Shown: positions 1 to 64,000 of the stretch, in pieces
Position numbering within the stretch: position 1 is the stretch's first letter
How the letters are laid out: each line of letters starts with the position of its first letter
DNA from: Candidatus Uhrbacteria bacterium
GTDB taxonomy: Bacteria > Patescibacteriota > Patescibacteriia > UBA9934 > GWF2-40-263
DNA length: 64,000 nucleotides
Direction: 5' to 3'
Assembly: GCA_016844925.1 (NCBI GenBank)
Contig: JAERTI010000056.1
Span: 96,533 to 160,532 of the forward strand
Made by a program: the position numbers and the translations under genes
The notes under the pieces: model-generated
Told to the model about the DNA's origin: nothing
The model's input: only the letters and a program-made list of their open reading frames with translations
Database searches by the model: none

Positions 1-1
1 T

Positions 2-487
<486 letters not shown>

Positions 488-489
488 CT

Positions 490-939
490 ATGAGCAAACT
501 TACTCTCTCCATCGTGACACCAGAGCGAACCGTCTATGAGGACGTGGTTGATTCAGTGTCTCTCATGACCGAGATGGGAGAGGTGACTGTGCTCCCAAAT
601 CACATTCCACTGGTAGCAACACTCCGTGCTGGTGAACTGCGTCTGCGCAAAGACAACATGGAACATCTGATGGTGGCATCCACGGGATTCCTGCAGGTGC
701 GCCCTGGTAACGAGATTGTTATCCTCGCTGACACTGCCGAGCGCGCTGACGAGCTTGACCTCACAAAGATTGAAGAAGCACGTGAGCGTGCACGTGAACT
801 TCTCGCGAAAAAGCGTGATATGGATGAAGTGGCCTTTGCCGATGCAGCTGCCATGATGGAACGCGAGCTGGCTCGACACCGCGTAGCTCTCAAGCGCAAG
901 AAGTATCGCGATGTGGGTGGAGCGAAGTTAGGACAATAA
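490..939 (+). CDS. atpC: ATP synthase F1 epsilon subunit
   Basis: 149 aa lying directly after atpD; N-terminal beta-sandwich (LSIVTPERTVYEDVVDSVSLMTEMGEVTVLPNHIPLVATL) and C-terminal helical hairpin typical of epsilon. Confidence 0.85.
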   Translation: MSKLTLSIVTPERTVYEDVVDSVSLMTEMGEVTVLPNHIPLVATLRAGELRLRKDNMEHLMVASTGFLQVRPGNEIVILADTAERADELDLTKIEEARERARELLAKKRDMDEVAFADAAAMMERELARHRVALKRKKYRDVGGAKLGQ

Positions 940-950
940 ACGAGTAGTAA

Positions 951-977
951 AAACAGGCATACAGGCCTGTTTTTTGG
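951..977 (+). terminator. rho-independent terminator after atpC
   Basis: Stem caggc/gcctg (954-969) followed by TTTTTT. Confidence 0.6.
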
Positions 978-1006
978 TTGACAAAACCCCTTATGGGCGG
1001 TATGTT
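978..1006 (+). promoter_or_regulatory. sigma70-like promoter for the GC-rich ACP-like cassette
   Basis: TTGACA (978-983), 17-bp spacer, TATGTT (1001-1006); GGAGG ribosome-binding site at 1030-1034, 7 nt before the ATG at 1042. Confidence 0.45.
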
Positions 1007-1041
1007 TTCGCCGTTCTGCTCAATGGAACGGAGGAAAGTCA

Positions 1042-1287
1042 ATGAAGGACATTGAAAACCAGGTCATCGACCTCGTGCGCGAGATCGTCTTGATGGGGCC
1101 GGGGGAGACGGTGAATCTCGATGATGCTCTTCGGGGGGACCTGGACTACGACAGTCTGGACATCGTCGAGCTTGTCATGGCCGCCGAGAAGAAATTCAAG
1201 GTCCAGATCACGGACGAAGATACCGACAACCTGAGCACCGTCCAGGACCTGGTAGACCACATCGTGCAGCTCAAGGCTGCGGCCTGA
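1042..1287 (+). CDS. acyl carrier protein-like (phosphopantetheine-binding) protein, lies in a GC-rich island
   Basis: 81 aa; DLDYDSLDIVELVMAAEKKFKVQITDED matches the ACP Ser-attachment motif (DSLD..VELVMA.EE.F.I.I.DE). Confidence 0.6.
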   Translation: MKDIENQVIDLVREIVLMGPGETVNLDDALRGDLDYDSLDIVELVMAAEKKFKVQITDEDTDNLSTVQDLVDHIVQLKAAA

Positions 1288-1295
1288 GCACGCCA

Positions 1296-1322
1296 ACCCC
1301 GCTACGCTGCGGGGATTTTTTG
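1296..1322 (+). terminator. rho-independent terminator after the ACP-like gene
   Basis: ccccgc-tacgct-gcgggg hairpin followed by ATTTTTTG. Confidence 0.55.
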
Positions 1323-1406
1323 TATGCGCTCGACAAAATAAGGTTCTTTTTGCTAAGGTCCTGCCATGCTCAATCCAGCATCGTGCTGGAGAATTACGGA
1401 GGTGAG

Positions 1407-1974
1407 CATGTTCGAGGACAGTTTCGCGCGGATGAGAGCCGACGAAGACGATGGTGGTGGTGAGACGCTGAGCCTCCTGCACATGATCAACGTTCGGCCC
1501 TTCGACATCGCGTCGGTGGAGGCCTACAAGGCACAGCAGATCAAGGAGAACACGCCGTTCATCCCGATGACCCCCGAGCGGGTCGCTCTGCTCGGCGAGG
1601 TCCTGAACCGTGGGGTCGCCCTGTCGATCGCCGCAGCGGGCGTGTGCGGCTTCCTGGCGCTCAGCGTCAGCAGCTGGTTCTGGCTGGCTCTGCCGCTGGC
1701 AGCCCTGCACGTGATCGCCGACATGTACATCTGGAACAAGTCCCTGCGCGGACACCCGAGCTGGCAGCGCGTCTCGCACGATGACTACGAGGACTTCATC
1801 CCGGTGCAGGTGCTCGGTGCTCTGGAGCGAGTGCGGGCCATGTTCCCGCGGGCCAGCTTCTACATCGACAAGCTGGTGCAGAACGAGACGATCATCGACC
1901 CCTTCCTGGTCGCCAACATCGACGGCGTCGACTACTACATCGCCGTCTGGGACGAGGACGACTTCCTGGTCTGA
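1407..1974 (+). CDS. hypothetical membrane protein (GC-rich island)
   Basis: ORF 1366..1974; preferred start MFEDSF at 1407 with GGAGGTGAGC just upstream; two predicted TM helices (ALSIAAAGVCGFLALSVSSWFWLALPLAALHVIA); no recognisable family. Confidence 0.4.
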
Positions 1975-1994
1975 CGGACCAAGGACAACGACAT

Positions 1995-2020
1995 GCGTGG
2001 GCTTGCCCCGCGCTTTTTTC
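1995..2020 (+). terminator. probable terminator closing the GC-rich cassette
   Basis: Imperfect GC-rich hairpin gcgtgggc..gccccgcgc followed by TTTTTT (2014-2019). Confidence 0.4.
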
Positions 2021-2063
2021 TTTGCTAGCCTCTGTTACGTTACTCATTGATTTTTACAGAACT

Positions 2064-2474
2064 ATGTCTCATGTGTGTTCGGCAGCGCTCGTGCGTTGTA
2101 TGGATTTTCGTCTCGGCTCTGCGATTCGTGATCATCTAACAGACGCAGGCTTGTACGATGACGTCGATATCATCTCCATCGCCGGCGCGGCAAAAGATAT
2201 CGCACAAGGAGAGGGAAGCTATGCAGAGGGTCAAGTGGATCTTTCCCACAAACTTCACGAAACGAAGACGGTTATTCTCATGAACCACACCGACTGTGGT
2301 GGCTATGGCGGACGCGCTGCGTTTGATTCAGACGAGGCGGAGCGTGCACAACATGAATCAGACCTACGAGCGGCTCGAGAGAAGCTTGTGGCGAAGCATG
2401 AGGGACTGGACGTGAAGATGGCGCTGGCGGTTATCGGCGCAGATGGAGGTGTCACTATTGAAGAAATCACCTAG
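2064..2474 (+). CDS. beta-class carbonic anhydrase-like protein (short form)
   Basis: Both beta-CA zinc-ligand motifs are present: C-x-D-x-R (RCMDFR) and H-x-x-C-G (NHTDCGG); start taken at MSHVCS (2064) within ORF 2022..2474. Confidence 0.5.
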   Translation: MSHVCSAALVRCMDFRLGSAIRDHLTDAGLYDDVDIISIAGAAKDIAQGEGSYAEGQVDLSHKLHETKTVILMNHTDCGGYGGRAAFDSDEAERAQHESDLRAAREKLVAKHEGLDVKMALAVIGADGGVTIEEIT

Positions 2475-2482
2475 AACATGAG

Positions 2483-2505
2483 CAGGGTCTGCGGACCCTG
2501 TTTTG
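2483..2505 (+). terminator. rho-independent terminator
   Basis: cagggtc-tgcg-gaccctg hairpin followed by TTTT. Confidence 0.5.
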
Positions 2506-2514
2506 TGTTAAACT

Positions 2515-5454
2515 GTGGCCGTTATGGAGACCGATTTACTCGCCAAATTGAACGACCAGCAACGTGAGGCCGTGACACATGTCGAAGGTCCATTGATGAT
2601 TGTTGCGGGTGCCGGAACGGGAAAAACGACCGTGGTGACACATCGCATTGCCTGGCTTATCGATCAAGGTCACGCTAAGCCTGAGGAGATCCTGGCACTG
2701 ACATTTACAGATAAAGCCGCGGGGGAGATGGAAGAGCGTGTCGATCGGCTCCTGCCATATGGGTACGTCGATCTACAAATCTCGACCTTTCATTCGTTTG
2801 CTGAAAGTTTGCTTCGAGAACGGGGTGTAGAGATGGGGCTCTCACGAGACTTCCGGTTAGCGAATGAACTCGATGCCTGGCTCCTAGCCCGTCAGAATTT
2901 TGATCGGTTTAATCTCAATCACTTCCGTCCGCTCGGGAACCCAACAAAGTACATTCGTTCACTGCTGACACACTTCTCACGCGCAAAGGATGTCGGGGTT
3001 GGTCCTGAAGAGTACATGGCACATGTTGAGGGCATGAAGGCGGACCTCGATGGAGCGCAGGCGGGAGATGAAGTGACGGCTGAGATTGCACGCCTTGAGG
3101 AGCTTGCCGGAGCCTATGTGACCTACCAACAGATTCTCTTAGAGAACGACTGTCTGGATTTCGGCGACCTCATGCTCTACACGCTCAAGCTTCTGAGGGA
3201 GCGCCCCGGCGTACTCGAGTCTTTGCGAGCGCAGTATCCGTTTGTGCTCGTCGATGAGTTTCAGGATACAAACGACGCGCAGTATGAGATCGTCAGAACC
3301 ATCGCATCGCCGCGCAACAACATTACGGTGGTGGGGGATGATGACCAATCCATTTATAAGTTTCGTGGAGCTTCTCTCGCGAATATTCTTCGTTACGAGG
3401 CAGACTATCCAGGTGCTAAGAAGGTGGTGCTCAACACAAACTATCGAAGCGTGCAGTCTATTCTTGATCATGCGCACGACTTTATTCAGCACAATAACCC
3501 GAACCGTCTTGAGGCCTCAGGGGGCTTGTCAAAGAAGCTCGTCGCACATGCAGGGGGTGACGGTCGAATCGAGCACCTGCACTGCACGACGGCCACAGAA
3601 GAAGTGAAACGGGTTGTCGACACGATTTTGAACCTCAGAAAAGACACGCAAGCCGATTGGAGCGACTTTGCCATTCTCGTGCGTTCGAACAGTGCAGGAA
3701 CGGATTTCGCTCAGGCTCTCGAAAGACACCGCATTCCATTTCAGTTCCTTGCTCTATCAGGGCTCTACACGAAGCCAGCGATTCTAGACATGATGGCGTA
3801 CCTACGCTCACTTGATGACGCGTTTGATTCCCCAAGTTTTTACAGGCTCCTGGTGAGCCCATTGTGCGGCATCAGTGAACGTGGAGTCATGGAGTTGAAC
3901 CGCATGGCCAGACGCAAGGGAAGATCCTTATTTGAGGCCTGTGAGGGGGCTCAGATGATGGATCAACTCCTTGTTGATGACCAGGTAAAGATTCGAAGAT
4001 TACTTCAGGACCGTGAGCGATTCGCTCGAGAGGCGCGAACACGTCCTGTGGGCGAGCTCTTCGTGCTCGTAGCGAAGGAGAGTGGGTACCTTGAGCACTT
4101 AAATACACTTCCAGAACGAGAGAAGCTCGAGGCCTTTGGATTTCTTCAGCAGTTCTATCAACGTCTCAAATCGTTTGAGCGTCGAGACGAGCACCCAATC
4201 CTTCACCGGTTCCTGGCAGAGTTTGCTCATGAGCGTGACGCTGGCGAGGAAGGCTCACTTTCGATCGACTTAGAGGACGGCCCTGACATGATCAAGATTA
4301 TGACCGTGCACGCAGCCAAGGGGCTCGAGTTTAAGTATGTGTTTGTCGTGAACCTTGTCGCCCAACGATTCCCCACACGCGCACGTAGCGACGCTATCCC
4401 GTTGCCAGAAGGGTTGGGATCAAGTGCACCCGATGGAGCAAATGCTCACATTGAAGAAGAGCGCCGGTTGTTTTACGTAGCGATGACACGGGCTAAGGAG
4501 GGATTGTTCTTGTGTTCTGCTGAGGATTACGGAGGAGCAAGAAAAAGAAAAGTTTCTCGCTTTTTATCGGAGCTCGGTTATGGGGAATCTGCCGCCGTTG
4601 GAAGAGAGACAATCGTACTCATTGATGAAGATACGGGTGAGGGGATGGTCGATGTGGCATCGGACAATCCACGGCTTCCTATCCCAAAGCAATTTTCTTT
4701 CACACAGCTCGCTGCATTCAAGACGTGCCCGTTGCAATACAAGTTCGCGCACGTGCTCAAAGTGCCCGTGATGGGGAAGTGGACGTTTAGTTATGGAAAG
4801 ACCATGCACAACACACTCCAGAGATTCTTTGTGCTCTGGCTTGAGAGAACAGGAACACAACAGGCAAGTCTGTTTGATGCGGCACCTGCTCACGTTGAAG
4901 GAACGCCTGTATCGATGGAGGAGCTTATGGAGGCGTATGCAGCGTGTTGGCAGGATGATTGGTATGTCAATGACAGGCAGCGCGAGGAGTATCGGGAAGA
5001 GGGACGCAAATCGCTCCGTGCCTACTACAAGCTGATCGAACAAGAGCCACCAACACCGTTTTCCATCGAGCAGGGCTTCACACTCAAACTGGGGGATGTG
5101 GTACTTAAGGGGCGCATTGACCGCATGGATGCGTTTGAAGACGGCGTTGAAATCATCGATTACAAAACTGGTACGCCGAAAACGAAACTCGATAAGGGAA
5201 GTAAAGAGCAGCTTTTGCTATATCAACTTGCTGCAAGAGACGTACTTGGTCTGAATCCGAAGAAGCTGACGTTCCACTACCTGAAAGACAACTCTCAAGT
5301 TTCATTTCTTGGCTCGGACCAAGATCTACTGGATCTGCAGGAGTCCATGGTTGATCGCGTGCAGTCGATTCGCTCGTCAGTATTTAACGCAACGCCAGGG
5401 TTTCATTGTAAGTTTTGTGACTTCGCGGACATCTGTGAATATCGTCAGAGGTAA
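2515..5454 (+). CDS. UvrD/PcrA-family superfamily-1 helicase with a C-terminal PD-(D/E)XK (RecB/Cas4-like) nuclease domain
   Basis: Walker A (GAGTGKTTVV), UvrD motifs (VLVDEFQDTN, VVGDDDQSIYKFRGA, MTVHAAKGLEF); the C-terminus has a nuclease core (GRIDRMD...IIDYKTG) and a Cys cluster (CPLQYK...HCKFCDFADIC). Confidence 0.85.
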   Translation: MAVMETDLLAKLNDQQREAVTHVEGPLMIVAGAGTGKTTVVTHRIAWLIDQGHAKPEEILALTFTDKAAGEMEERVDRLLPYGYVDLQISTFHSFAESLLRERGVEMGLSRDFRLANELDAWLLARQNFDRFNLNHFRPLGNPTKYIRSLLTHFSRAKDVGVGPEEYMAHVEGMKADLDGAQAGDEVTAEIARLEELAGAYVTYQQILLENDCLDFGDLMLYTLKLLRERPGVLESLRAQYPFVLVDEFQDTNDAQYEIVRTIASPRNNITVVGDDDQSIYKFRGASLANILRYEADYPGAKKVVLNTNYRSVQSILDHAHDFIQHNNPNRLEASGGLSKKLVAHAGGDGRIEHLHCTTATEEVKRVVDTILNLRKDTQADWSDFAILVRSNSAGTDFAQALERHRIPFQFLALSGLYTKPAILDMMAYLRSLDDAFDSPSFYRLLVSPLCGISERGVMELNRMARRKGRSLFEACEGAQMMDQLLVDDQVKIRRLLQDRERFAREARTRPVGELFVLVAKESGYLEHLNTLPEREKLEAFGFLQQFYQRLKSFERRDEHPILHRFLAEFAHERDAGEEGSLSIDLEDGPDMIKIMTVHAAKGLEFKYVFVVNLVAQRFPTRARSDAIPLPEGLGSSAPDGANAHIEEERRLFYVAMTRAKEGLFLCSAEDYGGARKRKVSRFLSELGYGESAAVGRETIVLIDEDTGEGMVDVASDNPRLPIPKQFSFTQLAAFKTCPLQYKFAHVLKVPVMGKWTFSYGKTMHNTLQRFFVLWLERTGTQQASLFDAAPAHVEGTPVSMEELMEAYAACWQDDWYVNDRQREEYREEGRKSLRAYYKLIEQEPPTPFSIEQGFTLKLGDVVLKGRIDRMDAFEDGVEIIDYKTGTPKTKLDKGSKEQLLLYQLAARDVLGLNPKKLTFHYLKDNSQVSFLGSDQDLLDLQESMVDRVQSIRSSVFNATPGFHCKFCDFADICEYRQR

Positions 5455-5474
5455 ATCTGCTAAAATAGACCCCT

Positions 5475-5801
5475 ATGGGCATATCTTCACTTAGAGATCT
5501 GTTGTCTGGCTCGGTCGGGCGCGCAGGCATTCGCAAGTCAGTGACGGCTTCCATGATCGTGGAAGCAGCCAACAAAATGCTGCCGACGTACCTACCAGGC
5601 GACAGGCGCGAAGACGCCAAGGCTGTATCCTTTCGAAACGGTGTCCTTCGGGTACAGCTTAAAACATCAGCAGCGCGATTCTCGTTTAGAGGACATGAGG
5701 AGAAGCTCCTGAAGAAATTGTCAGAAGAGTTCCCAACAGCGAACATAAAAAAAATCTCTACGTTCATTTCACGCAATCCAATCCGCTATGAGTTTTCGTA
5801 G
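5475..5801 (+). CDS. DUF721/DciA-like small protein
   Basis: 108 aa; the pattern AKAVSFRNGVLRVQLKTSAARFSFRGHEEKLLKKL resembles the DUF721 core (..dG.L.V.v.ssaWa.eLsf....il.kl). Confidence 0.35.
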   Translation: MGISSLRDLLSGSVGRAGIRKSVTASMIVEAANKMLPTYLPGDRREDAKAVSFRNGVLRVQLKTSAARFSFRGHEEKLLKKLSEEFPTANIKKISTFISRNPIRYEFS

Positions 5802-6168
5802 TTACCTCATCCTCATGTCCATCGCGAGTGTGGCCGCTTGGATTGCCTGGGCGGTTGTTCTTCATGGTGTGGATCCAAGTTTGTCTGGACAGATGGGATA
5901 CATTCTTTTTTACCTCACACTTTCCATTGCGCTATTCGGAACGATATCTGTGTTTGGCGTGCTTATACGCCTGTGGAAAGATCGCACAGCCATTGCAGTG
6001 CGAGTGACAATGCAAGCATTTCGTCAGGCGCTACTGCTGACGGCTCTATTTATCGGTTCATTGGTACTCTTTTCTCAGGGCTGGTTTCGGTGGTGGACCA
6101 TGCTGTTAGTGGTCATTATCGTCTCATTTATTGAGCTTGCCTTTGTTTCGAAAAAGCACCGGCATTGA
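5788..6168 (+). CDS. hypothetical integral membrane protein
   Basis: 126 aa with 4 predicted TM helices; start overlaps the previous stop. Confidence 0.35.
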   Translation: MSFRSYLILMSIASVAAWIAWAVVLHGVDPSLSGQMGYILFYLTLSIALFGTISVFGVLIRLWKDRTAIAVRVTMQAFRQALLLTALFIGSLVLFSQGWFRWWTMLLVVIIVSFIELAFVSKKHRH

Positions 6169-6223
6169 ACACAATTTGGGTGCAACGATAGGGTTGCTCC
6201 GGTGAGAGGCAGAAGGTAGAATC

Positions 6224-7303
6224 ATGGAGACATTGGGTCTTCAATTTTTTATGCTCAACAAATTTTTCGGACATTTTTCAAAAGACCTGGGAATCGATCT
6301 GGGTACGTCGAACACGCTTGTCTACTCCAAAGATGGTGGCATTGTGATTAACGAACCGTCGATCGTATCCATCAACACAAGAACCGATCAGATCTTGTCG
6401 GTGGGGAAGGACTCAAAGGACATGCTCGGTAAGACGCCGCCGCACATCATCACATCTAAGCCGTTGTCTAAGGGCGTAATCTCTGACTTTGAGGTGACGG
6501 AGAAAATGCTGAAGTACTTTATCGACAAAGTACACGACCAGTCGTTCACGATTGTTCCACGACCAAGCATTGTTATCGGGGTCCCGCTTGAAACAACAGA
6601 GGTGGAGCGTAAAGCCATCGAAGACGCGGCGCTCTCTGCTGGTGCTCGGAAGGTGCACATGGTTGAGAACCCAATGCTCGCTGCCCTCGGTGCGCGACTT
6701 CCGCTTTCAGAGTCTGTTGGAATGATGGTCGTAGATATTGGGGGAGGAACCACAGAGATTGCCGTCATGTCCCTGGCAGGTGTTGTTACCTGGAAGTCAC
6801 TCGACATCGCTGGCGACGAAATGAACAAGAATATTATTCAGTACGCCCGCGACCAATTTAATCTTCTTCTTGGTGAGCGAATTGCTGAGCGCCTCAAGAT
6901 GCGCATCGGAACAGCCATGGAACCGGAGGAGCCATTGGAGATTGAAATGCGTGGTCGTGACCTGTTGAGCGGGCTTCCGAAGGAAATCATCATTAATGAC
7001 ACACAAGTACGTGAGGCCATTCACCGTTCCGTACGGACAATTGTTGAAAGCGTGAAAGCAACACTTGAACAGACACCACCGGAACTGGTTGCGGACATTT
7101 ACGAGCGTGGGATTGTTCTAACGGGTGGGGGAGCATTGCTTAGAGGACTGGATAAACTGATTTCACGACAGGCTGCCATCCCAGTGCGTGTCGCAGAGGA
7201 CCCTCTTACCTGTGTTGTACGTGGTGCAGGACTGCTTCTTGAGGACCCACAACTTCTCAAGGACATCACATTGCCATCTGCTTCGGAGGGAAGCATTATT
7301 TAG
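6224..7303 (+). CDS. mreB: rod shape-determining protein MreB
   Basis: Actin-fold motifs DLGIDLGTSNTLVY and VVDIGGGTTEIAV; the true start may be the internal ATG at 6254 (MLNKFF...). Confidence 0.9.
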   Translation: METLGLQFFMLNKFFGHFSKDLGIDLGTSNTLVYSKDGGIVINEPSIVSINTRTDQILSVGKDSKDMLGKTPPHIITSKPLSKGVISDFEVTEKMLKYFIDKVHDQSFTIVPRPSIVIGVPLETTEVERKAIEDAALSAGARKVHMVENPMLAALGARLPLSESVGMMVVDIGGGTTEIAVMSLAGVVTWKSLDIAGDEMNKNIIQYARDQFNLLLGERIAERLKMRIGTAMEPEEPLEIEMRGRDLLSGLPKEIIINDTQVREAIHRSVRTIVESVKATLEQTPPELVADIYERGIVLTGGGALLRGLDKLISRQAAIPVRVAEDPLTCVVRGAGLLLEDPQLLKDITLPSASEGSII

Positions 7304-7306
7304 TCT

Positions 7307-8110
7307 ATGAAACTACGCGGTTCGCGCCGCGGTAGACGGCGCCTCATCATTGTCCTGCTATTCCTTCTTCTTGCATCCGTCTTTACATTTCGAGGTGTTG
7401 TTGCGCGCATCATTGAGCCTAGTTCCGTACAATTGACTGAGGCGGCAACATGGATTTATGAACGGGTCTTCTGGTTTGTGACGGCTGGTGAAATTACCCC
7501 AGAAGAGTTAGAGGTGCTCTATGAGCAGCGTGACGCGTTAGCGATCGATAAAGCCGCGTTTGAAGAGCTTCAAATAAAGCATGCGGAAACCTTGGCCCTG
7601 CTCGGCTATAGAGACAGGACGGAGACTGAAGGGATCGTTGCTCAGATTATGGCAAAGACCATCTCTGGAACCACGGCCACATTTGTTATTACTGTTGGTG
7701 AGGATGACGGGGTCACTGTCGGGGATCCGGTGATTGTTGGTGGAGGAATTCTTTTAGGAAAAATTGCGTCTACGGGAAGCACCACCTCAACCGTTACAGC
7801 TCTGACAGATACGGGCTATGCAACTGCTGTGACCTTGTTTAATGAAAGTCGAACCATTGGCATGGCCTCTGGGACGATTGGGGACTTACTGGAAATCACC
7901 TTTATTCCAACGGATGAATTCCTGGAACCCAACATGATTGTCGTAACATCAGGGCTAGAGGAATCTGTTCCCAGTGGGCTCCTTGTTGGGGTGATTAACA
8001 CGGTCCAAGAAGATCAAACATCACCATTTCAAACGGCCATTGTCGAACCTCTGGCAGACATGAGGCGCGCCTCGAGTGTTCTTGTACTGCCGCAACAGTC
8101 GTATGATTAA
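7307..8110 (+). CDS. mreC: rod shape-determining protein MreC
   Basis: N-terminal TM helix, coiled-coil region, C-terminal beta domain (GDPVIVGGG...SGLLVGVI); lies immediately after mreB. Confidence 0.7.
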   Translation: MKLRGSRRGRRRLIIVLLFLLLASVFTFRGVVARIIEPSSVQLTEAATWIYERVFWFVTAGEITPEELEVLYEQRDALAIDKAAFEELQIKHAETLALLGYRDRTETEGIVAQIMAKTISGTTATFVITVGEDDGVTVGDPVIVGGGILLGKIASTGSTTSTVTALTDTGYATAVTLFNESRTIGMASGTIGDLLEITFIPTDEFLEPNMIVVTSGLEESVPSGLLVGVINTVQEDQTSPFQTAIVEPLADMRRASSVLVLPQQSYD

Positions 8111-8621
8111 AACACTTCTTTACCTCGCAGCTTTTCTGACGCTCTTTACACTCGAGGTGAGTTTTATCCATGCGCTACCTGTTCCATTTGATCGAATGCC
8201 GCTGATGCTAACGAGCGTCGTCTTTTTATACCTCTATGTAGGTTTCCCAGCGGTGCTTTGGTGGCTGATCTTTCACGGCATACTGCTTCAGGTGTTTGTT
8301 TTAGACTTCGCTCCATTCCATCTCTTAGCCTACATTGCCGCTGCAATCGTCACCGTGCTGGCATCCAAGCACGTATTCTCCAACCGATCATTTTATGGCG
8401 TCGCCTCAACAACAGCGCTAGCCATTGTTACGGTACTTCTCGTGGAGATTCTCCTTTCTGTGATTGGTACATTCTTCGGGCAGGTTTCTGTGCCTTTTGG
8501 CATATTGCTACACGTGCGCCTGTGGGGAATTGCCTTGAGTGCGCTTGTTCTTCTGCTCTTGTTTCCTTTATCGACAAAACTCCGAGGAGCTTTACACTCA
8601 CTATTTCAACACTACACTTAA
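8103..8621 (+). CDS. mreD: rod shape-determining protein MreD-like membrane protein
   Basis: Small polytopic membrane protein between mreC and the PBP2 gene; ORF 8076..8621, with the internal start at 8103 giving the smaller overlap. Confidence 0.5.
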   Translation: MIKTLLYLAAFLTLFTLEVSFIHALPVPFDRMPLMLTSVVFLYLYVGFPAVLWWLIFHGILLQVFVLDFAPFHLLAYIAAAIVTVLASKHVFSNRSFYGVASTTALAIVTVLLVEILLSVIGTFFGQVSVPFGILLHVRLWGIALSALVLLLLFPLSTKLRGALHSLFQHYT

Positions 8622-8624
8622 GAC

Positions 8625-10565
8625 ATGCTATTTCGCCGAAAACAATCTAGTTCGCGTGTTTTCCAAATTCAGGACGACGGTCGTTTTGGTCGAGTAGCAC
8701 AATCAGATACTGACGGGATTGAAGATTTTTTGTCAGGCGGATCAATGTCGTCTGGACGAAAACAAACGCTCCACTGCACGCTTGATCGGACCCGGATGCG
8801 CTTTATGGCAGTCTTGATTGTGGCTGTCGTTTTTATCTTCGTTGGCCGAGCTGGGCAACTGCAGATTGCCCGTGGTGAGTACTACCGATCACTCTCAGAT
8901 CAGAATAGAAACAAGATTGAATTGCTCGTGCCTCCGCGCGGAGAGATCAGAGATCGGTACGGAAACCTGCTGGCGTGGAATGAACCGTCGTTTGTACTTA
9001 CCATGACGATCAACGAGCTTCCTGAAGATGATACGGAGCGCAGGGCATTATTTGAACACGTAGCTGAACGAGTTGGCTTGCAGCTGACCGATCTCGATTT
9101 ATTGATGTCGGAGTACATTTCCCGTCGGTACGATTCCATTCCTGTTGCGGAGGATGTTCCTTATGAGGCGGGCATTCGTCTGGCGATCGAGGTCGCAGAC
9201 CTTCCGGGGTTTGAATTAGAGACCACAAGTAAACGTGTTTACAATGCATCCGCTGGCACGCTCTCACATGTGCTGGGGTACACAGGGTCTCTCTCGGCCA
9301 GAGATCTCGATACATTTGCGGATCTTGGGTATCGGCCAATCGATGACATTGGAAAATCTGGTATTGAACGTCAGGTGGAAACGATCTTGCGGGGGGTGCC
9401 TGGAAAGCTTGCCTATGAAGTCGATGCCAGAGGAAACCGAATCGCCATTGTTTCCAAGGAGCCGGCGACCGATGGGGCGGACATCTCCTTAAGTATCGAT
9501 CTTGAGTTTCAGAAGTATATCGAGACGCGTTTAGCAAAGACACTTGAAGCCACAGGCGCATCTCGTGCGTCGGTTGTGGCCCTTGACCCACAAACGGGTG
9601 CGGTGAGAGCGCTTGTGAGTTGGCCTAGTTTTGATAGTAACGAGTTTACAAACGGAATCTCACAAGAGCGGTACACAGCCTTGCTTGAGGATGAAGACAA
9701 TCCACTTTTTCCTCGCGCGATCGCGGGGGAGTTCCCATCGGGATCAACGTTCAAGCCTTTCGTCGCCTATGCAGCGCTCGCTGAGGGGGTTGTGGGGGAA
9801 CACAGTTCCTTCCTTTCTACCGGCGGTGTACGTATCGGCCAGTGGTATTTTCCAGACTGGAAGGCAGGTGGCCACGGCATCACAGACGCCCGTAAAGCGC
9901 TCGCTGAGTCTGTGAACACGTATTTTTATATCATCGGTGGAGGATACGATACGGTCACAGGGCTCGGGGTTGCACGGATTGATGAGTATGCGAGTCAGTT
10001 TGGCTTTGGTAGCCCAAGTGGCATCGATCTGCCAGGGGAAGCCGACGGCTTCCTTCCCACAAAGGAATGGAAACAAGAAGTGAAAGGAGAACGATGGTAT
10101 GTTGGTGATACGTATCATCTCGCCATCGGACAGGGAGACTTTTTGACCACACCGCTTCAAATGGCGGCAGCCACGGCTGTTATTGCCAATGGTGGCTACC
10201 GTGTCGAGCCGTACGTCGTCGAGTCTGTTGATGGACCCGCGGCTGGTGAATTGCTTCATGGTGATATCGAGGAGCTCGAAGAATTGGATAGCTATGCGCT
10301 GACCGTTGTTCGACAAGGCATGCGGCAAACCGTAACAGTGGGAAGTGCCCGCTCAATGGCTGATCTGACCGAGGCAGTCGCAGGCAAGACGGGAACGGCA
10401 CAAACGCTTGGAGACAGGCCTTACCACTCATGGTTCACTGGTTTCGCCCCATATGATGACCCAACAATTACCCTTGCGGTCCTTATCGAAGAAGGTGGTG
10501 GCTCAAATGATGCCGCCGTACCGCTTGCTAGAGAACTACTACAATGGTGGTTCTATCGATCATAA
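8625..10565 (+). CDS. mrdA: penicillin-binding protein 2 (peptidoglycan D,D-transpeptidase)
   Basis: TM anchor; transpeptidase motifs SxxK (SGSTFKPF), SxN and KTG (AGKTGTAQ); located in the mre operon. Confidence 0.85.
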   Translation: MLFRRKQSSSRVFQIQDDGRFGRVAQSDTDGIEDFLSGGSMSSGRKQTLHCTLDRTRMRFMAVLIVAVVFIFVGRAGQLQIARGEYYRSLSDQNRNKIELLVPPRGEIRDRYGNLLAWNEPSFVLTMTINELPEDDTERRALFEHVAERVGLQLTDLDLLMSEYISRRYDSIPVAEDVPYEAGIRLAIEVADLPGFELETTSKRVYNASAGTLSHVLGYTGSLSARDLDTFADLGYRPIDDIGKSGIERQVETILRGVPGKLAYEVDARGNRIAIVSKEPATDGADISLSIDLEFQKYIETRLAKTLEATGASRASVVALDPQTGAVRALVSWPSFDSNEFTNGISQERYTALLEDEDNPLFPRAIAGEFPSGSTFKPFVAYAALAEGVVGEHSSFLSTGGVRIGQWYFPDWKAGGHGITDARKALAESVNTYFYIIGGGYDTVTGLGVARIDEYASQFGFGSPSGIDLPGEADGFLPTKEWKQEVKGERWYVGDTYHLAIGQGDFLTTPLQMAAATAVIANGGYRVEPYVVESVDGPAAGELLHGDIEELEELDSYALTVVRQGMRQTVTVGSARSMADLTEAVAGKTGTAQTLGDRPYHSWFTGFAPYDDPTITLAVLIEEGGGSNDAAVPLARELLQWWFYRS

Positions 10566-10574
10566 ATACGTCCT

Positions 10575-11660
10575 ATGCACAGACTTCTTTTGATTCCACT
10601 ATTCATTCTTCTCGGCTTCTTCCCGACACAGATAAACGCGCAGGAAACCATCGAGCCTCGTGAGACAGATGCTGTGATTCTCGAGATTGTTGAACGTTCA
10701 TCGCTCGAGTCAGGATTGACTCAGGTGTTGTTTGTTGCACAAACACCGTACGGAGAGAAGTTTCATGTAGATACATCATCGTCTTACGTTATGGGTGTTG
10801 GATATGCCCTTGAGGTTGGAGATGAGGTTGCGCTCCAGATTATTGAAACTGACGATGGGGCAACAGCCTATCTAGATGATATACACCGAGAACGGGGCGT
10901 GGGTTGGGTCATCTTGGTGTTTGCCGTCATTGCCGTAGCCGTGGGGCGCTGGCGAGGATTATTGTCTCTCGCAGGTCTCTTGGTGACGGTCTCAATTCTG
11001 TTCTTCTGGTTGTTCCCAGCAATCCTAGCGGGGCAAGATCCTGTCACGGCCACCGTTGTTGCCTCCATCCTCATCTTGGGAATCAACATGCATCTTTCCC
11101 ATGGTCTCAAACAGCAAACGTTCTTAGCGTTTCTTGGAACAACAGCAGGGTTAGCCCTTGTCGTTGTGTTCACAAAACTATTTCTTTTCTTAGGCTCACT
11201 ATCAGGCCTCGCTTCAGAAGAGGCATCATTACTCTTCTGGGAAACAGCCGGAGTCCAGTTGCCCGTAGGCATTCTGGCGGCAGGAATCATTCTTGGTGCT
11301 GTGGGTGTTCTTGATGACATTGCCATTACACAAAGCGAGGTGGTAGACGAGCTGCTCTTAGCAAATCCAGACACTTCAAAAAAAGAGCTCTTTAAGAAGG
11401 CGATGCGTCTAGGACGGCATCACATCGCATCGACGGTGAACACTCTGGTGCTGGTATACGCAGGGGCCGCTCTTCCTGCCTTCCTGTTGTTCACGTATGG
11501 AGATCTGACACTACAAGCGTTTCTTAACAACGAACTCGTTGCAGAAGAAATTATCCGAACACTCGCAGGGACATGCGCTTTGGTCTTGACCGTGCCAATC
11601 AGCACATGGTTCGCCACGCTTTCCCCTCGAGTGGTTGACAGTAAGCAAAAGGCTCACTAG
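10575..11660 (+). CDS. YibE/F-family polytopic membrane protein
   Basis: Signal/TM, an N-terminal extracytoplasmic segment, then about 8 TM helices; architecture typical of YibE/F. Confidence 0.4.
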   Translation: MHRLLLIPLFILLGFFPTQINAQETIEPRETDAVILEIVERSSLESGLTQVLFVAQTPYGEKFHVDTSSSYVMGVGYALEVGDEVALQIIETDDGATAYLDDIHRERGVGWVILVFAVIAVAVGRWRGLLSLAGLLVTVSILFFWLFPAILAGQDPVTATVVASILILGINMHLSHGLKQQTFLAFLGTTAGLALVVVFTKLFLFLGSLSGLASEEASLLFWETAGVQLPVGILAAGIILGAVGVLDDIAITQSEVVDELLLANPDTSKKELFKKAMRLGRHHIASTVNTLVLVYAGAALPAFLLFTYGDLTLQAFLNNELVAEEIIRTLAGTCALVLTVPISTWFATLSPRVVDSKQKAH

Positions 11661-11671
11661 CATGATTCATT

Positions 11672-12127
11672 ATGTCTACCTACGTATCACAAGAACGTCT
11701 CGATGAGATGAAAGAAGAGCTGGTCATACGCACGAAAGTAACACGTCGTGAAATTGCCGAGCAGATCGCCCGAGCGAAAGAGTTTGGAGATCTCTCTGAG
11801 AACTTCGAGTATCAAGACGCAAAAGAACAGCAGGGCCTGAACGAGGCACGTGTCCTTGAGCTCGAAGCGAAGATTCGTGACGCCGTCCTCGTCGAAGCAA
11901 CAACAGGTGGTGACGAAGTCGTTCTCGGAGCAACGTTTACTGCGGAAGTAAATGGAAAGACCAAAACATTCTCAATTGTCGGCTCAACCGAAGCAAGTCC
12001 AATGGATGGAAAGATCAGCAACGAGTCTCCGATTGGGCAAGCATTTCTTGGGCATAAAGTAGGTGATTCCGTTGACGTCACGGTCCCATCAGGGGTAATG
12101 ACGTATAAGATTGTTTCTATCGCTTAA
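11672..12127 (+). CDS. greA: transcription elongation factor GreA
   Basis: N-terminal coiled coil with the acidic tip (FGDLSENFEYQDAKEQQ) and a C-terminal FKBP-like domain. Confidence 0.85.
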   Translation: MSTYVSQERLDEMKEELVIRTKVTRREIAEQIARAKEFGDLSENFEYQDAKEQQGLNEARVLELEAKIRDAVLVEATTGGDEVVLGATFTAEVNGKTKTFSIVGSTEASPMDGKISNESPIGQAFLGHKVGDSVDVTVPSGVMTYKIVSIA

Positions 12128-12195
12128 CGTTGACACTTCACCTAGATCCTGGTTAAAATACGGCATATTTTGCTGTATTTTTTTGTTTTCACCAT

Positions 12196-13680
12196 ATGAT
12201 TCAGGAAGAAAAAGACCGTTTAGACCGCCTTGCCGCCATCATCGCAAAAGGCCTCGAGCCATATCCAACAACAGCGCATCGGTCTGAAACCATCGGCGCA
12301 TTTAAAGAAGGCTTTGATCAGCATGAGTCTGTTCAAGACGAAGTAACCCTTGTTGGCCGCCTGCGACTTTTCCGAAAGCACGGCGGACTAACATTTGCCC
12401 AGTTGCAGGATGAGTCAGGAATGGTTCAGATTGCTTTCAAGCGAGACGAGATGGGGGAGGATGCGTACAACGAGCTACACGCCATCGTTGATGTTGCTGA
12501 CTTTATTGAGGTGACCGGAAAAGCGTTTGTCACCAAGAAAGGTGAGAACACACTTGGCGCGAGTTCGTATCGCGTCATTACAAAGACCACACTTCCTCTT
12601 CCAGAAAAATGGCATGGAATTAGTGACAAAGAAACACGTTTCCGAAAGCGCTATCTCGACTTGATCATGAATGATGATGTGAAAGATCGCATGGTCGCTC
12701 GAAGTAAGATTATTACGGCCATTCGTGCACTGCTCGATGGAAAGGGATTCTTAGAGGTCGAGACACCAACACTTCAGCCAATTTACGGCGGAGGTTTTGC
12801 ACGCCCATTCGTAACACATCATAACGCCCTCGATGCTGATTTCTTCCTTCGCATTTCCGATGAAATGTATTTGAAGCGGTTGCTTGTTGGTGGTTTTGAG
12901 AAAGTGTATGAGATCACTAAAGTGTTCCGTAACGAGGGAATCGATCGTGATCACAATCCAGAGTTCACCATGTTTGAGGCACAGATTGCTTACGAGAACT
13001 ACTTGTACGGCATGGATATTTTTGAAGAAATCTTTGAGTATGCCGCGCTGCAGTCTAGTGGATCAACTCAGGTGCAGCATGAGGACGTCACAATTGAGCT
13101 ACAGCGCCCCTGGAAGCGCATGAGGCTCATTGATGCAGTTCAGGAGATTGGAGGCCTTGAGGCGTCAATTTGGGACGATTTCGCATCGGCGAAAAGTGCT
13201 CTTGAGAAACTTCTGCCAGAAAAGGCACGTGCTGAATTGCCGCGTATCCAGTCTGCCGGTGAGCTCATGGCATTTGCCTTCGAGGAGCTTGTTGAAGAGA
13301 AGCTCGTACAACCAACAATCATTTACGACTATCCTGTCGAGGTTTCACCACTCGCGAAAAAGTCCGCGGCAGATCCACGATTCACAGAACGTTTCGAAGC
13401 ATTCGCTCTTGGATCTGAGATTGGCAACAACTACTCAGAACTTAATAATCCCGTTGAGCTCGAGAAGCGCTTCATCCACGAGAAGGATAAGGAAAAAGCT
13501 GGATTCGATGAGGCCCATCAGACAGACTATGCGTATCTGGATGCGATTAAGCATGGTATGCCACCTGCTTGTGGTCTTGGTATCGGTGTCGACCGTATGG
13601 TCATGTTGCTCACGGGAGCTTCAAATATTAAAGAAGTCATTCTCTTTCCAACGCTACGTCCAGAAGGACGAGATGAATAG
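12196..13680 (+). CDS. lysS: lysine--tRNA ligase (class II)
   Basis: Class II motifs FRNEGIDRDHNPEFTMFE and GLGIGVDRMVMLL; N-terminal OB-fold. Confidence 0.9.
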   Translation: MIQEEKDRLDRLAAIIAKGLEPYPTTAHRSETIGAFKEGFDQHESVQDEVTLVGRLRLFRKHGGLTFAQLQDESGMVQIAFKRDEMGEDAYNELHAIVDVADFIEVTGKAFVTKKGENTLGASSYRVITKTTLPLPEKWHGISDKETRFRKRYLDLIMNDDVKDRMVARSKIITAIRALLDGKGFLEVETPTLQPIYGGGFARPFVTHHNALDADFFLRISDEMYLKRLLVGGFEKVYEITKVFRNEGIDRDHNPEFTMFEAQIAYENYLYGMDIFEEIFEYAALQSSGSTQVQHEDVTIELQRPWKRMRLIDAVQEIGGLEASIWDDFASAKSALEKLLPEKARAELPRIQSAGELMAFAFEELVEEKLVQPTIIYDYPVEVSPLAKKSAADPRFTERFEAFALGSEIGNNYSELNNPVELEKRFIHEKDKEKAGFDEAHQTDYAYLDAIKHGMPPACGLGIGVDRMVMLLTGASNIKEVILFPTLRPEGRDE

Positions 13681-13681
13681 T

Positions 13682-14053
13682 ATGAGTAAGCGTGTCTTGG
13701 TGTTTGGGACATTTGATGGTCTACACCCAGGGCACGTTTTCTTTTTGCGCAAAGCAAAATCAAAGGGCGATGAGCTTGTTGTTGGAGTTGCGCGAGATAC
13801 ACATGTGGTCGCACTTAAGGATAAGCGGCCCCACATGACGGAACGAAAACGACTTGAGGCAATAAAGAAGCAGTCATGTGTCAATGAAGCCGTTCTTTGT
13901 GATGAGGAGCTCGGAGAGTTTGAAATTTTACAAGAAGTATTGCCTGACCTTATTGTCTTGGGTCACGATCAAAAAGAACTTGAGGATGCTCTCATTGCAT
14001 GGATGGCCCAATCGGATCAATACATCCCCATGAACCGAATCAAGAAGCTATGA
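13682..14053 (+). CDS. cytidylyltransferase-like (HxGH nucleotidyltransferase) small protein
   Basis: VLVFGTFDGLHPGHVFFL is the (T/H)xGH nucleotidyltransferase signature; the start lies 1 nt after the lysS stop, and the long 13130..14053 ORF is an out-of-frame 5' extension. Confidence 0.6.
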   Translation: MSKRVLVFGTFDGLHPGHVFFLRKAKSKGDELVVGVARDTHVVALKDKRPHMTERKRLEAIKKQSCVNEAVLCDEELGEFEILQEVLPDLIVLGHDQKELEDALIAWMAQSDQYIPMNRIKKL

Positions 14054-14484
14054 AGCCCATCAAGAATTTGAGCATTGTTATAGGAGTCTGTGAACGCGAT
14101 GGGTGCTATCTGTTGCTTCAGCGCAAGGATAAGAATCCCATGTGGGATAAAAAATGGGAGTTTCCAGGTGGAAAGATAGAGGAGGGGGAAGAGTCACATG
14201 AGGCGATCTGTCGTGAAATCAATGAAGAGACAGGTCTCGATGTTCAGACGGCTGAGTTCTTTCATCACCACATTCATGACTGGGACCTAGAAGACAAAAT
14301 CCTTCGAGTTCACATCGACTGTTTTCACTGCCTGGTGGGGGAGGGGGATGTGATCACCGAGGAAGGTAAAGCCTATCAAACACGATGGGTCACACGTGAG
14401 GAGGCACTTGAAATGGATTCGCTAAAAGCAAACAACGACATCCTTAACGTCTTTTTTCATGAAGTCTTACAGAACCTGGGTTGA
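14050..14484 (+). CDS. NUDIX hydrolase
   Basis: Nudix box GGKIEEGEESHEAICREINEETGL; ATG at 14050 overlaps the previous stop (ATGA). Confidence 0.75.
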   Translation: MKPIKNLSIVIGVCERDGCYLLLQRKDKNPMWDKKWEFPGGKIEEGEESHEAICREINEETGLDVQTAEFFHHHIHDWDLEDKILRVHIDCFHCLVGEGDVITEEGKAYQTRWVTREEALEMDSLKANNDILNVFFHEVLQNLG

Positions 14485-15598
14485 GGTGTCAGAACGGGCT
14501 CTCTCACATAACATCACATCACTACGATCACTTCTTGAAGGAGACGCGCGTTTTTGTGCGGTCATAAAAGCGAATGCCTACGGGCACGGCCTTCTCGAGG
14601 TGGCGAATATCGCATCACGCAGTGGCGTTGATGCGTTTGCCGTTGATCAGATTGATGATGCCCTGTTGCTGCGCGAGCGCTTTCCGTCGGCGCTGGTACT
14701 CGTCTTGGGATACACCATGTTCGATCGATACCTAGAAGCGATTAAGCACGACATTCACTTGACGCTGTACGACAAGGAGGGCATTGAGCATGCAGAGAAA
14801 GTAAGCCGTGAGGTAGCGAAACCTCTCTCAATTCATTTAAAGATTGAAACGGGAACATCACGACAGGGAGTGCTTTTAGAAGAAGTTGATGACATTGCCA
14901 GGCTCGTGAGTCGCTGCGGTGGAGTTTCCATTGAGGGTGTTTCAACACATTTTGCCAACATTGAAGACTCTGCCAACCCTGAGTTTGCCACACTTCAGTT
15001 TTCTCGATTTCAGACAGCTATTGAGACCCTGGCAGCGCATAACATCCACCCACAGATCCAGCATTGCGCGTGCTCTGCAGCCATTATCCTGTACCCACAA
15101 ACGCATCTGAGCATGATTCGAGCTGGGGTTTCCATGTACGGACTCTGGTCATCAAGCCTCGTGCAGACAACGGTAAGGAACCTCGGTGTCAGCTGTGATC
15201 TGCAACCCGCACTCACGTGGAAAACGCGCATTGCACAGATCAAATCGCTTCCAATGGGCACACCCGTTGGCTATGGCCTGACAGAGGTTCTAAAGCGCTC
15301 AGGACGCATTGCCGTGCTTCCAGTGGGGTATTTTGATGGCTATGACCGCCTCCTTTCATCAAAAGCAGAGGTGCTGATTAAAGGGTATCGTTGTAAGATA
15401 ATTGGGAGGATCTGCATGAACATGATGATGGTGGACGTTTCTCATGTCCCACAGCTTCAAAAAGAAGATGAGGTTATCCTACTTGGAACAGATGGCCGCC
15501 ACCGAGTCACTGCCGATGAATTGGCTATGCATGCTGGTACGATTAACTATGAGATCGTTACCAGGATTAACTCGAGCCTACCCAGAATCGTTGTCTAG
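14459..15598 (+). CDS. alr: alanine racemase
   Basis: PLP-binding motif AVIKANAYGHG; N-terminal TIM-barrel plus C-terminal beta domain. Confidence 0.85.
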   Translation: MKSYRTWVEVSERALSHNITSLRSLLEGDARFCAVIKANAYGHGLLEVANIASRSGVDAFAVDQIDDALLLRERFPSALVLVLGYTMFDRYLEAIKHDIHLTLYDKEGIEHAEKVSREVAKPLSIHLKIETGTSRQGVLLEEVDDIARLVSRCGGVSIEGVSTHFANIEDSANPEFATLQFSRFQTAIETLAAHNIHPQIQHCACSAAIILYPQTHLSMIRAGVSMYGLWSSSLVQTTVRNLGVSCDLQPALTWKTRIAQIKSLPMGTPVGYGLTEVLKRSGRIAVLPVGYFDGYDRLLSSKAEVLIKGYRCKIIGRICMNMMMVDVSHVPQLQKEDEVILLGTDGRHRVTADELAMHAGTINYEIVTRINSSLPRIVV

Positions 15599-15600
15599 AT

Positions 15601-16431
15601 ATGGCACGGAGGGATTTTTTCAAACGCACACAGCGAAAGCGCTATAAAGCCGGACGGTATCGCAATCCGTATTTTCAGAATGTCAAAAAAATTCCATGGA
15701 AGCCGTTAAGTGCTGTTGTCGGAACGTTGGTTGTGATCTTACTAGGATTAAACCTGATGTTCTCCAGTCCACGTCTTGCGATTCAGAATGTTCAGATTAA
15801 GGGCGTTGAACACATCGACCCAGCTCAAATAGAGCAGCTCGTTCAGTCCTACCTGCAAAGCCGCGCCTTGCTGATATTCAAGACCTCGAACCAATTCTTG
15901 TTTTCTTCTGAAGAGCTGAGTACTGAATTAGAAAACGCGTTTGCATTGGCGAATGTTAGTATGGGGCAGTCAGGGGGGATACTTACGATTACGATCGCAG
16001 AAAGAACGTCGAACTTAATTTGGGAGTCAGGGCAGGGGAGATATGTTGTTGATCTCGAGGGGGTGGTGACACGAAGCCTTGGGGCAGAGGAGGATCTGGG
16101 ACAACCTTTGCCTACATTTTCCGACACAAACAATCTGGACGTCTCAGTAGGGGACATTGTCATGACACCAGAGGAGATCGAGAATGTGTTTGCCTTTCTT
16201 GATCAGCTTGAGGCGCAAGGAATCACGTATGACACCATTCGCGTGGATCGTCTTGCTGGTAAATGGATGAGCGTCGAAACAACCGAAGGATTTGAAATTC
16301 TGTTTGACTCCGTTGGAGACATCTCCACACAAGCCTCTCATTTGGAAACAGTGCTACTAGACCAGGTTGAAGATCGTTCAGAGCTCGAATATATCGATGT
16401 ACGGTTTGGTGATCACGTCTACTATAAATAG
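15601..16431 (+). CDS. ftsQ: cell-division protein FtsQ/DivIB-like
   Basis: Basic N-terminus, single TM helix, then a POTRA-like extracytoplasmic domain. Confidence 0.5.
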   Translation: MARRDFFKRTQRKRYKAGRYRNPYFQNVKKIPWKPLSAVVGTLVVILLGLNLMFSSPRLAIQNVQIKGVEHIDPAQIEQLVQSYLQSRALLIFKTSNQFLFSSEELSTELENAFALANVSMGQSGGILTITIAERTSNLIWESGQGRYVVDLEGVVTRSLGAEEDLGQPLPTFSDTNNLDVSVGDIVMTPEEIENVFAFLDQLEAQGITYDTIRVDRLAGKWMSVETTEGFEILFDSVGDISTQASHLETVLLDQVEDRSELEYIDVRFGDHVYYK

Positions 16432-16558
16432 GCCGATTTCAAAATTGAGCTCTAAGCGTTTTAGGGGTACTAGGGTACCTATAGAAACAAACAGAACACG
16501 CGCCGCCTTGAACCTAAGTCCTAAAAAACACCTTAAACGTTGACCGTTCTAATCTAAC

Positions 16559-16586
16559 GTGTCGCATAAGGTATAATGTGCGACAC
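16559..16586. promoter_or_regulatory. Perfect 8-bp inverted repeat flanking a TATAAT box (candidate operator/promoter or sRNA start)
   Basis: GTGTCGCA-taaggTATAATg-TGCGACAC; sits in a 250-bp non-coding gap with TTGACC 26 bp upstream. Confidence 0.3.
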
Positions 16587-16609
16587 AAGGTACATAATCA
16601 TTTAAATAA

Positions 16610-16640
16610 AGAAAGAGCCCTACCCGGCTCCTCTTTTTTA
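16610..16640. terminator. bidirectional rho-independent terminator between convergent genes
   Basis: gagcc-ctaccc-ggctc hairpin flanked by AAAGAAA and TTTTTT. Confidence 0.5.
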
Positions 16641-16680
16641 ACTGATGCTCCTGAACAAAATCTGTCGAGAAGCGTAATTG

Positions 16681-16887
16681 CTATGTGAGAAAGTTTGTTA
16701 GGTACACGATTGCCAAGGTGATCGCACCAATCAGGAAGATCGCAATACCCATGAGGGTCAAACCCTTTATGAGCCCATCATCCTTCCCTGCCCCCCAGAC
16801 CATAATTGTACTTATGACAAGAAACACGAGAAGCGGGACGATGGTGAAAATCCATCCGAAGAATTTTACAACGAGAGTAAGTGTCAT
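16681..16887 (-). CDS. small hypothetical membrane protein (68 aa, 2 TM)
   Basis: Two hydrophobic helices; lies 1 nt downstream of the M23 peptidase gene. Confidence 0.35.
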   Translation of the reverse strand: MTLTLVVKFFGWIFTIVPLLVFLVISTIMVWGAGKDDGLIKGLTLMGIAIFLIGAITLAIVYLTNFLT

Positions 16888-16888
16888 A

Positions 16889-18088
16889 TTAGTACGACAT
16901 CAAGTAATCAAGTGGTTGAGTCGGAATACCGTTTTTTCTCACCTCAAAGTGCAGGTGAGGCCCTGTTGAGAATCCTGTATTACCCACCGTTCCGATCTGT
17001 TGTCCCCTACTGACGAATTGGTCTGGTGAGACATTCATGCTGTTCAAGTGAGCATACAATGTGGCGAGACCGTTGGTATGAATAACCATGATGTAATTTC
17101 CATAGAGTCTCCCCTGCCGAGTCCAAGCAACGTAACCAGGAGCCGCTGAGACGACCGGCGTTCCTGTTGGTGCAGGAAGGTCCACCCCCGAGTGTTCAAA
17201 CAGATGCCTGAATGGATATGTGGGGTCGTGAAAGTACGCAGAAATTCCTCTGATAGTGGGATCAACTGGCCACGAAAGGACACTGGAATCCCCTACCTCG
17301 TCGCTGGCATTTAGACGACCCTCTATTTCTGCCTGAAGTGCGACAATCTGCTGATTGATGAATGTCTGCTCTTCTCGCACCTCTGTAAGCAATCTACGGA
17401 ATTCTGCCTCAGAACTTTTTGTCTGATCTACGAGAACTGTTTTCGCATTTTGTTCTTCCTCAAGAAGGGCTCTGCTTTGAATCAGAGACTCCTCATAGGC
17501 GACAAGCTGGTCCTTTTTTGCTTGTTCTGAAGCATGCTTTTCCTCTAATTTTATCCGCGTTTTTCGAGCTTGATCAACAGCACCCTTTAAGTCAGTACTC
17601 ACATTTTCCAAACGCTCTAACTCATCGAACAGTTGCGAGAAAGAATCTGTACCGAAAAGCACTTGCAATCCAAAACCGTCACCAAGCACCTGGATCTGTT
17701 GAAGAACTTCAGAAATCATCTCTCGTTGACTATCCAAAAGATCTTCCTGTTCGTGAATTTCGTCTTCAATGATCGAAATTTCCGCATTTGTCAGATCAAT
17801 AGAAACTTCAGCGGCATCAATATCCAGTGCGGTTTTTGCAATCCTGTTTTCAAGAAGATCAACTTCACCTTCAAGTGTCGCGGCTTCAGCTTGTTTTTCT
17901 TCGATCTTTGATTGATAGGCGCTGATTTGTCGATTGAGTTGATCGATCGAATCACGCTTGAATTCAATCTCGGAATTAAGAACCTGAACATCAGCATGTT
18001 CGCCTGAGTGTGCCATCAAAAAACCCCCGCTTGGCACCATCAGTGCCAGCAGCAGTAGAACAAGAAATCGTTTTGCTCCCTCCATCAT
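16889..18088 (-). CDS. M23-family peptidoglycan DD-metalloendopeptidase with N-terminal coiled coil (EnvC-like)
   Basis: Signal peptide, long coiled coil, C-terminal LytM domain with HxxxD and HxH motifs (HSGVDL...GPHLHFEV). Confidence 0.8.
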   Translation of the reverse strand: MMEGAKRFLVLLLLALMVPSGGFLMAHSGEHADVQVLNSEIEFKRDSIDQLNRQISAYQSKIEEKQAEAATLEGEVDLLENRIAKTALDIDAAEVSIDLTNAEISIIEDEIHEQEDLLDSQREMISEVLQQIQVLGDGFGLQVLFGTDSFSQLFDELERLENVSTDLKGAVDQARKTRIKLEEKHASEQAKKDQLVAYEESLIQSRALLEEEQNAKTVLVDQTKSSEAEFRRLLTEVREEQTFINQQIVALQAEIEGRLNASDEVGDSSVLSWPVDPTIRGISAYFHDPTYPFRHLFEHSGVDLPAPTGTPVVSAAPGYVAWTRQGRLYGNYIMVIHTNGLATLYAHLNSMNVSPDQFVSRGQQIGTVGNTGFSTGPHLHFEVRKNGIPTQPLDYLMSY

Positions 18089-19542
18089 GAGACAAGCGAT
18101 TCAATCGCGTGATTCACACGCGTAAGTGATTCTTTCTTACCAAGCGCCCAGAGAAGTTCAAATGGACTTGGTGAACGTGGCTCTCCTGAGAGCGCTACTC
18201 GCAGTGGCCACAACACGTTGCCATTTTTCAAATCGTTATCTTCAATATACTTCTTTACCGCCCCTTCAATCAACTCCAGAGAGGTAAATACTTCCTCGTT
18301 CAGACCCTCAAGAACCCCCTGCACACCCTTAAGCTGCGCAATAGCATCCTCTTTATCTGCCTTTTTCCAAACAAGAATCTCCGCATCGTACGCTGGACTC
18401 TGTGTGTACATATCGAGTCGATCTGAAATCTCAGAGAGAACCGCGAGTCGATCTTTTTCAACCTGCACAATGCGCTTAAGAAGATCGCCTTCAATATCAG
18501 GTGCGAATTCCGCAATACGTTTGTTGAGCTCCTCCTCGTCCAGGCACTTGATGTACTGACCGTTCATCCAGTTGAGCTTTTCGACATCAAAAACGGCACC
18601 ACTCTTGTTTACACGACTGAGATCAAACGCTTCCTGAAGTTCTTGCATCGTGTAAATCTCGCGATCACCTGATGGATTGAATCCAAGAAGGGCAACGAAA
18701 TTCAAGAGTGCCTCAGGGAGATAACCTTTCTTTAGGAAGTCTTCAACAGCTACATCCCCTTGTCGCTTAGAGAGTTTTGACTTGTCTGGATTAAGGATCA
18801 GTGGCAGGTGCCCAAAGCTCGGCAATGGGAATCCAAGTTTTTGATACAAAAGAACATGCTTAGGCACAGATGATACCCACTCCTCACCACGGATAATATG
18901 CGTGACCCCCATAAGGTGATCATCAACAACAACCGCTAAGTGGTACGTTGGGAACCCATCCGTTTTCATGAGGACCTGATCATCAACCTCAGAGCCGTCG
19001 ATGGTTACCGCACCTCGAATCTCATCTGTGAACGTAATTGGACCCTCAGGCACCTTGAGACGGACAACGTGATCATCACCTGCATCAATGCGAGCTTGTT
19101 TCTCCTCGTCGTTGAGTGCGAGGCAGGCGCGGTCATACTTTGTTGGCAGTTTAGCCAGGCGCTGCTGATCGCGAAGCTGCGTCAGTCGTTCCTTTGTGCA
19201 GAAACAGTGGTACGCATCGCCTTGGTCGATGAGTTGCTGTGCATAGGTCTTGTACAGATCAAGTCGCTCCGACTGCACGTACGGCCCATGATCACCGATC
19301 TCGACAATCTTTCCGTCTACAAGCGTCGGACCCTCATCGTACGCGAGCCCCATGGCATCCATGGTCCGGATGAGTGACTCAACAGCACCTTCTACGTAGC
19401 GAGTTCGGTCTGTGTCCTCGACGCGTAAAATAAAACGTCCGCCATGACGTTTGGCGAAGAGATAGTTGTACAGCGCTGTACGCAGCGAGCCGATGTGAAG
19501 ATAGCCAGTTGGTGAAGGTGGGAATCGAGTAACAACATTCAT
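18085..19542 (-). CDS. gltX: glutamate--tRNA ligase
   Basis: Class I HIGH motif (PSPTGYLHIGSLRTALYNY) and KMSKS-like motif (KLSKRQG). Confidence 0.9.
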   Translation of the reverse strand: MNVVTRFPPSPTGYLHIGSLRTALYNYLFAKRHGGRFILRVEDTDRTRYVEGAVESLIRTMDAMGLAYDEGPTLVDGKIVEIGDHGPYVQSERLDLYKTYAQQLIDQGDAYHCFCTKERLTQLRDQQRLAKLPTKYDRACLALNDEEKQARIDAGDDHVVRLKVPEGPITFTDEIRGAVTIDGSEVDDQVLMKTDGFPTYHLAVVVDDHLMGVTHIIRGEEWVSSVPKHVLLYQKLGFPLPSFGHLPLILNPDKSKLSKRQGDVAVEDFLKKGYLPEALLNFVALLGFNPSGDREIYTMQELQEAFDLSRVNKSGAVFDVEKLNWMNGQYIKCLDEEELNKRIAEFAPDIEGDLLKRIVQVEKDRLAVLSEISDRLDMYTQSPAYDAEILVWKKADKEDAIAQLKGVQGVLEGLNEEVFTSLELIEGAVKKYIEDNDLKNGNVLWPLRVALSGEPRSPSPFELLWALGKKESLTRVNHAIESLVS

Positions 19543-20330
19543 ACGGTCCGAAATTGTCTATAAACTTCTTTAAACACGCGGCCAGTAGCCGCAATAATAG
19601 TTCCGCGCTTAAGTGTAATCCATGCGACGCTCAATGGAAAGACGACGGATGCACGAGCGATTCTTCGCCAACGAGATGGTTCGATAATGAGGCGCCATAC
19701 CCACTCAAGCCCCATTGATCTCAATCCCTGAGGGGCACGCTTCTTCTGTCCTGAAATCATGTCAAAAGACCCTCCCACACCGATCCACACACGAACATCA
19801 GGCAACACCTCTCGGGCCGTGGTCATAAAAGCCTCCTGCTTCCCCTGCCCTAGTCCAACAGCTACGGCATCAGGGTTTATCTGCCGCAGTGTTTCGATCA
19901 GCGTTCTAGAAATCCTGACCGTCTCCCCGTCAAACGATATCTGCCCTGGATCGAGACCTTCTGCACCTAGGACTTCTGCTGCTTGTTCTGCAGCACCCGG
20001 ATCACCTCCAAGGAGCAGTAATGTTTGTTCATTCTCACGACACAACCCGGCGATCTCTTGCACCAAATCAACGCCTGGAATTCTGTGCTGCAGTCGCTCT
20101 TCTGTCAGTGCTGCAACGGCATAGCGAATCGACACAGTATCAGCAACAGCAAGGTCTGCCCCATTTAAGTTTCGTCTTAGAACTTCATCTCGACGAGAAA
20201 GCACCAACATCTCCGCGTTTGGTGTGACGATAATCTTCCCTCTCGCATGCTCCAACCAATCTGAAATACGCGAGCGCACTTCGCCCAAAGAGAGATCGTC
20301 AATTCGTACGCCAAGGATGGTGTGTGACAT
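19539..20330 (-). CDS. WecB/TagA/CpsF-family glycosyltransferase
   Basis: 263 aa; family-typical motif GLEWVWRL and overall GT26 pattern. Confidence 0.7.
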   Translation of the reverse strand: MSHTILGVRIDDLSLGEVRSRISDWLEHARGKIIVTPNAEMLVLSRRDEVLRRNLNGADLAVADTVSIRYAVAALTEERLQHRIPGVDLVQEIAGLCRENEQTLLLLGGDPGAAEQAAEVLGAEGLDPGQISFDGETVRISRTLIETLRQINPDAVAVGLGQGKQEAFMTTAREVLPDVRVWIGVGGSFDMISGQKKRAPQGLRSMGLEWVWRLIIEPSRWRRIARASVVFPLSVAWITLKRGTIIAATGRVFKEVYRQFRTV

Positions 20331-20345
20331 GTTGACTCGTTAGAA

Positions 20346-20372
20346 TTAGCACTCTATACTAGAGAGTGCTAA
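20346..20372 (+). promoter_or_regulatory. CIRCE element (HrcA operator) upstream of clpB
   Basis: TTAGCACTC-tatactaga-GAGTGCTAA exactly matches the CIRCE consensus TTAGCACTC-N9-GAGTGCTAA, 18 nt before the clpB ATG. Confidence 0.8.
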
Positions 20373-20389
20373 ACGCCAAAAACGTTATT

Positions 20390-23053
20390 ATGATGCCGAA
20401 CAATTTTACGCATAAATCGCAGGAAGCGCTACAGACAGCGCATACAATCGCTGTAGAACATGGACAACAGGCTCTTGAGCCTATCCATCTTCTCGCCGCC
20501 TTGATTGGACAAGACGATGGTGTCGTCGCTGCTGTTGTGGATAAGATCACCCCTCGACGAGCCGAGCTTCGTGGTGAGGTCGATAAGATCCTTGAATCTC
20601 TACCGGCCTCTGGATCCCCTGCCCCATCAGGTGGCGGACTCTCACAGATCTACATGAGCCAGCAAATGGCAAATGTACTTTCTCAAGCCCATAAGAAAAC
20701 CAAAGCGTTCAAGGATGAATTTATTTCCACAGAACACCTCCTCTTAGGTCTTCTCACAAACAAAGCCATCGCTCGGCTTCTCCAAGGATACGATCTAAAG
20801 GAAGAGGCTGTCATGACGGCCTTGAAAGATATTCGTGGCAACCAACGTGTCGACTCTCCAGAACCGGAGGGACGTTATCAGGCGCTAGAAAAATACGGCC
20901 AGGATCTCACAGAGTTTGCACGCCAAGGAAAGCTCGATCCAATCATTGGTCGAGATAGCGAGATTCGACGTGTCATGCAGGTCCTTTCACGTCGCACCAA
21001 GAACAACCCGGTTCTCATCGGTGAGGCAGGTGTAGGTAAGACCGCCATCATCGAGGGTCTGGCTCAACGCATCGCCGCCGGTGATGTACCTGAGTCACTC
21101 AAGGATAAGGTCGTCGTTGGCCTCGATCTCGGGTCCATGGTGGCTGGCACAAAGTACCGTGGAGAGTTTGAAGACCGCCTGAAAGCTGTTGTGAAGGAAA
21201 TCGAAAGTTCAAACGGTCAGATTATTCTGTTTATCGACGAGCTTCATACGCTCGTCGGAACCGGTACGACCGAGGGTGGCTCCCTTGATGCCAGCAACAT
21301 GCTGAAGCCTGCGCTCGCCCGAGGGAACCTTCGTGCCATCGGTGCAACAACGCTCAAGGAGTACCAGAAGCATATTGAAAAGGACTCCGCGCTCGAGCGT
21401 CGATTCCAGCCCGTAGTCGTCGAGGAGCCTTCTGTTGATGACACCATCGCGATTCTGCGTGGGATCAAAGAAAAATATGAAGTGCATCACGGCATCCGTA
21501 TTTCTGATCCATCGATCGTTGCGGCAGCTCAGCTTTCTCACCGCTACATCACCGACCGCAACCTACCAGACAAGGCTGTCGATCTCATGGACGAAGCTGG
21601 CTCTGCCCTTCGCATGCAAATTGATTCGATGCCCGAGGAGCTCGACGTGCTTAAACGTGACTTAATGCGCCTGGAGATTGAACAGACAGCACTCTCTAAA
21701 GAAGAAGATAAGGCGTCCAAGGCCCGCTTAAAAGAAATTGAAGAGCAAGTTGCCAACCTGCGAGAGCAAACATCGGCTCTTGAGGGTCGTTGGAAGAATG
21801 AAAAAGACAAGATCACCGAGATTCGAGAAATCGCCTCCTCCGTCGAGAAGTACCGCGCTGAGGCAGAGCTCGAGGAGCGCCGTGGTGATTTAGAGAAAGT
21901 AGCGGCTATTCGCTATGGGCAGATCCCTAAGGCACAGCGCAAACTTGCCGCAACGCAAAAAGAGCTCGTTGATCTGCAAAAAGAACGTGGTCTGCTCAAG
22001 GAGGTTATTGAGGAAGAAGATATCGCCACTGTAGTCTCACGCTGGACGAACATTCCTGTAAGCAAAATGCTTGAGTCTGAGATGGAGAAATTGGCCCGTA
22101 TGGAAGACGAGCTCTCAAAGCGCGTTGTGGGCCAAGAAGAAGCGATTACAGCCGTCTCAAACGCTCTCAGACGCTCTCGAGCGGGTATCGGTGAAGAGAA
22201 GCGACCGATTGGCTCGTTTATCTTCCTTGGACCTACCGGTGTAGGTAAAACTGAGCTCGCGCGTGCCCTGGCAGAATTCATGTTTAATGATGAGCAGGCG
22301 CTCATTCGTCTGGACATGTCTGAGTTCATGGAAAAGCACTCCACGTCAAAGATCATCGGTTCCCCTCCTGGATATGTTGGCTACGATGAAGGTGGTCAAC
22401 TTACAGAGATTGTTCGCCGCAAGCCCTACAGCGTACTTCTGCTCGACGAGATTGAGAAAGCCCACCCAGACACGTTCAACCTTCTCCTACAGATTTTGGA
22501 CGACGGTCACCTGACAGATGCTAAGGGGCGCAAGGTGAACTTTAAGAACACCGTCATCGTCATGACAAGCAATATCGGATCAGATCTAATACTCAGTACC
22601 GGCAACGGATTAGCTGAGATGGGATTTGAAGATGAGGAAAGCGCGAAGACGGAAGATGAACAGACGCGTGAACGAATCCTTGGTCGGCTCAAAGATCACT
22701 TCCGACCAGAGTTCCTCAACCGCATCGATGACACGATTGTGTTCCACGCCCTGGCCGAAAGACACATCGAAAGGATTGTTGAGCTTCAGCTCGAGATTGT
22801 TGAAGAACGTCTTAAAGCGCAGCGTGGCATCACTCTCAAGATTTCTGGTGCCGCCAAAAAGTTGCTCGCAGAGAAGGGCTATGACCCCGTCTACGGAGCA
22901 CGCCCGCTTAAGCGTGTTATTCAAAACGAGCTTCTTGATCCGCTTGCCATGAAAATCATCACGGGTGAAATCAAAGAAGAGCAAAAGGTATCGATTGGTG
23001 CTAAGGGGGGTGTGATTACACTCAGTACACGTAAGAGGGCACTGACAAAATAG
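20390..23053 (+). CDS. clpB: ATP-dependent chaperone ClpB
   Basis: Two AAA+ modules ([20 protein letters not shown]), coiled-coil middle domain, N-terminal Clp_N domain; ORF opens at 20366 but the likely start is MMPNNF at 20390. Confidence 0.9.
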
Positions 23054-23064
23054 TTGCTTGAAAA

Positions 23065-23099
23065 AAGAACAGGCCTAGTCCTGTTCTTTTTATTTTTTT
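23065..23099 (+). terminator. rho-independent terminator after clpB
   Basis: aagaacagg-cctagt-cctgttctt hairpin followed by TTTATTTTTTTG. Confidence 0.65.
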
Positions 23100-23170
23100 G
23101 AAAAACAAGAGCGCATCCGAGGACAGGTCGCCAGATGGCTCTTGCTGTCCGCGAATGCGCGGCGTCGGTG

Positions 23171-23755
23171 CTACTCGGTCGTTTCCGAGGGCATGATGTA
23201 GGTGCGCTGCTCGACAACCTTCCAGGTCATCGTCTCGATGTCGCAATCGTAGGTAACCATGGGCATCGGCTCGCCATCCTTCCCACTGACAACCCACCCA
23301 CTGTCGGTCCGCTGAGTGCAGTGGTTGGACTTTGGGGCGCTGAAGGGCTGGATGAATTCGATGCGGACGTCATCACCCGGGACAAGTCCGTGGACCTGAA
23401 AGTCGCTGACATCCATGTTCAATGACCAGTAGAACACCTTTCCCCTGACCCTGACAATAATGCCCGTTGGCCCCATCACTGTCTCGAACAATCGCAGCGA
23501 GTCGAAGTCGAAGCAGTGAAGACCACCGTGTACATTCACCCAGACAGGCGCACTGTCACGAGTGACGAAGCGATGCTCTTTGGCACGCTGCGCGACATCG
23601 TGGGCGTGAGTCTTGTAGTCCGTGTGGTCCGTGTCGGCCTCCAGCGAGATCTTGACCGTGTACTGACACTCCTGCGCGAACGCAGGGGTCGTGACGCTGG
23701 CCAGTCCAAGTAGAAGGACGAGAAGAACGTTGAAAGATCGCATGTATCTCCTCAA
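23171..23755 (-). CDS. hypothetical secreted protein (GC-rich island)
   Basis: N-terminal signal peptide (LLVLLLGLASVTTPAFAQE); GC about 60%; no recognisable family. Confidence 0.4.
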   Translation of the reverse strand: MRRYMRSFNVLLVLLLGLASVTTPAFAQECQYTVKISLEADTDHTDYKTHAHDVAQRAKEHRFVTRDSAPVWVNVHGGLHCFDFDSLRLFETVMGPTGIIVRVRGKVFYWSLNMDVSDFQVHGLVPGDDVRIEFIQPFSAPKSNHCTQRTDSGWVVSGKDGEPMPMVTYDCDIETMTWKVVEQRTYIMPSETTE

Positions 23756-23800
23756 AACGTTTTGTGTAGAAGTGGATTCGATAGTAGTCCTGTTGTGACT

Positions 23801-24142
23801 CTACAGGACCCCGCGAATCGGGACCCAGTAGCGAGTCGGGATGTTCGTCATCTGACTCCTGATACGAATCTTGTTGTAGATCACTTCCGTCAGCGGAACG
23901 AGACACTGGATGAGGGCATCCGCCTGGCCCATCACGAATCCGAGCATCTCGCGGGTACGCTCCCCCGTCTGCACGGACTGGATTGGCTGCTTCTGAAGTT
24001 CGATCACGATCCCCTGCTGTCGGGGGTCGATGGTCGGGTCGATCTGTCGTACATCTTCGATCAACAGGACCCTGGTTCCAGCAACGAGATCGTTGCGGCG
24101 CACGGGTCGGAGGCCGAAGTTGGTTTCGGTAGCAGTGTGCAT
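23801..24142 (-). CDS. hypothetical small protein (GC-rich island)
   Basis: 113 aa, co-oriented with and upstream of the secreted protein; no recognisable motif. Confidence 0.3.
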   Translation of the reverse strand: MHTATETNFGLRPVRRNDLVAGTRVLLIEDVRQIDPTIDPRQQGIVIELQKQPIQSVQTGERTREMLGFVMGQADALIQCLVPLTEVIYNKIRIRSQMTNIPTRYWVPIRGVL

Positions 24143-24246
24143 ACCGTCTCCTTGTCATGAGGTGACCACAGTTTATACCCGAAAATAGGCGATTTGTCAA
24201 CCGACCGATCCACGAATTGCCTTGTTTCCGGTATAATGTCGGCACT

Positions 24247-25656
24247 ATGAGAGCCATTTCATTGACCCTCCTACTAGGCATCATCCTCACCAGCTTTCCC
24301 CTTTCCACTGGGGCCGAGGATGATTTTCTTTTTAACCCCCACTACCTCGTTTCTGACGCGGAGATGACCGATGTGTTCTCCATGACAGTTGACGATGTAC
24401 AGCGCTTTCTCACACGTGGAGGTCTGGGAGACCTTGTGACCGAGAACGTCGACGGCATTGAGATGACAGCCGCAGAAATCATCTACAACGCTGCCATCGA
24501 ATTCGAGCTCAGCCCGAAATTTCTTCTCGTCCTTCTTCAACGCGAACAATCTCTTGTGGAAGACGACTTCCCCTCCCAAGATCAACTCGACTGGGCCATG
24601 GGGTATGCGGTCTGTGACGACTGCTCCAAGTCAGATCCACGCATTCAAAAGTTCAAAGGCTTTGGGAACCAGGTCTACTGGGCAGCAGAGCGCATCCGCA
24701 CAAGCTATCTAGAGGATCTTCGTTCACGCGGCTACACTCAGACGGGCATGGGTCCTGGTATCGAGGCAACGATTGATGGAACACTTGTCACACCGGTGAA
24801 CTACGCTACCGCATCTCTCTACACCTACACCCCTCACTTACACGGAAACGAAAACTTCGCACGCATCTGGGAAAAATGGTTCGTGCACGAATATCTAAGC
24901 GGCACTCTGCTACAAGACGTAAGCAATGGGGGTATTTGGTTGATCCAACACGGCGTACGTCGACCAATCACATCCAGGACGGCATTCTACTCACGATTTA
25001 ACCCTGACGCCGTCATTCAAGTTTCCTCCTCAGAGCTCGATCGTTACCCTCAGGGGACCTCTATCAGCTTTCCAAACTATTCTCTCCTCCGCGCGCCGAC
25101 TGGAACTGTCTTCCTTATCGTGGATGATGAACGTCGTGGATTCGCCTCTCAAGACGCCTTCCGCCAAATCGGCTTCTCTCCAGATGAAATCGTCGACGTG
25201 ACCTGGGAGGACCTCGAGGCCTACACAGACGGAACACCGATCACCATCGAATCCGTCTACCCTCAAGGCACTCTCCTTCAAGATAGAAGCAATGGAGGTA
25301 TCGTCTACGTTGAAGAAGGTATTCGACACCCAATCATGTCGCGAGAAATTCTCCAGAACCGCTACGCGTCTCTGCCGGTCATTCCCGTTGACCCAGAAAC
25401 ACTTGAGGATTACGAGATTGGAGACTACGCTCTCTTCCACGACGGAACACTCGTTGCCGCAGAAGGCTCACCTGACGTCTTCGTGATCGCAGACGGGCAG
25501 CGTCGTCACATCGCCGATGAGATTACCTTCCGTGAGTACGGCTGGAGTTTTGACCAAGTCGTGTGGACCAATGAGCGCTCCGTTCTCCTACACCCTCTTG
25601 GGGACCCACTTTCCACGGAGCTTGTTGAAGATATTATTGAAGTCGCTTCAAACTAA
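24247..25656 (+). CDS. secreted repeat-containing protein of unknown function
   Basis: Signal peptide MRAISLTLLLGIILTSFPLSTGA; three tandem repeats of about 100 aa (GTLLQDxSNGGI...G(V/I)R(R/H)PI(T/M)SR...); ORF opens at 24217; TATAAT at 24232-24237. Confidence 0.5.
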   Translation: MRAISLTLLLGIILTSFPLSTGAEDDFLFNPHYLVSDAEMTDVFSMTVDDVQRFLTRGGLGDLVTENVDGIEMTAAEIIYNAAIEFELSPKFLLVLLQREQSLVEDDFPSQDQLDWAMGYAVCDDCSKSDPRIQKFKGFGNQVYWAAERIRTSYLEDLRSRGYTQTGMGPGIEATIDGTLVTPVNYATASLYTYTPHLHGNENFARIWEKWFVHEYLSGTLLQDVSNGGIWLIQHGVRRPITSRTAFYSRFNPDAVIQVSSSELDRYPQGTSISFPNYSLLRAPTGTVFLIVDDERRGFASQDAFRQIGFSPDEIVDVTWEDLEAYTDGTPITIESVYPQGTLLQDRSNGGIVYVEEGIRHPIMSREILQNRYASLPVIPVDPETLEDYEIGDYALFHDGTLVAAEGSPDVFVIADGQRRHIADEITFREYGWSFDQVVWTNERSVLLHPLGDPLSTELVEDIIEVASN

Positions 25657-25657
25657 T

Positions 25658-26446
25658 ATGCTGACATTTGCGGCTATCACCCCCCATACCCCCCTACTGA
25701 TTCCAACGATTGGTAAGGACAACCTCAAAAAACTCGATGCAACAGCAAAGGGACTTCAAACACTTACTCAGTCGTTTGTCGAAGCCTCTTGTGACACCGT
25801 GATCATCATCTCATCACACGCCTCACAACACGCTGATGCGTTCTCAATCAACCTGCACGACGAGTACCGAACAGACTTCAAAGACTTTGGCGACATGGGT
25901 ACGACGAAGGAGTTCAAACCGGACCTGGACCTTATTACAAAGATTCAGCGTACCTCTCGCGACCAGCGCGTGCCGTTCACACTAAATTCAATAGCGTCAC
26001 TTGATCACGGCATCGGTGTTCCACTCCACTATCTGACAGAGAACGGGCCCTCACCGAAGATCGTTCCCCTCTCCTACAGCGGCCTCTCATCAAAAGACCA
26101 CCTGAAGTTTGGGAACTTGTTGAAAGACCTTATTGACCAATCACACAGCCGCATCGGCGTGATTGCATCCGGGGACCTTTCTCACTGCCTGACGAGCGAT
26201 GCACCTCTCGGTTTTCGAAAGGAAGGTGAGCTCTTCGATGAAACCATCCGCCAAGCGGTTGCAGGAAGTTCTACCTCGACACTGTTAGCCATGGACGACG
26301 AACTCCCAAAGCAAGCTGGCTCCTGTTTGTACCAACAACTCCTCGTGCTGTTTGGCATTCTCGAACGTAAGAAAACGCGGCCTGAGATCCTCTCGTACGA
26401 GGCCCCCTTTGGTGTTGGCTATCTTGTTGCTGAGTTCCACGTATGA
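25658..26446 (+). CDS. class III extradiol dioxygenase (LigB)/Memo-like family protein
   Basis: 263 aa; the N-terminus AAITPHTPLLIP and conserved His residues resemble the LigB/Memo fold (weak); the 25517 ORF is an overlapping 5' extension. Confidence 0.35.
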   Translation: MLTFAAITPHTPLLIPTIGKDNLKKLDATAKGLQTLTQSFVEASCDTVIIISSHASQHADAFSINLHDEYRTDFKDFGDMGTTKEFKPDLDLITKIQRTSRDQRVPFTLNSIASLDHGIGVPLHYLTENGPSPKIVPLSYSGLSSKDHLKFGNLLKDLIDQSHSRIGVIASGDLSHCLTSDAPLGFRKEGELFDETIRQAVAGSSTSTLLAMDDELPKQAGSCLYQQLLVLFGILERKKTRPEILSYEAPFGVGYLVAEFHV

Positions 26447-28272
26447 TCGCAGAGGTCTATCCACTCAAGCGACTGCCGCGAAAAATGTCACATTTTGACT
26501 ACACGGCTCCAGAAGACCTCACGCTCACACGCGGGAACCTTGTTGAAATTCCGTATCGCAACAAGATCATCTGGGGTGTCGTGAAGCGTGTAAAAGACAA
26601 GCCTCCACGAGGGATCGAACTCAAAACGATTCAGGGGGTGTATGACGGATTTACCCTAAGGGAGGCTGAACTCTCTTTTTTTGAATGGCTCGCTCAGGAT
26701 CTCGCCCAGTCCCCCGCCTCGGTACTGTATGCGGCTGTGCCGCGCCCACCCAAGCGCCCGAGAAAAACAACGGAGCCGCTCTCTTGGCTACCACTGACAC
26801 TCCCGTCGTCCGAGACGGATCACGTCCTTCGACTTGTAAGCCAGCTCGGTGATCGGGCTAAGGCCTTTGTGCAGGCTCCAGACCTCCGGCGTGCAACAGC
26901 GGTGATCGTTGGCTACCTGAACAAACACCCCGATCAAAAGACACTCATCCTCGCTCCGACAAAGCGAGATGTGGAGCTCGTGCGCTCAAGGCTTACGGGG
27001 ATGCAACCCATCGTTCTTACGGGTGATGAGACAAACAACGAACGCTTTGTTCGATGGAAACAATTCCGCTCACAACAACACGGCGTTCTCCTTGGTACAC
27101 GTACCGCAGCCTTATGTGTTGACCAAGATGTCACGTCCATCTTTGTTCTTCGGGCCAGTGACTGGAATTTCAAATCAACGGAGCGCAACCCACGCTTTGA
27201 CGCCCGCCAGGTTGTCTGGGATCAGCATGAACGTTTTTCTGCGAACCTATTTCTCTTAGACGTCGCTCCAACACCGAACATCGTTCACCGCTTTCCAGAA
27301 ACAGAGCTGCTCTCATGGGGGTCCTCCGCTGCTGTGCAAGTCATCGATACCCATAAAGAACGACCAGGGAAACCCACTAGTTCTCTTACACATTCATCTG
27401 TTCAGGCCATGGCAGAAGTTCTCACACAAGGAGGTCGAGTGCTGTGTGTACACAATCGCAAGGGCGTAGCGCGTTCTCTACGCTGCTTGGATTGCGCCAT
27501 GACCCCAACGTGCCAAACATGCTCGACGGTACTCGTGGCTCATACACACACCATGGAGTGTCCGCGTTGCCGAACCAGGGCGCCCATCCCCTTGCGCTGC
27601 TCTGCATGCAACGGATCACGACTTAAACCGTTTGGGTTGGGAAACCAGGAGGTCGCGCGCGAACTACAAGCGCTCTTCCCTGGAGTCAACGTAAGTGTCA
27701 TTGATAAAGAGCATGAGGGGGACCTGAACGCACAGATTCTTGTCGTCACCTCCTTTTGGTACGAGGCGCACTTCCACCCATTCAAAAAACTCAACCTCGG
27801 ACTCGTGGTGCATATCGACGCTGACACCCCGCTCTACAGCACGTCCCCCACGGCTGTGCAGGATCTCATGATCTCGGTTTGGACCTGGCGCTCAGTTGCC
27901 TATGCCTGCAGGGTCTCGTATCTCGTACAGACAGCCAGTAGCCAGCTCGTGCAGCGCATTCTTGACCGAGCATTCCCTGCCGCCCTCGACGAACTCAAGG
28001 CCAGAGAGGATTATCAACTCCCACCGATCTACCGATGGAGCCGAGTGAGTTATCGAGACGATGAACCACGCAAGGCCCGAATCGCCATTGAGCAACTCGT
28101 AGATACCGCGAAGCAAATCGATGGAGCACAAAGCAGTAGCATTACAGAAGTTCACGGTCGCGGCTTGAGCGTAGATTTGGGCGTTCCTAGTGAAAAACTG
28201 TCCGATTTGCTTGCGATCTTCACAGCGCTTCCGGACCGATATATCATTGACACAAGCATCTTTAACGGGTAG
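26443..28272 (+). CDS. priA: primosomal protein N' (PriA)-like protein lacking the Walker A/B helicase motifs
   Basis: PriA N-terminal 3'-DNA-binding domain (FDYTAP...VEIPYRNKIIWGVV), a PriA Cys-rich zinc region (CLDCAMTPTCQTCS...CPRC...CSAC), and IFVLRASDWNFKS..PRFDARQV aligning to PriA VIDEEHDSSYKQ..PRYHARDV; no GxGK(T/S) anywhere. Confidence 0.5.
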   Translation: MIAEVYPLKRLPRKMSHFDYTAPEDLTLTRGNLVEIPYRNKIIWGVVKRVKDKPPRGIELKTIQGVYDGFTLREAELSFFEWLAQDLAQSPASVLYAAVPRPPKRPRKTTEPLSWLPLTLPSSETDHVLRLVSQLGDRAKAFVQAPDLRRATAVIVGYLNKHPDQKTLILAPTKRDVELVRSRLTGMQPIVLTGDETNNERFVRWKQFRSQQHGVLLGTRTAALCVDQDVTSIFVLRASDWNFKSTERNPRFDARQVVWDQHERFSANLFLLDVAPTPNIVHRFPETELLSWGSSAAVQVIDTHKERPGKPTSSLTHSSVQAMAEVLTQGGRVLCVHNRKGVARSLRCLDCAMTPTCQTCSTVLVAHTHTMECPRCRTRAPIPLRCSACNGSRLKPFGLGNQEVARELQALFPGVNVSVIDKEHEGDLNAQILVVTSFWYEAHFHPFKKLNLGLVVHIDADTPLYSTSPTAVQDLMISVWTWRSVAYACRVSYLVQTASSQLVQRILDRAFPAALDELKAREDYQLPPIYRWSRVSYRDDEPRKARIAIEQLVDTAKQIDGAQSSSITEVHGRGLSVDLGVPSEKLSDLLAIFTALPDRYIIDTSIFNG

Positions 28273-28284
28273 TATCATCCAGCT

Positions 28285-28758
28285 ATGACAACTCGACCAG
28301 TCCTCACAGATCCAAACGAAAAACTCCGCCAAGTGTCGGAGAAGATTTCTGATAAAGCCCTTGGTTCTGAGGAGCTCAACACGTTGATTACCGACATGGT
28401 CGAGACCATGAAAATCGAAAACGGTATCGGCATTGCCGCTCCGCAGATCGGTGTTCACAAGCGACTTATCATCATCGATACAGGCGATGGACCACAGGCG
28501 CTCATCAACCCAGAGATCACAGCGCGCTCACTCCGCAAGATCGAAAGTGAGGAGGGTTGTCTGTCCGTTCCGGGTGTCTACGGATTCGTAAAGCGCCACC
28601 GCGAGATCAAGGCTAAGGCCCAAGATCGAAATGGTAACGAAGTAACGTTCAAGGCTCGTGGCCTGCTCTCCATTGTGTTGCAGCATGAGATCGACCACCT
28701 GGACGGCATCCTCTTTATCGACAAAGTTATTCGCTACACAAGCCCACCGCGCATGTAG
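28285..28758 (+). CDS. def: peptide deformylase
   Basis: Motifs GIGIAAPQIG, EGCLSVPG and HEIDHLDG. Confidence 0.85.
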   Translation: MTTRPVLTDPNEKLRQVSEKISDKALGSEELNTLITDMVETMKIENGIGIAAPQIGVHKRLIIIDTGDGPQALINPEITARSLRKIESEEGCLSVPGVYGFVKRHREIKAKAQDRNGNEVTFKARGLLSIVLQHEIDHLDGILFIDKVIRYTSPPRM

Positions 28759-28759
28759 T

Positions 28760-29707
28760 ATGAACGTAGTCTTTTTTGGAACACCACGCTTCGCCTGCCC
28801 GTTCTTAAAGGCCCTCATCGACGACCCCGTAATCGAGGTCGTCGCGGCGTTTTCTCAACCTGATAAGCCAGCAGGGCGAGGTGGAGATTTGCTTGCCGCG
28901 CCTGTGAAACTTCTCGCACAGGATCATCTCATCCCTACGCAAACTCCTAAGAGCCTCAGAAAGGATCCTGCTATCGTCTCTCTTCTAAAACGATACGATG
29001 CGGACATGTTCGTCGTCGTGGCCTACGGAAAGATCTTGCCAAAAGACATTCTCGACATCCCCAAGATGGGAGCGATCAACGTGCACCCATCCATTCTTCC
29101 TCGCCACCGAGGACCATCCCCTATGCAGGCAGCCATCGCACAGGGAGATCTTCAAACAGGCGTGACCATCATGCTACTGGACGAAGGTATGGACACAGGA
29201 CCCCTCTTGGCGTCCGAGACGATTCAAATTGACGACAACGAGACGTACAGTTCACTTGAGAAGAAAGTTCACCTGCAGGGACCAGGTCTCCTGGTCGAGA
29301 CCCTCCACCGATACCACGCAGGACAGGTTGACCCCATTCCTCAGAACGAGGAGAAGGCAACGCTCACGCACCTGCTTCACCGAGATGATGGACATGTTGT
29401 TTGGAGTGAGTCGTTAAGCGAAATTGAACGAAAGAGTCGCGCCTGGCAAAACTGGCCGGGACTCTGGAGCATGTGGGACCGTGTCAGCGGCGTGTGTATC
29501 CGCCTGAAACTTATCTCCGTTAGACCGTCCGATTTCCGCGCTGATGTCCCCCCTGGCACCGCCACCGTTAAGGATGGACGACTCTTTATTGATTGCGCAA
29601 ACGGAACACTGGAGATCCTAGAAATCCAACCGGAGGGCAAACCAAAAATGAACGCGGCGGCGTTCATTCAAGGCTATCCAGACATTCACCGATCCCTACT
29701 GACGTGA
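28760..29707 (+). CDS. fmt: methionyl-tRNA formyltransferase
   Basis: Formyltransferase motifs (INVHPSILPRHRG, SLH-x-D core) plus a C-terminal domain; start lies 2 nt after the def stop. Confidence 0.85.
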   Translation: MNVVFFGTPRFACPFLKALIDDPVIEVVAAFSQPDKPAGRGGDLLAAPVKLLAQDHLIPTQTPKSLRKDPAIVSLLKRYDADMFVVVAYGKILPKDILDIPKMGAINVHPSILPRHRGPSPMQAAIAQGDLQTGVTIMLLDEGMDTGPLLASETIQIDDNETYSSLEKKVHLQGPGLLVETLHRYHAGQVDPIPQNEEKATLTHLLHRDDGHVVWSESLSEIERKSRAWQNWPGLWSMWDRVSGVCIRLKLISVRPSDFRADVPPGTATVKDGRLFIDCANGTLEILEIQPEGKPKMNAAAFIQGYPDIHRSLLT

Positions 29708-31225
29708 GGCGAGAGCCTTTGCAGGAGCGCCTTTCACAGGCGCTGGGACAAATTCCTCGACCTCGGCGGTCGCGGTTTTTTTGTTTACGATAAATGGGAC
29801 AACGAATAAAAGATACCCGAGACCGATCGGATGGTTGAGGTAAGGAGAAAAGATGTGTGTTGCAAAGAGGAGAATAACACCTGCTGTGAGTGCGTACCCA
29901 AGCCACGCTTGATCCGTCCACCGGTAACGCTGAAGCCGCCGAATTAGTTCCCAACCCGCGTAGAGGAAGGCTAAAGGTCCGATTATCCCCATCTTGATCC
30001 AAAGCTCAAACCATCCCCACTCCATAGAATATGTCGTCCATGTTCCATCAGGGTTAATCGCTCGAGCTCGCGGGTCATCAGTTTGGAATGTCACCGTCGC
30101 CCCAAAGCCGTGACCGACAAGTGGGCTGCGAGAGATTTCACCAAGCATCGGCCAGAGGAGTTTCCAACGACTAGAGATCGCCACATCGTCGGAGTCCGTC
30201 GTACGTTCCTTCAGCGAATCGACGAGTGCTGAACTCGTGAGATCCTGCGGTGGGAATGGAAACAGCACAATAGCCACCAACCCAATGACAGCGACAATTT
30301 TCGTGATAAAGACCCACCCAAGATATCTGAAGGTTTGTTTTGTTGTTGGATGATGGGTTCGCCAAAGCATCCAGAGTGTGAAAATAACGGCCGGCGTAAG
30401 CCCTACCCAGAAGCTACGAGATAGGCTCAACAGAACGATACTAAATGTCAGTGCGCCTAACCCCACAAGCCAAGAGCGGCGGATCCCTGATCCAACCATC
30501 GAGAGAACCATCAAGCCAAAAAGCATGACGAAAATCTGTGACTGAATGAAGACGCGATAAAGGCCACCCTCAAGAGCGGTAATCTCAGCAATACGAAGGT
30601 CTCGGAAAAATTCGTAAAGCGGTGTCAAAAGAGAAGCGTCAAGGTGAGAGAAGGCGTAAAGCAGAACCAACGAGAGCCCACTCACCCACACAGCACCAGC
30701 CGCAAGGACTTGCAGGAGGTCATGTCGTTGTTGTGGCCCCCATCGAACAGAAAACATCGGAAGCAGGTAGAGCAAATAGAGGTAGGCATTCCCATCTGCA
30801 AAGACAACGGAAGGATCGCGAGAGAGCGTGCCGATGATCAGCCCCATGGCCGCTGCAAGAATAAGTAGTCCGAAATGTGGTTGATCGACGATATCTGCTC
30901 GACGAAGTTTGTATCGACGTGTCAGCAGACCAATCCCCCACCCTGCCAGGATGCCAATGAAGATTGCCATGCGGAGCGAGAGCGGAAAACCACCAATACT
31001 CGCTGAGATGAGCACGCCATGTGGGTTAATGAACAACTCCAGAAACGCAAGGTACATCGCTCGATCCAGGCGCTTGTAAGCCACAAAGGCACTGGAGAAC
31101 ATCAGACCCAGAATAATCCCCGTCCCCATGTCCCATCCATACGCTAAAAAGCCCAGACCATAGAGAATGGCCGCCATGACGATCGATTCTTTGAATGTTT
31201 TCCCAAAAAACTGCTGCATACTCAC
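29696..31225 (-). CDS. O-antigen ligase/polymerase (Wzy_C)-family membrane protein
   Basis: About 12 TM helices; the loop motif LSLSRSFWVG is typical of WaaL/O-antigen ligase-like proteins. Confidence 0.5.
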   Translation of the reverse strand: MSMQQFFGKTFKESIVMAAILYGLGFLAYGWDMGTGIILGLMFSSAFVAYKRLDRAMYLAFLELFINPHGVLISASIGGFPLSLRMAIFIGILAGWGIGLLTRRYKLRRADIVDQPHFGLLILAAAMGLIIGTLSRDPSVVFADGNAYLYLLYLLPMFSVRWGPQQRHDLLQVLAAGAVWVSGLSLVLLYAFSHLDASLLTPLYEFFRDLRIAEITALEGGLYRVFIQSQIFVMLFGLMVLSMVGSGIRRSWLVGLGALTFSIVLLSLSRSFWVGLTPAVIFTLWMLWRTHHPTTKQTFRYLGWVFITKIVAVIGLVAIVLFPFPPQDLTSSALVDSLKERTTDSDDVAISSRWKLLWPMLGEISRSPLVGHGFGATVTFQTDDPRARAINPDGTWTTYSMEWGWFELWIKMGIIGPLAFLYAGWELIRRLQRYRWTDQAWLGYALTAGVILLFATHIFSPYLNHPIGLGYLLFVVPFIVNKKTATAEVEEFVPAPVKGAPAKALASRQ

Positions 31226-31263
31226 ATAGCACGTAAGGTCCGTACGGGGCCGTGCGTGTTTAT

Positions 31264-32106
31264 TCAGATCGGTTTAACAATACTTGAAATCAGACTTGCG
31301 AGCCAAAAAATTGGTTCACCTAGAAGGAAGCCTGTACCGATGATTAGTCCATGATGTTTACGAATATATCGTCTGATGCTCCGACGGAGCATTGCCTGCT
31401 TCTTGATGGTGGCAACTCGATCAAAACTTGCCCCGAGCTTGTGTCGAGCGGAAATGTGATGGAAGTACCGAACGCGCCACCCTGCCGTGACCGTTCTTCG
31501 ACAGAAGTCTACTTCCTCATACCACATGAAAAATCCGTCATCGAGCAAACCGATTTGGTCAATGACAGACCGACGGATACAGAAGAACGCCCCCATAACC
31601 TGGTCCACGTCCGCACTCTGCGTGTAATCAAAGCCTTTCATGAGCCAACGACGCAGAGGTCTGAGATTGGGCAGAACGTGATTAATCTTCAAGAGCAAGA
31701 GAAGTTGATCGATTGGTCGCGGAAAAGACCAGACGCATGACTGTTGTGAGCCGTCGAGATTCTTCAGTGAGATACCACCGATACCAACATCGGGAGCGGC
31801 GCTCATAGATTGTTGGATCTGGTAGAGAGCATCATCGTCGAAGACAACGTCTGGATTCACCAAGACGACATAATCTCCAACCGCTTGACTGATGGCCAGA
31901 TTACACCCGCCTGCGAACCCAAGGTTCTTCTCACTCTCAATAACGTTCACCTGCGGAAACCTCTCTCGGAGCTCGCTCAAGTCATCACCAGATCCGTTCT
32001 CGACAACAAACACTTCCACCTCTTTATCGTGATGCGCAAAAAGTGACTGCAACATGCGAAGCGTGTAGTCGATGGTTTTGTAATTTACCGTAACCGTCGA
32101 AATCAT
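31264..32106 (-). CDS. glycosyltransferase family 2
   Basis: GT-A N-terminus (STVTVNYKT...VVENGSGDD, DxD motif VNPDVVFDDD). Confidence 0.7.
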   Translation of the reverse strand: MISTVTVNYKTIDYTLRMLQSLFAHHDKEVEVFVVENGSGDDLSELRERFPQVNVIESEKNLGFAGGCNLAISQAVGDYVVLVNPDVVFDDDALYQIQQSMSAAPDVGIGGISLKNLDGSQQSCVWSFPRPIDQLLLLLKINHVLPNLRPLRRWLMKGFDYTQSADVDQVMGAFFCIRRSVIDQIGLLDDGFFMWYEEVDFCRRTVTAGWRVRYFHHISARHKLGASFDRVATIKKQAMLRRSIRRYIRKHHGLIIGTGFLLGEPIFWLASLISSIVKPI

Positions 32107-32804
32107 AACTGGTGTTTTTTTCTCACAATTCTCATGGCCTCATCGTGGCTACGGATGACCTTTGGAGCCCAACCCAAAGTGTTCCATGGAAGCTTGTACG
32201 CAATCGAAGGAAGCCATTGAGAATACCCCTGTCGATGTTTTTCAATCAGAACCTCAAAGAGTACTTCGTCGACAAAGACCCCGTGAGTCCCCTGCCCCGA
32301 CATCGTGAGCCAGAGATCCCAATCCTGAAAACGTTTAAGGGAAGGATCAAAACCCGGGAACGCATCGCGACGAATAAGTGCCGTGGTATGGACAAAATTC
32401 TGCGCTCGCAAATCATCAGCGTCAAAAGTCTTTCCTCGGAACAACTTACGGCCCCAACGGAAACTACTGTACGCCCAGGAAGCCTCAGAATGCGCTGTAA
32501 GGGCGCTTTCTAGTCGTTCTAGCATATCCGGTCGCCCAACAACATCAGCATCCCAAAAAATCACCAAATCACCTGTCGACTCATCAAAACCTCTGTTGCG
32601 GGCAACAGGCGCACCCATGTTTTCTTGCCTGATGTAAACGATACGATCAAGGTAGGGATCGAGGGCGGCAGCCGTGTCATCTGTCGAACCGTCATCAACA
32701 ACAATAACCTCTTCAGGCTTACGTGTCTGTGCAAAAATCGAATCCAGGCAACGTGGGAGCGACGACGCGTGCTGGTAGGTTGGGATGATGACCGAGAGGC
32801 TCAT
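32103..32804 (-). CDS. glycosyltransferase family 2
   Basis: SVIIPTYQ...VIVVDDGSTDDT...IFWDADVV. Confidence 0.75.
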   Translation of the reverse strand: MSLSVIIPTYQHASSLPRCLDSIFAQTRKPEEVIVVDDGSTDDTAAALDPYLDRIVYIRQENMGAPVARNRGFDESTGDLVIFWDADVVGRPDMLERLESALTAHSEASWAYSSFRWGRKLFRGKTFDADDLRAQNFVHTTALIRRDAFPGFDPSLKRFQDWDLWLTMSGQGTHGVFVDEVLFEVLIEKHRQGYSQWLPSIAYKLPWNTLGWAPKVIRSHDEAMRIVRKKHQL

Positions 32805-33895
32805 ACCAGGTACGGCTTTAGCTTCTCAAACTGCTTGGCACAGGTGAATTCCATGGCACGTTCCTGTGCGGCATCGCCTAGTCGGTGTCGGAACGCATCA
32901 TCTTTTGCTAGGAGCAAGATCGCCTCTGCCAATTGCTCCTCATTCTGATCTTCAAGAAGAAGTCCTGTTTCACTATGTACAACTGCCTCGTTGACCCCCT
33001 CAAGGTTCGTCGTGATTGAAGGAACGCCACTTTGAGCGGCTTCAAGAAACACGAGACCAAACCCCTCCTTGTCGACAGGGTCTTTCGATACAGGCATGAC
33101 GAACACGTCTGACTGACCGTACAACCGATCACGAACAGTGTCATCAACATCACCATGAAATGTCACGTGCCTATCAAGTGAAAGTGCTCTCACCATTCCC
33201 TTTAGCGTTGTCTCCATCGGTCCAGTACCTGCAATGTGATACTGAAAGTCAGTGAGCTGACCAGTGCCACGCAAGTTAGCAAGAGCATTAAGCACGTGAG
33301 CATGCCCCTTGCGTTCGACAAGTCTCGAGATCGTCATGAGTGTAAAAGGCTGACCTTCAGTCACTGCCGGCGGCTGTGCATCACCAGTCAGACACGGATA
33401 CACTACAAGGATCTCTGTCACCCCAAAAACTCGAGCCACTTCACGAGCCAGTGCCTGTGAGTTACAGACGACAAGCCTGGCCCCCTTGAGCACCTTTTTT
33501 GCGAGAGTTTTTTTCCGAGCAGATCTCTGTGCCAGACGGACATCCATTCCATGAACAAATACAATATAAGGGGTCTTTGTTTTCCGCGCTGCAACGAGAG
33601 CCGCACTACCATAGGGCAACAAGTGCGAGGTCAGAATAAGTCGATATCGATCAGAATACGTCTTCAGATACTTCACGGTCTTCCGCCAGCGTGGCCACCC
33701 CCAAGAGCTCATAAGCTCTCTACGGTAGATTGGGTAACCAGCGGTTGGATCAAATGTCTGCCACGCCGAATCAGGTGTACAGACGACTTCAATATCATCC
33801 TTCAAATACAACGCAAGCGCACTCAGGTAGCGAGCAATACCTCCACGTCCCGGTGGAAAGTCTGGCGTGATAAGAAGAATCTTTTTATCGCTCAT
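32801..33895 (-). CDS. glycosyltransferase family 1 (GT4)
   Basis: GT-B fold; the C-terminal E-x7-E region (FGLVFLEAAQSGVP). Confidence 0.75.
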   Translation of the reverse strand: MSDKKILLITPDFPPGRGGIARYLSALALYLKDDIEVVCTPDSAWQTFDPTAGYPIYRRELMSSWGWPRWRKTVKYLKTYSDRYRLILTSHLLPYGSAALVAARKTKTPYIVFVHGMDVRLAQRSARKKTLAKKVLKGARLVVCNSQALAREVARVFGVTEILVVYPCLTGDAQPPAVTEGQPFTLMTISRLVERKGHAHVLNALANLRGTGQLTDFQYHIAGTGPMETTLKGMVRALSLDRHVTFHGDVDDTVRDRLYGQSDVFVMPVSKDPVDKEGFGLVFLEAAQSGVPSITTNLEGVNEAVVHSETGLLLEDQNEEQLAEAILLLAKDDAFRHRLGDAAQERAMEFTCAKQFEKLKPYLV

Positions 33896-35358
33896 ACCCT
33901 CTTAAACAAAGCCTTTATCTGCACGAAATCTTCTTTTCCAACGGACTGCGTCAACCAGAGTGCAGCTATATAAACAATTGCCCCAATAGGAATAACCGCC
34001 ATCCATCCAACAATAGGCTTCAGTAAGACAACGGCAATCGTCATAATCCCACCGGAAAGATAGATGAGCGAGACAGGCCCTAGGAACGCTCGTAAAGAAA
34101 ATGTTGGAATGATGGAACGGACAAAGTAAAGGCCTGCTAAAAACATGAAGATAAAACTAGCGAGCGCGGCATAGGCAGCGCCCAGGACACCAATTTGAGG
34201 AATCAGCATCCAGTTGAGAGAGACGTTTATGACCATGGTGACACCCATGATAGCTGTCTTTGTGATCTGTCGATCCGCGGCATTGAGTAGAGAGCCAATG
34301 GGAAAATCTAGAAAGATAGGAAGGAGAACGAAGACAAGTGTTTGCAGCACAATCGCCGAGGTGGCGTACTCAGCACCGGCCAGTAAAACGACCTCAGGTG
34401 CGACGGCCCAGAGTCCAAAGACAATAGGTGCTGACAGGAGGGCCATGTACCAAATCGCTTTGTTAAAAATACGTTTAAGAGCCGCGGGATCCTTCCCCAC
34501 CACAGCACTCATACCTGGATAGAGCGCCGCAACGAATGCCAAGGGAAGAAATTGAAAAGCGTAGGTGAATTTGTAAGCAATCGAATAGATGCCCACAGCG
34601 GTTGTGTCCAAAAACTTTGAAATGAAAATCGTGTCGATGTACGAGTAGACTTTTACAAAAATTGAAGCGAGAGCAAATGGTAATGCCGTTCGCATGATCC
34701 AAAGGAGCTCACTACGACGCCAGCGTGGGCGCAATGCCCCCCAGCCAAGTAAGCGTACGATCTTCGTTCCGCTAACCATGACGTTCACCACGCTTCCCAT
34801 CAAGAGAGCGGCTATAAGAAACGGAAGGGACGGAGAAAGCCAAAGGACAAGTCCACCAAGAGTCCCTGTGGTGGCCATACCCAAAAAGATGCCTATTGAT
34901 TCATACTTAAGCGCCTGGTAGCCACGGAGGACACCATAGAACAACAGGTGTATGGCATCGAGACCCAAGATAAGACTCGCGAACATGATGAGACGCTGCA
35001 GAGAGACGTCATAGCCAAGTGCAGCACCTGTTAACGTTGCGCCAACCATTGCCATCAGGATCAGAGGGATCTTGAGAGCTACTGCGTGCTGCAGGTGCTC
35101 TTTGGCTCGTTCAGGAGTTTTGGCGATCTCTCGAATCACTACCGGAGTGATTCCCATATCTGCAACAACCGTGAAGATAACTGTAATAGACACCGCCAAG
35201 AAGTACTGCCCTGTGAGATCGGGCATCATTACCCGTGCAAGAAACAAAAAATAGACAAAGGCGATTACCTTTTGCCCCACTGATGCCAGGGTTAAATAGA
35301 AGGTATTTTTAGCTAATCGTTCAGTCACAGTGAGGCTATTGTATAGGATTTTAGGCAA
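33892..35358 (-). CDS. Wzx-like oligosaccharide flippase (MOP superfamily polysaccharide biosynthesis protein)
   Basis: 488 aa with about 14 TM helices; first gene of the co-directional glycan cluster. Confidence 0.6.
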   Translation of the reverse strand: MPKILYNSLTVTERLAKNTFYLTLASVGQKVIAFVYFLFLARVMMPDLTGQYFLAVSITVIFTVVADMGITPVVIREIAKTPERAKEHLQHAVALKIPLILMAMVGATLTGAALGYDVSLQRLIMFASLILGLDAIHLLFYGVLRGYQALKYESIGIFLGMATTGTLGGLVLWLSPSLPFLIAALLMGSVVNVMVSGTKIVRLLGWGALRPRWRRSELLWIMRTALPFALASIFVKVYSYIDTIFISKFLDTTAVGIYSIAYKFTYAFQFLPLAFVAALYPGMSAVVGKDPAALKRIFNKAIWYMALLSAPIVFGLWAVAPEVVLLAGAEYATSAIVLQTLVFVLLPIFLDFPIGSLLNAADRQITKTAIMGVTMVINVSLNWMLIPQIGVLGAAYAALASFIFMFLAGLYFVRSIIPTFSLRAFLGPVSLIYLSGGIMTIAVVLLKPIVGWMAVIPIGAIVYIAALWLTQSVGKEDFVQIKALFKRV

Positions 35359-35384
35359 AATAAATACCCGCCATGCGTTGGCGG
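35355..35384 (-). terminator. rho-independent terminator (minus strand) after the GC-rich orphan gene
   Basis: Perfect 7-bp stem cccgcca/tggcggg with loop tgcgt, followed on the minus strand by TATTTATTTT. Confidence 0.55.
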
Positions 35385-35397
35385 GATGAGGTGGGAA

Positions 35398-36687
35398 CTA
35401 GTCCCCTTCCTCCGTGGGCAGGTCCGAGAACAGGCTCGGTCCGTCGTAGGGCAGGAGCAGCTCGCGCCCCGTCTTGATGCGCCCTCGCTTGTCAGGCGAG
35501 ATCTTTGCCTTGGACTCAGGGCGGGTGCTCACCGGACGCGCCATCAGCTGCTTGAGCACCTTCGGCCTGTGTCCGATGACGCGAGACCAGATCTCCTCGA
35601 GCCCGGGGCCGAGATCACCGTACAGGATGGCTTCTGCCTGTGAGAGCAGGACCACATCGTTGCCGAAGGTCTGCCAGGGGTTCGGCGTGGAACTCTCGGA
35701 CACCTGCGCGTTCGAATCCTTGGTCTTGAACATCTTGCCGAGACCACCGAAGAACCGCTTCAGAGCCCCTTGTTCCTCCTCGTTCTTCATCGCGAGCGGA
35801 TCCTCTTCGACCCTTCCGTCTCGGAACGTCCCCTCCGGATTGCCATCGAGCTTGATGTCCTGCACAACGATGACACACCGCTGCCTGACCACCTCCTCTC
35901 CGTCCTCCATGACCGTGTAGGGCACGTAGGCGTGCGCGCAGTAGATCTCGAAGGTGGCGCCGGTCTGGACCTCACCCTTGCCGTACAGATTCACCAGACG
36001 ACGACAGGCAGACTCCAGGCGTGCGCGCAGGATGGTCCGAGAGTCGTAGTCCGCATCCCGATCCTCGTCAGAGGTCAGGACCTTCACCTCCTCTCGGAAC
36101 AGGTTGACCACCTCGCTTGTCGACGGGAACAGCTGAACGAACACGTCCACGTCCTCTTCGCCGGTGTCCGGGTCGACCTCCGTGTGCATGATGGTTCCAC
36201 GGATGGCGATGATGGCGGGCGTGTGCTGATCCGCAAGGACCATCGATCGCTCAGACGCGCTGGGGTAGTCGATCACCTTGCCGCCAACACCCTCGTCACC
36301 GGGGACCGTCAGATCCTCGCCCTCTTCGTTGCCTGAGAACGTGCTGAGCGGCTGCTCGGCAGTCAACAGACGAACGAATGGGACGTGCGCCGGCATCTCC
36401 CCCGGAAGGAAGGTCTCACCCGTGACCGTGTTGGTCGCGATGAAGACGTGCGTCTCACGCCCAGGCACTTCGGACTCGAACTCAGCTGCCGCCCGATTTG
36501 CCGAGAGCTCGTCGAACGGGATCAGCTTGCCAGCACGATCCAGCATGACGCGTTCACGTGACTGACTGTTGCCGGTGAGCATCACCACCGCCCCCTTTCG
36601 GACAGCCTTCTCGGGCAGCTCTGACACATCGGCGACGACCTTGTTGGTCGGCACCTGGATGCGGTTGTCATTGTTTTTTTGGGTCAC
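35398..36687 (-). CDS. hypothetical protein, 429 aa (GC-rich island; no recognisable domain)
   Basis: GTG start preceded by AAAGGAGG with a 5-nt spacer; GC about 60% with strong third-position G/C bias; acidic, soluble; ends ...PTEEGD. Confidence 0.5.
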   Translation of the reverse strand: MTQKNNDNRIQVPTNKVVADVSELPEKAVRKGAVVMLTGNSQSRERVMLDRAGKLIPFDELSANRAAAEFESEVPGRETHVFIATNTVTGETFLPGEMPAHVPFVRLLTAEQPLSTFSGNEEGEDLTVPGDEGVGGKVIDYPSASERSMVLADQHTPAIIAIRGTIMHTEVDPDTGEEDVDVFVQLFPSTSEVVNLFREEVKVLTSDEDRDADYDSRTILRARLESACRRLVNLYGKGEVQTGATFEIYCAHAYVPYTVMEDGEEVVRQRCVIVVQDIKLDGNPEGTFRDGRVEEDPLAMKNEEEQGALKRFFGGLGKMFKTKDSNAQVSESSTPNPWQTFGNDVVLLSQAEAILYGDLGPGLEEIWSRVIGHRPKVLKQLMARPVSTRPESKAKISPDKRGRIKTGRELLLPYDGPSLFSDLPTEEGD

Positions 36688-36729
36688 TCAATCCTCCTTT
36701 AGCCTGCAAAACAGGCCAGAGCGACGCTT

Positions 36730-36759
36730 GATATAATCAGGGATATGGGTGTTTGTCAA
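36730..36759 (-). promoter_or_regulatory. strong sigma70-like promoter for the GC-rich orphan gene
   Basis: On the minus strand: TTGACA, 18-bp spacer, TATATC, then the AAAGGAGG ribosome-binding site and GTG. Confidence 0.5.
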
Positions 36760-36779
36760 CCCATTCCAGTGTCATAATA

Positions 36780-36808
36780 AACAAAAAATGGACATTTCGT
36801 CCATTTTT
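36780..36808 (-). terminator. rho-independent terminator ending the ribosomal-protein operon
   Basis: aaatggac-atttc-gtccattt hairpin with flanking A/T runs. Confidence 0.6.
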
Positions 36809-36817
36809 CTTGATCTT

Positions 36818-37222
36818 TTATCGTTTTGAGAACTGTGGGGCGCGACGAGCACCTTTCAATCCAGGCTTCTTTCGCTCACGTCGGCGTGCGTCAGTTGTCA
36901 GGAAGCCGAGACGCTTAAGTACGGTTCGGAACTCTGGGTTAAATTCCACGAGCCCGCGAGAAATGCCGAGTCGGATACTATCAGCCTGTCCATGAATACC
37001 ACCTCCCTTTGTATGAACCGTGATATCGAAGACATTTTCTGTTCCAGTTTCACGTAGCGGCGCCATCACTGACTGCTGCAATGTTTCAACTGGCAAATAC
37101 TCGAGTAGATCTCGATCATTGACCGTAATCTTGCCTGATCCATTGTGATGCAATCGCACGCGTGAAACTGAGCGTTTTCGTCGTCCAACTGATTCGATGT
37201 AGTTGTGTGCTTGTTCGCTCAT
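36818..37222 (-). CDS. rpsI: 30S ribosomal protein S9
   Basis: C-terminal ...[19 protein letters not shown]...[22 protein letters not shown]. Confidence 0.9.
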
Positions 37223-37226
37223 AATG

Positions 37227-37586
37227 TTAGTTGCTGATTGCTAAACGCTTAAGTCGTTCGGTTCGATGCTTGTTCTTAGGAAGCATGCGTGAGACTGCAC
37301 GTCTTAGCACTTCTCCAGGATTTTCTTCCCAAACAGTTTTCATTTGCTTTGTTCGCAATCCTTTTGCGTAACCAGTGTGGTGATAGTAGTTCTTCTGTTC
37401 AAGCTTTTTTCCAGTGACAACCATTTTTCCTGCGTTCACAACCTGAACATGGTCACCGATGTCAAGGTTTGGTGCGAAAGCTGTTTTGTGTTTACCAATG
37501 AGGAGTGTAGCAATCTCTGTAGCGAGACGCCCAGGAGCTTTTCCTTCTCCATCAATAGTATGAATTTCTCGTGTAATCTCTTGCAT
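37227..37586 (-). CDS. rplM: 50S ribosomal protein L13
   Basis: [24 protein letters not shown]...; start taken at the internal Met (MQEITR) to avoid a 53-nt overlap with rplQ. Confidence 0.8.
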
Positions 37587-37587
37587 A

Positions 37588-37938
37588 TTAAACAAGTTCA
37601 ATCTGAACCATATCAGCCCCGTCATTTTTACGGTGACCAATTTTTACAATACGAGTGTATCCACCCGGACGTGATGCATATCGCGGCCCGAGAACTTCCA
37701 AGATCTTCTTCACTGGATGTTCGGTGTAAAAAAACTTCATCAGATTACGTCGTGCTGCTAGTGAAGGCTTCTTCCCCGTTGTAATCGCCTTTTCAACAAG
37801 AGGTCTAACAGCCTTAGCCTTAGCCTCAGTGGTCTTCACTTTTTCATGAAGAATCACACTGGCAGCAAGGTTTCGAAGAAGGGCTTCTCGTGGAGCCTTT
37901 TTTCGGTCTAGAATTGTGCCTTTCTTTCGATGACGCAT
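37588..37938 (-). CDS. rplQ: 50S ribosomal protein L17
   Basis: MRHRKKGTILDRKKAPREALLRNLAASVILHEKVKTTEAKAK. Confidence 0.85.
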   Translation of the reverse strand: MRHRKKGTILDRKKAPREALLRNLAASVILHEKVKTTEAKAKAVRPLVEKAITTGKKPSLAARRNLMKFFYTEHPVKKILEVLGPRYASRPGGYTRIVKIGHRKNDGADMVQIELV

Positions 37939-37943
37939 AAAGT

Positions 37944-38702
37944 TTATTCAGCTTCAGGTTCTGCTGGTTCCTCTGGCTTGACTTCAGATACAGGCTCAGC
38001 AAAATCCATAGGAGCCTGATTATTGGTCAAAATAGAGAAATAGTCAATAAGAATGTTTGATGATGTTTCAACCGCCTCCTTTGGAGTGATTGTTCCATCC
38101 GTTTCAATGTTCATGATGAGACGGTCATAGTTGGTAATCTCACCAACGCGCGTGTCTTCAACTCGGTATCCAACGTTACGGATTGGAGAAAACAATGCGT
38201 CAATAGCGATTGTTCCCAAGTCATGACTCTCGTCACCACGTTGTTCACTTGGAACATAGCCTCGACCACGTCGTACAGTTAGTTCCATTTCGAAATCCTT
38301 ACTGTCATCCGTAAGAGTTGCGATAACCAGGTCGGTATTGACGATCTCTACATCTGCGTTTGGCTCAATATCTGCTGCCGTTACAACCTTTACACCCTTT
38401 GTAGAGAGAGTTAGTTTCACTGGCTCATCTGAAAAGCACTTCAAACGAAGAGACTTTAGGTTCAGAATGATCTCAAGAGCATCCTCCTTAACCCCTTCAA
38501 CAGCTTGAAACTCGTGATTCACGCCTTTGATCTTCATGGCCGTAACAGCGGCACCTGGAAGTGAGGAAAGCAAAACCCTACGAAGGGCGTTTCCGAGAGT
38601 TGTCCCGTATCCATGAAAGCAAGGTTCGACAATCAGTACACCCTCATTTGGGCGATCGCCGTCCTCGTACTGGATGCGCGATGGAAGAAGAATGTTCTCC
38701 AT
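37944..38702 (-). CDS. rpoA: DNA-directed RNA polymerase alpha subunit, N-terminal domain only (no alpha-CTD)
   Basis: Alpha-NTD motifs (VEPCFHGYGTTLGNALRRVLLSSLPG); the protein ends in a short acidic tail (PEEPAEPEAE) right after the NTD, with no helix-hairpin-helix CTD; start taken at MENILLP. Confidence 0.85.
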   Translation of the reverse strand: MENILLPSRIQYEDGDRPNEGVLIVEPCFHGYGTTLGNALRRVLLSSLPGAAVTAMKIKGVNHEFQAVEGVKEDALEIILNLKSLRLKCFSDEPVKLTLSTKGVKVVTAADIEPNADVEIVNTDLVIATLTDDSKDFEMELTVRRGRGYVPSEQRGDESHDLGTIAIDALFSPIRNVGYRVEDTRVGEITNYDRLIMNIETDGTITPKEAVETSSNILIDYFSILTNNQAPMDFAEPVSEVKPEEPAEPEAE

Positions 38703-38718
38703 ACGTAATGATAGTTGA

Positions 38719-39333
38719 TTATCGTGAGTAAAACTCAACGATGAGTGTAGGATCAAAGCCCTGACTTAGATCCTCCCCCTCTGGTAGTGATGTAATTTTA
38801 CCGGTCAAAGCTTTTTCGTCTCGTGAAATCCATTTTGGAAGTGTTCCGAGATTAATCGCTTCAGGAATAAGCTTTACAAGACCTTTTTCCTTCTTTGATT
38901 CCTTAATAGAAATCTCATCTCCGATACTTACCGCGTAAGAAGGGATATCGACACGACTTCCGTTCACCAGGATGAAACCATGGTTAACCATCTGACGTGC
39001 CTGACGACGCGTTCGGGCAAACCCAAGTCGGTAAATAACGTTATCAAGTCGGAGCTCTAGAGCAAGAACCATGTTCTGCCCCGTATTTCCATCCTTGTGG
39101 GAAGCCTTCTCAAAGTAGTTACGGAACTGACGCTCCATAACTCCATAGATTGCACGTGCCTTCTGCTTTTCTTGCAACTGCTCACCGTAGGCGCTCATGC
39201 GCGGTCGGCGTCGCATCTGCTTTGGTCCGTGAATTCCAGGTGGATACGAACGGCGGCGGACATACTTCTCCTTACCAAGGGTGATCCCCAGGCGGCGAGA
39301 ACGCTTTACAATGTTTGATCGATCACGAGCCAT
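38719..39333 (-). CDS. rpsD: 30S ribosomal protein S4
   Basis: MARDRSNIVKRSRRLG...; S4 RNA-binding domain. Confidence 0.9.
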   Translation of the reverse strand: MARDRSNIVKRSRRLGITLGKEKYVRRRSYPPGIHGPKQMRRRPRMSAYGEQLQEKQKARAIYGVMERQFRNYFEKASHKDGNTGQNMVLALELRLDNVIYRLGFARTRRQARQMVNHGFILVNGSRVDIPSYAVSIGDEISIKESKKEKGLVKLIPEAINLGTLPKWISRDEKALTGKITSLPEGEDLSQGFDPTLIVEFYSR

Positions 39334-39335
39334 AT

Positions 39336-39737
39336 CTAGACACGTCGTGGTTTAGGTGCACGACAACCGTTATGAGGTAGTGGTGTCACATCTTTGATTG
39401 AAAGCACATGGAAACCGTTTGCATTAAGTGCGCGGATGGCAGAGTCTCGCCCTGATCCAACACCCTTTACAAAAACATTCAGTTCCTTGAGGCCAGATTC
39501 CTTAACACGCTCAGCTGCACGCTTAACGATGATACTCGCAGCATACGGCGTGGATTTCTTTGGTCCCTTAAATCCACAGTTACCAGCACTGGACCAGCCA
39601 AGAGTGTTTCCATTCAAGTCAGTAAACGTAACAATGGTGTTGTTATATGTTGACTGAATATATGCACACCCCTGCGACACCTGTCGCATGGCTTTTTTCT
39701 TCTTTGATCGTGATTTTGCTTTTTTCTGAACAGCCAT
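39336..39737 (-). CDS. rpsK: 30S ribosomal protein S11
   Basis: [27 protein letters not shown]...[11 protein letters not shown]. Confidence 0.9.
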
Positions 39738-39742
39738 AGCGT

Positions 39743-40129
39743 TTAGGTCTTAGTGAGTGCACGACGTCCACTTCCTGTTGTGCGACGTACATTTCCACGC
39801 ACGGTTCGTGAATTGGTTTTTGTTCGCTGCCCACGTGCAGGCAAATGTTTGCCGTGACGTGTTCCACGATATGACCCAATCTCCTTTAGGCGCTTGATAT
39901 GTGAAAGTCGATCACGTCGCAAATCACCCTCCAAACGATAGTCCTTCTCAAGAAGGGTTCGGATAGTGTTTACCTGATCGTCAGTCAAATCCTTGGTTCG
40001 AATACTTTCATCGATACCAAGTGCATCCAATGTTTTCTTGGACGTCACGAGACCAACCCCATGAATATACGTGAGGGCGATCACGATACGTTTATTGGAC
40101 GGAATGTTCACTCCAGCGATTCGTGCCAT
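39743..40129 (-). CDS. rpsM: 30S ribosomal protein S13
   Basis: [26 protein letters not shown]. Confidence 0.9.
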
Positions 40130-40134
40130 AGCGG

Positions 40135-40248
40135 TTATCCTTGTCGTTGCTTATGTTTAGGATTCTTACAAATAACAACCACCCGTCCTTTTCGGCGGAT
40201 GACTTTACAATCCCGACACATTTTTTTAGCTGATGCTCGTACTTTCAT
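40135..40248 (-). CDS. rpmJ: 50S ribosomal protein L36
   Basis: Hand-translated 37-aa [40 protein letters not shown] with the C-x2-C...C...H zinc ribbon; too short to appear in the ORF track. Confidence 0.8.
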
Positions 40249-40283
40249 AGTCGATGAACGTCACCGGTAACACAGCAACGTTT

Positions 40284-40502
40284 CTAGAATCGATACACAA
40301 CGCGACCCTTAGTTAGGTCATATGGGCTGATCTCCAGCTTCACCTCATCACCTGGAAGAATGCGGATACGAAACTTACGCATCTTTCCAGAGAGGTGGCC
40401 AATGATCTCTTGCCCGTTCTCTAATCTTATTTTGAAATTTGCGGCAGGTAGAAGTTCTTCTACCGTTCCCCTCATCTCAATGAAGTCTTTTGTTCCTTTT
40501 GC
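40284..40502 (-). CDS. infA: translation initiation factor IF-1
   Basis: [55 protein letters not shown] (S1-like OB-fold). Confidence 0.85.
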
Positions 40503-40648
40503 CATAATGAAATATGCGAGGATTCTAGCATTCACCCTAGAAAACAGCAAGGAACAAGAGTCTTCGAGGCGCCGGCATTGTACCGATGCGCTCTGCAGCT
40601 GTCAAGGATGTCACCGTGGATAAAACGACGCCTTATTTATAAGTTAAA

Positions 40649-42517
40649 TTAGTCAAGAATTGCCTTAATGCGTCTCACACCGCTCGCACAAGACTCTTCC
40701 TTTTTTAGCGTGAAGTGACCAAGTTCCCCCGTTCGTTCAACATGTGGACCACCACAAACTTCCTTGCTGAAATACTCATCAGTAGCCTCATCACCGATGA
40801 AGTATACCTTAATTTTCCCTCCGAGCTGAGCATATTTATCTTCAAATAGACCAATCGCTCCGCGGGATTTTGCCTCATCCAGGCCAATGATCTCATAATG
40901 AACAGGGAGATCCTTCTGGATATTTTCATTCACCAAATCCTCAACTTGCTGTTTTTGCTCATCCGTCATCTTCTCCGTATGTGAGAAATCGAACCGCAAG
41001 CGCTTTGGCGTGATGTTTGAACCACGCTGTTCGACATGATCTCCAAGAACACTACGAAGGGCTTGGTGCAGCATGTGTGTTGCCGTATGCAGACGCACAG
41101 TTGCCTCAGAATGATCTGCAAGGCCACCTGCAAACTTTTGTGTCGCACCAGCTCGAGATAGGTCTTGATGCTTTTTAAACTCAGCCATGAACGTCTCACG
41201 GTCAACTTCCTGTCCCTGCTCTCCCGCCATCTCCTCGGTAAGCTCAATCGGAAATCCGTATGTTGAATAAAGCACAAAAGCATCCTCACCTGATATTGCC
41301 CCAGCTCGTTCAAACATTTTTTTGAATTCGCGTTCACCTTTTCCAAGTGTCTTCAAAAATTTCTCTTCCTCAGACTCCAGCTCCTTTTGAATCACGTGGT
41401 TCATTTCCTCGAACTTTGGGTACATTGGTGCGTACTCACTAATCACCTGCGCGCCCACGCGCCCACAAAACGATTCAGTAATTCCAAGGTTTCGTCCAAA
41501 TCGAACGGCTCTTCGAATAAGACGTCTTGTGAAGTATCCCTGATCTTTGTTTGTGGGAGCCACCCCATCAGCAATAAGGAATGCTGCCGCACGAAGATGG
41601 TCGAGGATAACCCGGTAAGCGTTTGTATCATCTTGATATTTTGTACCTGACAAGGACTCAATCGTCGTCCTCATTCCAGCAAAGGCTTCAATATTGAAAA
41701 CGTCTGAATCATCGGCAGCAGCAGCTGCGATTCGCTCCAATCCCCCACCAAAATCTACATTTTTCTGTGGAAGAGATTCAAAGCCTGTTTCTGTCTTCTT
41801 GAACTCCATGAACACGCTGTTTCCGATCTCTAAAAATCTTCCACAGTCACAGTTCACATGACAGGGCTCATTACGAAACTCTGAACTCTCATGAAAACCT
41901 AACGTCTCTCCAAAATCCCAAAACATTTCTGAGTCAGGTCCGCCTGGCTCACCAACAGGCATATTCTCTTGAGAACCTGATCGTGACCACCAGTTTTTTG
42001 TGTCATCGTAATAAAAGATACGACCTCCCTGCATACCGTCTCGCTCTGAGTGATCAACGTCTTTTGCTTCAATTCCGACCTCTGAGAACAACTCTTTCCA
42101 AACGGCAACTGATTCTTCGTCTCTCGGAATACTCTCATTGCCTCGAAAAACGGTCACGTACAGCTGATTGGGGTTTAATCCAATTTCTTGTGTAAGCCAC
42201 GTAAAAACCCATCTAAGTTGTTCTTTCTTAAAGTAATCTCCCAGCGACCAGTTTCCAAGCATCTCGAAAAACGTTGTATGACGATTATCACCAACCTCAT
42301 CAATGTCCTGTGATCGGAAACATTTTTGTGAATCAGTTATCCGCGCGCCAAGAGGGTGTGATTCACCAAGTAGATACGGCACCATTGGCTGCATCCCAGA
42401 ACCAGTGAATAACGTTGTTGGATCATTCTCCGGGACAAGTGACGCTGAGGGGATCACGGCGTGCTCTTGTCGTTTAAAAAAGTCTAAGTAACTGGATCGA
42501 ATTTCATGAATGTTCAT
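40649..42517 (-). CDS. alaS: alanine--tRNA ligase, short form lacking the C-terminal C-Ala domain
   Basis: Class II catalytic core (FTGSGMQPMVPY, FFEMLGNWSLGDYFK) and editing-domain HxxxH (HTATHMLHQAL); 622 aa against about 870 aa for the full-length enzyme. Confidence 0.85.
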   Translation of the reverse strand: MNIHEIRSSYLDFFKRQEHAVIPSASLVPENDPTTLFTGSGMQPMVPYLLGESHPLGARITDSQKCFRSQDIDEVGDNRHTTFFEMLGNWSLGDYFKKEQLRWVFTWLTQEIGLNPNQLYVTVFRGNESIPRDEESVAVWKELFSEVGIEAKDVDHSERDGMQGGRIFYYDDTKNWWSRSGSQENMPVGEPGGPDSEMFWDFGETLGFHESSEFRNEPCHVNCDCGRFLEIGNSVFMEFKKTETGFESLPQKNVDFGGGLERIAAAAADDSDVFNIEAFAGMRTTIESLSGTKYQDDTNAYRVILDHLRAAAFLIADGVAPTNKDQGYFTRRLIRRAVRFGRNLGITESFCGRVGAQVISEYAPMYPKFEEMNHVIQKELESEEEKFLKTLGKGEREFKKMFERAGAISGEDAFVLYSTYGFPIELTEEMAGEQGQEVDRETFMAEFKKHQDLSRAGATQKFAGGLADHSEATVRLHTATHMLHQALRSVLGDHVEQRGSNITPKRLRFDFSHTEKMTDEQKQQVEDLVNENIQKDLPVHYEIIGLDEAKSRGAIGLFEDKYAQLGGKIKVYFIGDEATDEYFSKEVCGGPHVERTGELGHFTLKKEESCASGVRRIKAILD

Positions 42518-42541
42518 ATCGGTCGCATTCTACACAGCACG

Positions 42542-44158
42542 TTATACCGAGTCTAGTGAATCAAGTGCTTCTGCTGGCCTTACTCTTCTAAGCACCTTTC
42601 GTTTAAGAGCCTCTAGCATTCGTTTCTGCTCATCAACTCTCAATAGTGAGCAGACAATCAAATAGACAAGTAGCCCTAGCCCACCGGCAAATAACCCTTG
42701 GGCGAGAACACCAAAGAATGTGTCGAGGGAAATCAAGGACAAAGCAACCGGCTTAAGCAACTGCATAACCAATGCAGCCGCAAGACCTGCAGCTGATAAT
42801 TTATAGATCGTTGTAAGAAGTTGTGATTCTGCAAGTGTGCCAAGACGTTGTCGCAGAATGATCCAGAGGAGGGTCATGTTGATGATCGCGGCAAGAGAAT
42901 AGGCCATGGCTAGTGCGATCACACTGAAACTTTCACCAAGTGCGAAAGCAGCAAGGATACCCACCAAAGCCGATACGGCTCCTGTTGTTAGTGGCGTTAC
43001 CGTGTCACGTAGGGCGTAAAACGCACGTGCAAGAAGAAAAATGAGCGCTTGTGGGATAAAGGTCAGCGCAAAGAATGCAAGCGTATCAGCTGTTGCAATC
43101 GTGGCTGCCCAATCAAATGCCCCTGCCCCGACAACCACCCGCACAATTTGAGCGCGAAGAATCAAGAACAACAGCATCATAGGGAGCATGAGATACAGAA
43201 CCTGTCTCACCGTTGAAATGAACAGCTCAACAAATTTGTCCATCTTTTCTGTTTCGATCGCCTCTGACAGCGAAGGAAAAACGGCAATCGCAAAGGACAC
43301 ACCAATGATTCCCACAGGGAAAAACTGAATGTTATATGCAAACTGAAAGACCGTCACAGAACCCACAGCCAGCGTGGAAGCCACAATCGTCAAGATGACA
43401 AACAGAACCTGGTTCACTGCCAGCCCGAGCGTTCGTGGTCCCATGAGCCCAAGCATGGTACGTGCATCTTTATCAAAGGGCCTTGGTCTAAATTGAAATT
43501 TGTAATCGGTCTGCGCAATACCCATGACCTGGGTAACAAGATGAAGCCCTGCTCCGAGAACTACCCCCCAAGCCAACCCCGTCAAGCCAAACGGTTCAAC
43601 AAAGTAGAGAGCACCAATGATGATTCCAACGTTATAGAAAATTGGTGCCAGGGAGTAGAGAAGAAACCGCTTAAGGCTTTGCAAGACGGATCCGTAAATC
43701 ATCGATACAGCCAGCACGACTTGTGCGAGGAACATGACTCGCATGAGCTCGGCAACGCGCACTTGTTTGTACTCAGCAAAACCTGGTGCAACCAGCTGTG
43801 CGAGCGGCTCGGCAAACAAAATGAGACCAATTGAAAGCAGAACCATGGCCCCACCAACCAGATGAAGCGTGTTATTCGTAAAGTCCCAAGCCTTTTGTCG
43901 ACGTGCTGCACGACTGTGGTGAGCGAGAAACAGCGGGATGAAACTCGCTGAGAGAGCCCCGACAACGATGAGGCTGAACAGGAGGTCGGGGATCTTAAAT
44001 GCCGCATAGTAAATATCAAGCGCATCCCCCGCTCCAAATTGACCCGCCAAAATTCGATCCCTTACGAGGCCAACAATTCGACTCACAAACGAAAGGACGC
44101 CCACGATGGTCGCGGCGCCAATAATCGATTTTGATTCTCTATGCAAGAACTTCAGCAT
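42542..44158 (-). CDS. murJ: lipid II flippase MurJ
   Basis: 538 aa MOP-family protein; N-terminus ...RIVGLVRDRILAGQFGAGDALDIYYAAFKIPD is typical of MurJ/MviN. Confidence 0.8.
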   Translation of the reverse strand: MLKFLHRESKSIIGAATIVGVLSFVSRIVGLVRDRILAGQFGAGDALDIYYAAFKIPDLLFSLIVVGALSASFIPLFLAHHSRAARRQKAWDFTNNTLHLVGGAMVLLSIGLILFAEPLAQLVAPGFAEYKQVRVAELMRVMFLAQVVLAVSMIYGSVLQSLKRFLLYSLAPIFYNVGIIIGALYFVEPFGLTGLAWGVVLGAGLHLVTQVMGIAQTDYKFQFRPRPFDKDARTMLGLMGPRTLGLAVNQVLFVILTIVASTLAVGSVTVFQFAYNIQFFPVGIIGVSFAIAVFPSLSEAIETEKMDKFVELFISTVRQVLYLMLPMMLLFLILRAQIVRVVVGAGAFDWAATIATADTLAFFALTFIPQALIFLLARAFYALRDTVTPLTTGAVSALVGILAAFALGESFSVIALAMAYSLAAIINMTLLWIILRQRLGTLAESQLLTTIYKLSAAGLAAALVMQLLKPVALSLISLDTFFGVLAQGLFAGGLGLLVYLIVCSLLRVDEQKRMLEALKRKVLRRVRPAEALDSLDSV

Positions 44159-44159
44159 G

Positions 44160-45476
44160 TCATCGCTGTAAGAGATGTGGAGCTCTGTGGGTTAAGATAA
44201 GAATACCACCTGAAACAATCATCATGAGAGCGAGGAAGAAAATAGCAACCAACACAATACGGTTCTGCAGAGAAAAGAACGGAACGAGCACTGTCGAAGT
44301 CTCAACATCGTGAATTCCCTCTTCATCCTCAACCGAAAGTGATACTTGGAATGCACCACTTGTGGCAAACGTATGTGTGACCTGAGGTTTTGATGACGTC
44401 ACACCATCACCAAAGTCCCAGCGATAAACAGCATCATCCTTGGCGTATGTGTAAGTTTTCCGAGTCTCGGTAGACGCAGAGTCTTCTTCGTCACCGTCCC
44501 CAATAGAACCACTTGAATATTTAACAGCCTCCTCAGGTGCTAGAAGTGTAAATGTATACGTATTCCAACTGTCACGTGTATAGGAAAACACCGCATTTGA
44601 TGAAATGACGATCTGATTGTCACTTACCGCTTGTCCTGAATCTAGAACAACCTCTAACTCCTCCACATCCTCCGTAGAAGAATCCTCGTCATCGGCAACC
44701 GTAACCGAATGAGTAACCTGCCCTGTTTCATCTTCCTGCGTCGTTTCGATTTCTTCGACAAGTTCAGCAATAATCTGATTGAACGCCTCTGATGTTTCTG
44801 CAGGCTCAGGCGCCACCTCCTCAACAACTTCCGGTTCTACAATAACTTCTTCAATGACTGTTCGCTCGCTGTCCGTAGGATAAGCGTCATCAGCGTCCGG
44901 CACACCATCACTATCAGTGTCAGCGTTTGTTGTATCTGTGCCGATCTCCACCTCAACCTCATCGCTCACTCCATCATTATCATCGTCTGTGTCACAGGCA
45001 TCACCGGCCCCATCTGAGTCTGAATCCAGCTGATCGGCATTCGGTGTCTGAGGACATGAGTCGTTGGCATCTGACACACCATCACGATCCGCGTCCTCAA
45101 TAGGGTCCATCGTGTTCGTGATCGTAAAGTTGTTTTCTAAATTTACATCGACTGGGTCCGTCCCTTCGATTCTCGCCATGATGTTAAAGCTCCCAGACGG
45201 CACGACAATATCAAGATAAACCTCCTCAGGGTTTCCTCCGGCCAGAACAGAAATAACCTGTGACTGCCCCAGCACAGATGCTCCTTTGTAAAAGTTCACA
45301 TACCCAGAGACGTCCTCATCCGCCTCGTTATGAATCGAAGCATAAATACGCACTGTGTCTCCCACAACAAGCGTATCGTCGGAAAAACGGACATCATTCT
45401 GACTGATACTTAAATCCGCTGTGGCATGTGCAGCCATCGGGAACAGCACTATGAGCAACGAGAGTAAATATTTCAT
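44160..45476 (-). CDS. cell-surface protein: signal peptide, CARDB-like domain, thrombospondin type-3 (Ca-binding D-rich) repeats, PKD domain, C-terminal TM anchor
   Basis: DADRDGVSDANDSCPQTPNADQLDSDSDGAGDACDTDDDNDGVSD (TSP3-like repeats); YRWDFGDGVTS...THTF (PKD domain); C-terminal hydrophobic helix followed by HRAPH. Confidence 0.6.
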   Translation of the reverse strand: MKYLLSLLIVLFPMAAHATADLSISQNDVRFSDDTLVVGDTVRIYASIHNEADEDVSGYVNFYKGASVLGQSQVISVLAGGNPEEVYLDIVVPSGSFNIMARIEGTDPVDVNLENNFTITNTMDPIEDADRDGVSDANDSCPQTPNADQLDSDSDGAGDACDTDDDNDGVSDEVEVEIGTDTTNADTDSDGVPDADDAYPTDSERTVIEEVIVEPEVVEEVAPEPAETSEAFNQIIAELVEEIETTQEDETGQVTHSVTVADDEDSSTEDVEELEVVLDSGQAVSDNQIVISSNAVFSYTRDSWNTYTFTLLAPEEAVKYSSGSIGDGDEEDSASTETRKTYTYAKDDAVYRWDFGDGVTSSKPQVTHTFATSGAFQVSLSVEDEEGIHDVETSTVLVPFFSLQNRIVLVAIFFLALMMIVSGGILILTHRAPHLLQR

Positions 45477-46027
45477 AAAACGATTGTATCACCTGATTGT
45501 AGCCAAAGTTCAGCTGCCTCATCTGCACTTATATGCAGCGCTGGGACAAATGTTGGGTGAATACGGACAACGACGTGATTAATGCTTCGAGCACCCGCCT
45601 GAACACTCACGACATCCCCTTGTGCCACCCCCTTAGCCTCCGCTGCACTTGATGAGAGGTGTAAGTGACGTATAGGCGTAATCGTACTCATTTTCGCCAC
45701 AACCTCCCCCGCAGGCCCTTTCAACGTCACGCTCGCGGATCTGTCTAAATCACCTGAAATGCGCAACGGTGCCTTTACCCCTATAGAATGCGCGTCACTC
45801 GCGGAAAGTTCAACCTGTGTCGACGCCCGCTCTGGACCCAATACACAGACTCGATCAAAAATCCCATCCGGTCCAATAACTTGCACACGCTGACGAGCCA
45901 CATATTGTCCTCGGTGTTCCAGTGTTCTTTCTGGCTCCAAAGCCTCGTTGCCAAAGAGGACTTTCTGATCCTCTGCAGACAGATGCACGTGTCGAAACTG
46001 CAATACCACTGGTATCTCCATATCCAT
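45473..46027 (-). CDS. pduL: PduL-type phosphate acyltransferase (EutD/Pta substitute)
   Basis: Two PTAC repeats, each with an RHxH motif (QFRHVHLSAEDQKVLFG; TPIRHLHLSS), plus a LGPxR...APLRISGDL middle segment matching Salmonella PduL. Confidence 0.7.
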   Translation of the reverse strand: MDMEIPVVLQFRHVHLSAEDQKVLFGNEALEPERTLEHRGQYVARQRVQVIGPDGIFDRVCVLGPERASTQVELSASDAHSIGVKAPLRISGDLDRSASVTLKGPAGEVVAKMSTITPIRHLHLSSSAAEAKGVAQGDVVSVQAGARSINHVVVRIHPTFVPALHISADEAAELWLQSGDTIVL

Positions 46028-46944
46028 TATGTCCGTGGTCGCTTAACGATCCAGAGTACTAGCACAAGCATTCCGATAAACCCTATTCCGTACAGGAGAT
46101 AGATAATCTCAGCAGAATCATTCCATGGTAGCCACGGGACATTCATTCCATAAAACCCAGCCAAGAGCGTTGGAAACATGAACGACACGGACATAATCGT
46201 CAGGAGCGTCACGATATCGTTTGTTCTGTGCGAAAGCAGAGCTTCATTTACATCGAACAGTCCATCAATGATCAACTTCAAGTTGTCGACTGAGAGCCAA
46301 ACCGTATCAAGAATGTCGTGCACATCATCAAGATACACATGCACATTCTCTGGAATAAAGGTTCTCTTCAAGTTAGAGAGCGATGTCAGCATTGATCGTT
46401 GTGGGTCAATCACATGTCGTAGGAACAACACGTTTCGGCGCACGTGAGCCAGATCGACTGTTAGTCGCTTATCATGACTCTTCTCAATCGCATCCTCAAG
46501 ACGATGCACCTCCTGTGTGAGCTGCGTCACAATCTGAATGGAGTCACGGAACAACTCAGCCAAGACCTTATGCATCGCAAATGCGGTTCCGGCTCCTAAA
46601 ATAGATGCACGCAGCTTCGTACTTCTTTGCACTCGCGCAAACAACTCCTCAAGTGCCGGGACTTCCACATGGCTCACCGTCACCAGAGCATCCTTGCTTA
46701 AAAAAATGTACACCTCTTCGCCGTACACATTCCCCTTCTCCTTATGAACGGTTGGAATATGAAAAACGAAGAACACATAATGCTTATAGGGGTCCATCTT
46801 GGAGATCGGCGTCTCCGCGCGAATGTCATCGTAATCCAGTGTATGAAACTTAAATGTCGCCTGGAGCCCCTCCAGGTCAGCCTCATTCACCTGGCTGATG
46901 TGATGCCACACCACCCCCTTTGACTCAACAACGTTTGATCCCAT
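46027..46944 (-). CDS. corA: CorA-family magnesium transporter
   Basis: C-terminal two TM helices with the GMN motif (FYGMNVPWLPW). Confidence 0.8.
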   Translation of the reverse strand: MGSNVVESKGVVWHHISQVNEADLEGLQATFKFHTLDYDDIRAETPISKMDPYKHYVFFVFHIPTVHKEKGNVYGEEVYIFLSKDALVTVSHVEVPALEELFARVQRSTKLRASILGAGTAFAMHKVLAELFRDSIQIVTQLTQEVHRLEDAIEKSHDKRLTVDLAHVRRNVLFLRHVIDPQRSMLTSLSNLKRTFIPENVHVYLDDVHDILDTVWLSVDNLKLIIDGLFDVNEALLSHRTNDIVTLLTIMSVSFMFPTLLAGFYGMNVPWLPWNDSAEIIYLLYGIGFIGMLVLVLWIVKRPRT

Positions 46945-46946
46945 AA

Positions 46947-47705
46947 TTATTCCTCCTGATGTTCACGCTTCTGCTCGTGCCCAAAGCGATACTTAAACTT
47001 GTCATGCTTAATCGGTCCCAGCAGCGCAAGGTGTAGCTCTGCCATCATGTACTTCATGGCGATTCTCATGCGACCGTCGCGATCCATTCGACGAATAGAG
47101 ACAGGGATCTTTGTTGACTTAAGAAAGCCAAACTTCCCTTTCCCTCTTGTCCGCTGTGCGTAGTCATGATCCTCACAAAACGTAATCTCTTCATCAAACC
47201 CACCAATTTCCTCGTGGAGCGATCTTCGTGCCAACATGCAAAAACCTGGAGCATGAGGAAAGACCGACCCCCATGCACGCGCGTAGGTGTTGTAAGCCTT
47301 GTGCATGAAGTGATCAATAAACGCGTCAGAGAGCGGAAACACATCACATGTCGCCAAATCCAACTTGCGCTCAAGCATCTCCCCCACAGCCTTCTCCAGA
47401 AACTCTGGATCCCGCAGCTCTACATCTGCATCAAGAAAAAGAATGATGTCTGTCGTTGCAGCCGCAGCTCCTGCATTGCGCCCTCGTGATACAGCCCCTC
47501 CCTCCACAACCGTCGCCCCATGTGCGAGCGCGATCTCTCGCGTTCGATCAACCGACCCTGCATCAGCTACAATAACCTCCGTTGGTTGGAGTGTTTGTCG
47601 TTTGATGGATTCGAATAGCCCTGGCAAGCAGGACTCTTCGTTCATGGCTGGAATGACAATCGTTAACATTACGTCCATTTTACCCTGTAGGGACTCCCTG
47701 GACAA
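46947..47705 (-). CDS. glycosyltransferase family 2
   Basis: LTIVIPAMNEE...VIVADAGSVDRT...LFLDADV. Confidence 0.7.
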   Translation of the reverse strand: MSRESLQGKMDVMLTIVIPAMNEESCLPGLFESIKRQTLQPTEVIVADAGSVDRTREIALAHGATVVEGGAVSRGRNAGAAAATTDIILFLDADVELRDPEFLEKAVGEMLERKLDLATCDVFPLSDAFIDHFMHKAYNTYARAWGSVFPHAPGFCMLARRSLHEEIGGFDEEITFCEDHDYAQRTRGKGKFGFLKSTKIPVSIRRMDRDGRMRIAMKYMMAELHLALLGPIKHDKFKYRFGHEQKREHQEE

Positions 47706-47736
47706 GAAGGCTTTTTCCCATTATCCTTGCGCCGTT

Positions 47737-48858
47737 ATGAAAACACTTTGCCCAAACAAGGAGGTCTGCGGTTCGTGTAGCTGGTCGCACATCCCCTATG
47801 ACAAGCAGCTCACACAAAAACTGTCAGACATCAACGGTTCCTTTGCGCTGAAAGAGGTCGATCTGCAAGTAGAGCAGATCGTGCCCTCACCTCGCACGGA
47901 GCACTACCGCAACCGCATGGACTTTGTCATCGACTTTGAAGGTCGCATGGGCATGCGCCAGAAGGGCAAGTGGTGGAAGGTAATCGACGGTCATACCTGT
48001 TTCCTCTCCGATGAAAAGATCGAGGAGCTATTTCATCTCGTACGAGACTGGTCCAAGACTGCCGGACTCAGCTACTTCGACCGGAAGGCTCATCACGGCC
48101 TCCTGCGCTACGCTGTCATCCGTTCTACAACGCTCGGACAAACTATGGTGAACATCGTCACAAGCGTACCTGAGGACGAGGCTCCCGTTCGCGCGGCCCT
48201 CGATAAACTTGCGCAGGACGACCGAATCTCAACACTCATCTGGTCTCAGAACTCCACCGTGAGCGACGTCAGCTTCGGTGATACCCTTGAGACGATCAAA
48301 GGTGAAGGTTTTATTGAGGAGCACATTCGCGGATCAAAGTTCCGCATCAGCCCAAACGCCTTTTTCCAAACCAACCCCCACGCCGCTGTCGCACTACTCG
48401 ACACCGTCGATGAGTTCTGTGGCGACCTCTCAGGCAAGACGCTGCTCGATCTCTACTGCGGCTCAGGCTTCTTCTCCATCGCCCTCTCTTCCCGCGCTGG
48501 TAAGACCATCGGCGTAGAGATGGTCCCTGAGGCCATCCGTGATGCGCGTATCAACGCAGAGCTCAACAATGCTCAGGTGGAGTATCATGATGCCAAGACG
48601 GAAGAATTTGACTGGAAGACCTACGGCGCAGACATCGTGATCCTTGACCCACCGCGCTCTGGCATGCATGATAAGGCGCTCGCGGACGTTATTGAAGCAA
48701 AGCCAGAGACGATCATCTACGTCTCGTGCAGTCCAAAAAACTTCGCTCGTGAAATGAAGCAACTTCAACAGCACTACCGCGTGGAGGCCATGAGGGCCAT
48801 CGATATGTTCCCTCACACCCCGCACGTAGAACTTGTAACTCGACTTGTGCGCATTTAA
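47737..48858 (+). CDS. 23S rRNA (uracil-C5)-methyltransferase, RlmD/RumA family
   Basis: N-terminal Fe-S Cys cluster (CPNKEVCGSCSWSH), SAM-binding motif (LLDLYCGSGFFS), catalytic (ILDPPRSG, VSCSP) motifs; the 47365 ORF is a 5' extension. Confidence 0.75.
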   Translation: MKTLCPNKEVCGSCSWSHIPYDKQLTQKLSDINGSFALKEVDLQVEQIVPSPRTEHYRNRMDFVIDFEGRMGMRQKGKWWKVIDGHTCFLSDEKIEELFHLVRDWSKTAGLSYFDRKAHHGLLRYAVIRSTTLGQTMVNIVTSVPEDEAPVRAALDKLAQDDRISTLIWSQNSTVSDVSFGDTLETIKGEGFIEEHIRGSKFRISPNAFFQTNPHAAVALLDTVDEFCGDLSGKTLLDLYCGSGFFSIALSSRAGKTIGVEMVPEAIRDARINAELNNAQVEYHDAKTEEFDWKTYGADIVILDPPRSGMHDKALADVIEAKPETIIYVSCSPKNFAREMKQLQQHYRVEAMRAIDMFPHTPHVELVTRLVRI

Positions 48859-48863
48859 GCGCC

Positions 48864-49736
48864 TTGATTACCTCAATTATGCCAAATACAAAATCAGGTT
48901 TCGTCGTCATGATCGGTCGTTCCAACGTTGGAAAGTCCACCCTCATGAACTCCATCATTGGTTCAAAGATCGCCATCACGACTCCAAAACCACAAACAAC
49001 CCGCCTCCCGATTCAGGGCATCCTGACACGCGGAGAGAGCCAGATCGTCTTCGTCGACACTCCAGGTGTCCTCAAAGGAGCCAAAGACGCGCTTAGCAAG
49101 AAGCTTCTCAGCGCTGTGAAAGAATCTCTCGAGGACGTTGACGTCATTGTGTACGTTGTAGACCCAACTCGACAGATCGGTCAGGAAGAACGTGAAGTTA
49201 TGCGTCTCATCGAGTCCATCGACAAGCCATCTATCCTGGTCATCAACAAGATGGATCTGGAGCGTAAACCGTATCTCGACTTTTACCGAGACCTCTCTGA
49301 GAACTACGACGAAACGGTCGAACTCTCAGCTCTTCGAGGAACGCATATTGGAACGCTTATCGAAAAACTCCAGGATCTCGTCCCAGAAGGTGAGTTCTAC
49401 TACCCAGAGGGACAGCTCACCAACATGCCAAACAAGTACTGGATGGCAGAGCTCATCCGAGAGAAACTTTTCCTACGTCTTCGCCAAGAACTCCCCTACT
49501 CCACGCACGTGGAAGTCAGCGAGATCGAGGAGCGCAAGGACGGAACCATGTACGTCAAAGGAAGCATCTTCACCACCACCGAGCGCTACAAGCGCATGAT
49601 CATCGGTGCTGGTGGACGCGGTATCAAGGAAATCGGTCAGAGTGTCCGCAAGGAGCTCACAGCCGTACTGCAGACGAAAGTATTCGTTGACCTACGCGTA
49701 GAGGTAGACCCACATTGGATGAAACGATTCGTTTAA
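48864..49736 (+). CDS. era: GTPase Era
   Basis: G1 motif (GRSNVGKST), G3 (DTPG), G4 (NKMD); C-terminal KH domain. Confidence 0.85.
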   Translation: MITSIMPNTKSGFVVMIGRSNVGKSTLMNSIIGSKIAITTPKPQTTRLPIQGILTRGESQIVFVDTPGVLKGAKDALSKKLLSAVKESLEDVDVIVYVVDPTRQIGQEEREVMRLIESIDKPSILVINKMDLERKPYLDFYRDLSENYDETVELSALRGTHIGTLIEKLQDLVPEGEFYYPEGQLTNMPNKYWMAELIREKLFLRLRQELPYSTHVEVSEIEERKDGTMYVKGSIFTTTERYKRMIIGAGGRGIKEIGQSVRKELTAVLQTKVFVDLRVEVDPHWMKRFV

Positions 49737-49746
49737 AACAAAACCT

Positions 49747-49786
49747 AAAAACCGGCTGTCACCATTGACATAGGCCGGTTTTTTGT
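49747..49786 (+). terminator. rho-independent terminator after era; a TTGACA lies in its loop
   Basis: aaaaccggc...gccggtttt stem followed by TTTTGTTTAT; loop TTGACA (49765-49770) plus a 17-bp spacer plus TATCTT (49788-49793) forms a candidate promoter for the next gene. Confidence 0.55.
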
Positions 49787-49817
49787 TTATCTTCGCATGT
49801 CCACACTAGGAGGAACT

Positions 49818-50747
49818 ATGGACTACAGAGCGTTCCTGCGCAGACACGACGCTGCGCTCAAGACGGCAGGACTCTGGGCGAGGGCCTGGACACTGCAGCG
49901 ACTGCTCGAAAGCTGCCTGCTCGTCGTCAAGATGGATGCAACCTACTACACACGTGAGTGGGCCATCAAGCACCGACAGATGCTGGTCGATGCTCTCTGC
50001 GAAGTCTGTGTGACGGCGCAGATCCCGCTGCCGGACATCGAGCCGGACATGGTCAATGGCCTGTTGCCCACGGACCAAGAACTGAAGCCCGGCTCCCGCA
50101 AACGACTCGAGATCGTCCAGACCTTGCGCGGTCGACTGCGTGATCACGGGAGTCTGGGAGCGGCAGAGCTCCACGGCTTTGCCGATGTGCTCAGCGCCTT
50201 CGAGTTCAACGACTTCAGCGGCCCCAACATGGTCCAGATGCTCGCCGCAATCAACGCTCGCCTGCTCAAGGAGGGGCTCGAGCCCCTCCGTGGCCCCTAC
50301 AAGGGCAATGTGATCTGCCCGGGCGCTGGCACAGAGGGACCTCTGCGCACGGTGCTGATCGTGGACGACAGTCTGGAGGCCTTGATCAAGACGTGGATCG
50401 CCGTCGCAGGTTGGCCCACTCTCGAGCCTCACAAGTACCTGTACGAACCCTCGCAGAGAACCCTGCTGGAGGGAGAGGCAAGCGAGACTCGGCTTGCCGA
50501 GGTGGCCGCGCAAATCCTGAAGTGCCAGCCGGACGTCGTCATCATGGACCACGGCCTGGGCGACATCCACGGAGACAAGCTCATCGAGACCCTTCGGGCG
50601 AGCGGTGGCAAGGACATCATCTTCGTCGCCAATACCGGCGGTGACATCGACGCGTTCAGATCCGTCCGATTGCGCGAGAACTTCGACAAGGGCAAGAACC
50701 TCTCTGCCCTCGCGTCGGCGCTCCATCGAGCGAACCGACGCCGCTAG
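49818..50747 (+). CDS. orphan response-regulator-like protein: novel N-terminal domain with a C-terminal receiver (REC) domain (GC-rich island)
   Basis: AGGAGG ribosome-binding site 5 nt before the ATG at 49818; C-terminus has VLIVDD (beta1), DVVIMDHGLGDIHG (beta3 with phospho-acceptor Asp), ANTGG (beta4 Thr) and FDKGK (beta5 Lys); the N-terminal 175 aa show no recognisable motif. Confidence 0.5.
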   Translation: MDYRAFLRRHDAALKTAGLWARAWTLQRLLESCLLVVKMDATYYTREWAIKHRQMLVDALCEVCVTAQIPLPDIEPDMVNGLLPTDQELKPGSRKRLEIVQTLRGRLRDHGSLGAAELHGFADVLSAFEFNDFSGPNMVQMLAAINARLLKEGLEPLRGPYKGNVICPGAGTEGPLRTVLIVDDSLEALIKTWIAVAGWPTLEPHKYLYEPSQRTLLEGEASETRLAEVAAQILKCQPDVVIMDHGLGDIHGDKLIETLRASGGKDIIFVANTGGDIDAFRSVRLRENFDKGKNLSALASALHRANRRR

Positions 50748-50769
50748 AGCCTCTCAGGCTCTTTTTTTC
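50746..50769 (+). terminator. rho-independent terminator
   Basis: agagcc-tctca-ggctct hairpin followed by TTTTTTT. Confidence 0.5.
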
Positions 50770-50772
50770 TTG

Positions 50773-50814
50773 CACGCTAATCCATTGACAAACCGTCATT
50801 TTTTGATTAGCGTG
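50773..50814. promoter_or_regulatory. 10-bp perfect inverted repeat (candidate operator) enclosing a promoter -35 box
   Basis: CACGCTAATC-N22-GATTAGCGTG; TTGACA (50785-50790) plus 17 bp plus TAGCGT lie inside it; 52 nt upstream of the gene at 50866. Confidence 0.35.
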
Positions 50815-50865
50815 TCGTGTGGCGAATGGATTGCCGCACCCGAAACTCCTAGGCCTGGAGGGCCT

Positions 50866-51513
50866 ATGTTTACCCTCATGCTCGTGCCCATGTTCTCGCC
50901 GGATGGCGAAGAAGGCGGGCGGCGTGAGAAGCGGAAGGTTCCCCGAAAGAACCCCCGCATCAAGAGCAAGCTCGTCTGCGAGAAGGACCCCAAGAGCGGA
51001 AAGACTACCGGCACAGCCGTGCTGAACATGCACCAGTGCACCGGAGACCTGGCTCCGCAGCGGTTCGAAAGCGGACGTCTGTACAAGCAACTCCTCTTCA
51101 GCATCACCGAGGACCACGGCGTCCCTGCATTCACCAACCTGACCCCCAAGGGCATGGAGGCGTTCGTCGCGGGCAACAGTCGCCCCATCCAGATCGTGGA
51201 AGTCATCGCCGTCCCCGACTTCGATGGCGGAGAGCTCGAAGTCACGATGTACTCCACCCCGCCCATCAGCTGGGGTGGCAAGGACCTCTCCGACAAGCTG
51301 ATGGCTACGGGCCTGCTCATGCTCATGGGCTACGAGGAGATCCCGCTGGGTGAAGACGCCGAGGCCAGCATGGACCTGGGTCTGCCCGAGCTCGACGAAG
51401 GCTTCATCGACCTGCTCGACAGCACCATGGGCTACCACTCCCCCGAGATGGACATGGAACTCCTGGAGGACGAGAACTCCGACGATTGGCTCTTCGAGGC
51501 CGAAGGCGACTAG
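50866..51513 (+). CDS. hypothetical acidic protein (GC-rich island)
   Basis: 215 aa; basic N-terminus (RREKRKVPRKNPRIKSK) and a very acidic C-terminal third ending ...DDWLFEAEGD; the 50605 ORF is a 5' extension. Confidence 0.4.
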   Translation: MFTLMLVPMFSPDGEEGGRREKRKVPRKNPRIKSKLVCEKDPKSGKTTGTAVLNMHQCTGDLAPQRFESGRLYKQLLFSITEDHGVPAFTNLTPKGMEAFVAGNSRPIQIVEVIAVPDFDGGELEVTMYSTPPISWGGKDLSDKLMATGLLMLMGYEEIPLGEDAEASMDLGLPELDEGFIDLLDSTMGYHSPEMDMELLEDENSDDWLFEAEGD

Positions 51514-51522
51514 CTCAAACGA

Positions 51523-51574
51523 AAAAGCAGCTTTACGCTGCCCCGCACCCTTACGTGGGTGCTATTTATTTTGT
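51523..51574. terminator. back-to-back terminators for convergent genes
   Basis: gcagc-tttac-gctgc preceded by AAAAA serves the minus strand; gcaccc-ttacgt-gggtgc followed by TATTTATTTT serves the plus strand. Confidence 0.5.
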
Positions 51575-52504
51575 TCGAATTTCTGTGACCTCGTAGCCAG
51601 CGAACCCTTCCACAAACCCATCAGGGGTAAGGGTCTCAAGATTTCCCTGGGCAAACGGCGTGAGCTGCACCTCCAGCACGAGCGGGTTCTCTGCATTTGC
51701 CAAAATACGCAACGACCCGAACCGATTCTTGGCTTCGATCACTCTTACGCTACTAACCACGCCATCAATCGTCACCGTGTACTCACCCCAATCACCAGAG
51801 GCTTCGAGGTCCAAGAGATCTTCTTCCACTTCCTCTTCAGCCCCGTCGTCGGTATCTCCAGGGATAAGTGTGGCGAGCTGATCGATATAACTCTGCACCT
51901 GATCTGCCACATCCTCAATCTGAGCAAGTGACTCATCAAACAGCCCAAAGCTGAGCGTGGTCTTGCGTGTATTTACAAGCTCGTCGTACTGCGCTCGAGA
52001 GAGCCAGATGAGTGTCTCTTCAACCTCACCAGAGTCCCCTTCCGTCCAAAGACTTGGGAGCAGCAGGCGCTCCCCATCATCGAGAGCCGACGTGGAAATC
52101 GTGCCCTCGACAACAACATCTTGATACTCCACTTCTGGAGCATCAGGAATCTCTTCTCCGATCGGTGTCTCGGCATACTGAGCCTCATGAGCCTCACGTG
52201 CAGCCGTCGACGCTTCCGTCTCTTCCTGCGTTGTAATTGACCAGGAAAGATCTACACGCTCCCCAGCAGTCCACGACTCAAGCTTGACCACACGCTCATC
52301 TGATTCTGCGCCAAGCCAATCGACAATCTGCCCGCCGACCCCTAAGACTGTCGGCTGCAATACAACTTCTGCTCCAGAAGCAAAAGAAAGCGACTGAGCC
52401 GCTTCCTCTGCTGTTAACGTTGAGGTGACCTGCGCTACGCACCCTGCGCCAAATAAAACCAGCGCTGAGAGCCCGAGTGCAACTCGCCCCATGGTTAAGA
52501 TCAT
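51566..52504 (-). CDS. hypothetical secreted/lipoprotein-like protein
   Basis: Start taken at MILTMGRVALGLSALVLFGAGC (signal with a Cys; weak lipobox); the ORF extends upstream to 52702 but that stretch would overlap the thioredoxin-like gene. Confidence 0.4.
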   Translation of the reverse strand: MILTMGRVALGLSALVLFGAGCVAQVTSTLTAEEAAQSLSFASGAEVVLQPTVLGVGGQIVDWLGAESDERVVKLESWTAGERVDLSWSITTQEETEASTAAREAHEAQYAETPIGEEIPDAPEVEYQDVVVEGTISTSALDDGERLLLPSLWTEGDSGEVEETLIWLSRAQYDELVNTRKTTLSFGLFDESLAQIEDVADQVQSYIDQLATLIPGDTDDGAEEEVEEDLLDLEASGDWGEYTVTIDGVVSSVRVIEAKNRFGSLRILANAENPLVLEVQLTPFAQGNLETLTPDGFVEGFAGYEVTEIRTK

Positions 52505-52505
52505 A

Positions 52506-52772
52506 CTATTCAGAGATGTCTTCTCCAGCTGCCCACTTCGCGAGTCGCTCCTCGGAAGTCGCGCCACAGATCCACATCTTAGATTCATCATTATAGAAAA
52601 ACGGAACACCGCCGCACTTACCGCCATCAATTTCCTCAAGCTTTTTGGCATTGTCATCGTTATGCCATGTCTCAAGCTTCTCAATCGCGGTGCCGTCCTC
52701 AATCATTCTATCCACAATGGGAAGCATTTGATGACAGTGTGGGCATTCCTCTCCGTAAAAAAAGTAGAGCAT
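52506..52772 (-). CDS. thioredoxin/glutaredoxin-like small protein
   Basis: CPHC active-site motif (GEECPHCHQMLPIV) and GGVPFF further along. Confidence 0.6.
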   Translation of the reverse strand: MLYFFYGEECPHCHQMLPIVDRMIEDGTAIEKLETWHNDDNAKKLEEIDGGKCGGVPFFYNDESKMWICGATSEERLAKWAAGEDISE

Positions 52773-52810
52773 AATCTCGAATAGTATGAGTTATCTGCTA
52801 CAATTCTATC

Positions 52811-53386
52811 ATGCTTATTCGCCTCCTCACAGCCACCGTTTTCCTCGCCATCATGGCGCTGCTTATTCTGCAGCGTTTTTCCATGCCACCTGAATTCCCT
52901 GTCATCGATGCATCCACAGGCGAAACATTCTCTCGGGGCGAAATCATCACCACTGACGATGACTACCTCGCTCTCACAATCGGCGAAAACAACATCTATC
53001 TTGCTGAAAATACGGTTCTTGAGCTCGACAGAATCTACGAGGACGAACTGGTCGTCACCCTCACAAAAGGACGCCTACTCGTAAGCGCGCAGGGTGACAC
53101 TCCCTTTGTGATCGAAACGAATCACACAGACCACCTCGTCCATAAGGGTACGGCAAGTTTCATCAACTACGACTGGCTTGAGACCATCCACGTGATCCCG
53201 CTAGATGGCTCTGTCCAAACAACCATCCGAGGAACCAACGAATTCCTCCTCACCCCAACCCCAATTTCCATCCACGAGACCGCTCCCGTCACCTACGAGC
53301 CCCTCGAGGTAAGCCTCGACGCCGGCGCAAGCGCCCCCTTCTACACCTGGACTGGCGTTTTGACAGAAAACGCGCCCACAGAGTAA
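52811..53386 (+). CDS. hypothetical membrane-anchored protein (FecR-like?)
   Basis: N-terminal TM helix then a beta-rich domain; weak resemblance to FecR-type sensor domains. Confidence 0.3.
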   Translation: MLIRLLTATVFLAIMALLILQRFSMPPEFPVIDASTGETFSRGEIITTDDDYLALTIGENNIYLAENTVLELDRIYEDELVVTLTKGRLLVSAQGDTPFVIETNHTDHLVHKGTASFINYDWLETIHVIPLDGSVQTTIRGTNEFLLTPTPISIHETAPVTYEPLEVSLDAGASAPFYTWTGVLTENAPTE

Positions 53387-53420
53387 CCTCCCGTCGCGAA
53401 TCGTCGAAAGGAGACAAAAA

Positions 53421-54308
53421 GTGATCGATATCAGACAAGTGGAGACAGCCCAGCAGGCGTTTGACCTGCTCTCAGACGGAGAGCCCAAGATCATCAGCCG
53501 ATACGGCGCTCCGGAACTGATCCGACGTGCGGGCCTCGTGAAGGCCGGCGCATTCGACTTCGACGGCACGCTGATCACCAAGGCCCAGTGGGACGAGGTG
53601 GCCAAGCTGATGCCAGAAGATCTCCGACGGCGAGATCGAGAGTTCATCGAGTGGTACTTGGAACACCGAACCGACCAAGACCTGCCCGATACCACCCTCG
53701 ACGACCCAGACTGGTTCCACAGCCACCTGCTCGACTCCAACCGGACCGCAGCAGAGGGTGGATCTGTGGCACAGTTCGCCCACTTCTGTGAACGCTCCGG
53801 CATCACGCTGGGGAACCTGATCGAGACGGGCATGGAGCTCCCTCCCCGGGACGGTGCCATCGAGCTTCTCAAGCTCTTTGTCCTGTACGTCATCATCAGC
53901 TACGGCATCGAACACGTGATCCAGGGCTTCGCCAAGGCGCACGGCCTAGATCCGCACATCGTGGCCAGTCGCTTCAAGTTCCGCGAGCCGGACATGTTGG
54001 TCATGGGTCACGAATACAACGTCGTGGTCAGCTCCACCAAGCCGCTGGCAGCCAACCGGTTCCGCACCCTCACGGGCATCGCTGACGAAGAAATGCTCGT
54101 CGTCGGCGATTCGGTCGTGGACGTAGAGATGATGCACCCAGGAGGGCTCAACATCCTCGTCATGCCCTGCAAGGAAGCCAACAAGAAGCTCACGGCCTTC
54201 CGCAACGGCAACCTCGCTGGCATGTGGCCCAAGCTCACGGCCATCCTCTACAGCGACTCGCTCATGCCGCTAGTCGAGCTCATCGAGCTCGGACGCAGCC
54301 GCTCGTAG
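53421..54308 (+). CDS. HAD-superfamily hydrolase (GC-rich island)
   Basis: HAD motif I FDFDGTLI, motif IV VVGDSVVDVEM; GTG start after an AAAGGAG ribosome-binding site; GC about 62%. Confidence 0.6.
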   Translation: MIDIRQVETAQQAFDLLSDGEPKIISRYGAPELIRRAGLVKAGAFDFDGTLITKAQWDEVAKLMPEDLRRRDREFIEWYLEHRTDQDLPDTTLDDPDWFHSHLLDSNRTAAEGGSVAQFAHFCERSGITLGNLIETGMELPPRDGAIELLKLFVLYVIISYGIEHVIQGFAKAHGLDPHIVASRFKFREPDMLVMGHEYNVVVSSTKPLAANRFRTLTGIADEEMLVVGDSVVDVEMMHPGGLNILVMPCKEANKKLTAFRNGNLAGMWPKLTAILYSDSLMPLVELIELGRSRS

Positions 54309-54318
54309 CGCAACGCAA

Positions 54319-54347
54319 AACCGCCCCATACGGGAGCGGCTTTTTTC
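54319..54347. terminator. rho-independent terminator (probably serves both flanking convergent genes)
   Basis: ccgcccc-atac-gggagcgg hairpin followed by CTTTTTTC. Confidence 0.5.
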
Positions 54348-54349
54348 TA

Positions 54350-54796
54350 TTAGTCTTCGACCTCTTCCACCATTACCGGTGTCGGAGCTTCCTTTCTTTC
54401 CCATTTATGGAGCTCTCTCTGATCCTGAAGATGTGCCCGTTCTTCGGCATTCTTCCTTGCGTGCTCAATGGCTGTCTCAGGATCAACCCCTAAATCCATA
54501 AGGCCTGCAGCACTCAGTTTGGGAATATCTGTATCAAGATACTCTTCTTTTTCAGGATCAACCCCTTGCCCTTCATCAAGCACTCCCTTTTCGATCTTCT
54601 CTAGCAGCGGGTTTCCATACTCTTCCATATACGCCTTCGCAGCAGCCCTCTCTTCTGGGGTTGCCACAAACTCTTCCGGCTGCTTTTGTTGATCATAAAT
54701 AGGCGGACCAGCAATATCGCTTGTGATCTCCTTTTCCATTGATTCATCGATCGGCTGAGGCTGTGGCTCTCGCCGTAATTCTGGTGATGTAGGCAT
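54350..54796 (-). CDS. hypothetical acidic protein
   Basis: 148 aa; E/D-rich, no TM; lies downstream of mnmA. Confidence 0.3.
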   Translation of the reverse strand: MPTSPELRREPQPQPIDESMEKEITSDIAGPPIYDQQKQPEEFVATPEERAAAKAYMEEYGNPLLEKIEKGVLDEGQGVDPEKEEYLDTDIPKLSAAGLMDLGVDPETAIEHARKNAEERAHLQDQRELHKWERKEAPTPVMVEEVED

Positions 54797-54817
54797 AGGA
54801 CTTAAGTATAACGGATC

Positions 54818-55900
54818 TTAATCGATGATCCCACCACCGAGCACCTCTTCGTCGTCGTAGAACACAATCGACTGACCAGGTGTCACGGCACGTTGTGGCT
54901 CGGTAAAACTCACTGTAACGACATCACCCTCAATCGACTCAATCGTGCAGTCCTGCAGTGCTTGTCGATAGCGAATCCGTGCACGACATGCATGAGGCAA
55001 GGTCTTGGGTTCACTAAACCAGTTCAACTGTCGCGCGGTGAGACTTGATCGGAACAGCGCAGGATGAAAGTTACTCGCCACGACCACTTCCTTTGTCTCT
55101 GGCCGTTTCTCCACCACATACCAAGGCTCTCCACCTCCGATATTCAATCCATGACGCTGACCGATTGTGTAAAACGCCACCCCCTCATGGCTGCCGATCA
55201 CTTCCCCATCGACCGTGACGACATTTCCAGGATCCTTCGGTAAGCGCTGCTGCAAAAACTCTTTCATGTTCACCTCCCCAACAAAACAGATCCCCGTTGA
55301 GTCCTTCTTCTCCGCCACATCCAGTCCAAGCTCACGAGCCTTCTCCCGCACCTGAGGCTTCTCCATGTCTCCGATCGGAAAGATGACACGAGAGAGCACT
55401 TCCGGCGGCATGGCCCAGAGAAAGTAGGTCTGATCTTTGTTCTTGTCGTGGCCGGCCAGCAACTTACCGTCTTCAACTCGGGCGTAATGCCCTGTGGCAA
55501 CAAACTCGCAGCCGAGGCGATCTGCCTCGCGCATGAACTTATCGAACTTGATGAACTTATTGCACAGCACATCAGGATTCGGAGTGCGACCCATACGAGA
55601 CTCTTCAAACAAGTTTTCGACAACCTTCTCTCGGTAGTCTGCCTCAAAATCAAATGTGACAAACGGAATCCCTAGCTTTGCTGCCACACGCGCCGCATCT
55701 CGACGCTCCTCCTTCCATCCACACTCCTCAAACTCCTCCCCCACATCAGCTTCATTGGTGGACCTAGGGGCACACACAGAGCCGCTCCAATTCTTCATAA
55801 ATGCTCCCACCACCTCATATCCCTGCTCAACCAAAAGCGCCGCGGAAACACTAGAATCCACGCCTCCTGAGAGTCCTACAAGTACTTTTGGTTTTGACAT
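54818..55900 (-). CDS. mnmA: tRNA-specific 2-thiouridylase MnmA
   Basis: PP-loop motif SGGVDSSV, catalytic Cys residues; 360 aa. Confidence 0.9.
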   Translation of the reverse strand: MSKPKVLVGLSGGVDSSVSAALLVEQGYEVVGAFMKNWSGSVCAPRSTNEADVGEEFEECGWKEERRDAARVAAKLGIPFVTFDFEADYREKVVENLFEESRMGRTPNPDVLCNKFIKFDKFMREADRLGCEFVATGHYARVEDGKLLAGHDKNKDQTYFLWAMPPEVLSRVIFPIGDMEKPQVREKARELGLDVAEKKDSTGICFVGEVNMKEFLQQRLPKDPGNVVTVDGEVIGSHEGVAFYTIGQRHGLNIGGGEPWYVVEKRPETKEVVVASNFHPALFRSSLTARQLNWFSEPKTLPHACRARIRYRQALQDCTIESIEGDVVTVSFTEPQRAVTPGQSIVFYDDEEVLGGGIID

Positions 55901-55952
55901 AGAGGCGAATATAGCTTATTTTTTGGCCATCCTCAAGCCAAGGAGTACGAGG

Positions 55953-56435
55953 ATGTTGATGAGAGAATTTCACGTTCTGGTCATCGAGGACAACGCCGCC
56001 GAAGAGAAGCGCCTCATGGCGTTCCTGGCAGAGCACATGCCGGGAGATCGGAAGCTGCGCATCCACTGGCACCGCACCGTCGAGAGCGGACTGCGCTTCC
56101 TGATCGGGTGCGGATACGACATCCGGATGATCTTCTGCCACGACGTCCAGCCCGCCAGGGTGGCCACGGCCGAGGAGCGCAAGACCCTGTCGCTCGTCAC
56201 CGAGCGTCCCGAGCGCACCGGCGAGGTCTGGCGCCTCATGACCTGCATGAGCGCCCTGCAGATGGACCGCCCCCTCTTGATCGGTCTGTGCGACAGGATC
56301 AAGGGCACGCGAGACCTGCAGAAGCCCTTGGACTACCACGGTCCGGTCGGCTTCTACCTCGCCCGCCACAAGACCGAACCCTGGTCCTGCGTCAGCGACG
56401 CCGTGACGGAACTCACCGTCAGCCGCGCCGCCTGA
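55953..56435 (+). CDS. small hypothetical protein, possibly a divergent single-domain receiver (CheY-like) protein (GC-rich island)
   Basis: AAGGAG ribosome-binding site 7 nt upstream; VLVIEDNAAEEKRLMAFL (beta1/alpha1-like) and DIRMIFCHDVQP (beta3-like); GC about 63%; the 55656 ORF is a 5' extension. Confidence 0.4.
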   Translation: MLMREFHVLVIEDNAAEEKRLMAFLAEHMPGDRKLRIHWHRTVESGLRFLIGCGYDIRMIFCHDVQPARVATAEERKTLSLVTERPERTGEVWRLMTCMSALQMDRPLLIGLCDRIKGTRDLQKPLDYHGPVGFYLARHKTEPWSCVSDAVTELTVSRAA

Positions 56436-56444
56436 CTCTCAACT

Positions 56445-56491
56445 CCCGCCCTATCGAGCTCAGCTCGACACGCAAGGGCGGTTTTATTTTT
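56445..56491 (+). terminator. rho-independent terminator
   Basis: cccgccct...agggcgg stem (loop contains the nested palindrome tcgagctcagctcga) followed by TTTTATTTTT. Confidence 0.5.
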
Positions 56492-57794
56492 GACAACCAT
56501 CAAAGAGTTCGGGAAGCAAGCTCACATCCTCACGGAGAATAAAGAAATCTGTAAACTGAAGTTTCTCGTTATATTTTTGCAACAAATCTGAGTAGTCGAA
56601 GATCGGCACAAGTCCCTTACCCATGAGCATCTGCTTTTTCACAAAGATCGGCTGCGCTCGGCCCTCCTCTCCCAAATGCGTCAACTCACGCGCAACGGAA
56701 TGCGTAAACCAACGTGCTCCCATGAGCTCACAACGCTTTTTCAAGTCCTCAAGATCCTTCATGTCCTGCGGGTTGCGATCATGCAAGCGCATCACACGCT
56801 TAGCAGGAAGCCGGTTCATCAAATGATGCGACCAGTAGTTCTTCTCGTCCTGCGCGGCATCAAACAATTTTTCAATCACGACCCCATCGCGAAGTGCAAC
56901 ATACGCATAGGGATCCGTCGGAATCTGCAAATCAATCTCTCCAGTCTCGATCGCTTGTTCAAGATAGTGCGTGAATCCTGCCTTTGTTTTGTGGAAGTAC
57001 ACCTGGTCCACCATGTGATAGCGCGCTAGGAGCAAATCCTCAAATGCACGCACTCCATTCTCCGAGATCGTGAACACAAGCTCATCGTCTCGCTGCGCCA
57101 CCCCCATAGAGGAAATCAACCAGTCGATATCATACTGCCCGTAAGCGACGCCGCAGAAGTAACTATCGCGCAGCAAATAGTCCATACGGTCTGCATCGAC
57201 CTCACCCGAGATCAGCCCCTTGAGCACACGCTGCAAGCTTGGGATCTTCTCGATTCGTTTGTAGAACCACGCAGACGGCTTAATGGATCCATGGACAAGC
57301 GAAGCGATGTCCTGTGCCAAGTTTCGATCAAGCGCTCCTTCATCAGCCATCGTCTGGATGAGCAGTACGCTGTAATCCTCGTGCACAGCCTGTCGCGACT
57401 CTTTCTCTCGCCACCACCCCCAATCAAGCGGCAGGTCTTCCAGCTGCGGAAATACAATCTCAGAAGCATGGGAGAATGGCCCATGACCAATGTCGTGGAG
57501 CAAACCAGCAAGCCTAACGCGCATTCTAAGGGCCTCAATATCGTCTCCTGAGAGCTTTTCTTTGAAAATAGATGAACTACTCATGACACGACCAAACAAA
57601 CGACCAGCCACATGCATAGCGCCAATGGCGTGAGAGAACCGGTCATGCACGGCCCCTGGGTACACATACGACTGCAGGAAGCCTAGTTGTGAGATAAACC
57701 GCAGCCGTTGAAAAAACGGGTGGTCAATAATCCCCCGCTCAAACTCGCTAAAAGCGATGCGTTTATGAATTGGATCTCGAAGTTCAAAGCTCAT
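56484..57794 (-). CDS. HD-domain dNTP triphosphohydrolase (dGTPase-like)
   Basis: HD motif (VHDRFSHAIGAMHVA...LLHDIGHGPFSH); 436 aa with Dgt-family architecture. Confidence 0.75.
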   Translation of the reverse strand: MSFELRDPIHKRIAFSEFERGIIDHPFFQRLRFISQLGFLQSYVYPGAVHDRFSHAIGAMHVAGRLFGRVMSSSSIFKEKLSGDDIEALRMRVRLAGLLHDIGHGPFSHASEIVFPQLEDLPLDWGWWREKESRQAVHEDYSVLLIQTMADEGALDRNLAQDIASLVHGSIKPSAWFYKRIEKIPSLQRVLKGLISGEVDADRMDYLLRDSYFCGVAYGQYDIDWLISSMGVAQRDDELVFTISENGVRAFEDLLLARYHMVDQVYFHKTKAGFTHYLEQAIETGEIDLQIPTDPYAYVALRDGVVIEKLFDAAQDEKNYWSHHLMNRLPAKRVMRLHDRNPQDMKDLEDLKKRCELMGARWFTHSVARELTHLGEEGRAQPIFVKKQMLMGKGLVPIFDYSDLLQKYNEKLQFTDFFILREDVSLLPELFDGCQK

Positions 57795-57805
57795 AGGCCA
57801 TCAGC

Positions 57806-58567
57806 TTACAACACAAGAATCAGGACGCCCAGGACCACACGTAAAACAGCCAACTCGGCGTAACTGTGAGTCTTCAGGAACGCTAGAAGGGTCTTAATCG
57901 TGAGGAACGCGGTGATGCCAGCTGTGACAAACCCAACAAGGAGTGGGAGCACCTCAATCGCCACGGCTCCCGTCACAACATCCTTCAGCTTCACCAAACC
58001 AACGATGGCGATCGTCGGGATGCCGAGCAGGAACGAGAATTTCGTTGCCGTCTCCCGTGAGAGCCCCATGTGAAGCCCGGCGGTAATCGTGATACCTGAT
58101 CGAGACGTTCCGGGAATAAGCGCGATCGCTTGGGCCAGACCAATGCTCATAGCCCTCTTAAGCCCCACGTCCTTTACCTGATCTTTAGTTTTTACCGCTC
58201 GACGATCGACCAGATACAACACAACTCCCCAAACAATAAACGACCAGGCGACCACTTCCGCCGACCGAGGATCAAAATCGATCAGCTCAAAGATGCCACC
58301 GATGATGAGAACAGGAATTGTCGCGAGCACAAGCCACGTACTCAGAGAGCGCCCGTGCTTCTTCTCGCCCAACAACTTCACCTCTGGCCAAAGGGCCACC
58401 ACCACCGCCATGAGCGTTGCAAGATGAATCACCGCATCGAATGCTACATCCTGAATCTCCCAACCAAAAAGCTCAGGAATCAAAATAAGAAATCCTGAAC
58501 TTGAAATGGGAAGAAATTCTGTCACCCCTTGTACGAGACCAAGAGTAAACGCCTGAAGCAAATCCAT
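57806..58567 (-). CDS. uppP: undecaprenyl-diphosphatase
   Basis: MDLLQAFTLGLVQGVTEFLPISSSG and PGTSRSGITI motifs. Confidence 0.85.
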   Translation of the reverse strand: MDLLQAFTLGLVQGVTEFLPISSSGFLILIPELFGWEIQDVAFDAVIHLATLMAVVVALWPEVKLLGEKKHGRSLSTWLVLATIPVLIIGGIFELIDFDPRSAEVVAWSFIVWGVVLYLVDRRAVKTKDQVKDVGLKRAMSIGLAQAIALIPGTSRSGITITAGLHMGLSRETATKFSFLLGIPTIAIVGLVKLKDVVTGAVAIEVLPLLVGFVTAGITAFLTIKTLLAFLKTHSYAELAVLRVVLGVLILVL

Positions 58568-58569
58568 AC

Positions 58570-61458
58570 CTAGTCGAATCGAATGGCCTGACCTGACTTA
58601 AGGGTACCTGATTGAACTGAAGGAGCTGTGGTTTCTGGCTTTGGTTTCTCTTGCGCAGGTGCCGGCTGTTCTTTCTTTGGTGCAGCCTCGACGCGCTCCT
58701 TCGGCTTACGCTCCCCCTCTCCTGTCGAGGGCCTGGACTCGCCACCAGCACTAGGCTTTTTCTTTCGACGTCGCTTTCGTTTCTTCTTCGGCGCATCAGA
58801 TGAACGCCCCTGCCCCCTTGTAGCGTTCGATTCTCTTGGCTTACGAGGAGTAGATGTCCCCTTTTCCTTCCCCTGATCTTTACGACGCTCCGCACGAATC
58901 TTCTCAAGACAATCCTCACAATACATCGGACGGCTTCGATCAAGCTTCACATCGGCTGTGAAGTTCTTTGTGCAATCTGAACAGGTGTAGTCACCGCTGT
59001 CGTGGGCAACATGTGAAGCTTCTGCCTTTGGTGCATCCACCTTTTCTGATGGCGCACGCTCTATCTCTTGTCGTGGTGCCCGATCCTCATCAGCCTTCTT
59101 CTCACTCTCAACCTCTCGAACAACCTCAACCTCTTTCCTGGTCTCTACCCGCTTTTCGCGGCGAGTCTCTCGCTTCTTATCGTCACTCCTAGACGATGTT
59201 CGTTCTCCACGCGATCGATCACCTCGCTCATCTGTTCGACCATTCTTTGACGCAGCAGATTCCACTGGTGCTTCTTCTCTCGGTGCGGTTTCCTTGGAAG
59301 GCTCCTGCCCCTTCACTGGCTCAACAGCAACAGCTTCAGCTCTAACTTGAGGTTCTTTCTTTGGCTCTGCCGCAGCAGTTGGTTCCGTTTGAGCGACAGG
59401 CTCTGCCGCTTTCTTTGGAACAACTTCTTCTTTTGAAGCCCCTTGTGCCTTTGCCTCCGATCGAGTCTCATCTGCTCCAGCAGTCCGTGCGTCCTCAGAC
59501 GCAACGTTAGCGTTTGATTCGTCAGCAGCCTTAGCCTCTTGTTTCTTTTTGCCAGCTTCGACATCTTTCGTCGCTGCACTCGTTGCCTCAGCTTGCGACC
59601 GACCCGCTCCACCTCTATCGACGTCCACTTGCTTGGATTCAGTGCTAGCCACTGTCTCGTCGGTCGTTTTTTCATGCTCTACAGCAGCAGTCTTATCCTC
59701 CGATTCTTCCTTCGACTCATTCTTTAATTCTTCTTTCGACGATCCCTTCGTATCCTTCCTCAACGCCTCTAGCCCAACAGCGGCCTCCTCAACAGGCTTC
59801 TCAACAACCTCTGTCTCTGCTGGTTTTGGTGGCTCTGGCCGTGGCTCTTTCTTCTCAGGAGCCCCAGCCTTCTTCCGGTCATCCTTCTTCCTGTCATCAC
59901 GAGCAGGCTTATCAGCCGTCTTAGGCTTGTCACCTGCCTTGGGTCTTGGTGGACGCTTCCCACCCTTCTTTTTCTCCTCACGAACAATCGTAATACAATC
60001 GTCACAATAAATCGGACGACTTCGATCTAGTTCAACGGGCAACACAATGTCGGTGTCACACCGCGTACAGTTGTACTCATGACGTGGCTTTCCTCCTTTA
60101 CCACCGCCACCACTGGCCGCCTTCTTTTTCTTCTCTGCTTCTTTGTACAAATCTTCGACATCATGATCGGCCATGCCACTCCAGATCAAGATCTTCTCCT
60201 CGATCTGTTCCCGAGGTGCCGCATAACGCTCACGAGAAATCTTCGTCACTTTATCGAAACTATGAGTCTTCTCTGCAATTGGTGGAAGTGTCACCGCAGA
60301 AAACGGCATGGAGGTCACACCGTCGATGAGGAGCTTCAGGTACACATTATATTTCGGCAGGTTGATGATGTCCTCAGGGGTGAAGCGAGGCATGAACTCC
60401 TGCTCCATAAACATCGCATCAGGTGAACCCACACGAAAGGTCACCATGGTTCCAACGTTACCAAACACCGCATCACGCACCGCCTCTGAAAGCTGGGCGA
60501 TGTACTGGTGGGCCATGGTCAGACACAAGCGATACTTACGTGCCTCGGACAAAATCGACGCAAACGAATCAACGGCAAAGTTTTGGAACTCATCAACGTA
60601 CAAGTAAAAGTCGTCACGCAAGTGCTCTGGTGTGTCCACGCGCTCCATGGCGGAGAGCTGAATCTTTGTCACAAGCAAACCACCCAAGAGACGGGAGTTA
60701 TCTTCTCCCACACGCCCCTTGGACAGGTTGATAATGAAAATCTTGTTCGAGTCCATGATCTCACGAACGTTGATCGTGGACTTCACCTGCGAAACAATAT
60801 TTCGGATCACGCTCGCAGAGAGAAACTGACCGATTTTGTTCTGAATCGCCGCCGTCGCCTCTGTGGCATACTTCTCTGTCCAACTCGCAAATTCCTTCAC
60901 CCAGAATTGTTTCACCACTGGATCTTTAATATTCCCCACCATCCGCTTTCGATACTCGGCGTCAGACATCATGCGGTTAATGCCCAAGAGCGTCTGCCCC
61001 TGGTTATCAAGCAATGCCAAAATGGTGTTGTTCAAGATGTATTCCATTCGAGAGGACCACATTCCCTCCCAAATCTTGGCAAATACTCCCATCATTCCTG
61101 AGGCAACCAAGTGTTTATGCCGCTCTGAAACCGCCTCAAGAATATTAAACCCAACCGGGTAATCAAGGTCGGCCGGATTGAAATACACCACGTCGTTGAG
61201 ACGCCATGACGGGATAAAGTCGACAAGTTTCTCAGCGGCATCTCCGTGAGGATCGATGTAGCAACAACCATGCCCGGCATAAATGTCGGATAGCATCAGG
61301 TTCTCCATCAAGGTCGACTTTCCCATACCCGTCTTTCCAATGACGTACATATGTCGTCGACGGTCGTCCGTCTTGATGCCGAACTTCGTCATCGCATTTC
61401 GGAAATTGGTCTTTCCGAAATAGATCACTTCGTTCTCATGGTCGTGATTCATGCTCAT
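58570..61458 (-). CDS. VirD4/TrwB/TraG-family (type IV coupling protein-like) P-loop ATPase with a ~530-aa charged low-complexity C-terminal extension containing two zinc-ribbon repeats
   Basis: Walker A (VIGKTGMGKST), Walker B-like (FYLYVDEFQNF), T4CP signature (RKYRLCLTMAHQYIAQL); no TM helix; the tail has two C-x2-C-x17-C-x2-C units sharing LDRSRP(I/M)YC(D/E)DC. Confidence 0.6.
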   Translation of the reverse strand: MSMNHDHENEVIYFGKTNFRNAMTKFGIKTDDRRRHMYVIGKTGMGKSTLMENLMLSDIYAGHGCCYIDPHGDAAEKLVDFIPSWRLNDVVYFNPADLDYPVGFNILEAVSERHKHLVASGMMGVFAKIWEGMWSSRMEYILNNTILALLDNQGQTLLGINRMMSDAEYRKRMVGNIKDPVVKQFWVKEFASWTEKYATEATAAIQNKIGQFLSASVIRNIVSQVKSTINVREIMDSNKIFIINLSKGRVGEDNSRLLGGLLVTKIQLSAMERVDTPEHLRDDFYLYVDEFQNFAVDSFASILSEARKYRLCLTMAHQYIAQLSEAVRDAVFGNVGTMVTFRVGSPDAMFMEQEFMPRFTPEDIINLPKYNVYLKLLIDGVTSMPFSAVTLPPIAEKTHSFDKVTKISRERYAAPREQIEEKILIWSGMADHDVEDLYKEAEKKKKAASGGGGKGGKPRHEYNCTRCDTDIVLPVELDRSRPIYCDDCITIVREEKKKGGKRPPRPKAGDKPKTADKPARDDRKKDDRKKAGAPEKKEPRPEPPKPAETEVVEKPVEEAAVGLEALRKDTKGSSKEELKNESKEESEDKTAAVEHEKTTDETVASTESKQVDVDRGGAGRSQAEATSAATKDVEAGKKKQEAKAADESNANVASEDARTAGADETRSEAKAQGASKEEVVPKKAAEPVAQTEPTAAAEPKKEPQVRAEAVAVEPVKGQEPSKETAPREEAPVESAASKNGRTDERGDRSRGERTSSRSDDKKRETRREKRVETRKEVEVVREVESEKKADEDRAPRQEIERAPSEKVDAPKAEASHVAHDSGDYTCSDCTKNFTADVKLDRSRPMYCEDCLEKIRAERRKDQGKEKGTSTPRKPRESNATRGQGRSSDAPKKKRKRRRKKKPSAGGESRPSTGEGERKPKERVEAAPKKEQPAPAQEKPKPETTAPSVQSGTLKSGQAIRFD
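58895..58990 (-). repeat. intragenic repeat copy 2 (encodes the second zinc ribbon)
   Basis: DNA and protein similarity to 59990-60075 (YTCSDCTKNFTADVKLDRSRPMYCEDC versus YNCTRCDTDIVLPVELDRSRPIYCDDC). Confidence 0.55.
59990..60075 (-). repeat. intragenic repeat copy 1 (encodes the first zinc ribbon)
   Basis: See copy 2. Confidence 0.55.
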
Positions 61459-63224
61459 ACGGGCAGATTGGGTGGTACGTAATCATCTGTCTCTTCGGAC
61501 ACTTCTTGGGCACTAGCAGGCGCATCCGTCGGCGAAGGTACACTCAAAGGTGCATCAAGTGCCTCATGCTCTGCCTCTTCGTGCTGCGCGCGCATAGCCG
61601 CAAAATTCTCAGGGTCGATCACCCGAGGTGCTGGTGTTACCTGTTCAAGTGCATCTGGCGCAGGTGCTTGTGCTGGTGGCGACTCGATCCTGCGAGCATC
61701 TAACTGTGTAGGCGCTACCGGCCGTGGAAGCGTGCCAGGAAGTGGCTCATCAGAAACATCGGTTGGCAGCCCAATCGGTGGCGCTCCTTTCTTTGTCGGC
61801 TCACCTGCCCCAACAGGCAGTCCTGGAATATCCTCAGCAGGAGCCGGCTGCTGATCATACCCAGGCAAAATGTTCTCCATGTGCGTAATAGGCAGCCCCA
61901 CAGGTGGTTCGCCGCGCTTGGACTCGGACTTGCGCACAAGCGGTGCTTTTACCGTAATCGTTGGGAAGTGCCAGAGCGTGGCAAGCTCCTCAGCATTCAA
62001 AAAGATCGGGTTGGCACCGACACCAAAACTTCGACCCTTGTAGGCACGTATAAGCTTCCCCTGACGTGCTGTATACGCCAAACGCATCCACCAGTAGTCA
62101 TCTTTAGGAACCGTCGGGATGTAAAAAGAAAATCGGTTTAAATTCAGGTGAGCGTACTGGTTCAACATTCCTTTGATGATCGCCGTACGCTCCACCTTCA
62201 CAAAAGCGTTCTTCTTCGCGGAATACAAGATGCGAATCTTTACCCCATGTCCCACCTTGGTGGTCTTGCGCAAGACAGCCTCCGCCTCGTCCTTCTGTGG
62301 AAGCGTCATCTTAAACGCCTTCCACGGGTCATCCTCGGTCTCTCCAGGAACGCCAAACAACAATGGATTCAGGTCGATACCCAGCGCCTCATTCAGAAGA
62401 CCACTTGGCCAGGACATAAGGCTCTCAAGCGCCGAAAGGAATGCGCTCTTCTTTGGCTTGTCCTCATCGCCGTAAATTTTTCGTACGTGCTTCACACCGT
62501 GCTCTGCCCAACTGTTTGTGGACGGCTGTACAAGCATCTGGAACCAAAAATGCTCTCCGGGTTTCATCTTGGCCATCTGCTCAAGCATGTAGCCCAGTGG
62601 ATCCTTAATCTCTCCCGTCAGCCGGTCCTCAAAATCGACATACGTCCGAATGGGGTACATGTAGTGCCTGTCGAGCGTAATCTCACCTCCCCACATCTCG
62701 TACTCTTCATCCGGAAACTCACTTGGGAAGTTTGTGACATAATCTTCCACCTCAAAGATCTCCGCGTCAGGATAGTGCGCATAGATACCCGCCTCGATCA
62801 CATCACGGAAACGCGTCTGTGTGCGAATCAAAAACTGGATGTAGCCTTCCGTCGAGATAATCTCAAAGGAAAACGTTGGGTGGAGTTTTCCGTAGATCCA
62901 TTCTTCCTTCCAGGTGATAGACGACTTGGCGCCATAGAGTGTCGCAAACAAGTTCTCCAGCGCCTTTGGTGTCTGCTCTGTCATGGCTGGAACATCAATC
63001 GCCAAGAGTACATACTTTAGCCGACCCACATACTTTCCCTGCCTGGAGTTTTTCCACATCGCAATGAATCCCCAGAACAACGTGACCACGATAGGAATCC
63101 ATGCGGTCCAAACAAAAACATCCCAAAGGATGACATCAATCCGTTGGCTAAAATACGCAGACCAACCGCTACCTCCGGCCGTTGCGACTTCATTCACAAT
63201 TGGGATGGCAAGCATGGGTAACAT
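61455..63224 (-). CDS. hypothetical membrane protein (2 N-terminal TM helices, large soluble domain, Pro-rich C-terminus), translationally coupled to the T4CP-like ATPase
   Basis: ATGA start/stop overlap with the downstream ATPase gene; N-terminal helices VILWDVFVWTAWIPIVVTLFWGFIAMW; the C-terminal 150 aa are P/A/E-rich. Confidence 0.4.
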   Translation of the reverse strand: MLPMLAIPIVNEVATAGGSGWSAYFSQRIDVILWDVFVWTAWIPIVVTLFWGFIAMWKNSRQGKYVGRLKYVLLAIDVPAMTEQTPKALENLFATLYGAKSSITWKEEWIYGKLHPTFSFEIISTEGYIQFLIRTQTRFRDVIEAGIYAHYPDAEIFEVEDYVTNFPSEFPDEEYEMWGGEITLDRHYMYPIRTYVDFEDRLTGEIKDPLGYMLEQMAKMKPGEHFWFQMLVQPSTNSWAEHGVKHVRKIYGDEDKPKKSAFLSALESLMSWPSGLLNEALGIDLNPLLFGVPGETEDDPWKAFKMTLPQKDEAEAVLRKTTKVGHGVKIRILYSAKKNAFVKVERTAIIKGMLNQYAHLNLNRFSFYIPTVPKDDYWWMRLAYTARQGKLIRAYKGRSFGVGANPIFLNAEELATLWHFPTITVKAPLVRKSESKRGEPPVGLPITHMENILPGYDQQPAPAEDIPGLPVGAGEPTKKGAPPIGLPTDVSDEPLPGTLPRPVAPTQLDARRIESPPAQAPAPDALEQVTPAPRVIDPENFAAMRAQHEEAEHEALDAPLSVPSPTDAPASAQEVSEETDDYVPPNLPV

Positions 63225-63242
63225 TGGCCTTATTGTATCAAA

Positions 63243-63265
63243 AAACTGGGGAGAGCCCCAGTTTT
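63243..63265 (-). terminator. palindromic hairpin terminator after secF
   Basis: ctgggg-agag-ccccag, with TTTTTT on the minus strand and TTTTCTT on the plus strand. Confidence 0.45.
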
Positions 63266-63271
63266 CTTATC

Positions 63272-64000
63272 TTACTTTTTTGACAGCTCCCACTGTACCA
63301 GCGCAGGACTGGCTAGGAAGAGCGATGAGTACGTTCCCACCGCGATTCCGATAATGAGCGCGAGCGCGAATGGTCTTGTGCTATCCCCACCAAGGAGGAA
63401 GATGGCCGCAAGAGCCAAGAGGGTCGTCACCGAGGTGTTCAGTGAGCGCATAAATGTCTGTTTGATGGAGAGCTCAACGGTGTCCTCGAATGTGTCGGCA
63501 GCGCGACGCATGAGGTTCTCACGCGTTCGGTCGAGTACCACCACCGTATCGTTAATCGAGTAACCAAGAATGGTGAGTGCGGCAGCAACGAAGGCTGTAC
63601 CAATCTCCCATCCGTAGAAATGCCCCAGCAGAGCAAACGCTCCCACGGTGATAATCACGTCATGAAACGCGGTAAGGATGGTGAGCAGTCCATACTTCCA
63701 CGAGGCAACAGGTTCTGAAACCTTGCGGAACGCCCACGCCACATACAGTCCGATCAACAAGAGTGTGACGAGCACACCGATCGAGGCCGTACGACGCAAC
63801 TCATTTCCGATAACAGGACCAATGGAATCAAACCGCATCTCTTCCAGCTCACCTGCAACCGTTGCCAGGTTTCCGAGAAGCTCCTGATGCTCTTCTTCTG
63901 TGAGATCCTTCGATCGGATAATAAGCGCGTGGTCACCACTAGACTGGATGGACAGGCCGGTATAGCCAAGTCCCTCCATCTGACTACGTACCTGCTCGGC
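63272..64000 (-). CDS. secF: protein-export membrane protein SecF/SecD family, 3' portion (the 5' end lies outside the window)
   Basis: Conserved GYSINDTVVVLDRTRE motif and 4 C-terminal TM helices; the frame stays open to the window edge. Confidence 0.6.
   Translation of the reverse strand, partial: AEQVRSQMEGLGYTGLSIQSSGDHALIIRSKDLTEEEHQELLGNLATVAGELEEMRFDSIGPVIGNELRRTASIGVLVTLLLIGLYVAWAFRKVSEPVASWKYGLLTILTAFHDVIITVGAFALLGHFYGWEIGTAFVAAALTILGYSINDTVVVLDRTRENLMRRAADTFEDTVELSIKQTFMRSLNTSVTTLLALAAIFLLGGDSTRPFALALIIGIAVGTYSSLFLASPALVQWELSKK

Follow-up and report, generated by a model that had tools for sequence, protein, structure and literature searches.

What does a coupling-protein-like ATPase do when it is encoded in chromosomal DNA, next to a membrane protein and apart from T4SS genes? 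The question is raised by a 64-kb stretch of Uhrbacteria DNA (the window), in which a gene for a membrane protein (ORF A) overlaps a gene for a P-loop ATPase (ORF B). The original prediction regarded the two genes as a split coupling protein or a two-component translocase, possibly a stand-alone device for the import or export of DNA. The Patescibacteria (CPR) are host-dependent and account for a large share of the diversity of bacteria, and the function of the pair bears on the exchange of macromolecules between CPR and their hosts, as well as on the evolution of two T4SS ATPase families. In this study, DUF8128 is identified as the partner of the T4CP-like motor, and the provision of a VirB4-like N-terminal domain in trans offers a structural rationale for the arrangement. 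Candidate docking peptides and a putative substrate-binding tail are identified, and a putative role is assigned to a Pfam domain of unknown function.

Genomic setting and conservation of the gene pair

Both ORFs were located with the predicted lengths of 589 and 962 aa (Table 1), and the start of ORF B overlaps the stop of ORF A in an ATGA at positions 61455-61458. Pfam scans of ~50 larger ORFs across the window gave no matches to VirB4, relaxase, pilin, or integrase families, in agreement with the predicted absence of relaxase, VirB4, and pilus genes, and no conjugative T4SS was present within the 64 kb. The remaining larger ORFs belonged only to housekeeping families, apart from a few with no Pfam match. 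The whole window is chromosomal housekeeping DNA.

The pairing was evaluated in 80 species-representative loci containing a DUF8128 gene, the family to which ORF A belongs. The ATPase was directly downstream on the same strand in 75 of these loci, which bears out the synteny that was to be checked among related genomes. Among the five loci where no ATPase was called, three end at a contig edge, one (L070) includes ~0.5 kb of downstream sequence, and one (L051) extends for 6 kb without it. The median gap between DUF8128 and the motor was 5 nt (78 pairs scored), and the pairing is far beyond chance. The motor domain has an identity of 58-87% across loci, and its conservation exceeded that of SecF in all but one of 59 loci (58 of 59); the neighbors secDF, uppP, HD, and mnmA were retained near the pair in distant species. 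CPR-type DUF8128 had no matches in IMG/VR, and no linkage to relaxase or mating-pair-formation genes, as is typical of coupling proteins, was found in the window or in the other CPR loci that were inspected. In Patescibacteria, the two genes are thus a core pair, conserved in at least 574 species and inherited vertically, and not the cargo of a mobile element.

Table 1. Features of the gene pair and of the region upstream of ORF A (window positions; all on the reverse strand).
Feature	Position	Strand	Remarks
ORF A, DUF8128 (PF26449) family membrane partner	61455..63224	-	589 aa; ORF listing
Lone TM-length hydrophobic segment of ORF A, IDVILWDVFVWTAWIPIVVTLFWGFIAMW	63054..63140	-	aa 29-57; hydropathy scan
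Conserved cytoplasmic alpha/beta domain of ORF A	61950..63017	-	aa ~70-425; predicted VirB4/TrwK N-terminal-domain-like fold
Variable Pro/Ala-rich acidic linker of ORF A	61479..61889	-	aa 446-582; net charge -18
Conserved C-terminal peptide of ORF A, VPPNLPV	61458..61478	-	family consensus PPxNLP, at the C-terminus or close to it
ORF B, soluble T4CP-like P-loop ATPase with long disordered tail	58570..61458	-	962 aa; ORF listing and Pfam
Motor domain of ORF B	60169..61458	-	aa 1-430; Pfam TrwB_AAD_bind over aa 27-343
Walker A of ORF B	61312-61338	-	
Walker B of ORF B, YVDEFQNF	60577-60600	-	
Zinc ribbon 1 of ORF B, CxxC-x17-CxxC	59995..60069	-	aa 464-488; Pfam zf_Tbcl_2 27.7 bits (cut-off 27)
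Zinc ribbon 2 of ORF B	58909..58983	-	aa 826-850; second copy, found only here and in closely related Uhrbacteria
Poly-basic patch of ORF B, KKKRKRRRKKK	58756..58788	-	consensus KKRKRxRK
Conserved extreme C-terminal peptide of ORF B, SGTLKSGQAIRFD	58573..58611	-	family consensus (K)PGQxIxF(D)
Terminator-like hairpin between secF and ORF A	63242..63265	-	10-bp stem and T-run

The ATPase

The nucleotide-binding domain of ORF B is RecA-like and contains both Walker motifs, A and B, and all three T4CP models that had been proposed for checking it scored above their Pfam gathering cut-offs: TrwB_AAD_bind with 43.2 bits (cut-off 20.5), T4SS-DNA_transf with 24.0 (20.1), and TraG-D_C with 24.6 (22). 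The expected ATPase signatures were located at aa 41-49 (GKTGMGKST), 287-294 (YVDEFQNF), and 314-323 (TMAHQYIAQL), and a hydropathy scan found no TM-length hydrophobic segment, as anticipated for an ATPase without membrane helices of its own. When compared with all PDB sequences, the motor profile matched only DotL and TrwB. Among reference proteins, the motor HMM recovered TrwB at ~25 bits, against 145-355 bits within its own clade, and it did not find TrwK, E. coli FtsK, or phage G gp155; pSK41 TrsE reached 9 bits only, and no match was called. The VirB4 motor profiles AAA_10 (16.4 bits against a cut-off of 27.5) and CagE_TrbE_VirB (no match) did not recognize ORF B. The ATPase is T4CP-like and not FtsK- or HerA-like, as had been proposed, since the T4CP models pass and the FtsK_SpoIIIE and DUF87 models fail their cut-offs. 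An FtsK/SpoIIIE identity was rejected on a score of 16.1 bits (cut-off 24) limited to the P-loop region and on the failure of the HMM to find E. coli FtsK, and a HerA identity on a DUF87 score of 20.5 bits (cut-off 23.2) limited to aa 34-78 and on weak PADLOC HerA matches. The NCBIfam CedD model matched ORF B only in the P-loop region, with 26 bits against a cut-off of 600.

A helical insert at ~aa 112-236, between Walker A and B, is predicted by an AlphaFold model of low confidence (pLDDT 54.5). The Pfam TrwB_AAD_bind model, which aligns over aa 27-343, includes the all-alpha domain of T4CPs. The AlphaFold model was poor because the underlying alignment was too uniform (75-87% identity), and it was kept out of the fold search.

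Downstream of the motor, zf_Tbcl_2 matched ORF B in two stretches and NCBIfam TIGR04272 also matched; at least one zinc ribbon is present in nearly all members of the family. The basic distal tail (aa 853-949) has a net charge of +19 and contains the poly-basic patch, and the ATPase tails were net positive in 70 of 72 loci. Judged from these sequence features, the zinc ribbons and basic tail hint at a nucleic-acid substrate.

The DUF8128 partner

ORF A was assigned to PF26449, named DUF8128, by sequence matches through homologues (44-98% identity) with precomputed PF26449 annotations, as the Pfam copy scanned had no such model. The family comprises 1,924 clusters (50% identity, E<=1e-3) and is represented in the genomes of at least 574 GTDB species; a literature search found no papers on it. 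Two N-terminal TM helices had been predicted for ORF A. A membrane segment is indeed present, but the count was reduced to one, with a single TM-length segment in the hydropathy scan and one helix (residues 29-68) in the AlphaFold model; residues 1-10 are hydrophobic, yet too short for a membrane span. As the TM segment is followed by the stretch KNSRQGKYVGRLKY, the positive-inside rule suggests an N-out/C-in orientation.

The alpha/beta domain contains invariant motifs that include TEQxP, PKDDY-W, and E-A--WHFP. A conserved EPPVGLP motif (aa 439-445) precedes the acidic linker, which is 18% Pro across aa 446-582 and corresponds to the Pro-rich tail noticed originally. The tails of the partner proteins were net negative in 59 of 72 loci. 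The PPxNLP peptide was kept in DUF8128 proteins down to 37% domain identity, and was missing in both DUF8128 copies without an adjacent ATPase (L051 and L070). It and the C-terminal peptide of ORF B are candidate docking peptides.

The predicted structure of DUF8128 has the fold of a VirB4 N-terminal domain, with TrwK as the best structural match and EccE of type VII secretion as the second best. At the sequence level, hhalign gave a probability of 0.3% against TrwK/VirB4 and of 0.7% against pSK41 TrsD, the latter with limited sensitivity as a single TrsD sequence was used, and the DUF8128 profile had no match among PDB sequences at E<=1. Because there is no sequence similarity to TrwK or TrsD, the relationship to VirB4 is visible as a fold only and rests on predicted structure. 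The description of ORF A as a dedicated membrane partner held for its membrane role; given the predicted VirB4-like fold, ORF A would be more than a membrane anchor.

Relatives outside CPR and likeness to known systems

The pair belongs to a wider family that includes members in archaeal plasmids, actinobacterial and Bacillus plasmids, and Bacillus phages. Both halves are fused in the phage proteins phage G gp156 and phrog_5156, which, together with related Bacillus phage proteins, gave each half its strongest phage matches outside CPR; for example, positions 406-805 of phrog_5156 matched the ORF B motor with 197 bits. The related Bacillus phage proteins (JL, Slash, and SPO1 gp27.4) likewise appear to have the same modules in the same order within one chain. 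However, gp156 is a single polypeptide encoded by a phage, has no zinc-ribbon tail in the Pfam scan, and lacks the CPR N-terminal anchor, since its DUF8128-like region starts at ~residue 15. The N-terminal halves of SPO1 gp27.4 and of an Embleya protein were collinear with DUF8128 at a non-significant level (hhalign ~7%), and fusion in these two is suggested by length and position only. In two plasmids, one haloarchaeal and one from Bacillus, the two halves are encoded side by side. Near-obligate adjacency, the phage fusions, and the adjacency in archaeal and Bacillus plasmids all uphold the idea of a two-component unit. A VirB4-like ATPase gene lies alongside in phage G and the haloarchaeal plasmid, the neighbors of gp156 include VirB4-like and TrbL-like genes, and several non-CPR motor relatives adjoin VirB4-like or VirB3-like genes.

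With the coupling proteins VirD4, TrwB, and DotL, ORF B shares the P-loop motor with Walker A and B, the T4CP Pfam matches, and perhaps the helical insert predicted by the low-confidence model; TrwB and DotL are its sole solved sequence relatives. In contrast to VirD4 and TrwB, ORF B has no N-terminal TM domain in the same chain, and its membrane anchor would be supplied in trans by ORF A. The similarity is also distant (~25 bits to TrwB), ORF B has zinc ribbons and a long basic tail, and it is encoded by a chromosomal core gene that has no linkage to relaxase or T4SS genes and has an obligate VirB4-NTD-like partner. The layout of an N-terminal scaffold domain and a motor is shared with VirB4/TrwK of R388, both in the two ORFs taken together and in the phage proteins in which the halves are fused. 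Unlike in VirB4, this layout is split over two genes, the motor sequence is T4CP-like, the N-terminal domain of ORF A has no sequence similarity to TrwK, and ORF A has a TM helix of its own instead of relying on VirB3.

The archaeal Ced system (CedA/CedB) is chromosomal and relaxase-less, and moves DNA by means of a T4SS-derived ATPase and small membrane partners. The likeness to this DNA-import system is conceptual; the membrane partners differ, and no significant homology was found. The similarity to EccE/EccC of type VII secretion is much weaker than that to VirB4; EccC combines three ATPase domains with TM helices of its own, and type VII secretion serves the export of proteins. In pIP501, the T4CP TraJ lacks a TM domain, and TraI, a small membrane protein, has been proposed as its anchor (review PMC12857230), an arrangement that, compared by description, resembles the pair described here. 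However, ORF A carries a conserved VirB4-NTD-like domain of ~370 aa, in contrast to TraI, which is described as small and with two TM segments, and TraI-TraJ belongs to a conjugative, plasmid-borne system with a relaxase. Similarly, a resemblance to the N-terminus of VirB4 has been reported for TrsD, a small protein encoded beside a T4SS ATPase (PMC12102498), and the TrsD-TrsE (VirB4) pairs of MPF-FATA and Patescibacterial T4SSs offer a parallel layout with an N-terminal domain in trans. The partner of TrsD is VirB4 and not a T4CP-like motor, and pSK41 TrsD has no TM-length segment in a hydropathy scan.

Proposed function and alternative explanations

The adjacency of DUF8128 and the motor, their conservation, and the phage fusions indicate a split ATPase that has the architecture of VirB4 but a motor of the T4CP type, and that is inherited vertically in Patescibacteria. 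The view of the pair as a two-component translocase is therefore supported, while we infer both DNA as the substrate and any direction of transport. In the explanation that we prefer, with a probability of about one half, the two genes encode halves of one membrane-anchored T4SS-type ATPase that feeds a substrate to a channel, likely the Patescibacteria T4SS. ORF A would provide one TM helix, a cytoplasmic domain of the VirB4 N-terminal fold, the acidic Pro-rich linker, and the PPNLP peptide, and ORF B would provide a soluble TrwB/VirD4-like motor, one or two zinc ribbons, a basic disordered tail, and the GQxIxFD peptide. Because VirB4 joins N-terminal domain and motor in one chain and the phage homologues are fused, ORF A may, by analogy, dock ORF B at the membrane, where the ATPase would be an oligomer and probably a hexamer. 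The substrate, most likely nucleic acid or nucleoprotein, would be captured by the zinc ribbon together with the basic tail, and ATP hydrolysis by ORF B would feed it into a membrane channel. The most likely channel would be the chromosomal, relaxase-less, MPF-FATA-like T4SS that is encoded at another locus in most Patescibacteria. VirB4-type T4SS clusters were reported in ~80% of Patescibacteria genomes in a published survey, usually far from the T4CP gene, and a stand-alone device is thus not to be concluded from one 64-kb window. Only 148 of 5,713 Patescibacterial T4CP homologues, all of which are called VirD4-type in the paper, were near virB4. No T4SS genes were found within ~6 kb in any of 83 loci or within the 64 kb here, which counts against the T4SS link.

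The same pair might instead act without a T4SS as a housekeeping translocase, moving DNA or RNA in or out through, for example, ComEC, or clearing DNA at division, an alternative that we consider possible but doubtful. T4CP homologues were reported in 2,918 of 3,035 genomes and VirB4 in 2,417, and one Uhrbacteria genome scored as VirB4-negative has a high-coverage t4cp1 match, although virB4 can be missed in draft genomes. In Southlakia, the T4SS is essential, whereas epibiotic growth does not require the T4CP homologue; in all of these data, the homologue may or may not be the DUF8128-paired gene. A ComEC knockout in Southlakia abolished competence and left viability unaffected, and neither a ComEC gene nor a divisome gene is linked to the pair in the window. 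The conservation of the motor above that of SecF and the lack of T4SS genes beside the pair in CPR loci favor independence from a T4SS, and the zinc ribbon and basic tail would fit nucleic-acid binding. However, one TM helix per subunit offers no obvious channel, several of the non-CPR relatives examined adjoin VirB4-like or VirB3-like genes, and Saccharibacteria already have an annotated ftsK of their own. Also rather unlikely is a broader scenario in which DUF8128 and the motor represent a third ancient T4SS-ATPase lineage, a possible link between VirB4 and VirD4, which was domesticated in Patescibacteria as a near-universal, T4SS-independent mover of nucleic acids at or across the membrane, for example in the uptake of host-derived DNA or RNA.

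An ordinary conjugative coupling protein on an integrated mobile element would account for the T4CP family resemblance and for relatives on plasmids and phages, but it is essentially refuted by a window of housekeeping genes without integrase, relaxase, or T4SS, by the lack of IMG/VR matches, by neighbors that persist in distant species, and by conservation exceeding that of SecF. A HerA/mad8-like component of anti-phage defense was rejected as having next to no probability: despite a PADLOC mad8 match of 51 bits (E 3.6e-14) and the weak HerA matches, no other defense genes are nearby, ORF A has no PADLOC match, and the pair differs from defense islands in its near-universal occurrence, its vertical inheritance, and its high conservation. 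A helper of protein export or envelope biogenesis tied to Sec is improbable. It would explain the conserved place after secD-secF (in 68 of 83 loci, SecF preceded the pair on the same strand, and in 47 it was adjacent; in L001 and L003, SecA also lies upstream, at a distance of a few kb), and it would fit the structural match to EccE of the protein-exporting type VII system. To our knowledge, no T4CP-family ATPase is known to work with Sec. Nucleic acid is suggested instead by the zinc ribbon and the basic tail, and the non-CPR relatives have no Sec neighbors. Additionally, a strong terminator-like hairpin separates secF from DUF8128 at the same position in 44 of the 47 adjacent loci, and the genes therefore probably do not form one tight operon. 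In the window, this hairpin is followed by TTGATACAAT, a possible extended -10 element located 18 nt before the ATG of ORF A.

The DUF8128 protein and its partner ATPase

The 589-aa membrane protein (ORF A) and the 962-aa P-loop ATPase (ORF B) were recovered with the coordinates and lengths of the original prediction, together with the proposed ATGA stop/start overlap at 61455-61458. The type IV coupling protein (T4CP) signatures reported for the ATPase were located at aa 41-49 (GKTGMGKST), 287-294 (YVDEFQNF), and 314-323 (TMAHQYIAQL), and its lack of TM segments was borne out by a hydropathy scan, which returned zero TM-length hydrophobic stretches. The two TM helices assigned to ORF A were not recovered: the scan found a single TM-length segment (aa 29-57), and the AlphaFold model contains one long helix (aa 29-68). 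Because this segment is followed by a basic stretch, the positive-inside rule suggests an N-out/C-in orientation.

ORF A matched nothing in the local Pfam and NCBIfam collections; its homologues are annotated as DUF8128 (PF26449). The family includes 1,924 clusters (50% identity, E<=1e-3), and relatives were found in at least 574 GTDB species when one genome per species was scanned. Homologues come from Candidatus Uhrbacteria and other Patescibacteria (CPR), and the named DUF8128 carriers included Uhrbacteria, Falkowbacteria, Paceibacter, and Minisyncoccota.

The DUF8128 protein is a near-obligate partner of the T4CP-like ATPase, which lies directly 3' on the same strand in 75 of 80 loci, and the pair is syntenic across related genomes. 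Among the other five, three were cut by a contig edge, one (L070) had about 0.5 kb downstream, and one (L051) had 6 kb downstream with the ATPase absent. The median gap was 5 nt over 78 scored pairs, the window and one duplicate record included; 57 pairs overlapped or were separated by at most 20 nt, and a 4-nt overlap was common to 13. Identity across loci was 58-87% for the motor domain (aa 1-430 of ORF B) versus 37-84% for DUF8128, with medians of 68.9% for the motor, 57.7% for SecF, and 42.8% for DUF8128. In 58 of 59 loci the motor was better conserved than SecF, a level that fits a vertically inherited core gene and not conjugative cargo.

Pfam scans of approximately 50 larger ORFs in the window returned only housekeeping families, including an AddA-type helicase-nuclease, MreB/MreC/PBP2, several aminoacyl-tRNA synthetases, Alr, ClpB, PriA, Fmt, a polysaccharide cluster, RpoA, S4, AlaRS, MurJ, CorA, Era, MnmA, an HD protein, UppP, and SecF. 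In line with the original prediction that relaxase, VirB4, and pilus genes are absent, none of these ORFs matched a relaxase, VirB4, or pilin family, nor VirB6 or an integrase. The window also had zero tRNA and Rfam matches. In Uhrbacteria, the order SecD-SecF-DUF8128-ATPase-(hydrolase)-UppP-HD-MnmA was kept at a partner identity of just 44-48%.

Coordinates and match scores of the DUF8128 partner, the ATPase motor, and related features
Feature	Sequence	Coordinates	Strand	Basis or score
ORF A, DUF8128 partner, 589 aa	window	61455..63224	-	ORF call
ORF B, T4CP-like ATPase, 962 aa	window	58570..61458	-	ORF call
ATPase tail, aa 431-962	window	58570-60168	-	
Terminator-like hairpin with T-run, in secF/DUF8128 gap 63225-63271	window	63242-63265	-	sequence
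DUF8128 copy without adjacent ATPase	L051	5932-7368		
DUF8128 ORF without adjacent ATPase	L070	ORF spans match at 6001-7272		
SPO1 gp27.4, 906 aa, unannotated, motor as C-terminal half	L094	3747-6467		63 bits to CPR motor profile
Motor match, phage family	phrog_5156			197 bits
Motor match, C-terminal half of gp156	phage G			170 bits
Motor match, "T4CP"	Haladaptatus plasmid			145 bits
Motor match, plasmid protein	Embleya			220 bits
Motor match, plasmid ATPase	B. subtilis			139 bits
Motor match, plasmid copy	Sulfitobacter			355 bits

Relatives of the motor and fused forms outside CPR

Three Pfam T4CP models exceeded their gathering cut-offs in the ATPase: TrwB_AAD_bind (43.2 bits, cut-off 20.5), T4SS-DNA_transf (24.0 bits, cut-off 20.1), and TraG-D_C (24.6 bits, cut-off 22). 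A PDB-wide profile search matched only the T4CPs DotL/IcmO and TrwB (E about 1.5e-4), and against reference proteins the ATPase profile matched TrwB (25.6 bits) and left TrwK/VirB4, E. coli FtsK, and phage G gp155 unmatched. The FtsK_SpoIIIE, DUF87/HerA, and AAA_10 models all fell below their Pfam cut-offs; therefore the FtsK/HerA grouping that the original prediction had set against a T4CP-like identity was not found.

By profile scores, the motor belongs to a distinct clade matched far more strongly than TrwB. Searches by tblastn returned 298 plasmid records (Streptomyces 123, Bacillus 42, Staphylococcus 33, plus haloarchaea and Sulfolobus) and 31 phage records, SPO1 gp27.4 among them. The closest non-CPR relative, at 40% identity, was a 395-aa motor-only copy on a Sulfitobacter mediterraneus plasmid (L091, 4986-6173), which has neither a DUF8128 neighbor nor a tail, is flanked by a recombinase and transposases, and may be a horizontally acquired fragment.

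Outside CPR, a VirB4-NTD-like module and the motor often occur within T4SS-type clusters. In the phage family phrog_5156 (824 positions), ORF A matches positions 50-212 and ORF B positions 406-805. In phage G, DUF8128 and a T4CP-like motor are likewise joined in the 825-aa gp156, which adjoins the VirB4-like ATPase gp155 (P-loop_TraG) and the TrbL_4/VirB6-like gp153; this T4SS-like module of the jumbo phage spans 2872-8436 of L084. A Haladaptatus megaplasmid encodes, in order, a VirB4-like protein (1,072 aa), a DUF8128-like protein (hhalign 96%, E 3e-9), and a T4CP, and a B. subtilis plasmid encodes a 171-aa DUF8128-like protein (hhalign 95.7%) just before the motor. An 812-aa protein of Embleya carries the motor as its C-terminal half and is encoded in a cluster with PrgI/VirB3, an ATP-binding protein, a relaxase-family protein, and NlpC/P60. 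The N-terminal half of the Embleya protein and the N-terminal ~415 aa of SPO1 gp27.4, whose family is often met with in Bacillus phages, SPO1-like and CP-51-like ones included, are collinear with DUF8128, without significant similarity to it. Since fused and adjacent forms occur in phages and plasmids, the unit of VirB4-NTD-like module and T4CP-like motor is ancient and widespread, whether fused or split.

A Pontibacillus megaplasmid (L085, 5890-7161) encodes a 423-aa DUF8128-like protein whose last 30 residues show a weak match to the beginning of the motor profile; the region downstream is unannotated, and the protein may be a decayed fusion or a pseudogene.

Tails and terminal peptides

After the DUF8128 domain comes a variable linker, acidic and rich in Pro/Ala (net -18 in the window; net negative in 59 of 72 loci, median -6.5), that ends in a PPxNLP peptide, conserved down to 37% identity. 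The L051 and L070 copies have neither an adjacent ATPase nor this peptide, and could represent either paralogues or a decoupled lineage; a 603-aa ORF downstream of the L051 copy is unrelated to the motor. In the ATPase, the motor is followed by one zinc ribbon and a disordered tail with a poly-basic patch (net positive in 70 of 72 loci, median +11), terminating in a conserved (K)PGQxIxF(D) peptide. The opposite charges of the two tails, noted for pairs from L001-L083 and the window, may stem from an interaction that is electrostatic or involves nucleic-acid mimicry. At 962 aa, the window ATPase is longer than any relative found (~520-870 aa), and it has two zf_Tbcl_2/CxxC-x17-CxxC ribbons (aa 464-488 and 826-850) separated by ~330 aa of E/K/A-rich low-complexity sequence. 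The second ribbon is confined to the window and close Uhrbacteria relatives.

Possible function and its alternatives

The DUF8128 domain matches the VirB4 N-terminal domain in fold, a link that rests on predicted structure; the structural model of the motor was poor. ORF A would span the membrane with one helix and present a VirB4-like scaffold to the cytoplasm. ORF B would dock there as an oligomeric ATPase, in the way that the motor of VirB4 rests on the N-terminal domain of the same protein, with the zinc ribbon and basic tail binding a nucleic-acid or nucleoprotein substrate. The two terminal peptides could serve for docking, either to each other or to additional partners.

The pair resembles pIP501 TraI-TraJ, where a T4CP with a membrane anchor in trans has been proposed, and parallels the TrsD-VirB4 pair, likewise built like a split VirB4 (PMC12102498). 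It was placed within the T4SS ATPase superfamily as a member of neither the T4CP nor the VirB4 family, because, unlike T4CPs, ORF B lacks its own TM domain and the pair is unlinked to a relaxase or T4SS, and because ORF B does not match the VirB4 motor profile. Orphan T4CP homologues in Patescibacteria are already published (PMC12102498). The name DUF8128, its near-obligate partnership and VirB4-like fold, the fused forms in phages, the candidate docking peptides, the charge-complementary tails, and the conservation above SecF were not found in the literature searched, which left most subscription-journal papers outside.

The channel is most likely the chromosomal MPF-FATA-like T4SS of Patescibacteria, present in 2,417 of 3,035 genomes (PMC12102498). 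In that survey, whose T4CP homologues may not be the DUF8128-paired gene, only 148 of 5,713 T4CP genes were virB4-proximal and the T4CP usually lay far off (PMC12102498). The genes for VirB3-VirB4-TrsD are numbers 2-4 in one Uhrbacteria genome, against 395 and 471 for its t4cp1 matches. A T4SS-independent housekeeping role is a serious rival, since genomes with T4CP homologues (2,918) outnumber those with VirB4 (2,417) and Southlakia can grow epibiotically without its T4CP homologue but not without the T4SS (PMC12102498), and since a Uhrbacteria genome scored VirB4-negative has a high-coverage t4cp1 match, though in all three cases the homologue may not be the DUF8128-paired gene.

The recurrent location after secDF (68 of 83 loci) hints at a Sec-linked role, which is weakened by a strong terminator-like hairpin between secF and DUF8128, found at the same place but with other sequence in 44 of the 47 loci with secF adjacent (L003-L083). 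In the window, the hairpin is followed 3' by TTGATACAAT, which resembles an extended -10 element 18 nt ahead of the ORF A ATG. If it is one, the leader of the DUF8128 transcript would be very short or absent.

Other observations in the window

No Pfam family was found for four ORFs of 276-509 aa at 35398-36687 (-), 29696-31225 (-), 24217-25656 (+), and 15601-16431 (+), or for two ORFs tested in 49797-52702. The latter stretch has the highest GC content of the window (0.595 at 50-52 kb) and holds long ORFs overlapping on opposite strands, namely 49797..50747 (+) with 49806..50726 (-) and 50605..51513 (+) with 50656..51438 (-). Between a PTAC-family gene (45473-46027) and murJ, a gene at 44160-45476 (-) encodes a 438-aa protein with thrombospondin type-3 repeats and a PKD domain, which may be a surface or adhesion protein.

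Follow-up and report, generated by a model that had tools for sequence, protein, structure and literature searches.

We found that a gene in a 64-kb window from Candidatus Uhrbacteria (the window being the whole stretch of 64,000 nucleotides analyzed) encodes a Patescibacteria-specific, soluble VirD4/TrwB-like P-loop motor, which is co-produced with a DUF8128 partner anchored in the membrane. Behind its ATPase core the protein carries a long charged tail with two zinc fingers; one finger followed by a disordered tail is the norm in this Patescibacteria ATPase family, and the gene described here is its extreme example. We propose, at a probability of about one half, that the tail may act as a flexible recruitment arm, in which the fingers and a conserved C-terminal peptide would serve for docking, basic tracts would capture a polyanion, and a disordered spacer would provide reach.

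The 962-residue ATPase matched PF10412 (TrwB_AAD_bind) at 43.2 bits against a cut-off of 20.5 (3e-11), and a VirB4-type NCBIfam match spanned the P-loop only; sequence profiles favor a type IV coupling protein (T4CP) over a VirB4 protein. Its nucleotide-binding domain is of the VirD4/TrwB P-loop type, with an all-alpha insertion at about residues 112–222, and homologs in Candidatus Uhrbacteria are annotated as [quoted passage not shown] No transmembrane segment was detected in the ATPase (19-residue Kyte-Doolittle mean at most 1.24), in which Walker A is reached as early as residue 41. In the linker that leads from the core into the tail, K444, K445, K449, K457, and P458 are near-invariant across the homolog alignment (Table 1).

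Table 1. Layout of the ATPase gene and its partner, in positions of the 64-kb window
Feature	Residues	Position	Strand	Basis or remark
Whole gene, 962 aa: TMD-less VirD4/TrwB-like ATPase with zinc-finger/disordered tail		58570..61458	-	ORF list, PF10412
ATPase core	1-430	60169..61458	-	
Walker A, GKTGMGKS	41-48	61315-61338	-	
Walker B, VDEFQNF	288-294	60577-60597	-	
Lys-rich linker helix	431-459	60082..60168	-	Helix 434-449 predicted
Zinc finger 1 and helix (Cys 464/467/485/488)	460-498	59965..60081	-	PF23477, TIGR04272 matches
Basic P/K-rich stretch behind finger 1	499-544	59827..59964	-	Charge blocks
Linear motif PPKPxE..VEK..E..(I/V)(S/G)LxxL	545-570	59749..59826	-	Occupancy 0.99
Hypervariable acidic/Ala-rich disordered spacer	571-819	59002..59748	-	Largely confined to this lineage
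Zinc finger 2 and helix (Cys 826/829/847/850)	820-864	58867..59001	-	PF23477
Polybasic tract KKKRKRRRKKKPS	891-903	58750..58788	-	Occupancy 0.98, identity 0.54
C-terminal peptide SGTLKSGQAIRFD	950-962	58573..58611	-	Occupancy 0.98, identity 0.59
Partner gene, 589-aa DUF8128 (PF26449) membrane protein		61455..63224	-	Upstream of ATPase

A reading made from the DNA alone, without database searches (hereafter the sequence-only reading), had described a charged, low-complexity tail of some 530 residues, and our analysis bears out its extent and its K/E/A/R/D-rich composition. The tail comprises residues 431–962, 532 residues C-terminal to the core, of which 44.5% are charged and 10.5% are ILVFMWY (E 13.9%, K 13.9%, A 11.8%, R 9.4%, P 7.5%, D 7.3%), for a net charge of +11. 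Both charged runs quoted in that reading are present, KKKRKRRRKKKPS in the polybasic tract and EKKEPRPEPPKPAETE at residues 535–550 (59809–59856), and all eight tail cysteines lie inside two CxxC-x17-CxxC modules. Net charge amounts to +7 across residues 499–535, behind finger 1, and to +14 across residues 865–910, the block around the polybasic tract behind finger 2. In an AlphaFold2 model built from a 119-sequence alignment, pLDDT was mostly below 50 outside the fingers, including the spacer, and below 55 in the stretch at residues 499–544, for which occupancy and identity are low in homologs. Because model confidence is high in the fingers and mostly under 50 elsewhere, the tail is predicted to be disordered and punctuated by two folded modules, in agreement with the earlier expectation of disorder. 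A search for a tandem-repeat origin of the low-complexity region returned two tiny arrays only.

The two modules have the core sequences LDRSRPIYCDDC (residues 464–488; 59995–60069) and LDRSRPMYCEDC (residues 826–850; 58909–58983), at the places where they had been noticed, and a six-frame search of the window yielded no further CxxC-x17-CxxC match. Exactly 17 residues separate the CxxC pairs in both modules and in every copy detected by regular expression in the 120 closest homologs. With 17 of 46 residues identical between them and 55%–62% identity at the DNA level, the modules are diverged repeats, as had been claimed. Searched with the tail alone, Pfam PF23477 (zf_Tbcl_2) aligned to both modules with E = 4.7e-7 and 29.8 bits (cut-off 27); the whole protein scored 27.7 bits, and the single modules fell below the cut-off at 23.8 and 19.5 bits (the latter finger 2), as did the TIGR04272 (CxxC-x17-CxxC) score of 28.7 against 36. 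Many orthologs carry a precomputed PF23477 match, and by these matches the modules appear to belong to an already catalogued domain, PF23477/TIGR04272. Two members of this family from Methanosarcina mazei, both free-standing archaeal proteins, were shown by ICP-MS to bind zinc (PMC12704099).

In the AlphaFold2 model, finger 1 (residues 460–500, pLDDT 80–94) has strands at 460–463 and 470–473 and a helix at 486–498, and finger 2 (residues 820–860, pLDDT 90–93) has strands at 823–825 and 832–834 and a helix at 848–864. The second CxxC of each module (C485/C488 and C847/C850) is placed at the start of the helix, and the predicted topology, a zinc knuckle, a beta-hairpin, and a helix issuing from the second CxxC, is treble-clef-like. 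The model does not show a classical zinc ribbon of the TFIIB or RpoP type, in which both knuckles come from beta-hairpins in a three-stranded sheet, and zinc-ribbon Pfam models gave the modules only 14–20 bits, far under their cut-offs. Of the earlier description as duplicated zinc ribbons, the duplication of homologous zinc fingers thus stands, whereas the predicted fold is a different one. A PDB sequence search with the module profile returned chance matches to C2H2 knuckles and no solved relative.

Sequence comparison shows finger 2 to be an old internal duplicate of finger 1 in one Uhrbacteria sub-lineage. Across homologs, identity is 74% among finger 1 copies and 60% among finger 2 copies, and finger 2 copies group together, apart from the finger 1 of the same protein. 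A clade signature, LD(R/P)SRP, is common to both finger types. Protein identities between finger 1 and finger 2, 42% within one protein and 43% between proteins, speak against gene conversion or concerted evolution of the two; identical codons between the two fingers are mildly in excess (12 of 17 versus 7.0 expected, P about 0.01). Invariant positions in finger 1 are Y462, C464, C467, V475, L477, D478, R481, I483, and C488.

Beyond what the sequence-only reading contained, the tail has two further conserved elements, a polybasic tract and a C-terminal peptide, and the gene has a DUF8128 partner. Identity in homologs is 0.74 for finger 1, 0.59 for the C-terminal peptide, 0.54 for the polybasic tract, and 0.04 for the spacer, the occupancy of which is 0.17. 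The tract has the consensus KRKRxRKKK and contains 9–11 K/R residues. The peptide follows a family consensus of (S/T)G(T/S)L(K/R/H)xGQx(I/V)xF(D/E)-COOH, with G951, G956, and F961 at least 90% conserved and a local pLDDT of up to 63; no other C-terminus of the SGTLxxGQxIxF(D/E) type occurs in the 64-kb window. C-terminal motifs fall into three classes, PGQxIxF, EVPEDVLRKILE, and LKxxLxxxL. Matching the peptide to a clamp-binding motif or an SSB tip failed on residue register. In the linear motif behind finger 1, which reads VGLEAL at 59761–59778 in this gene, L563 and L566 are at least 90% conserved, and in distant members of the family, too, the finger is succeeded by this motif, as "ISLxEA..P..F."

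The tail is genuine and widespread. A finger at about residue 460 was found in 117 of the 120 closest homologs, and 38 of the 120 have two or three, a third having been gained in some relatives (P0005, P0009). Among 80 species-level Patescibacteria loci, drawn from Uhr-, Magasanik-, Buchanan-, Falkow-, Nealson-, Nomura-, Niyogi-, Wolfe-, and Wildermuthbacteria and others, 64 have a finger behind the core, one has a second finger, and 16 are finger-less; the family as a whole counts 6,324 representatives at E ≤ 1e-30. The post-core region carries a net positive charge in 119 of the 120 close homologs and is neutral in the remaining one. The two-finger tail recurs in an independent ENA assembly (P0001), where it is 78% identical and has an indel in the spacer only. 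The possibility raised in the sequence-only reading, that orthologs might lack the tail, was not borne out among the 120 closest homologs, the 80 loci, or P0001, since orthologs keep it.

These data also bear on whether the tail is an artefact of mis-assembly, of a frameshift fusion, or of a chance open frame in non-coding low-complexity DNA. Base composition in the region is skewed (GC skew −0.21, AT skew −0.19), and spurious long ORFs occur in other frames and on the opposite strand, as such an account would have it. Against this, the reading frame is kept to the stop codon in more than 100 orthologs with the C-terminal peptide in common, conservation and an intact frame extend to finger 2 and the polybasic tract, and the architecture recurs in the independent assembly. 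Frameshift errors are moreover recognizable where they occur, and none was seen in this gene; a seemingly free-standing finger protein (P0272) beside a 410-residue ATPase at locus L087 proved at the DNA level to be a frameshifted or deleted tail and no natural split. We regard the artefact reading as effectively refuted. A search with the module profile returned five candidates, of which four passed, all of them free-standing proteins of 50–72 residues; one finger protein (P0273) adjoins DNA polymerase B and radical-SAM genes, and its surroundings contain no ATPase. At three finger-less loci, a separate small protein with two RGG-linked fingers is encoded directly downstream of the ATPase. The three loci are closely related and therefore probably reflect one evolutionary event.

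The partner and the ATPase are translationally coupled, the TGA stop of DUF8128 overlapping the ATPase start (ATGA). DUF8128 has a TM helix (Kyte-Doolittle 2.01), a fold like that of the VirB4 N-terminal domain, an acidic Pro-rich tail of charge −18, opposite to the +11 of the ATPase tail, and a PPNLPV end; it, too, carries a conserved C-terminal peptide. In many homologs DUF8128 is fused to the motor. Fingers occur in the split (TMD-less) forms only, with none in 50 fused forms, and the median tail is 253 residues in split forms versus 70 in fused ones. A Pfam scan of 34 ORFs of the window detected no T4SS or relaxase genes, the identified ORFs being all housekeeping; VirB3, VirB6, and VirB8 genes were likewise absent near the ATPase. 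The order secD-secF-DUF8128-ATPase-(hydrolase)-uppP-HD...mnmA is kept in two other genomes, and the locus is core-chromosomal, beside secDF and uppP. PADLOC provided no grounds for membership in a defense system, with generic mad8 and HerA ATPase matches only. Patescibacteria genomes hold about two VirD4-like genes each, almost none beside a T4SS, with only 148 of 5,713 T4CP homologs near virB4; these homologs may be exapted, and one from Saccharibacteria was reported non-essential for epibiotic growth (PMC12102498).

How might such a tail work? By analogy with the C-terminal domains of TraD and DotL, which recruit relaxosome or adaptor proteins, it could be the recruitment arm of a membrane-bound motor, with its finger or fingers and C-terminal peptide as putative docking elements. 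A polyanionic ligand, most likely DNA or RNA, would be caught by the basic tracts that adjoin each finger, and the spacer would set the reach of the arm; the additional finger and the 245-residue spacer would be lineage-specific elaborations of this plan. Nucleic-acid binding, suggested already in the sequence-only reading, is plausible because polybasic tracts flank the fingers and RGG-linked two-finger proteins accompany finger-less homologs. Several observations speak against the recruitment arm: neither finger is itself basic (net −2 and +1), and their invariant residues (Y, V, L, I, and the four Cys) look mainly structural; known T4CP C-terminal domains are acidic and this tail is net basic; and 16 of the 80 loci, together with every fused form, do without a finger. 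The T4CP analogy may also not carry over, because the window shows no linkage to a T4SS or relaxase and the gene is syntenic with housekeeping genes.

Some of the same evidence would suit a tail with no nucleic-acid role, a purely protein-protein regulatory or adaptor arm whose fingers and C-terminal peptide dock on the motor ring, on DUF8128, or on another machine, so gating or localizing the ATPase. The near-neutral charge of the fingers and the versatility of the treble-clef fold are consistent with this, as are the oppositely charged tails and conserved C-terminal peptides of the two partners. The confinement of fingers to proteins in which motor and DUF8128 are separate polypeptides is as expected if the tail compensates for a lost covalent link, and there are comparable cases in Cagbeta and DotL, which protein partners regulate or serve (PDB titles; PMC7434980). 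Such an arm leaves unexplained the conserved polybasic tract and the RGG-type linkers of the separate two-finger proteins, both typical of polyanion binders, and we hold it to be possible, if rather unlikely. Function might instead reside in finger 1 and the C-terminal peptide only, with finger 2 and the acidic/Ala-rich spacer as neutral, expansion-prone filler. The spacer is barely conserved, homolog tails range from 151 to 490 residues (median 273) versus 536 here, the nearest relative (P0001) has a spacer shorter by about 55 residues, and a second finger is present in only 38 of the 120 close homologs and at one of the 80 species-level loci. What renders this account doubtful is finger 2 itself, the conservation of which, with all four Cys intact and a confidently predicted fold, points to purifying selection ever since the duplication, an old one, together with the gain of a third finger in some relatives. 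Less convincing still is a lipid tether, in which the polybasic tail would hold the soluble motor to the anionic membrane instead of or besides DUF8128. The missing TM segment and the conserved KRKRxRKKK tract would fit, but the motor already has its own TM partner, coupled to it in translation and in many homologs fused to it, a tract some 460 residues away from the motor would make a poor anchor, and the fingers are left unexplained; we consider this tether very improbable.

The recruitment-arm reading can be extended, speculatively and with little confidence, to a Patescibacteria-wide, chromosomally fixed, T4SS-independent translocase formed by DUF8128 and the finger-tailed ATPase, a third VirB4/VirD4 lineage whose zinc-finger and polybasic arms would capture nucleic acid. 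If true, a VirB4-like N-terminal domain would be combined with a VirD4-like motor, and nucleic acid would be imported from or exported to the host of these genome-reduced, nucleotide-auxotrophic epibionts. Independently of this extension, one large branch of the orphan VirD4-like genes of Patescibacteria gains a fixed partner in DUF8128, a fixed chromosomal neighborhood, and, in its split form, a characteristic tail built of a single conserved zinc finger, a disordered spacer, a polybasic stretch, and a conserved peptide at the C-terminus. Short and conserved, these elements lend themselves to pull-downs, binding assays, and truncation genetics, and they could reveal the cargo of a widespread motor. 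PF23477 and the T4CP-type motor are each already known, and their combination in Patescibacteria is undescribed; our literature search found no earlier description of DUF8128, of the finger domain in Patescibacteria, or of zinc fingers in coupling proteins. The architecture is an undescribed but common design, an architectural variant and not a new principle.

T4CPs are recognized to have variable, charged C-terminal domains by which partners are recruited, as in TraD-TraM and DotL-IcmSW, and those known are acidic; TMD-less T4CP subfamilies are likewise recognized, for which reliance on a separate membrane protein has been postulated (PMC7434980). The sequence-only reading had called such a tail no standard feature of coupling proteins, which overstates the case for a charged C-terminal extension, the more so as a finger with tail is found at 64 of 80 loci, and holds for the zinc finger. 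The unusual traits here are the presence of a zinc finger at all, the addition of a second one, the net-basic charge, and a tail of record length. Relative to F-plasmid TraD, Legionella DotL/IcmO, and Agrobacterium VirD4, the ATPase lacks an N-terminal TMD and any T4SS or relaxase linkage, sits on the core chromosome beside secDF and uppP, has a VirB4-NTD-like DUF8128 protein as its partner, and bears one or two PF23477 fingers in a tail that is basic where theirs are acidic. With the TIGR04272/PF23477 proteins of M. mazei the modules share the Cys spacing and the pattern hydrophobic-x-(F/L)-x-(P/D)...RP-x-Y-C-x-x-C, but those are free-standing whereas the domain here lies within the tail of a 962-residue motor, and the Uhrbacteria core LD(R/P)SRP replaces the PF(K/E)PD..RP of other members. 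VirB4 (TrwK) joins an N-terminal membrane-associated domain to a C-terminal ATPase domain; the gene described here is split, and no VirB4 protein is known to have a zinc-finger/disordered tail. The C-terminal region of bacterial topoisomerase I, which binds single-stranded DNA, consists of tandem four-Cys zinc ribbons followed by a Lys-rich tail and thus resembles our protein in adding repeated small four-Cys modules and basic disordered segments to an enzyme. The two proteins are unrelated in sequence and probably of different fold class (zinc ribbon versus treble clef), and in the Uhrbacteria protein the modules stand hundreds of disordered residues apart.

The finger-bearing tail of the VirD4/TrwB-like ATPase is real and conserved, and the domain that forms the fingers is itself already known. 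The sequence-only reading had placed a highly charged tail with two repeats behind the motor core; ORF and residue counts bear out its coordinates, composition, and repeats, and the two charged runs singled out lie at aa 891–903 and aa 535–550. Residues 431–962 contain 13.9% E, 13.9% K, 11.8% A, 9.4% R, 7.5% P, and 7.3% D, with 44.5% charged and 10.5% hydrophobic residues and a net charge of +11. The core matches Pfam PF10412 (TrwB_AAD_bind, 43.2 bits) as well as PF02534 and PF12696, and no transmembrane segment was found in the ATPase. Overlapping the tail are four ORFs of 82–156 aa, read in a different frame or from the opposite strand; the tail coding strand is purine-rich (plus-strand GC skew -0.21, AT skew -0.19), which depletes stop codons and so opens extra long frames, and the four look like composition artefacts without support as genes.

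Coordinates of the features discussed (window positions unless a related locus is named)
Feature	Residues	Nucleotides	Strand	Remark
ATPase ORF	962	58570..61458	-	
P-loop ATPase part	aa 1–430			Walker A GKTGMGKS, aa 41–48; Walker B VDEFQNF, aa 288–294
Module 1 (finger 1), CxxC-x17-CxxC	aa 464–488	59995–60069	-	
Module 2 (finger 2), CxxC-x17-CxxC	aa 826–850	58909–58983	-	
Partner gene (DUF8128)	589	61455..63224	-	ATGA overlap with ATPase start
Partner tail	aa 450–589	61455–61874	-	
ORFs overlapping the tail		58473–58943; 59313–59675	-	
ORFs overlapping the tail		58628–58876; 59549–60010	+	
ORFs without Pfam family		15601–16431; 24217–25656; 49797–50747	+	
ORFs without Pfam family		29696–31225; 35398–36687; 51566–52702	-	
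RRKRRKRRR open frame	92 codons	51976–52251	-	overlaps 51566–52702
Downstream two-module ORFs		L017:4913–5269; L018:5090–5461; L020:4423–4776		

All eight cysteines of the tail fall inside the two modules, and no further CxxC-x17-CxxC match was found in the six frames of the 64-kb window. The modules are diverged repeats, as had been proposed, identical at 17/46 protein positions and 55–62% identical in DNA. Both match Pfam PF23477 (zf_Tbcl_2, "probable treble clef zinc finger"), which scores 29.8 bits over two stretches of the tail alone and 23.8 and 19.5 bits against the single modules (cut-off 27); NCBIfam TIGR04272 ("CxxC-x17-CxxC domain") is a further match for module 1, at 28.7 bits, under the cut-off of 36. 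Judged by these profiles, both are divergent members of an already catalogued family, two free-standing Methanosarcina mazei members of which bind zinc by ICP-MS (PMC12704099). AlphaFold2, run with a 119-sequence alignment, models each module at pLDDT 80–94 as two short strands and a helix starting at the second CxxC, a predicted topology that is treble-clef-like. The modules are thus zinc fingers by profile and model (PF23477, AlphaFold2) rather than the classical ribbons that the earlier designation "zinc ribbon" implies, given where the helix begins. Nearly all the rest of the tail has pLDDT <50, matching the disorder anticipated for it. A PDB sequence search with the module profile found no sequence-related solved structure.

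Orthologs keep the tail. Among the best 120 homologs (580–916 aa; the named ones mostly Candidatus Uhrbacteria), 117 have a module near residue 460 and 38 have two or three modules, and 151–490 residues (median 273) follow the conserved W426. In the closest relative, which comes from an independent ENA assembly, the tail likewise bears two fingers; it is 78% identical and is missing about 55 residues of the acidic spacer. A scan of GTDB species-representative genomes yielded 598 relatives; in 64 of the best 80 of these loci a module directly follows the core (two modules in one locus), and the loci range over Uhr-, Magasanik-, Doudna-, Buchanan-, Falkow-, Nealson-, Nomura-, Niyogi-, Wolfe-, Lipton-, Wildermuth-, and Kerfeld-bacteria and Paceibacterota. 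The concern that orthologs might lack the tail, or that a frameshift had produced it, is thereby answered, and an artefact is excluded. With two fingers and 536 residues past W426, the longest tail among the homologs compared, the window gene is the most extended example seen.

A 72-aa "CxxC-x17-CxxC domain-containing protein" (P0272, L087:1053–2596) proved to be an ATPase tail that a frameshift separates from the truncated 410-aa gene call; this rules it out as a separate finger gene and leaves a pseudogene or assembly error. Many contigs with the Patescibacteria-type gene pair (L004, L007, L016, L017, L020–L022, and others) are titled "uncultured Gammaproteobacteria bacterium" or "uncultured Candidatus Saccharibacteria" in GenBank, probably default or wrong labels on binned MAGs.

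Scored against 118 homologs as mean identity to the window sequence, the tail appears not as uniform low complexity but as segments of sharply differing conservation: 0.74 for finger 1, 0.59 for the C-terminal 13 residues, 0.54 for a polybasic tract (consensus KRKRxRKKK), and 0.04, at an occupancy of 0.17, for a 245-residue spacer, with the ATPase core at 0.81. A PPKPxE...(I/V)(S/G)LxxL motif has an occupancy of 0.99. The consensus C-terminus reads (S/T)G(T/S)L(K/R/H)xGQx(I/V)xF(D/E)-COOH, and other clades have EVPEDVLRKILE or an LKxxLxxxL-type helix instead. Charge is arranged in blocks of +7 past finger 1, -13 over aa 536–745 (most of the spacer region), and +14 past finger 2. Elsewhere in the window, a second polybasic run, RRKRRKRRR, lies in an open frame overlapping a 378-aa ORF without a Pfam match.

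Finger 1 copies are 74% identical among themselves and finger 2 copies 60%, against 43% between the two types (42% for same-protein pairs). Common to both is a clade-specific signature, LD(R/P)SRP(I/L/M)YC, where other lineages read PF(K/E)PD..RP(V/I)YC. From these identities and the common signature we infer that finger 2 is the product of an old duplication within the gene that took place in one Uhrbacteria sub-lineage; the copy has since been retained, with no concerted evolution between the fingers. At amino acids common to both fingers (59965–60081 vs 58867–59001), 12 of 17 codons are identical, where local codon usage predicts 7.0 (P ~0.01); such an excess could reflect a local constraint on codons or partial gene conversion, even though the protein pattern speaks for an old duplication.

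The upstream partner has one TM helix, and PF26449 (DUF8128) is found in its orthologs. Its 140-residue tail is acidic (net -18), disordered, and 20% proline, with three PPx(G/N)LP repeats; the C-terminal VPPNLPV is kept in most loci, about 55 of 80 related loci ending the upstream gene in this way. Fused homologs carry an EPPxNLP motif 10–15 residues ahead of where the ATPase begins, which places the gene split exactly after the motif. Such N-terminal fusion of a DUF8128-like region occurs in about one-third of the 150 best family representatives; fused forms have a median tail of 70 aa and a finger in 0/50, and split forms have a median tail of 253 aa and account for every finger found. The phage profile phrog_5156 (PHROGs, 824 positions) spans both genes, with DUF8128 at 50–212 and the ATPase at 406–805; the fused pair therefore also occurs in viruses. 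At L017, L018, and L020, a finger-less ATPase is directly followed by a separate ~100-aa protein with two CxxC-x18-CxxC modules and an RGG-rich linker between them, which looks like a finger pair supplied in trans; because these loci are closely related, they probably count as one evolutionary event.

In other genomes, too, the genes lie in the order secD-secF-DUF8128-ATPase-uppP-HD...mnmA. Every neighbor identified in the window is a housekeeping gene (AddA-like helicase, MreBC, PBP2, LysRS, Alr, GltX, ClpB, PriA, Fmt, RpoA, AlaRS, MurJ, Era, MnmA, HD protein, UppP, and SecF), and no VirB4, VirB6, or relaxase gene was found within it. Six ORFs of 276–509 aa, with well-annotated housekeeping genes around them, match nothing in Pfam at E<=1e-4.

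Established here are the layout of the protein and its conservation, the fold and disorder as predicted, and the coupling of the two genes; together they suggest a membrane-anchored motor ring with a flexible recruiting arm, to which, as a whole, we give a probability of about 0.5. The DUF8128 protein would tether the motor subunits to the membrane as a ring, each subunit projecting a long flexible arm that may recruit something to the motor, as T4CP C-terminal domains do. Candidates for specific docking are the C-terminal peptide and the finger or fingers; the basic stretches next to each finger may bind polyanions (DNA or RNA), and the spacer would fix the arm's reach. The main rival is an arm engaged purely in protein-protein contacts, regulatory or tethering, for example by pairing with the partner's acidic tail or PPNLPV end. 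The fingers are near-neutral (net -2 and +1) and restricted to split forms, both of which favor this alternative; we consider it somewhat unlikely.

We found nothing in the literature that describes DUF8128, the tail with its fingers, or the conserved peptides of that tail, and many orthologs already carry PF10412 and PF23477 tags in databases. The motor domain fits the T4CP family, but the ATPase lacks a TMD and shows no linkage to a T4SS in the window or in those related loci that were examined. T4CPs with charged C-terminal domains are known, as are T4CPs lacking a TMD, for which a membrane partner has been postulated, and T4CP C-terminal domains recruit partners (TraD-TraM, DotL-IcmSW) (PMC7434980). 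In a survey of Patescibacteria T4SS genes, only 148 of 5,713 T4CP homologs lay near virB4, and exaptation of such homologs could not be excluded (PMC12102498). Structurally, the DUF8128-ATPase pair appears to be a hybrid of a VirB4-NTD-like and a VirD4-like part.
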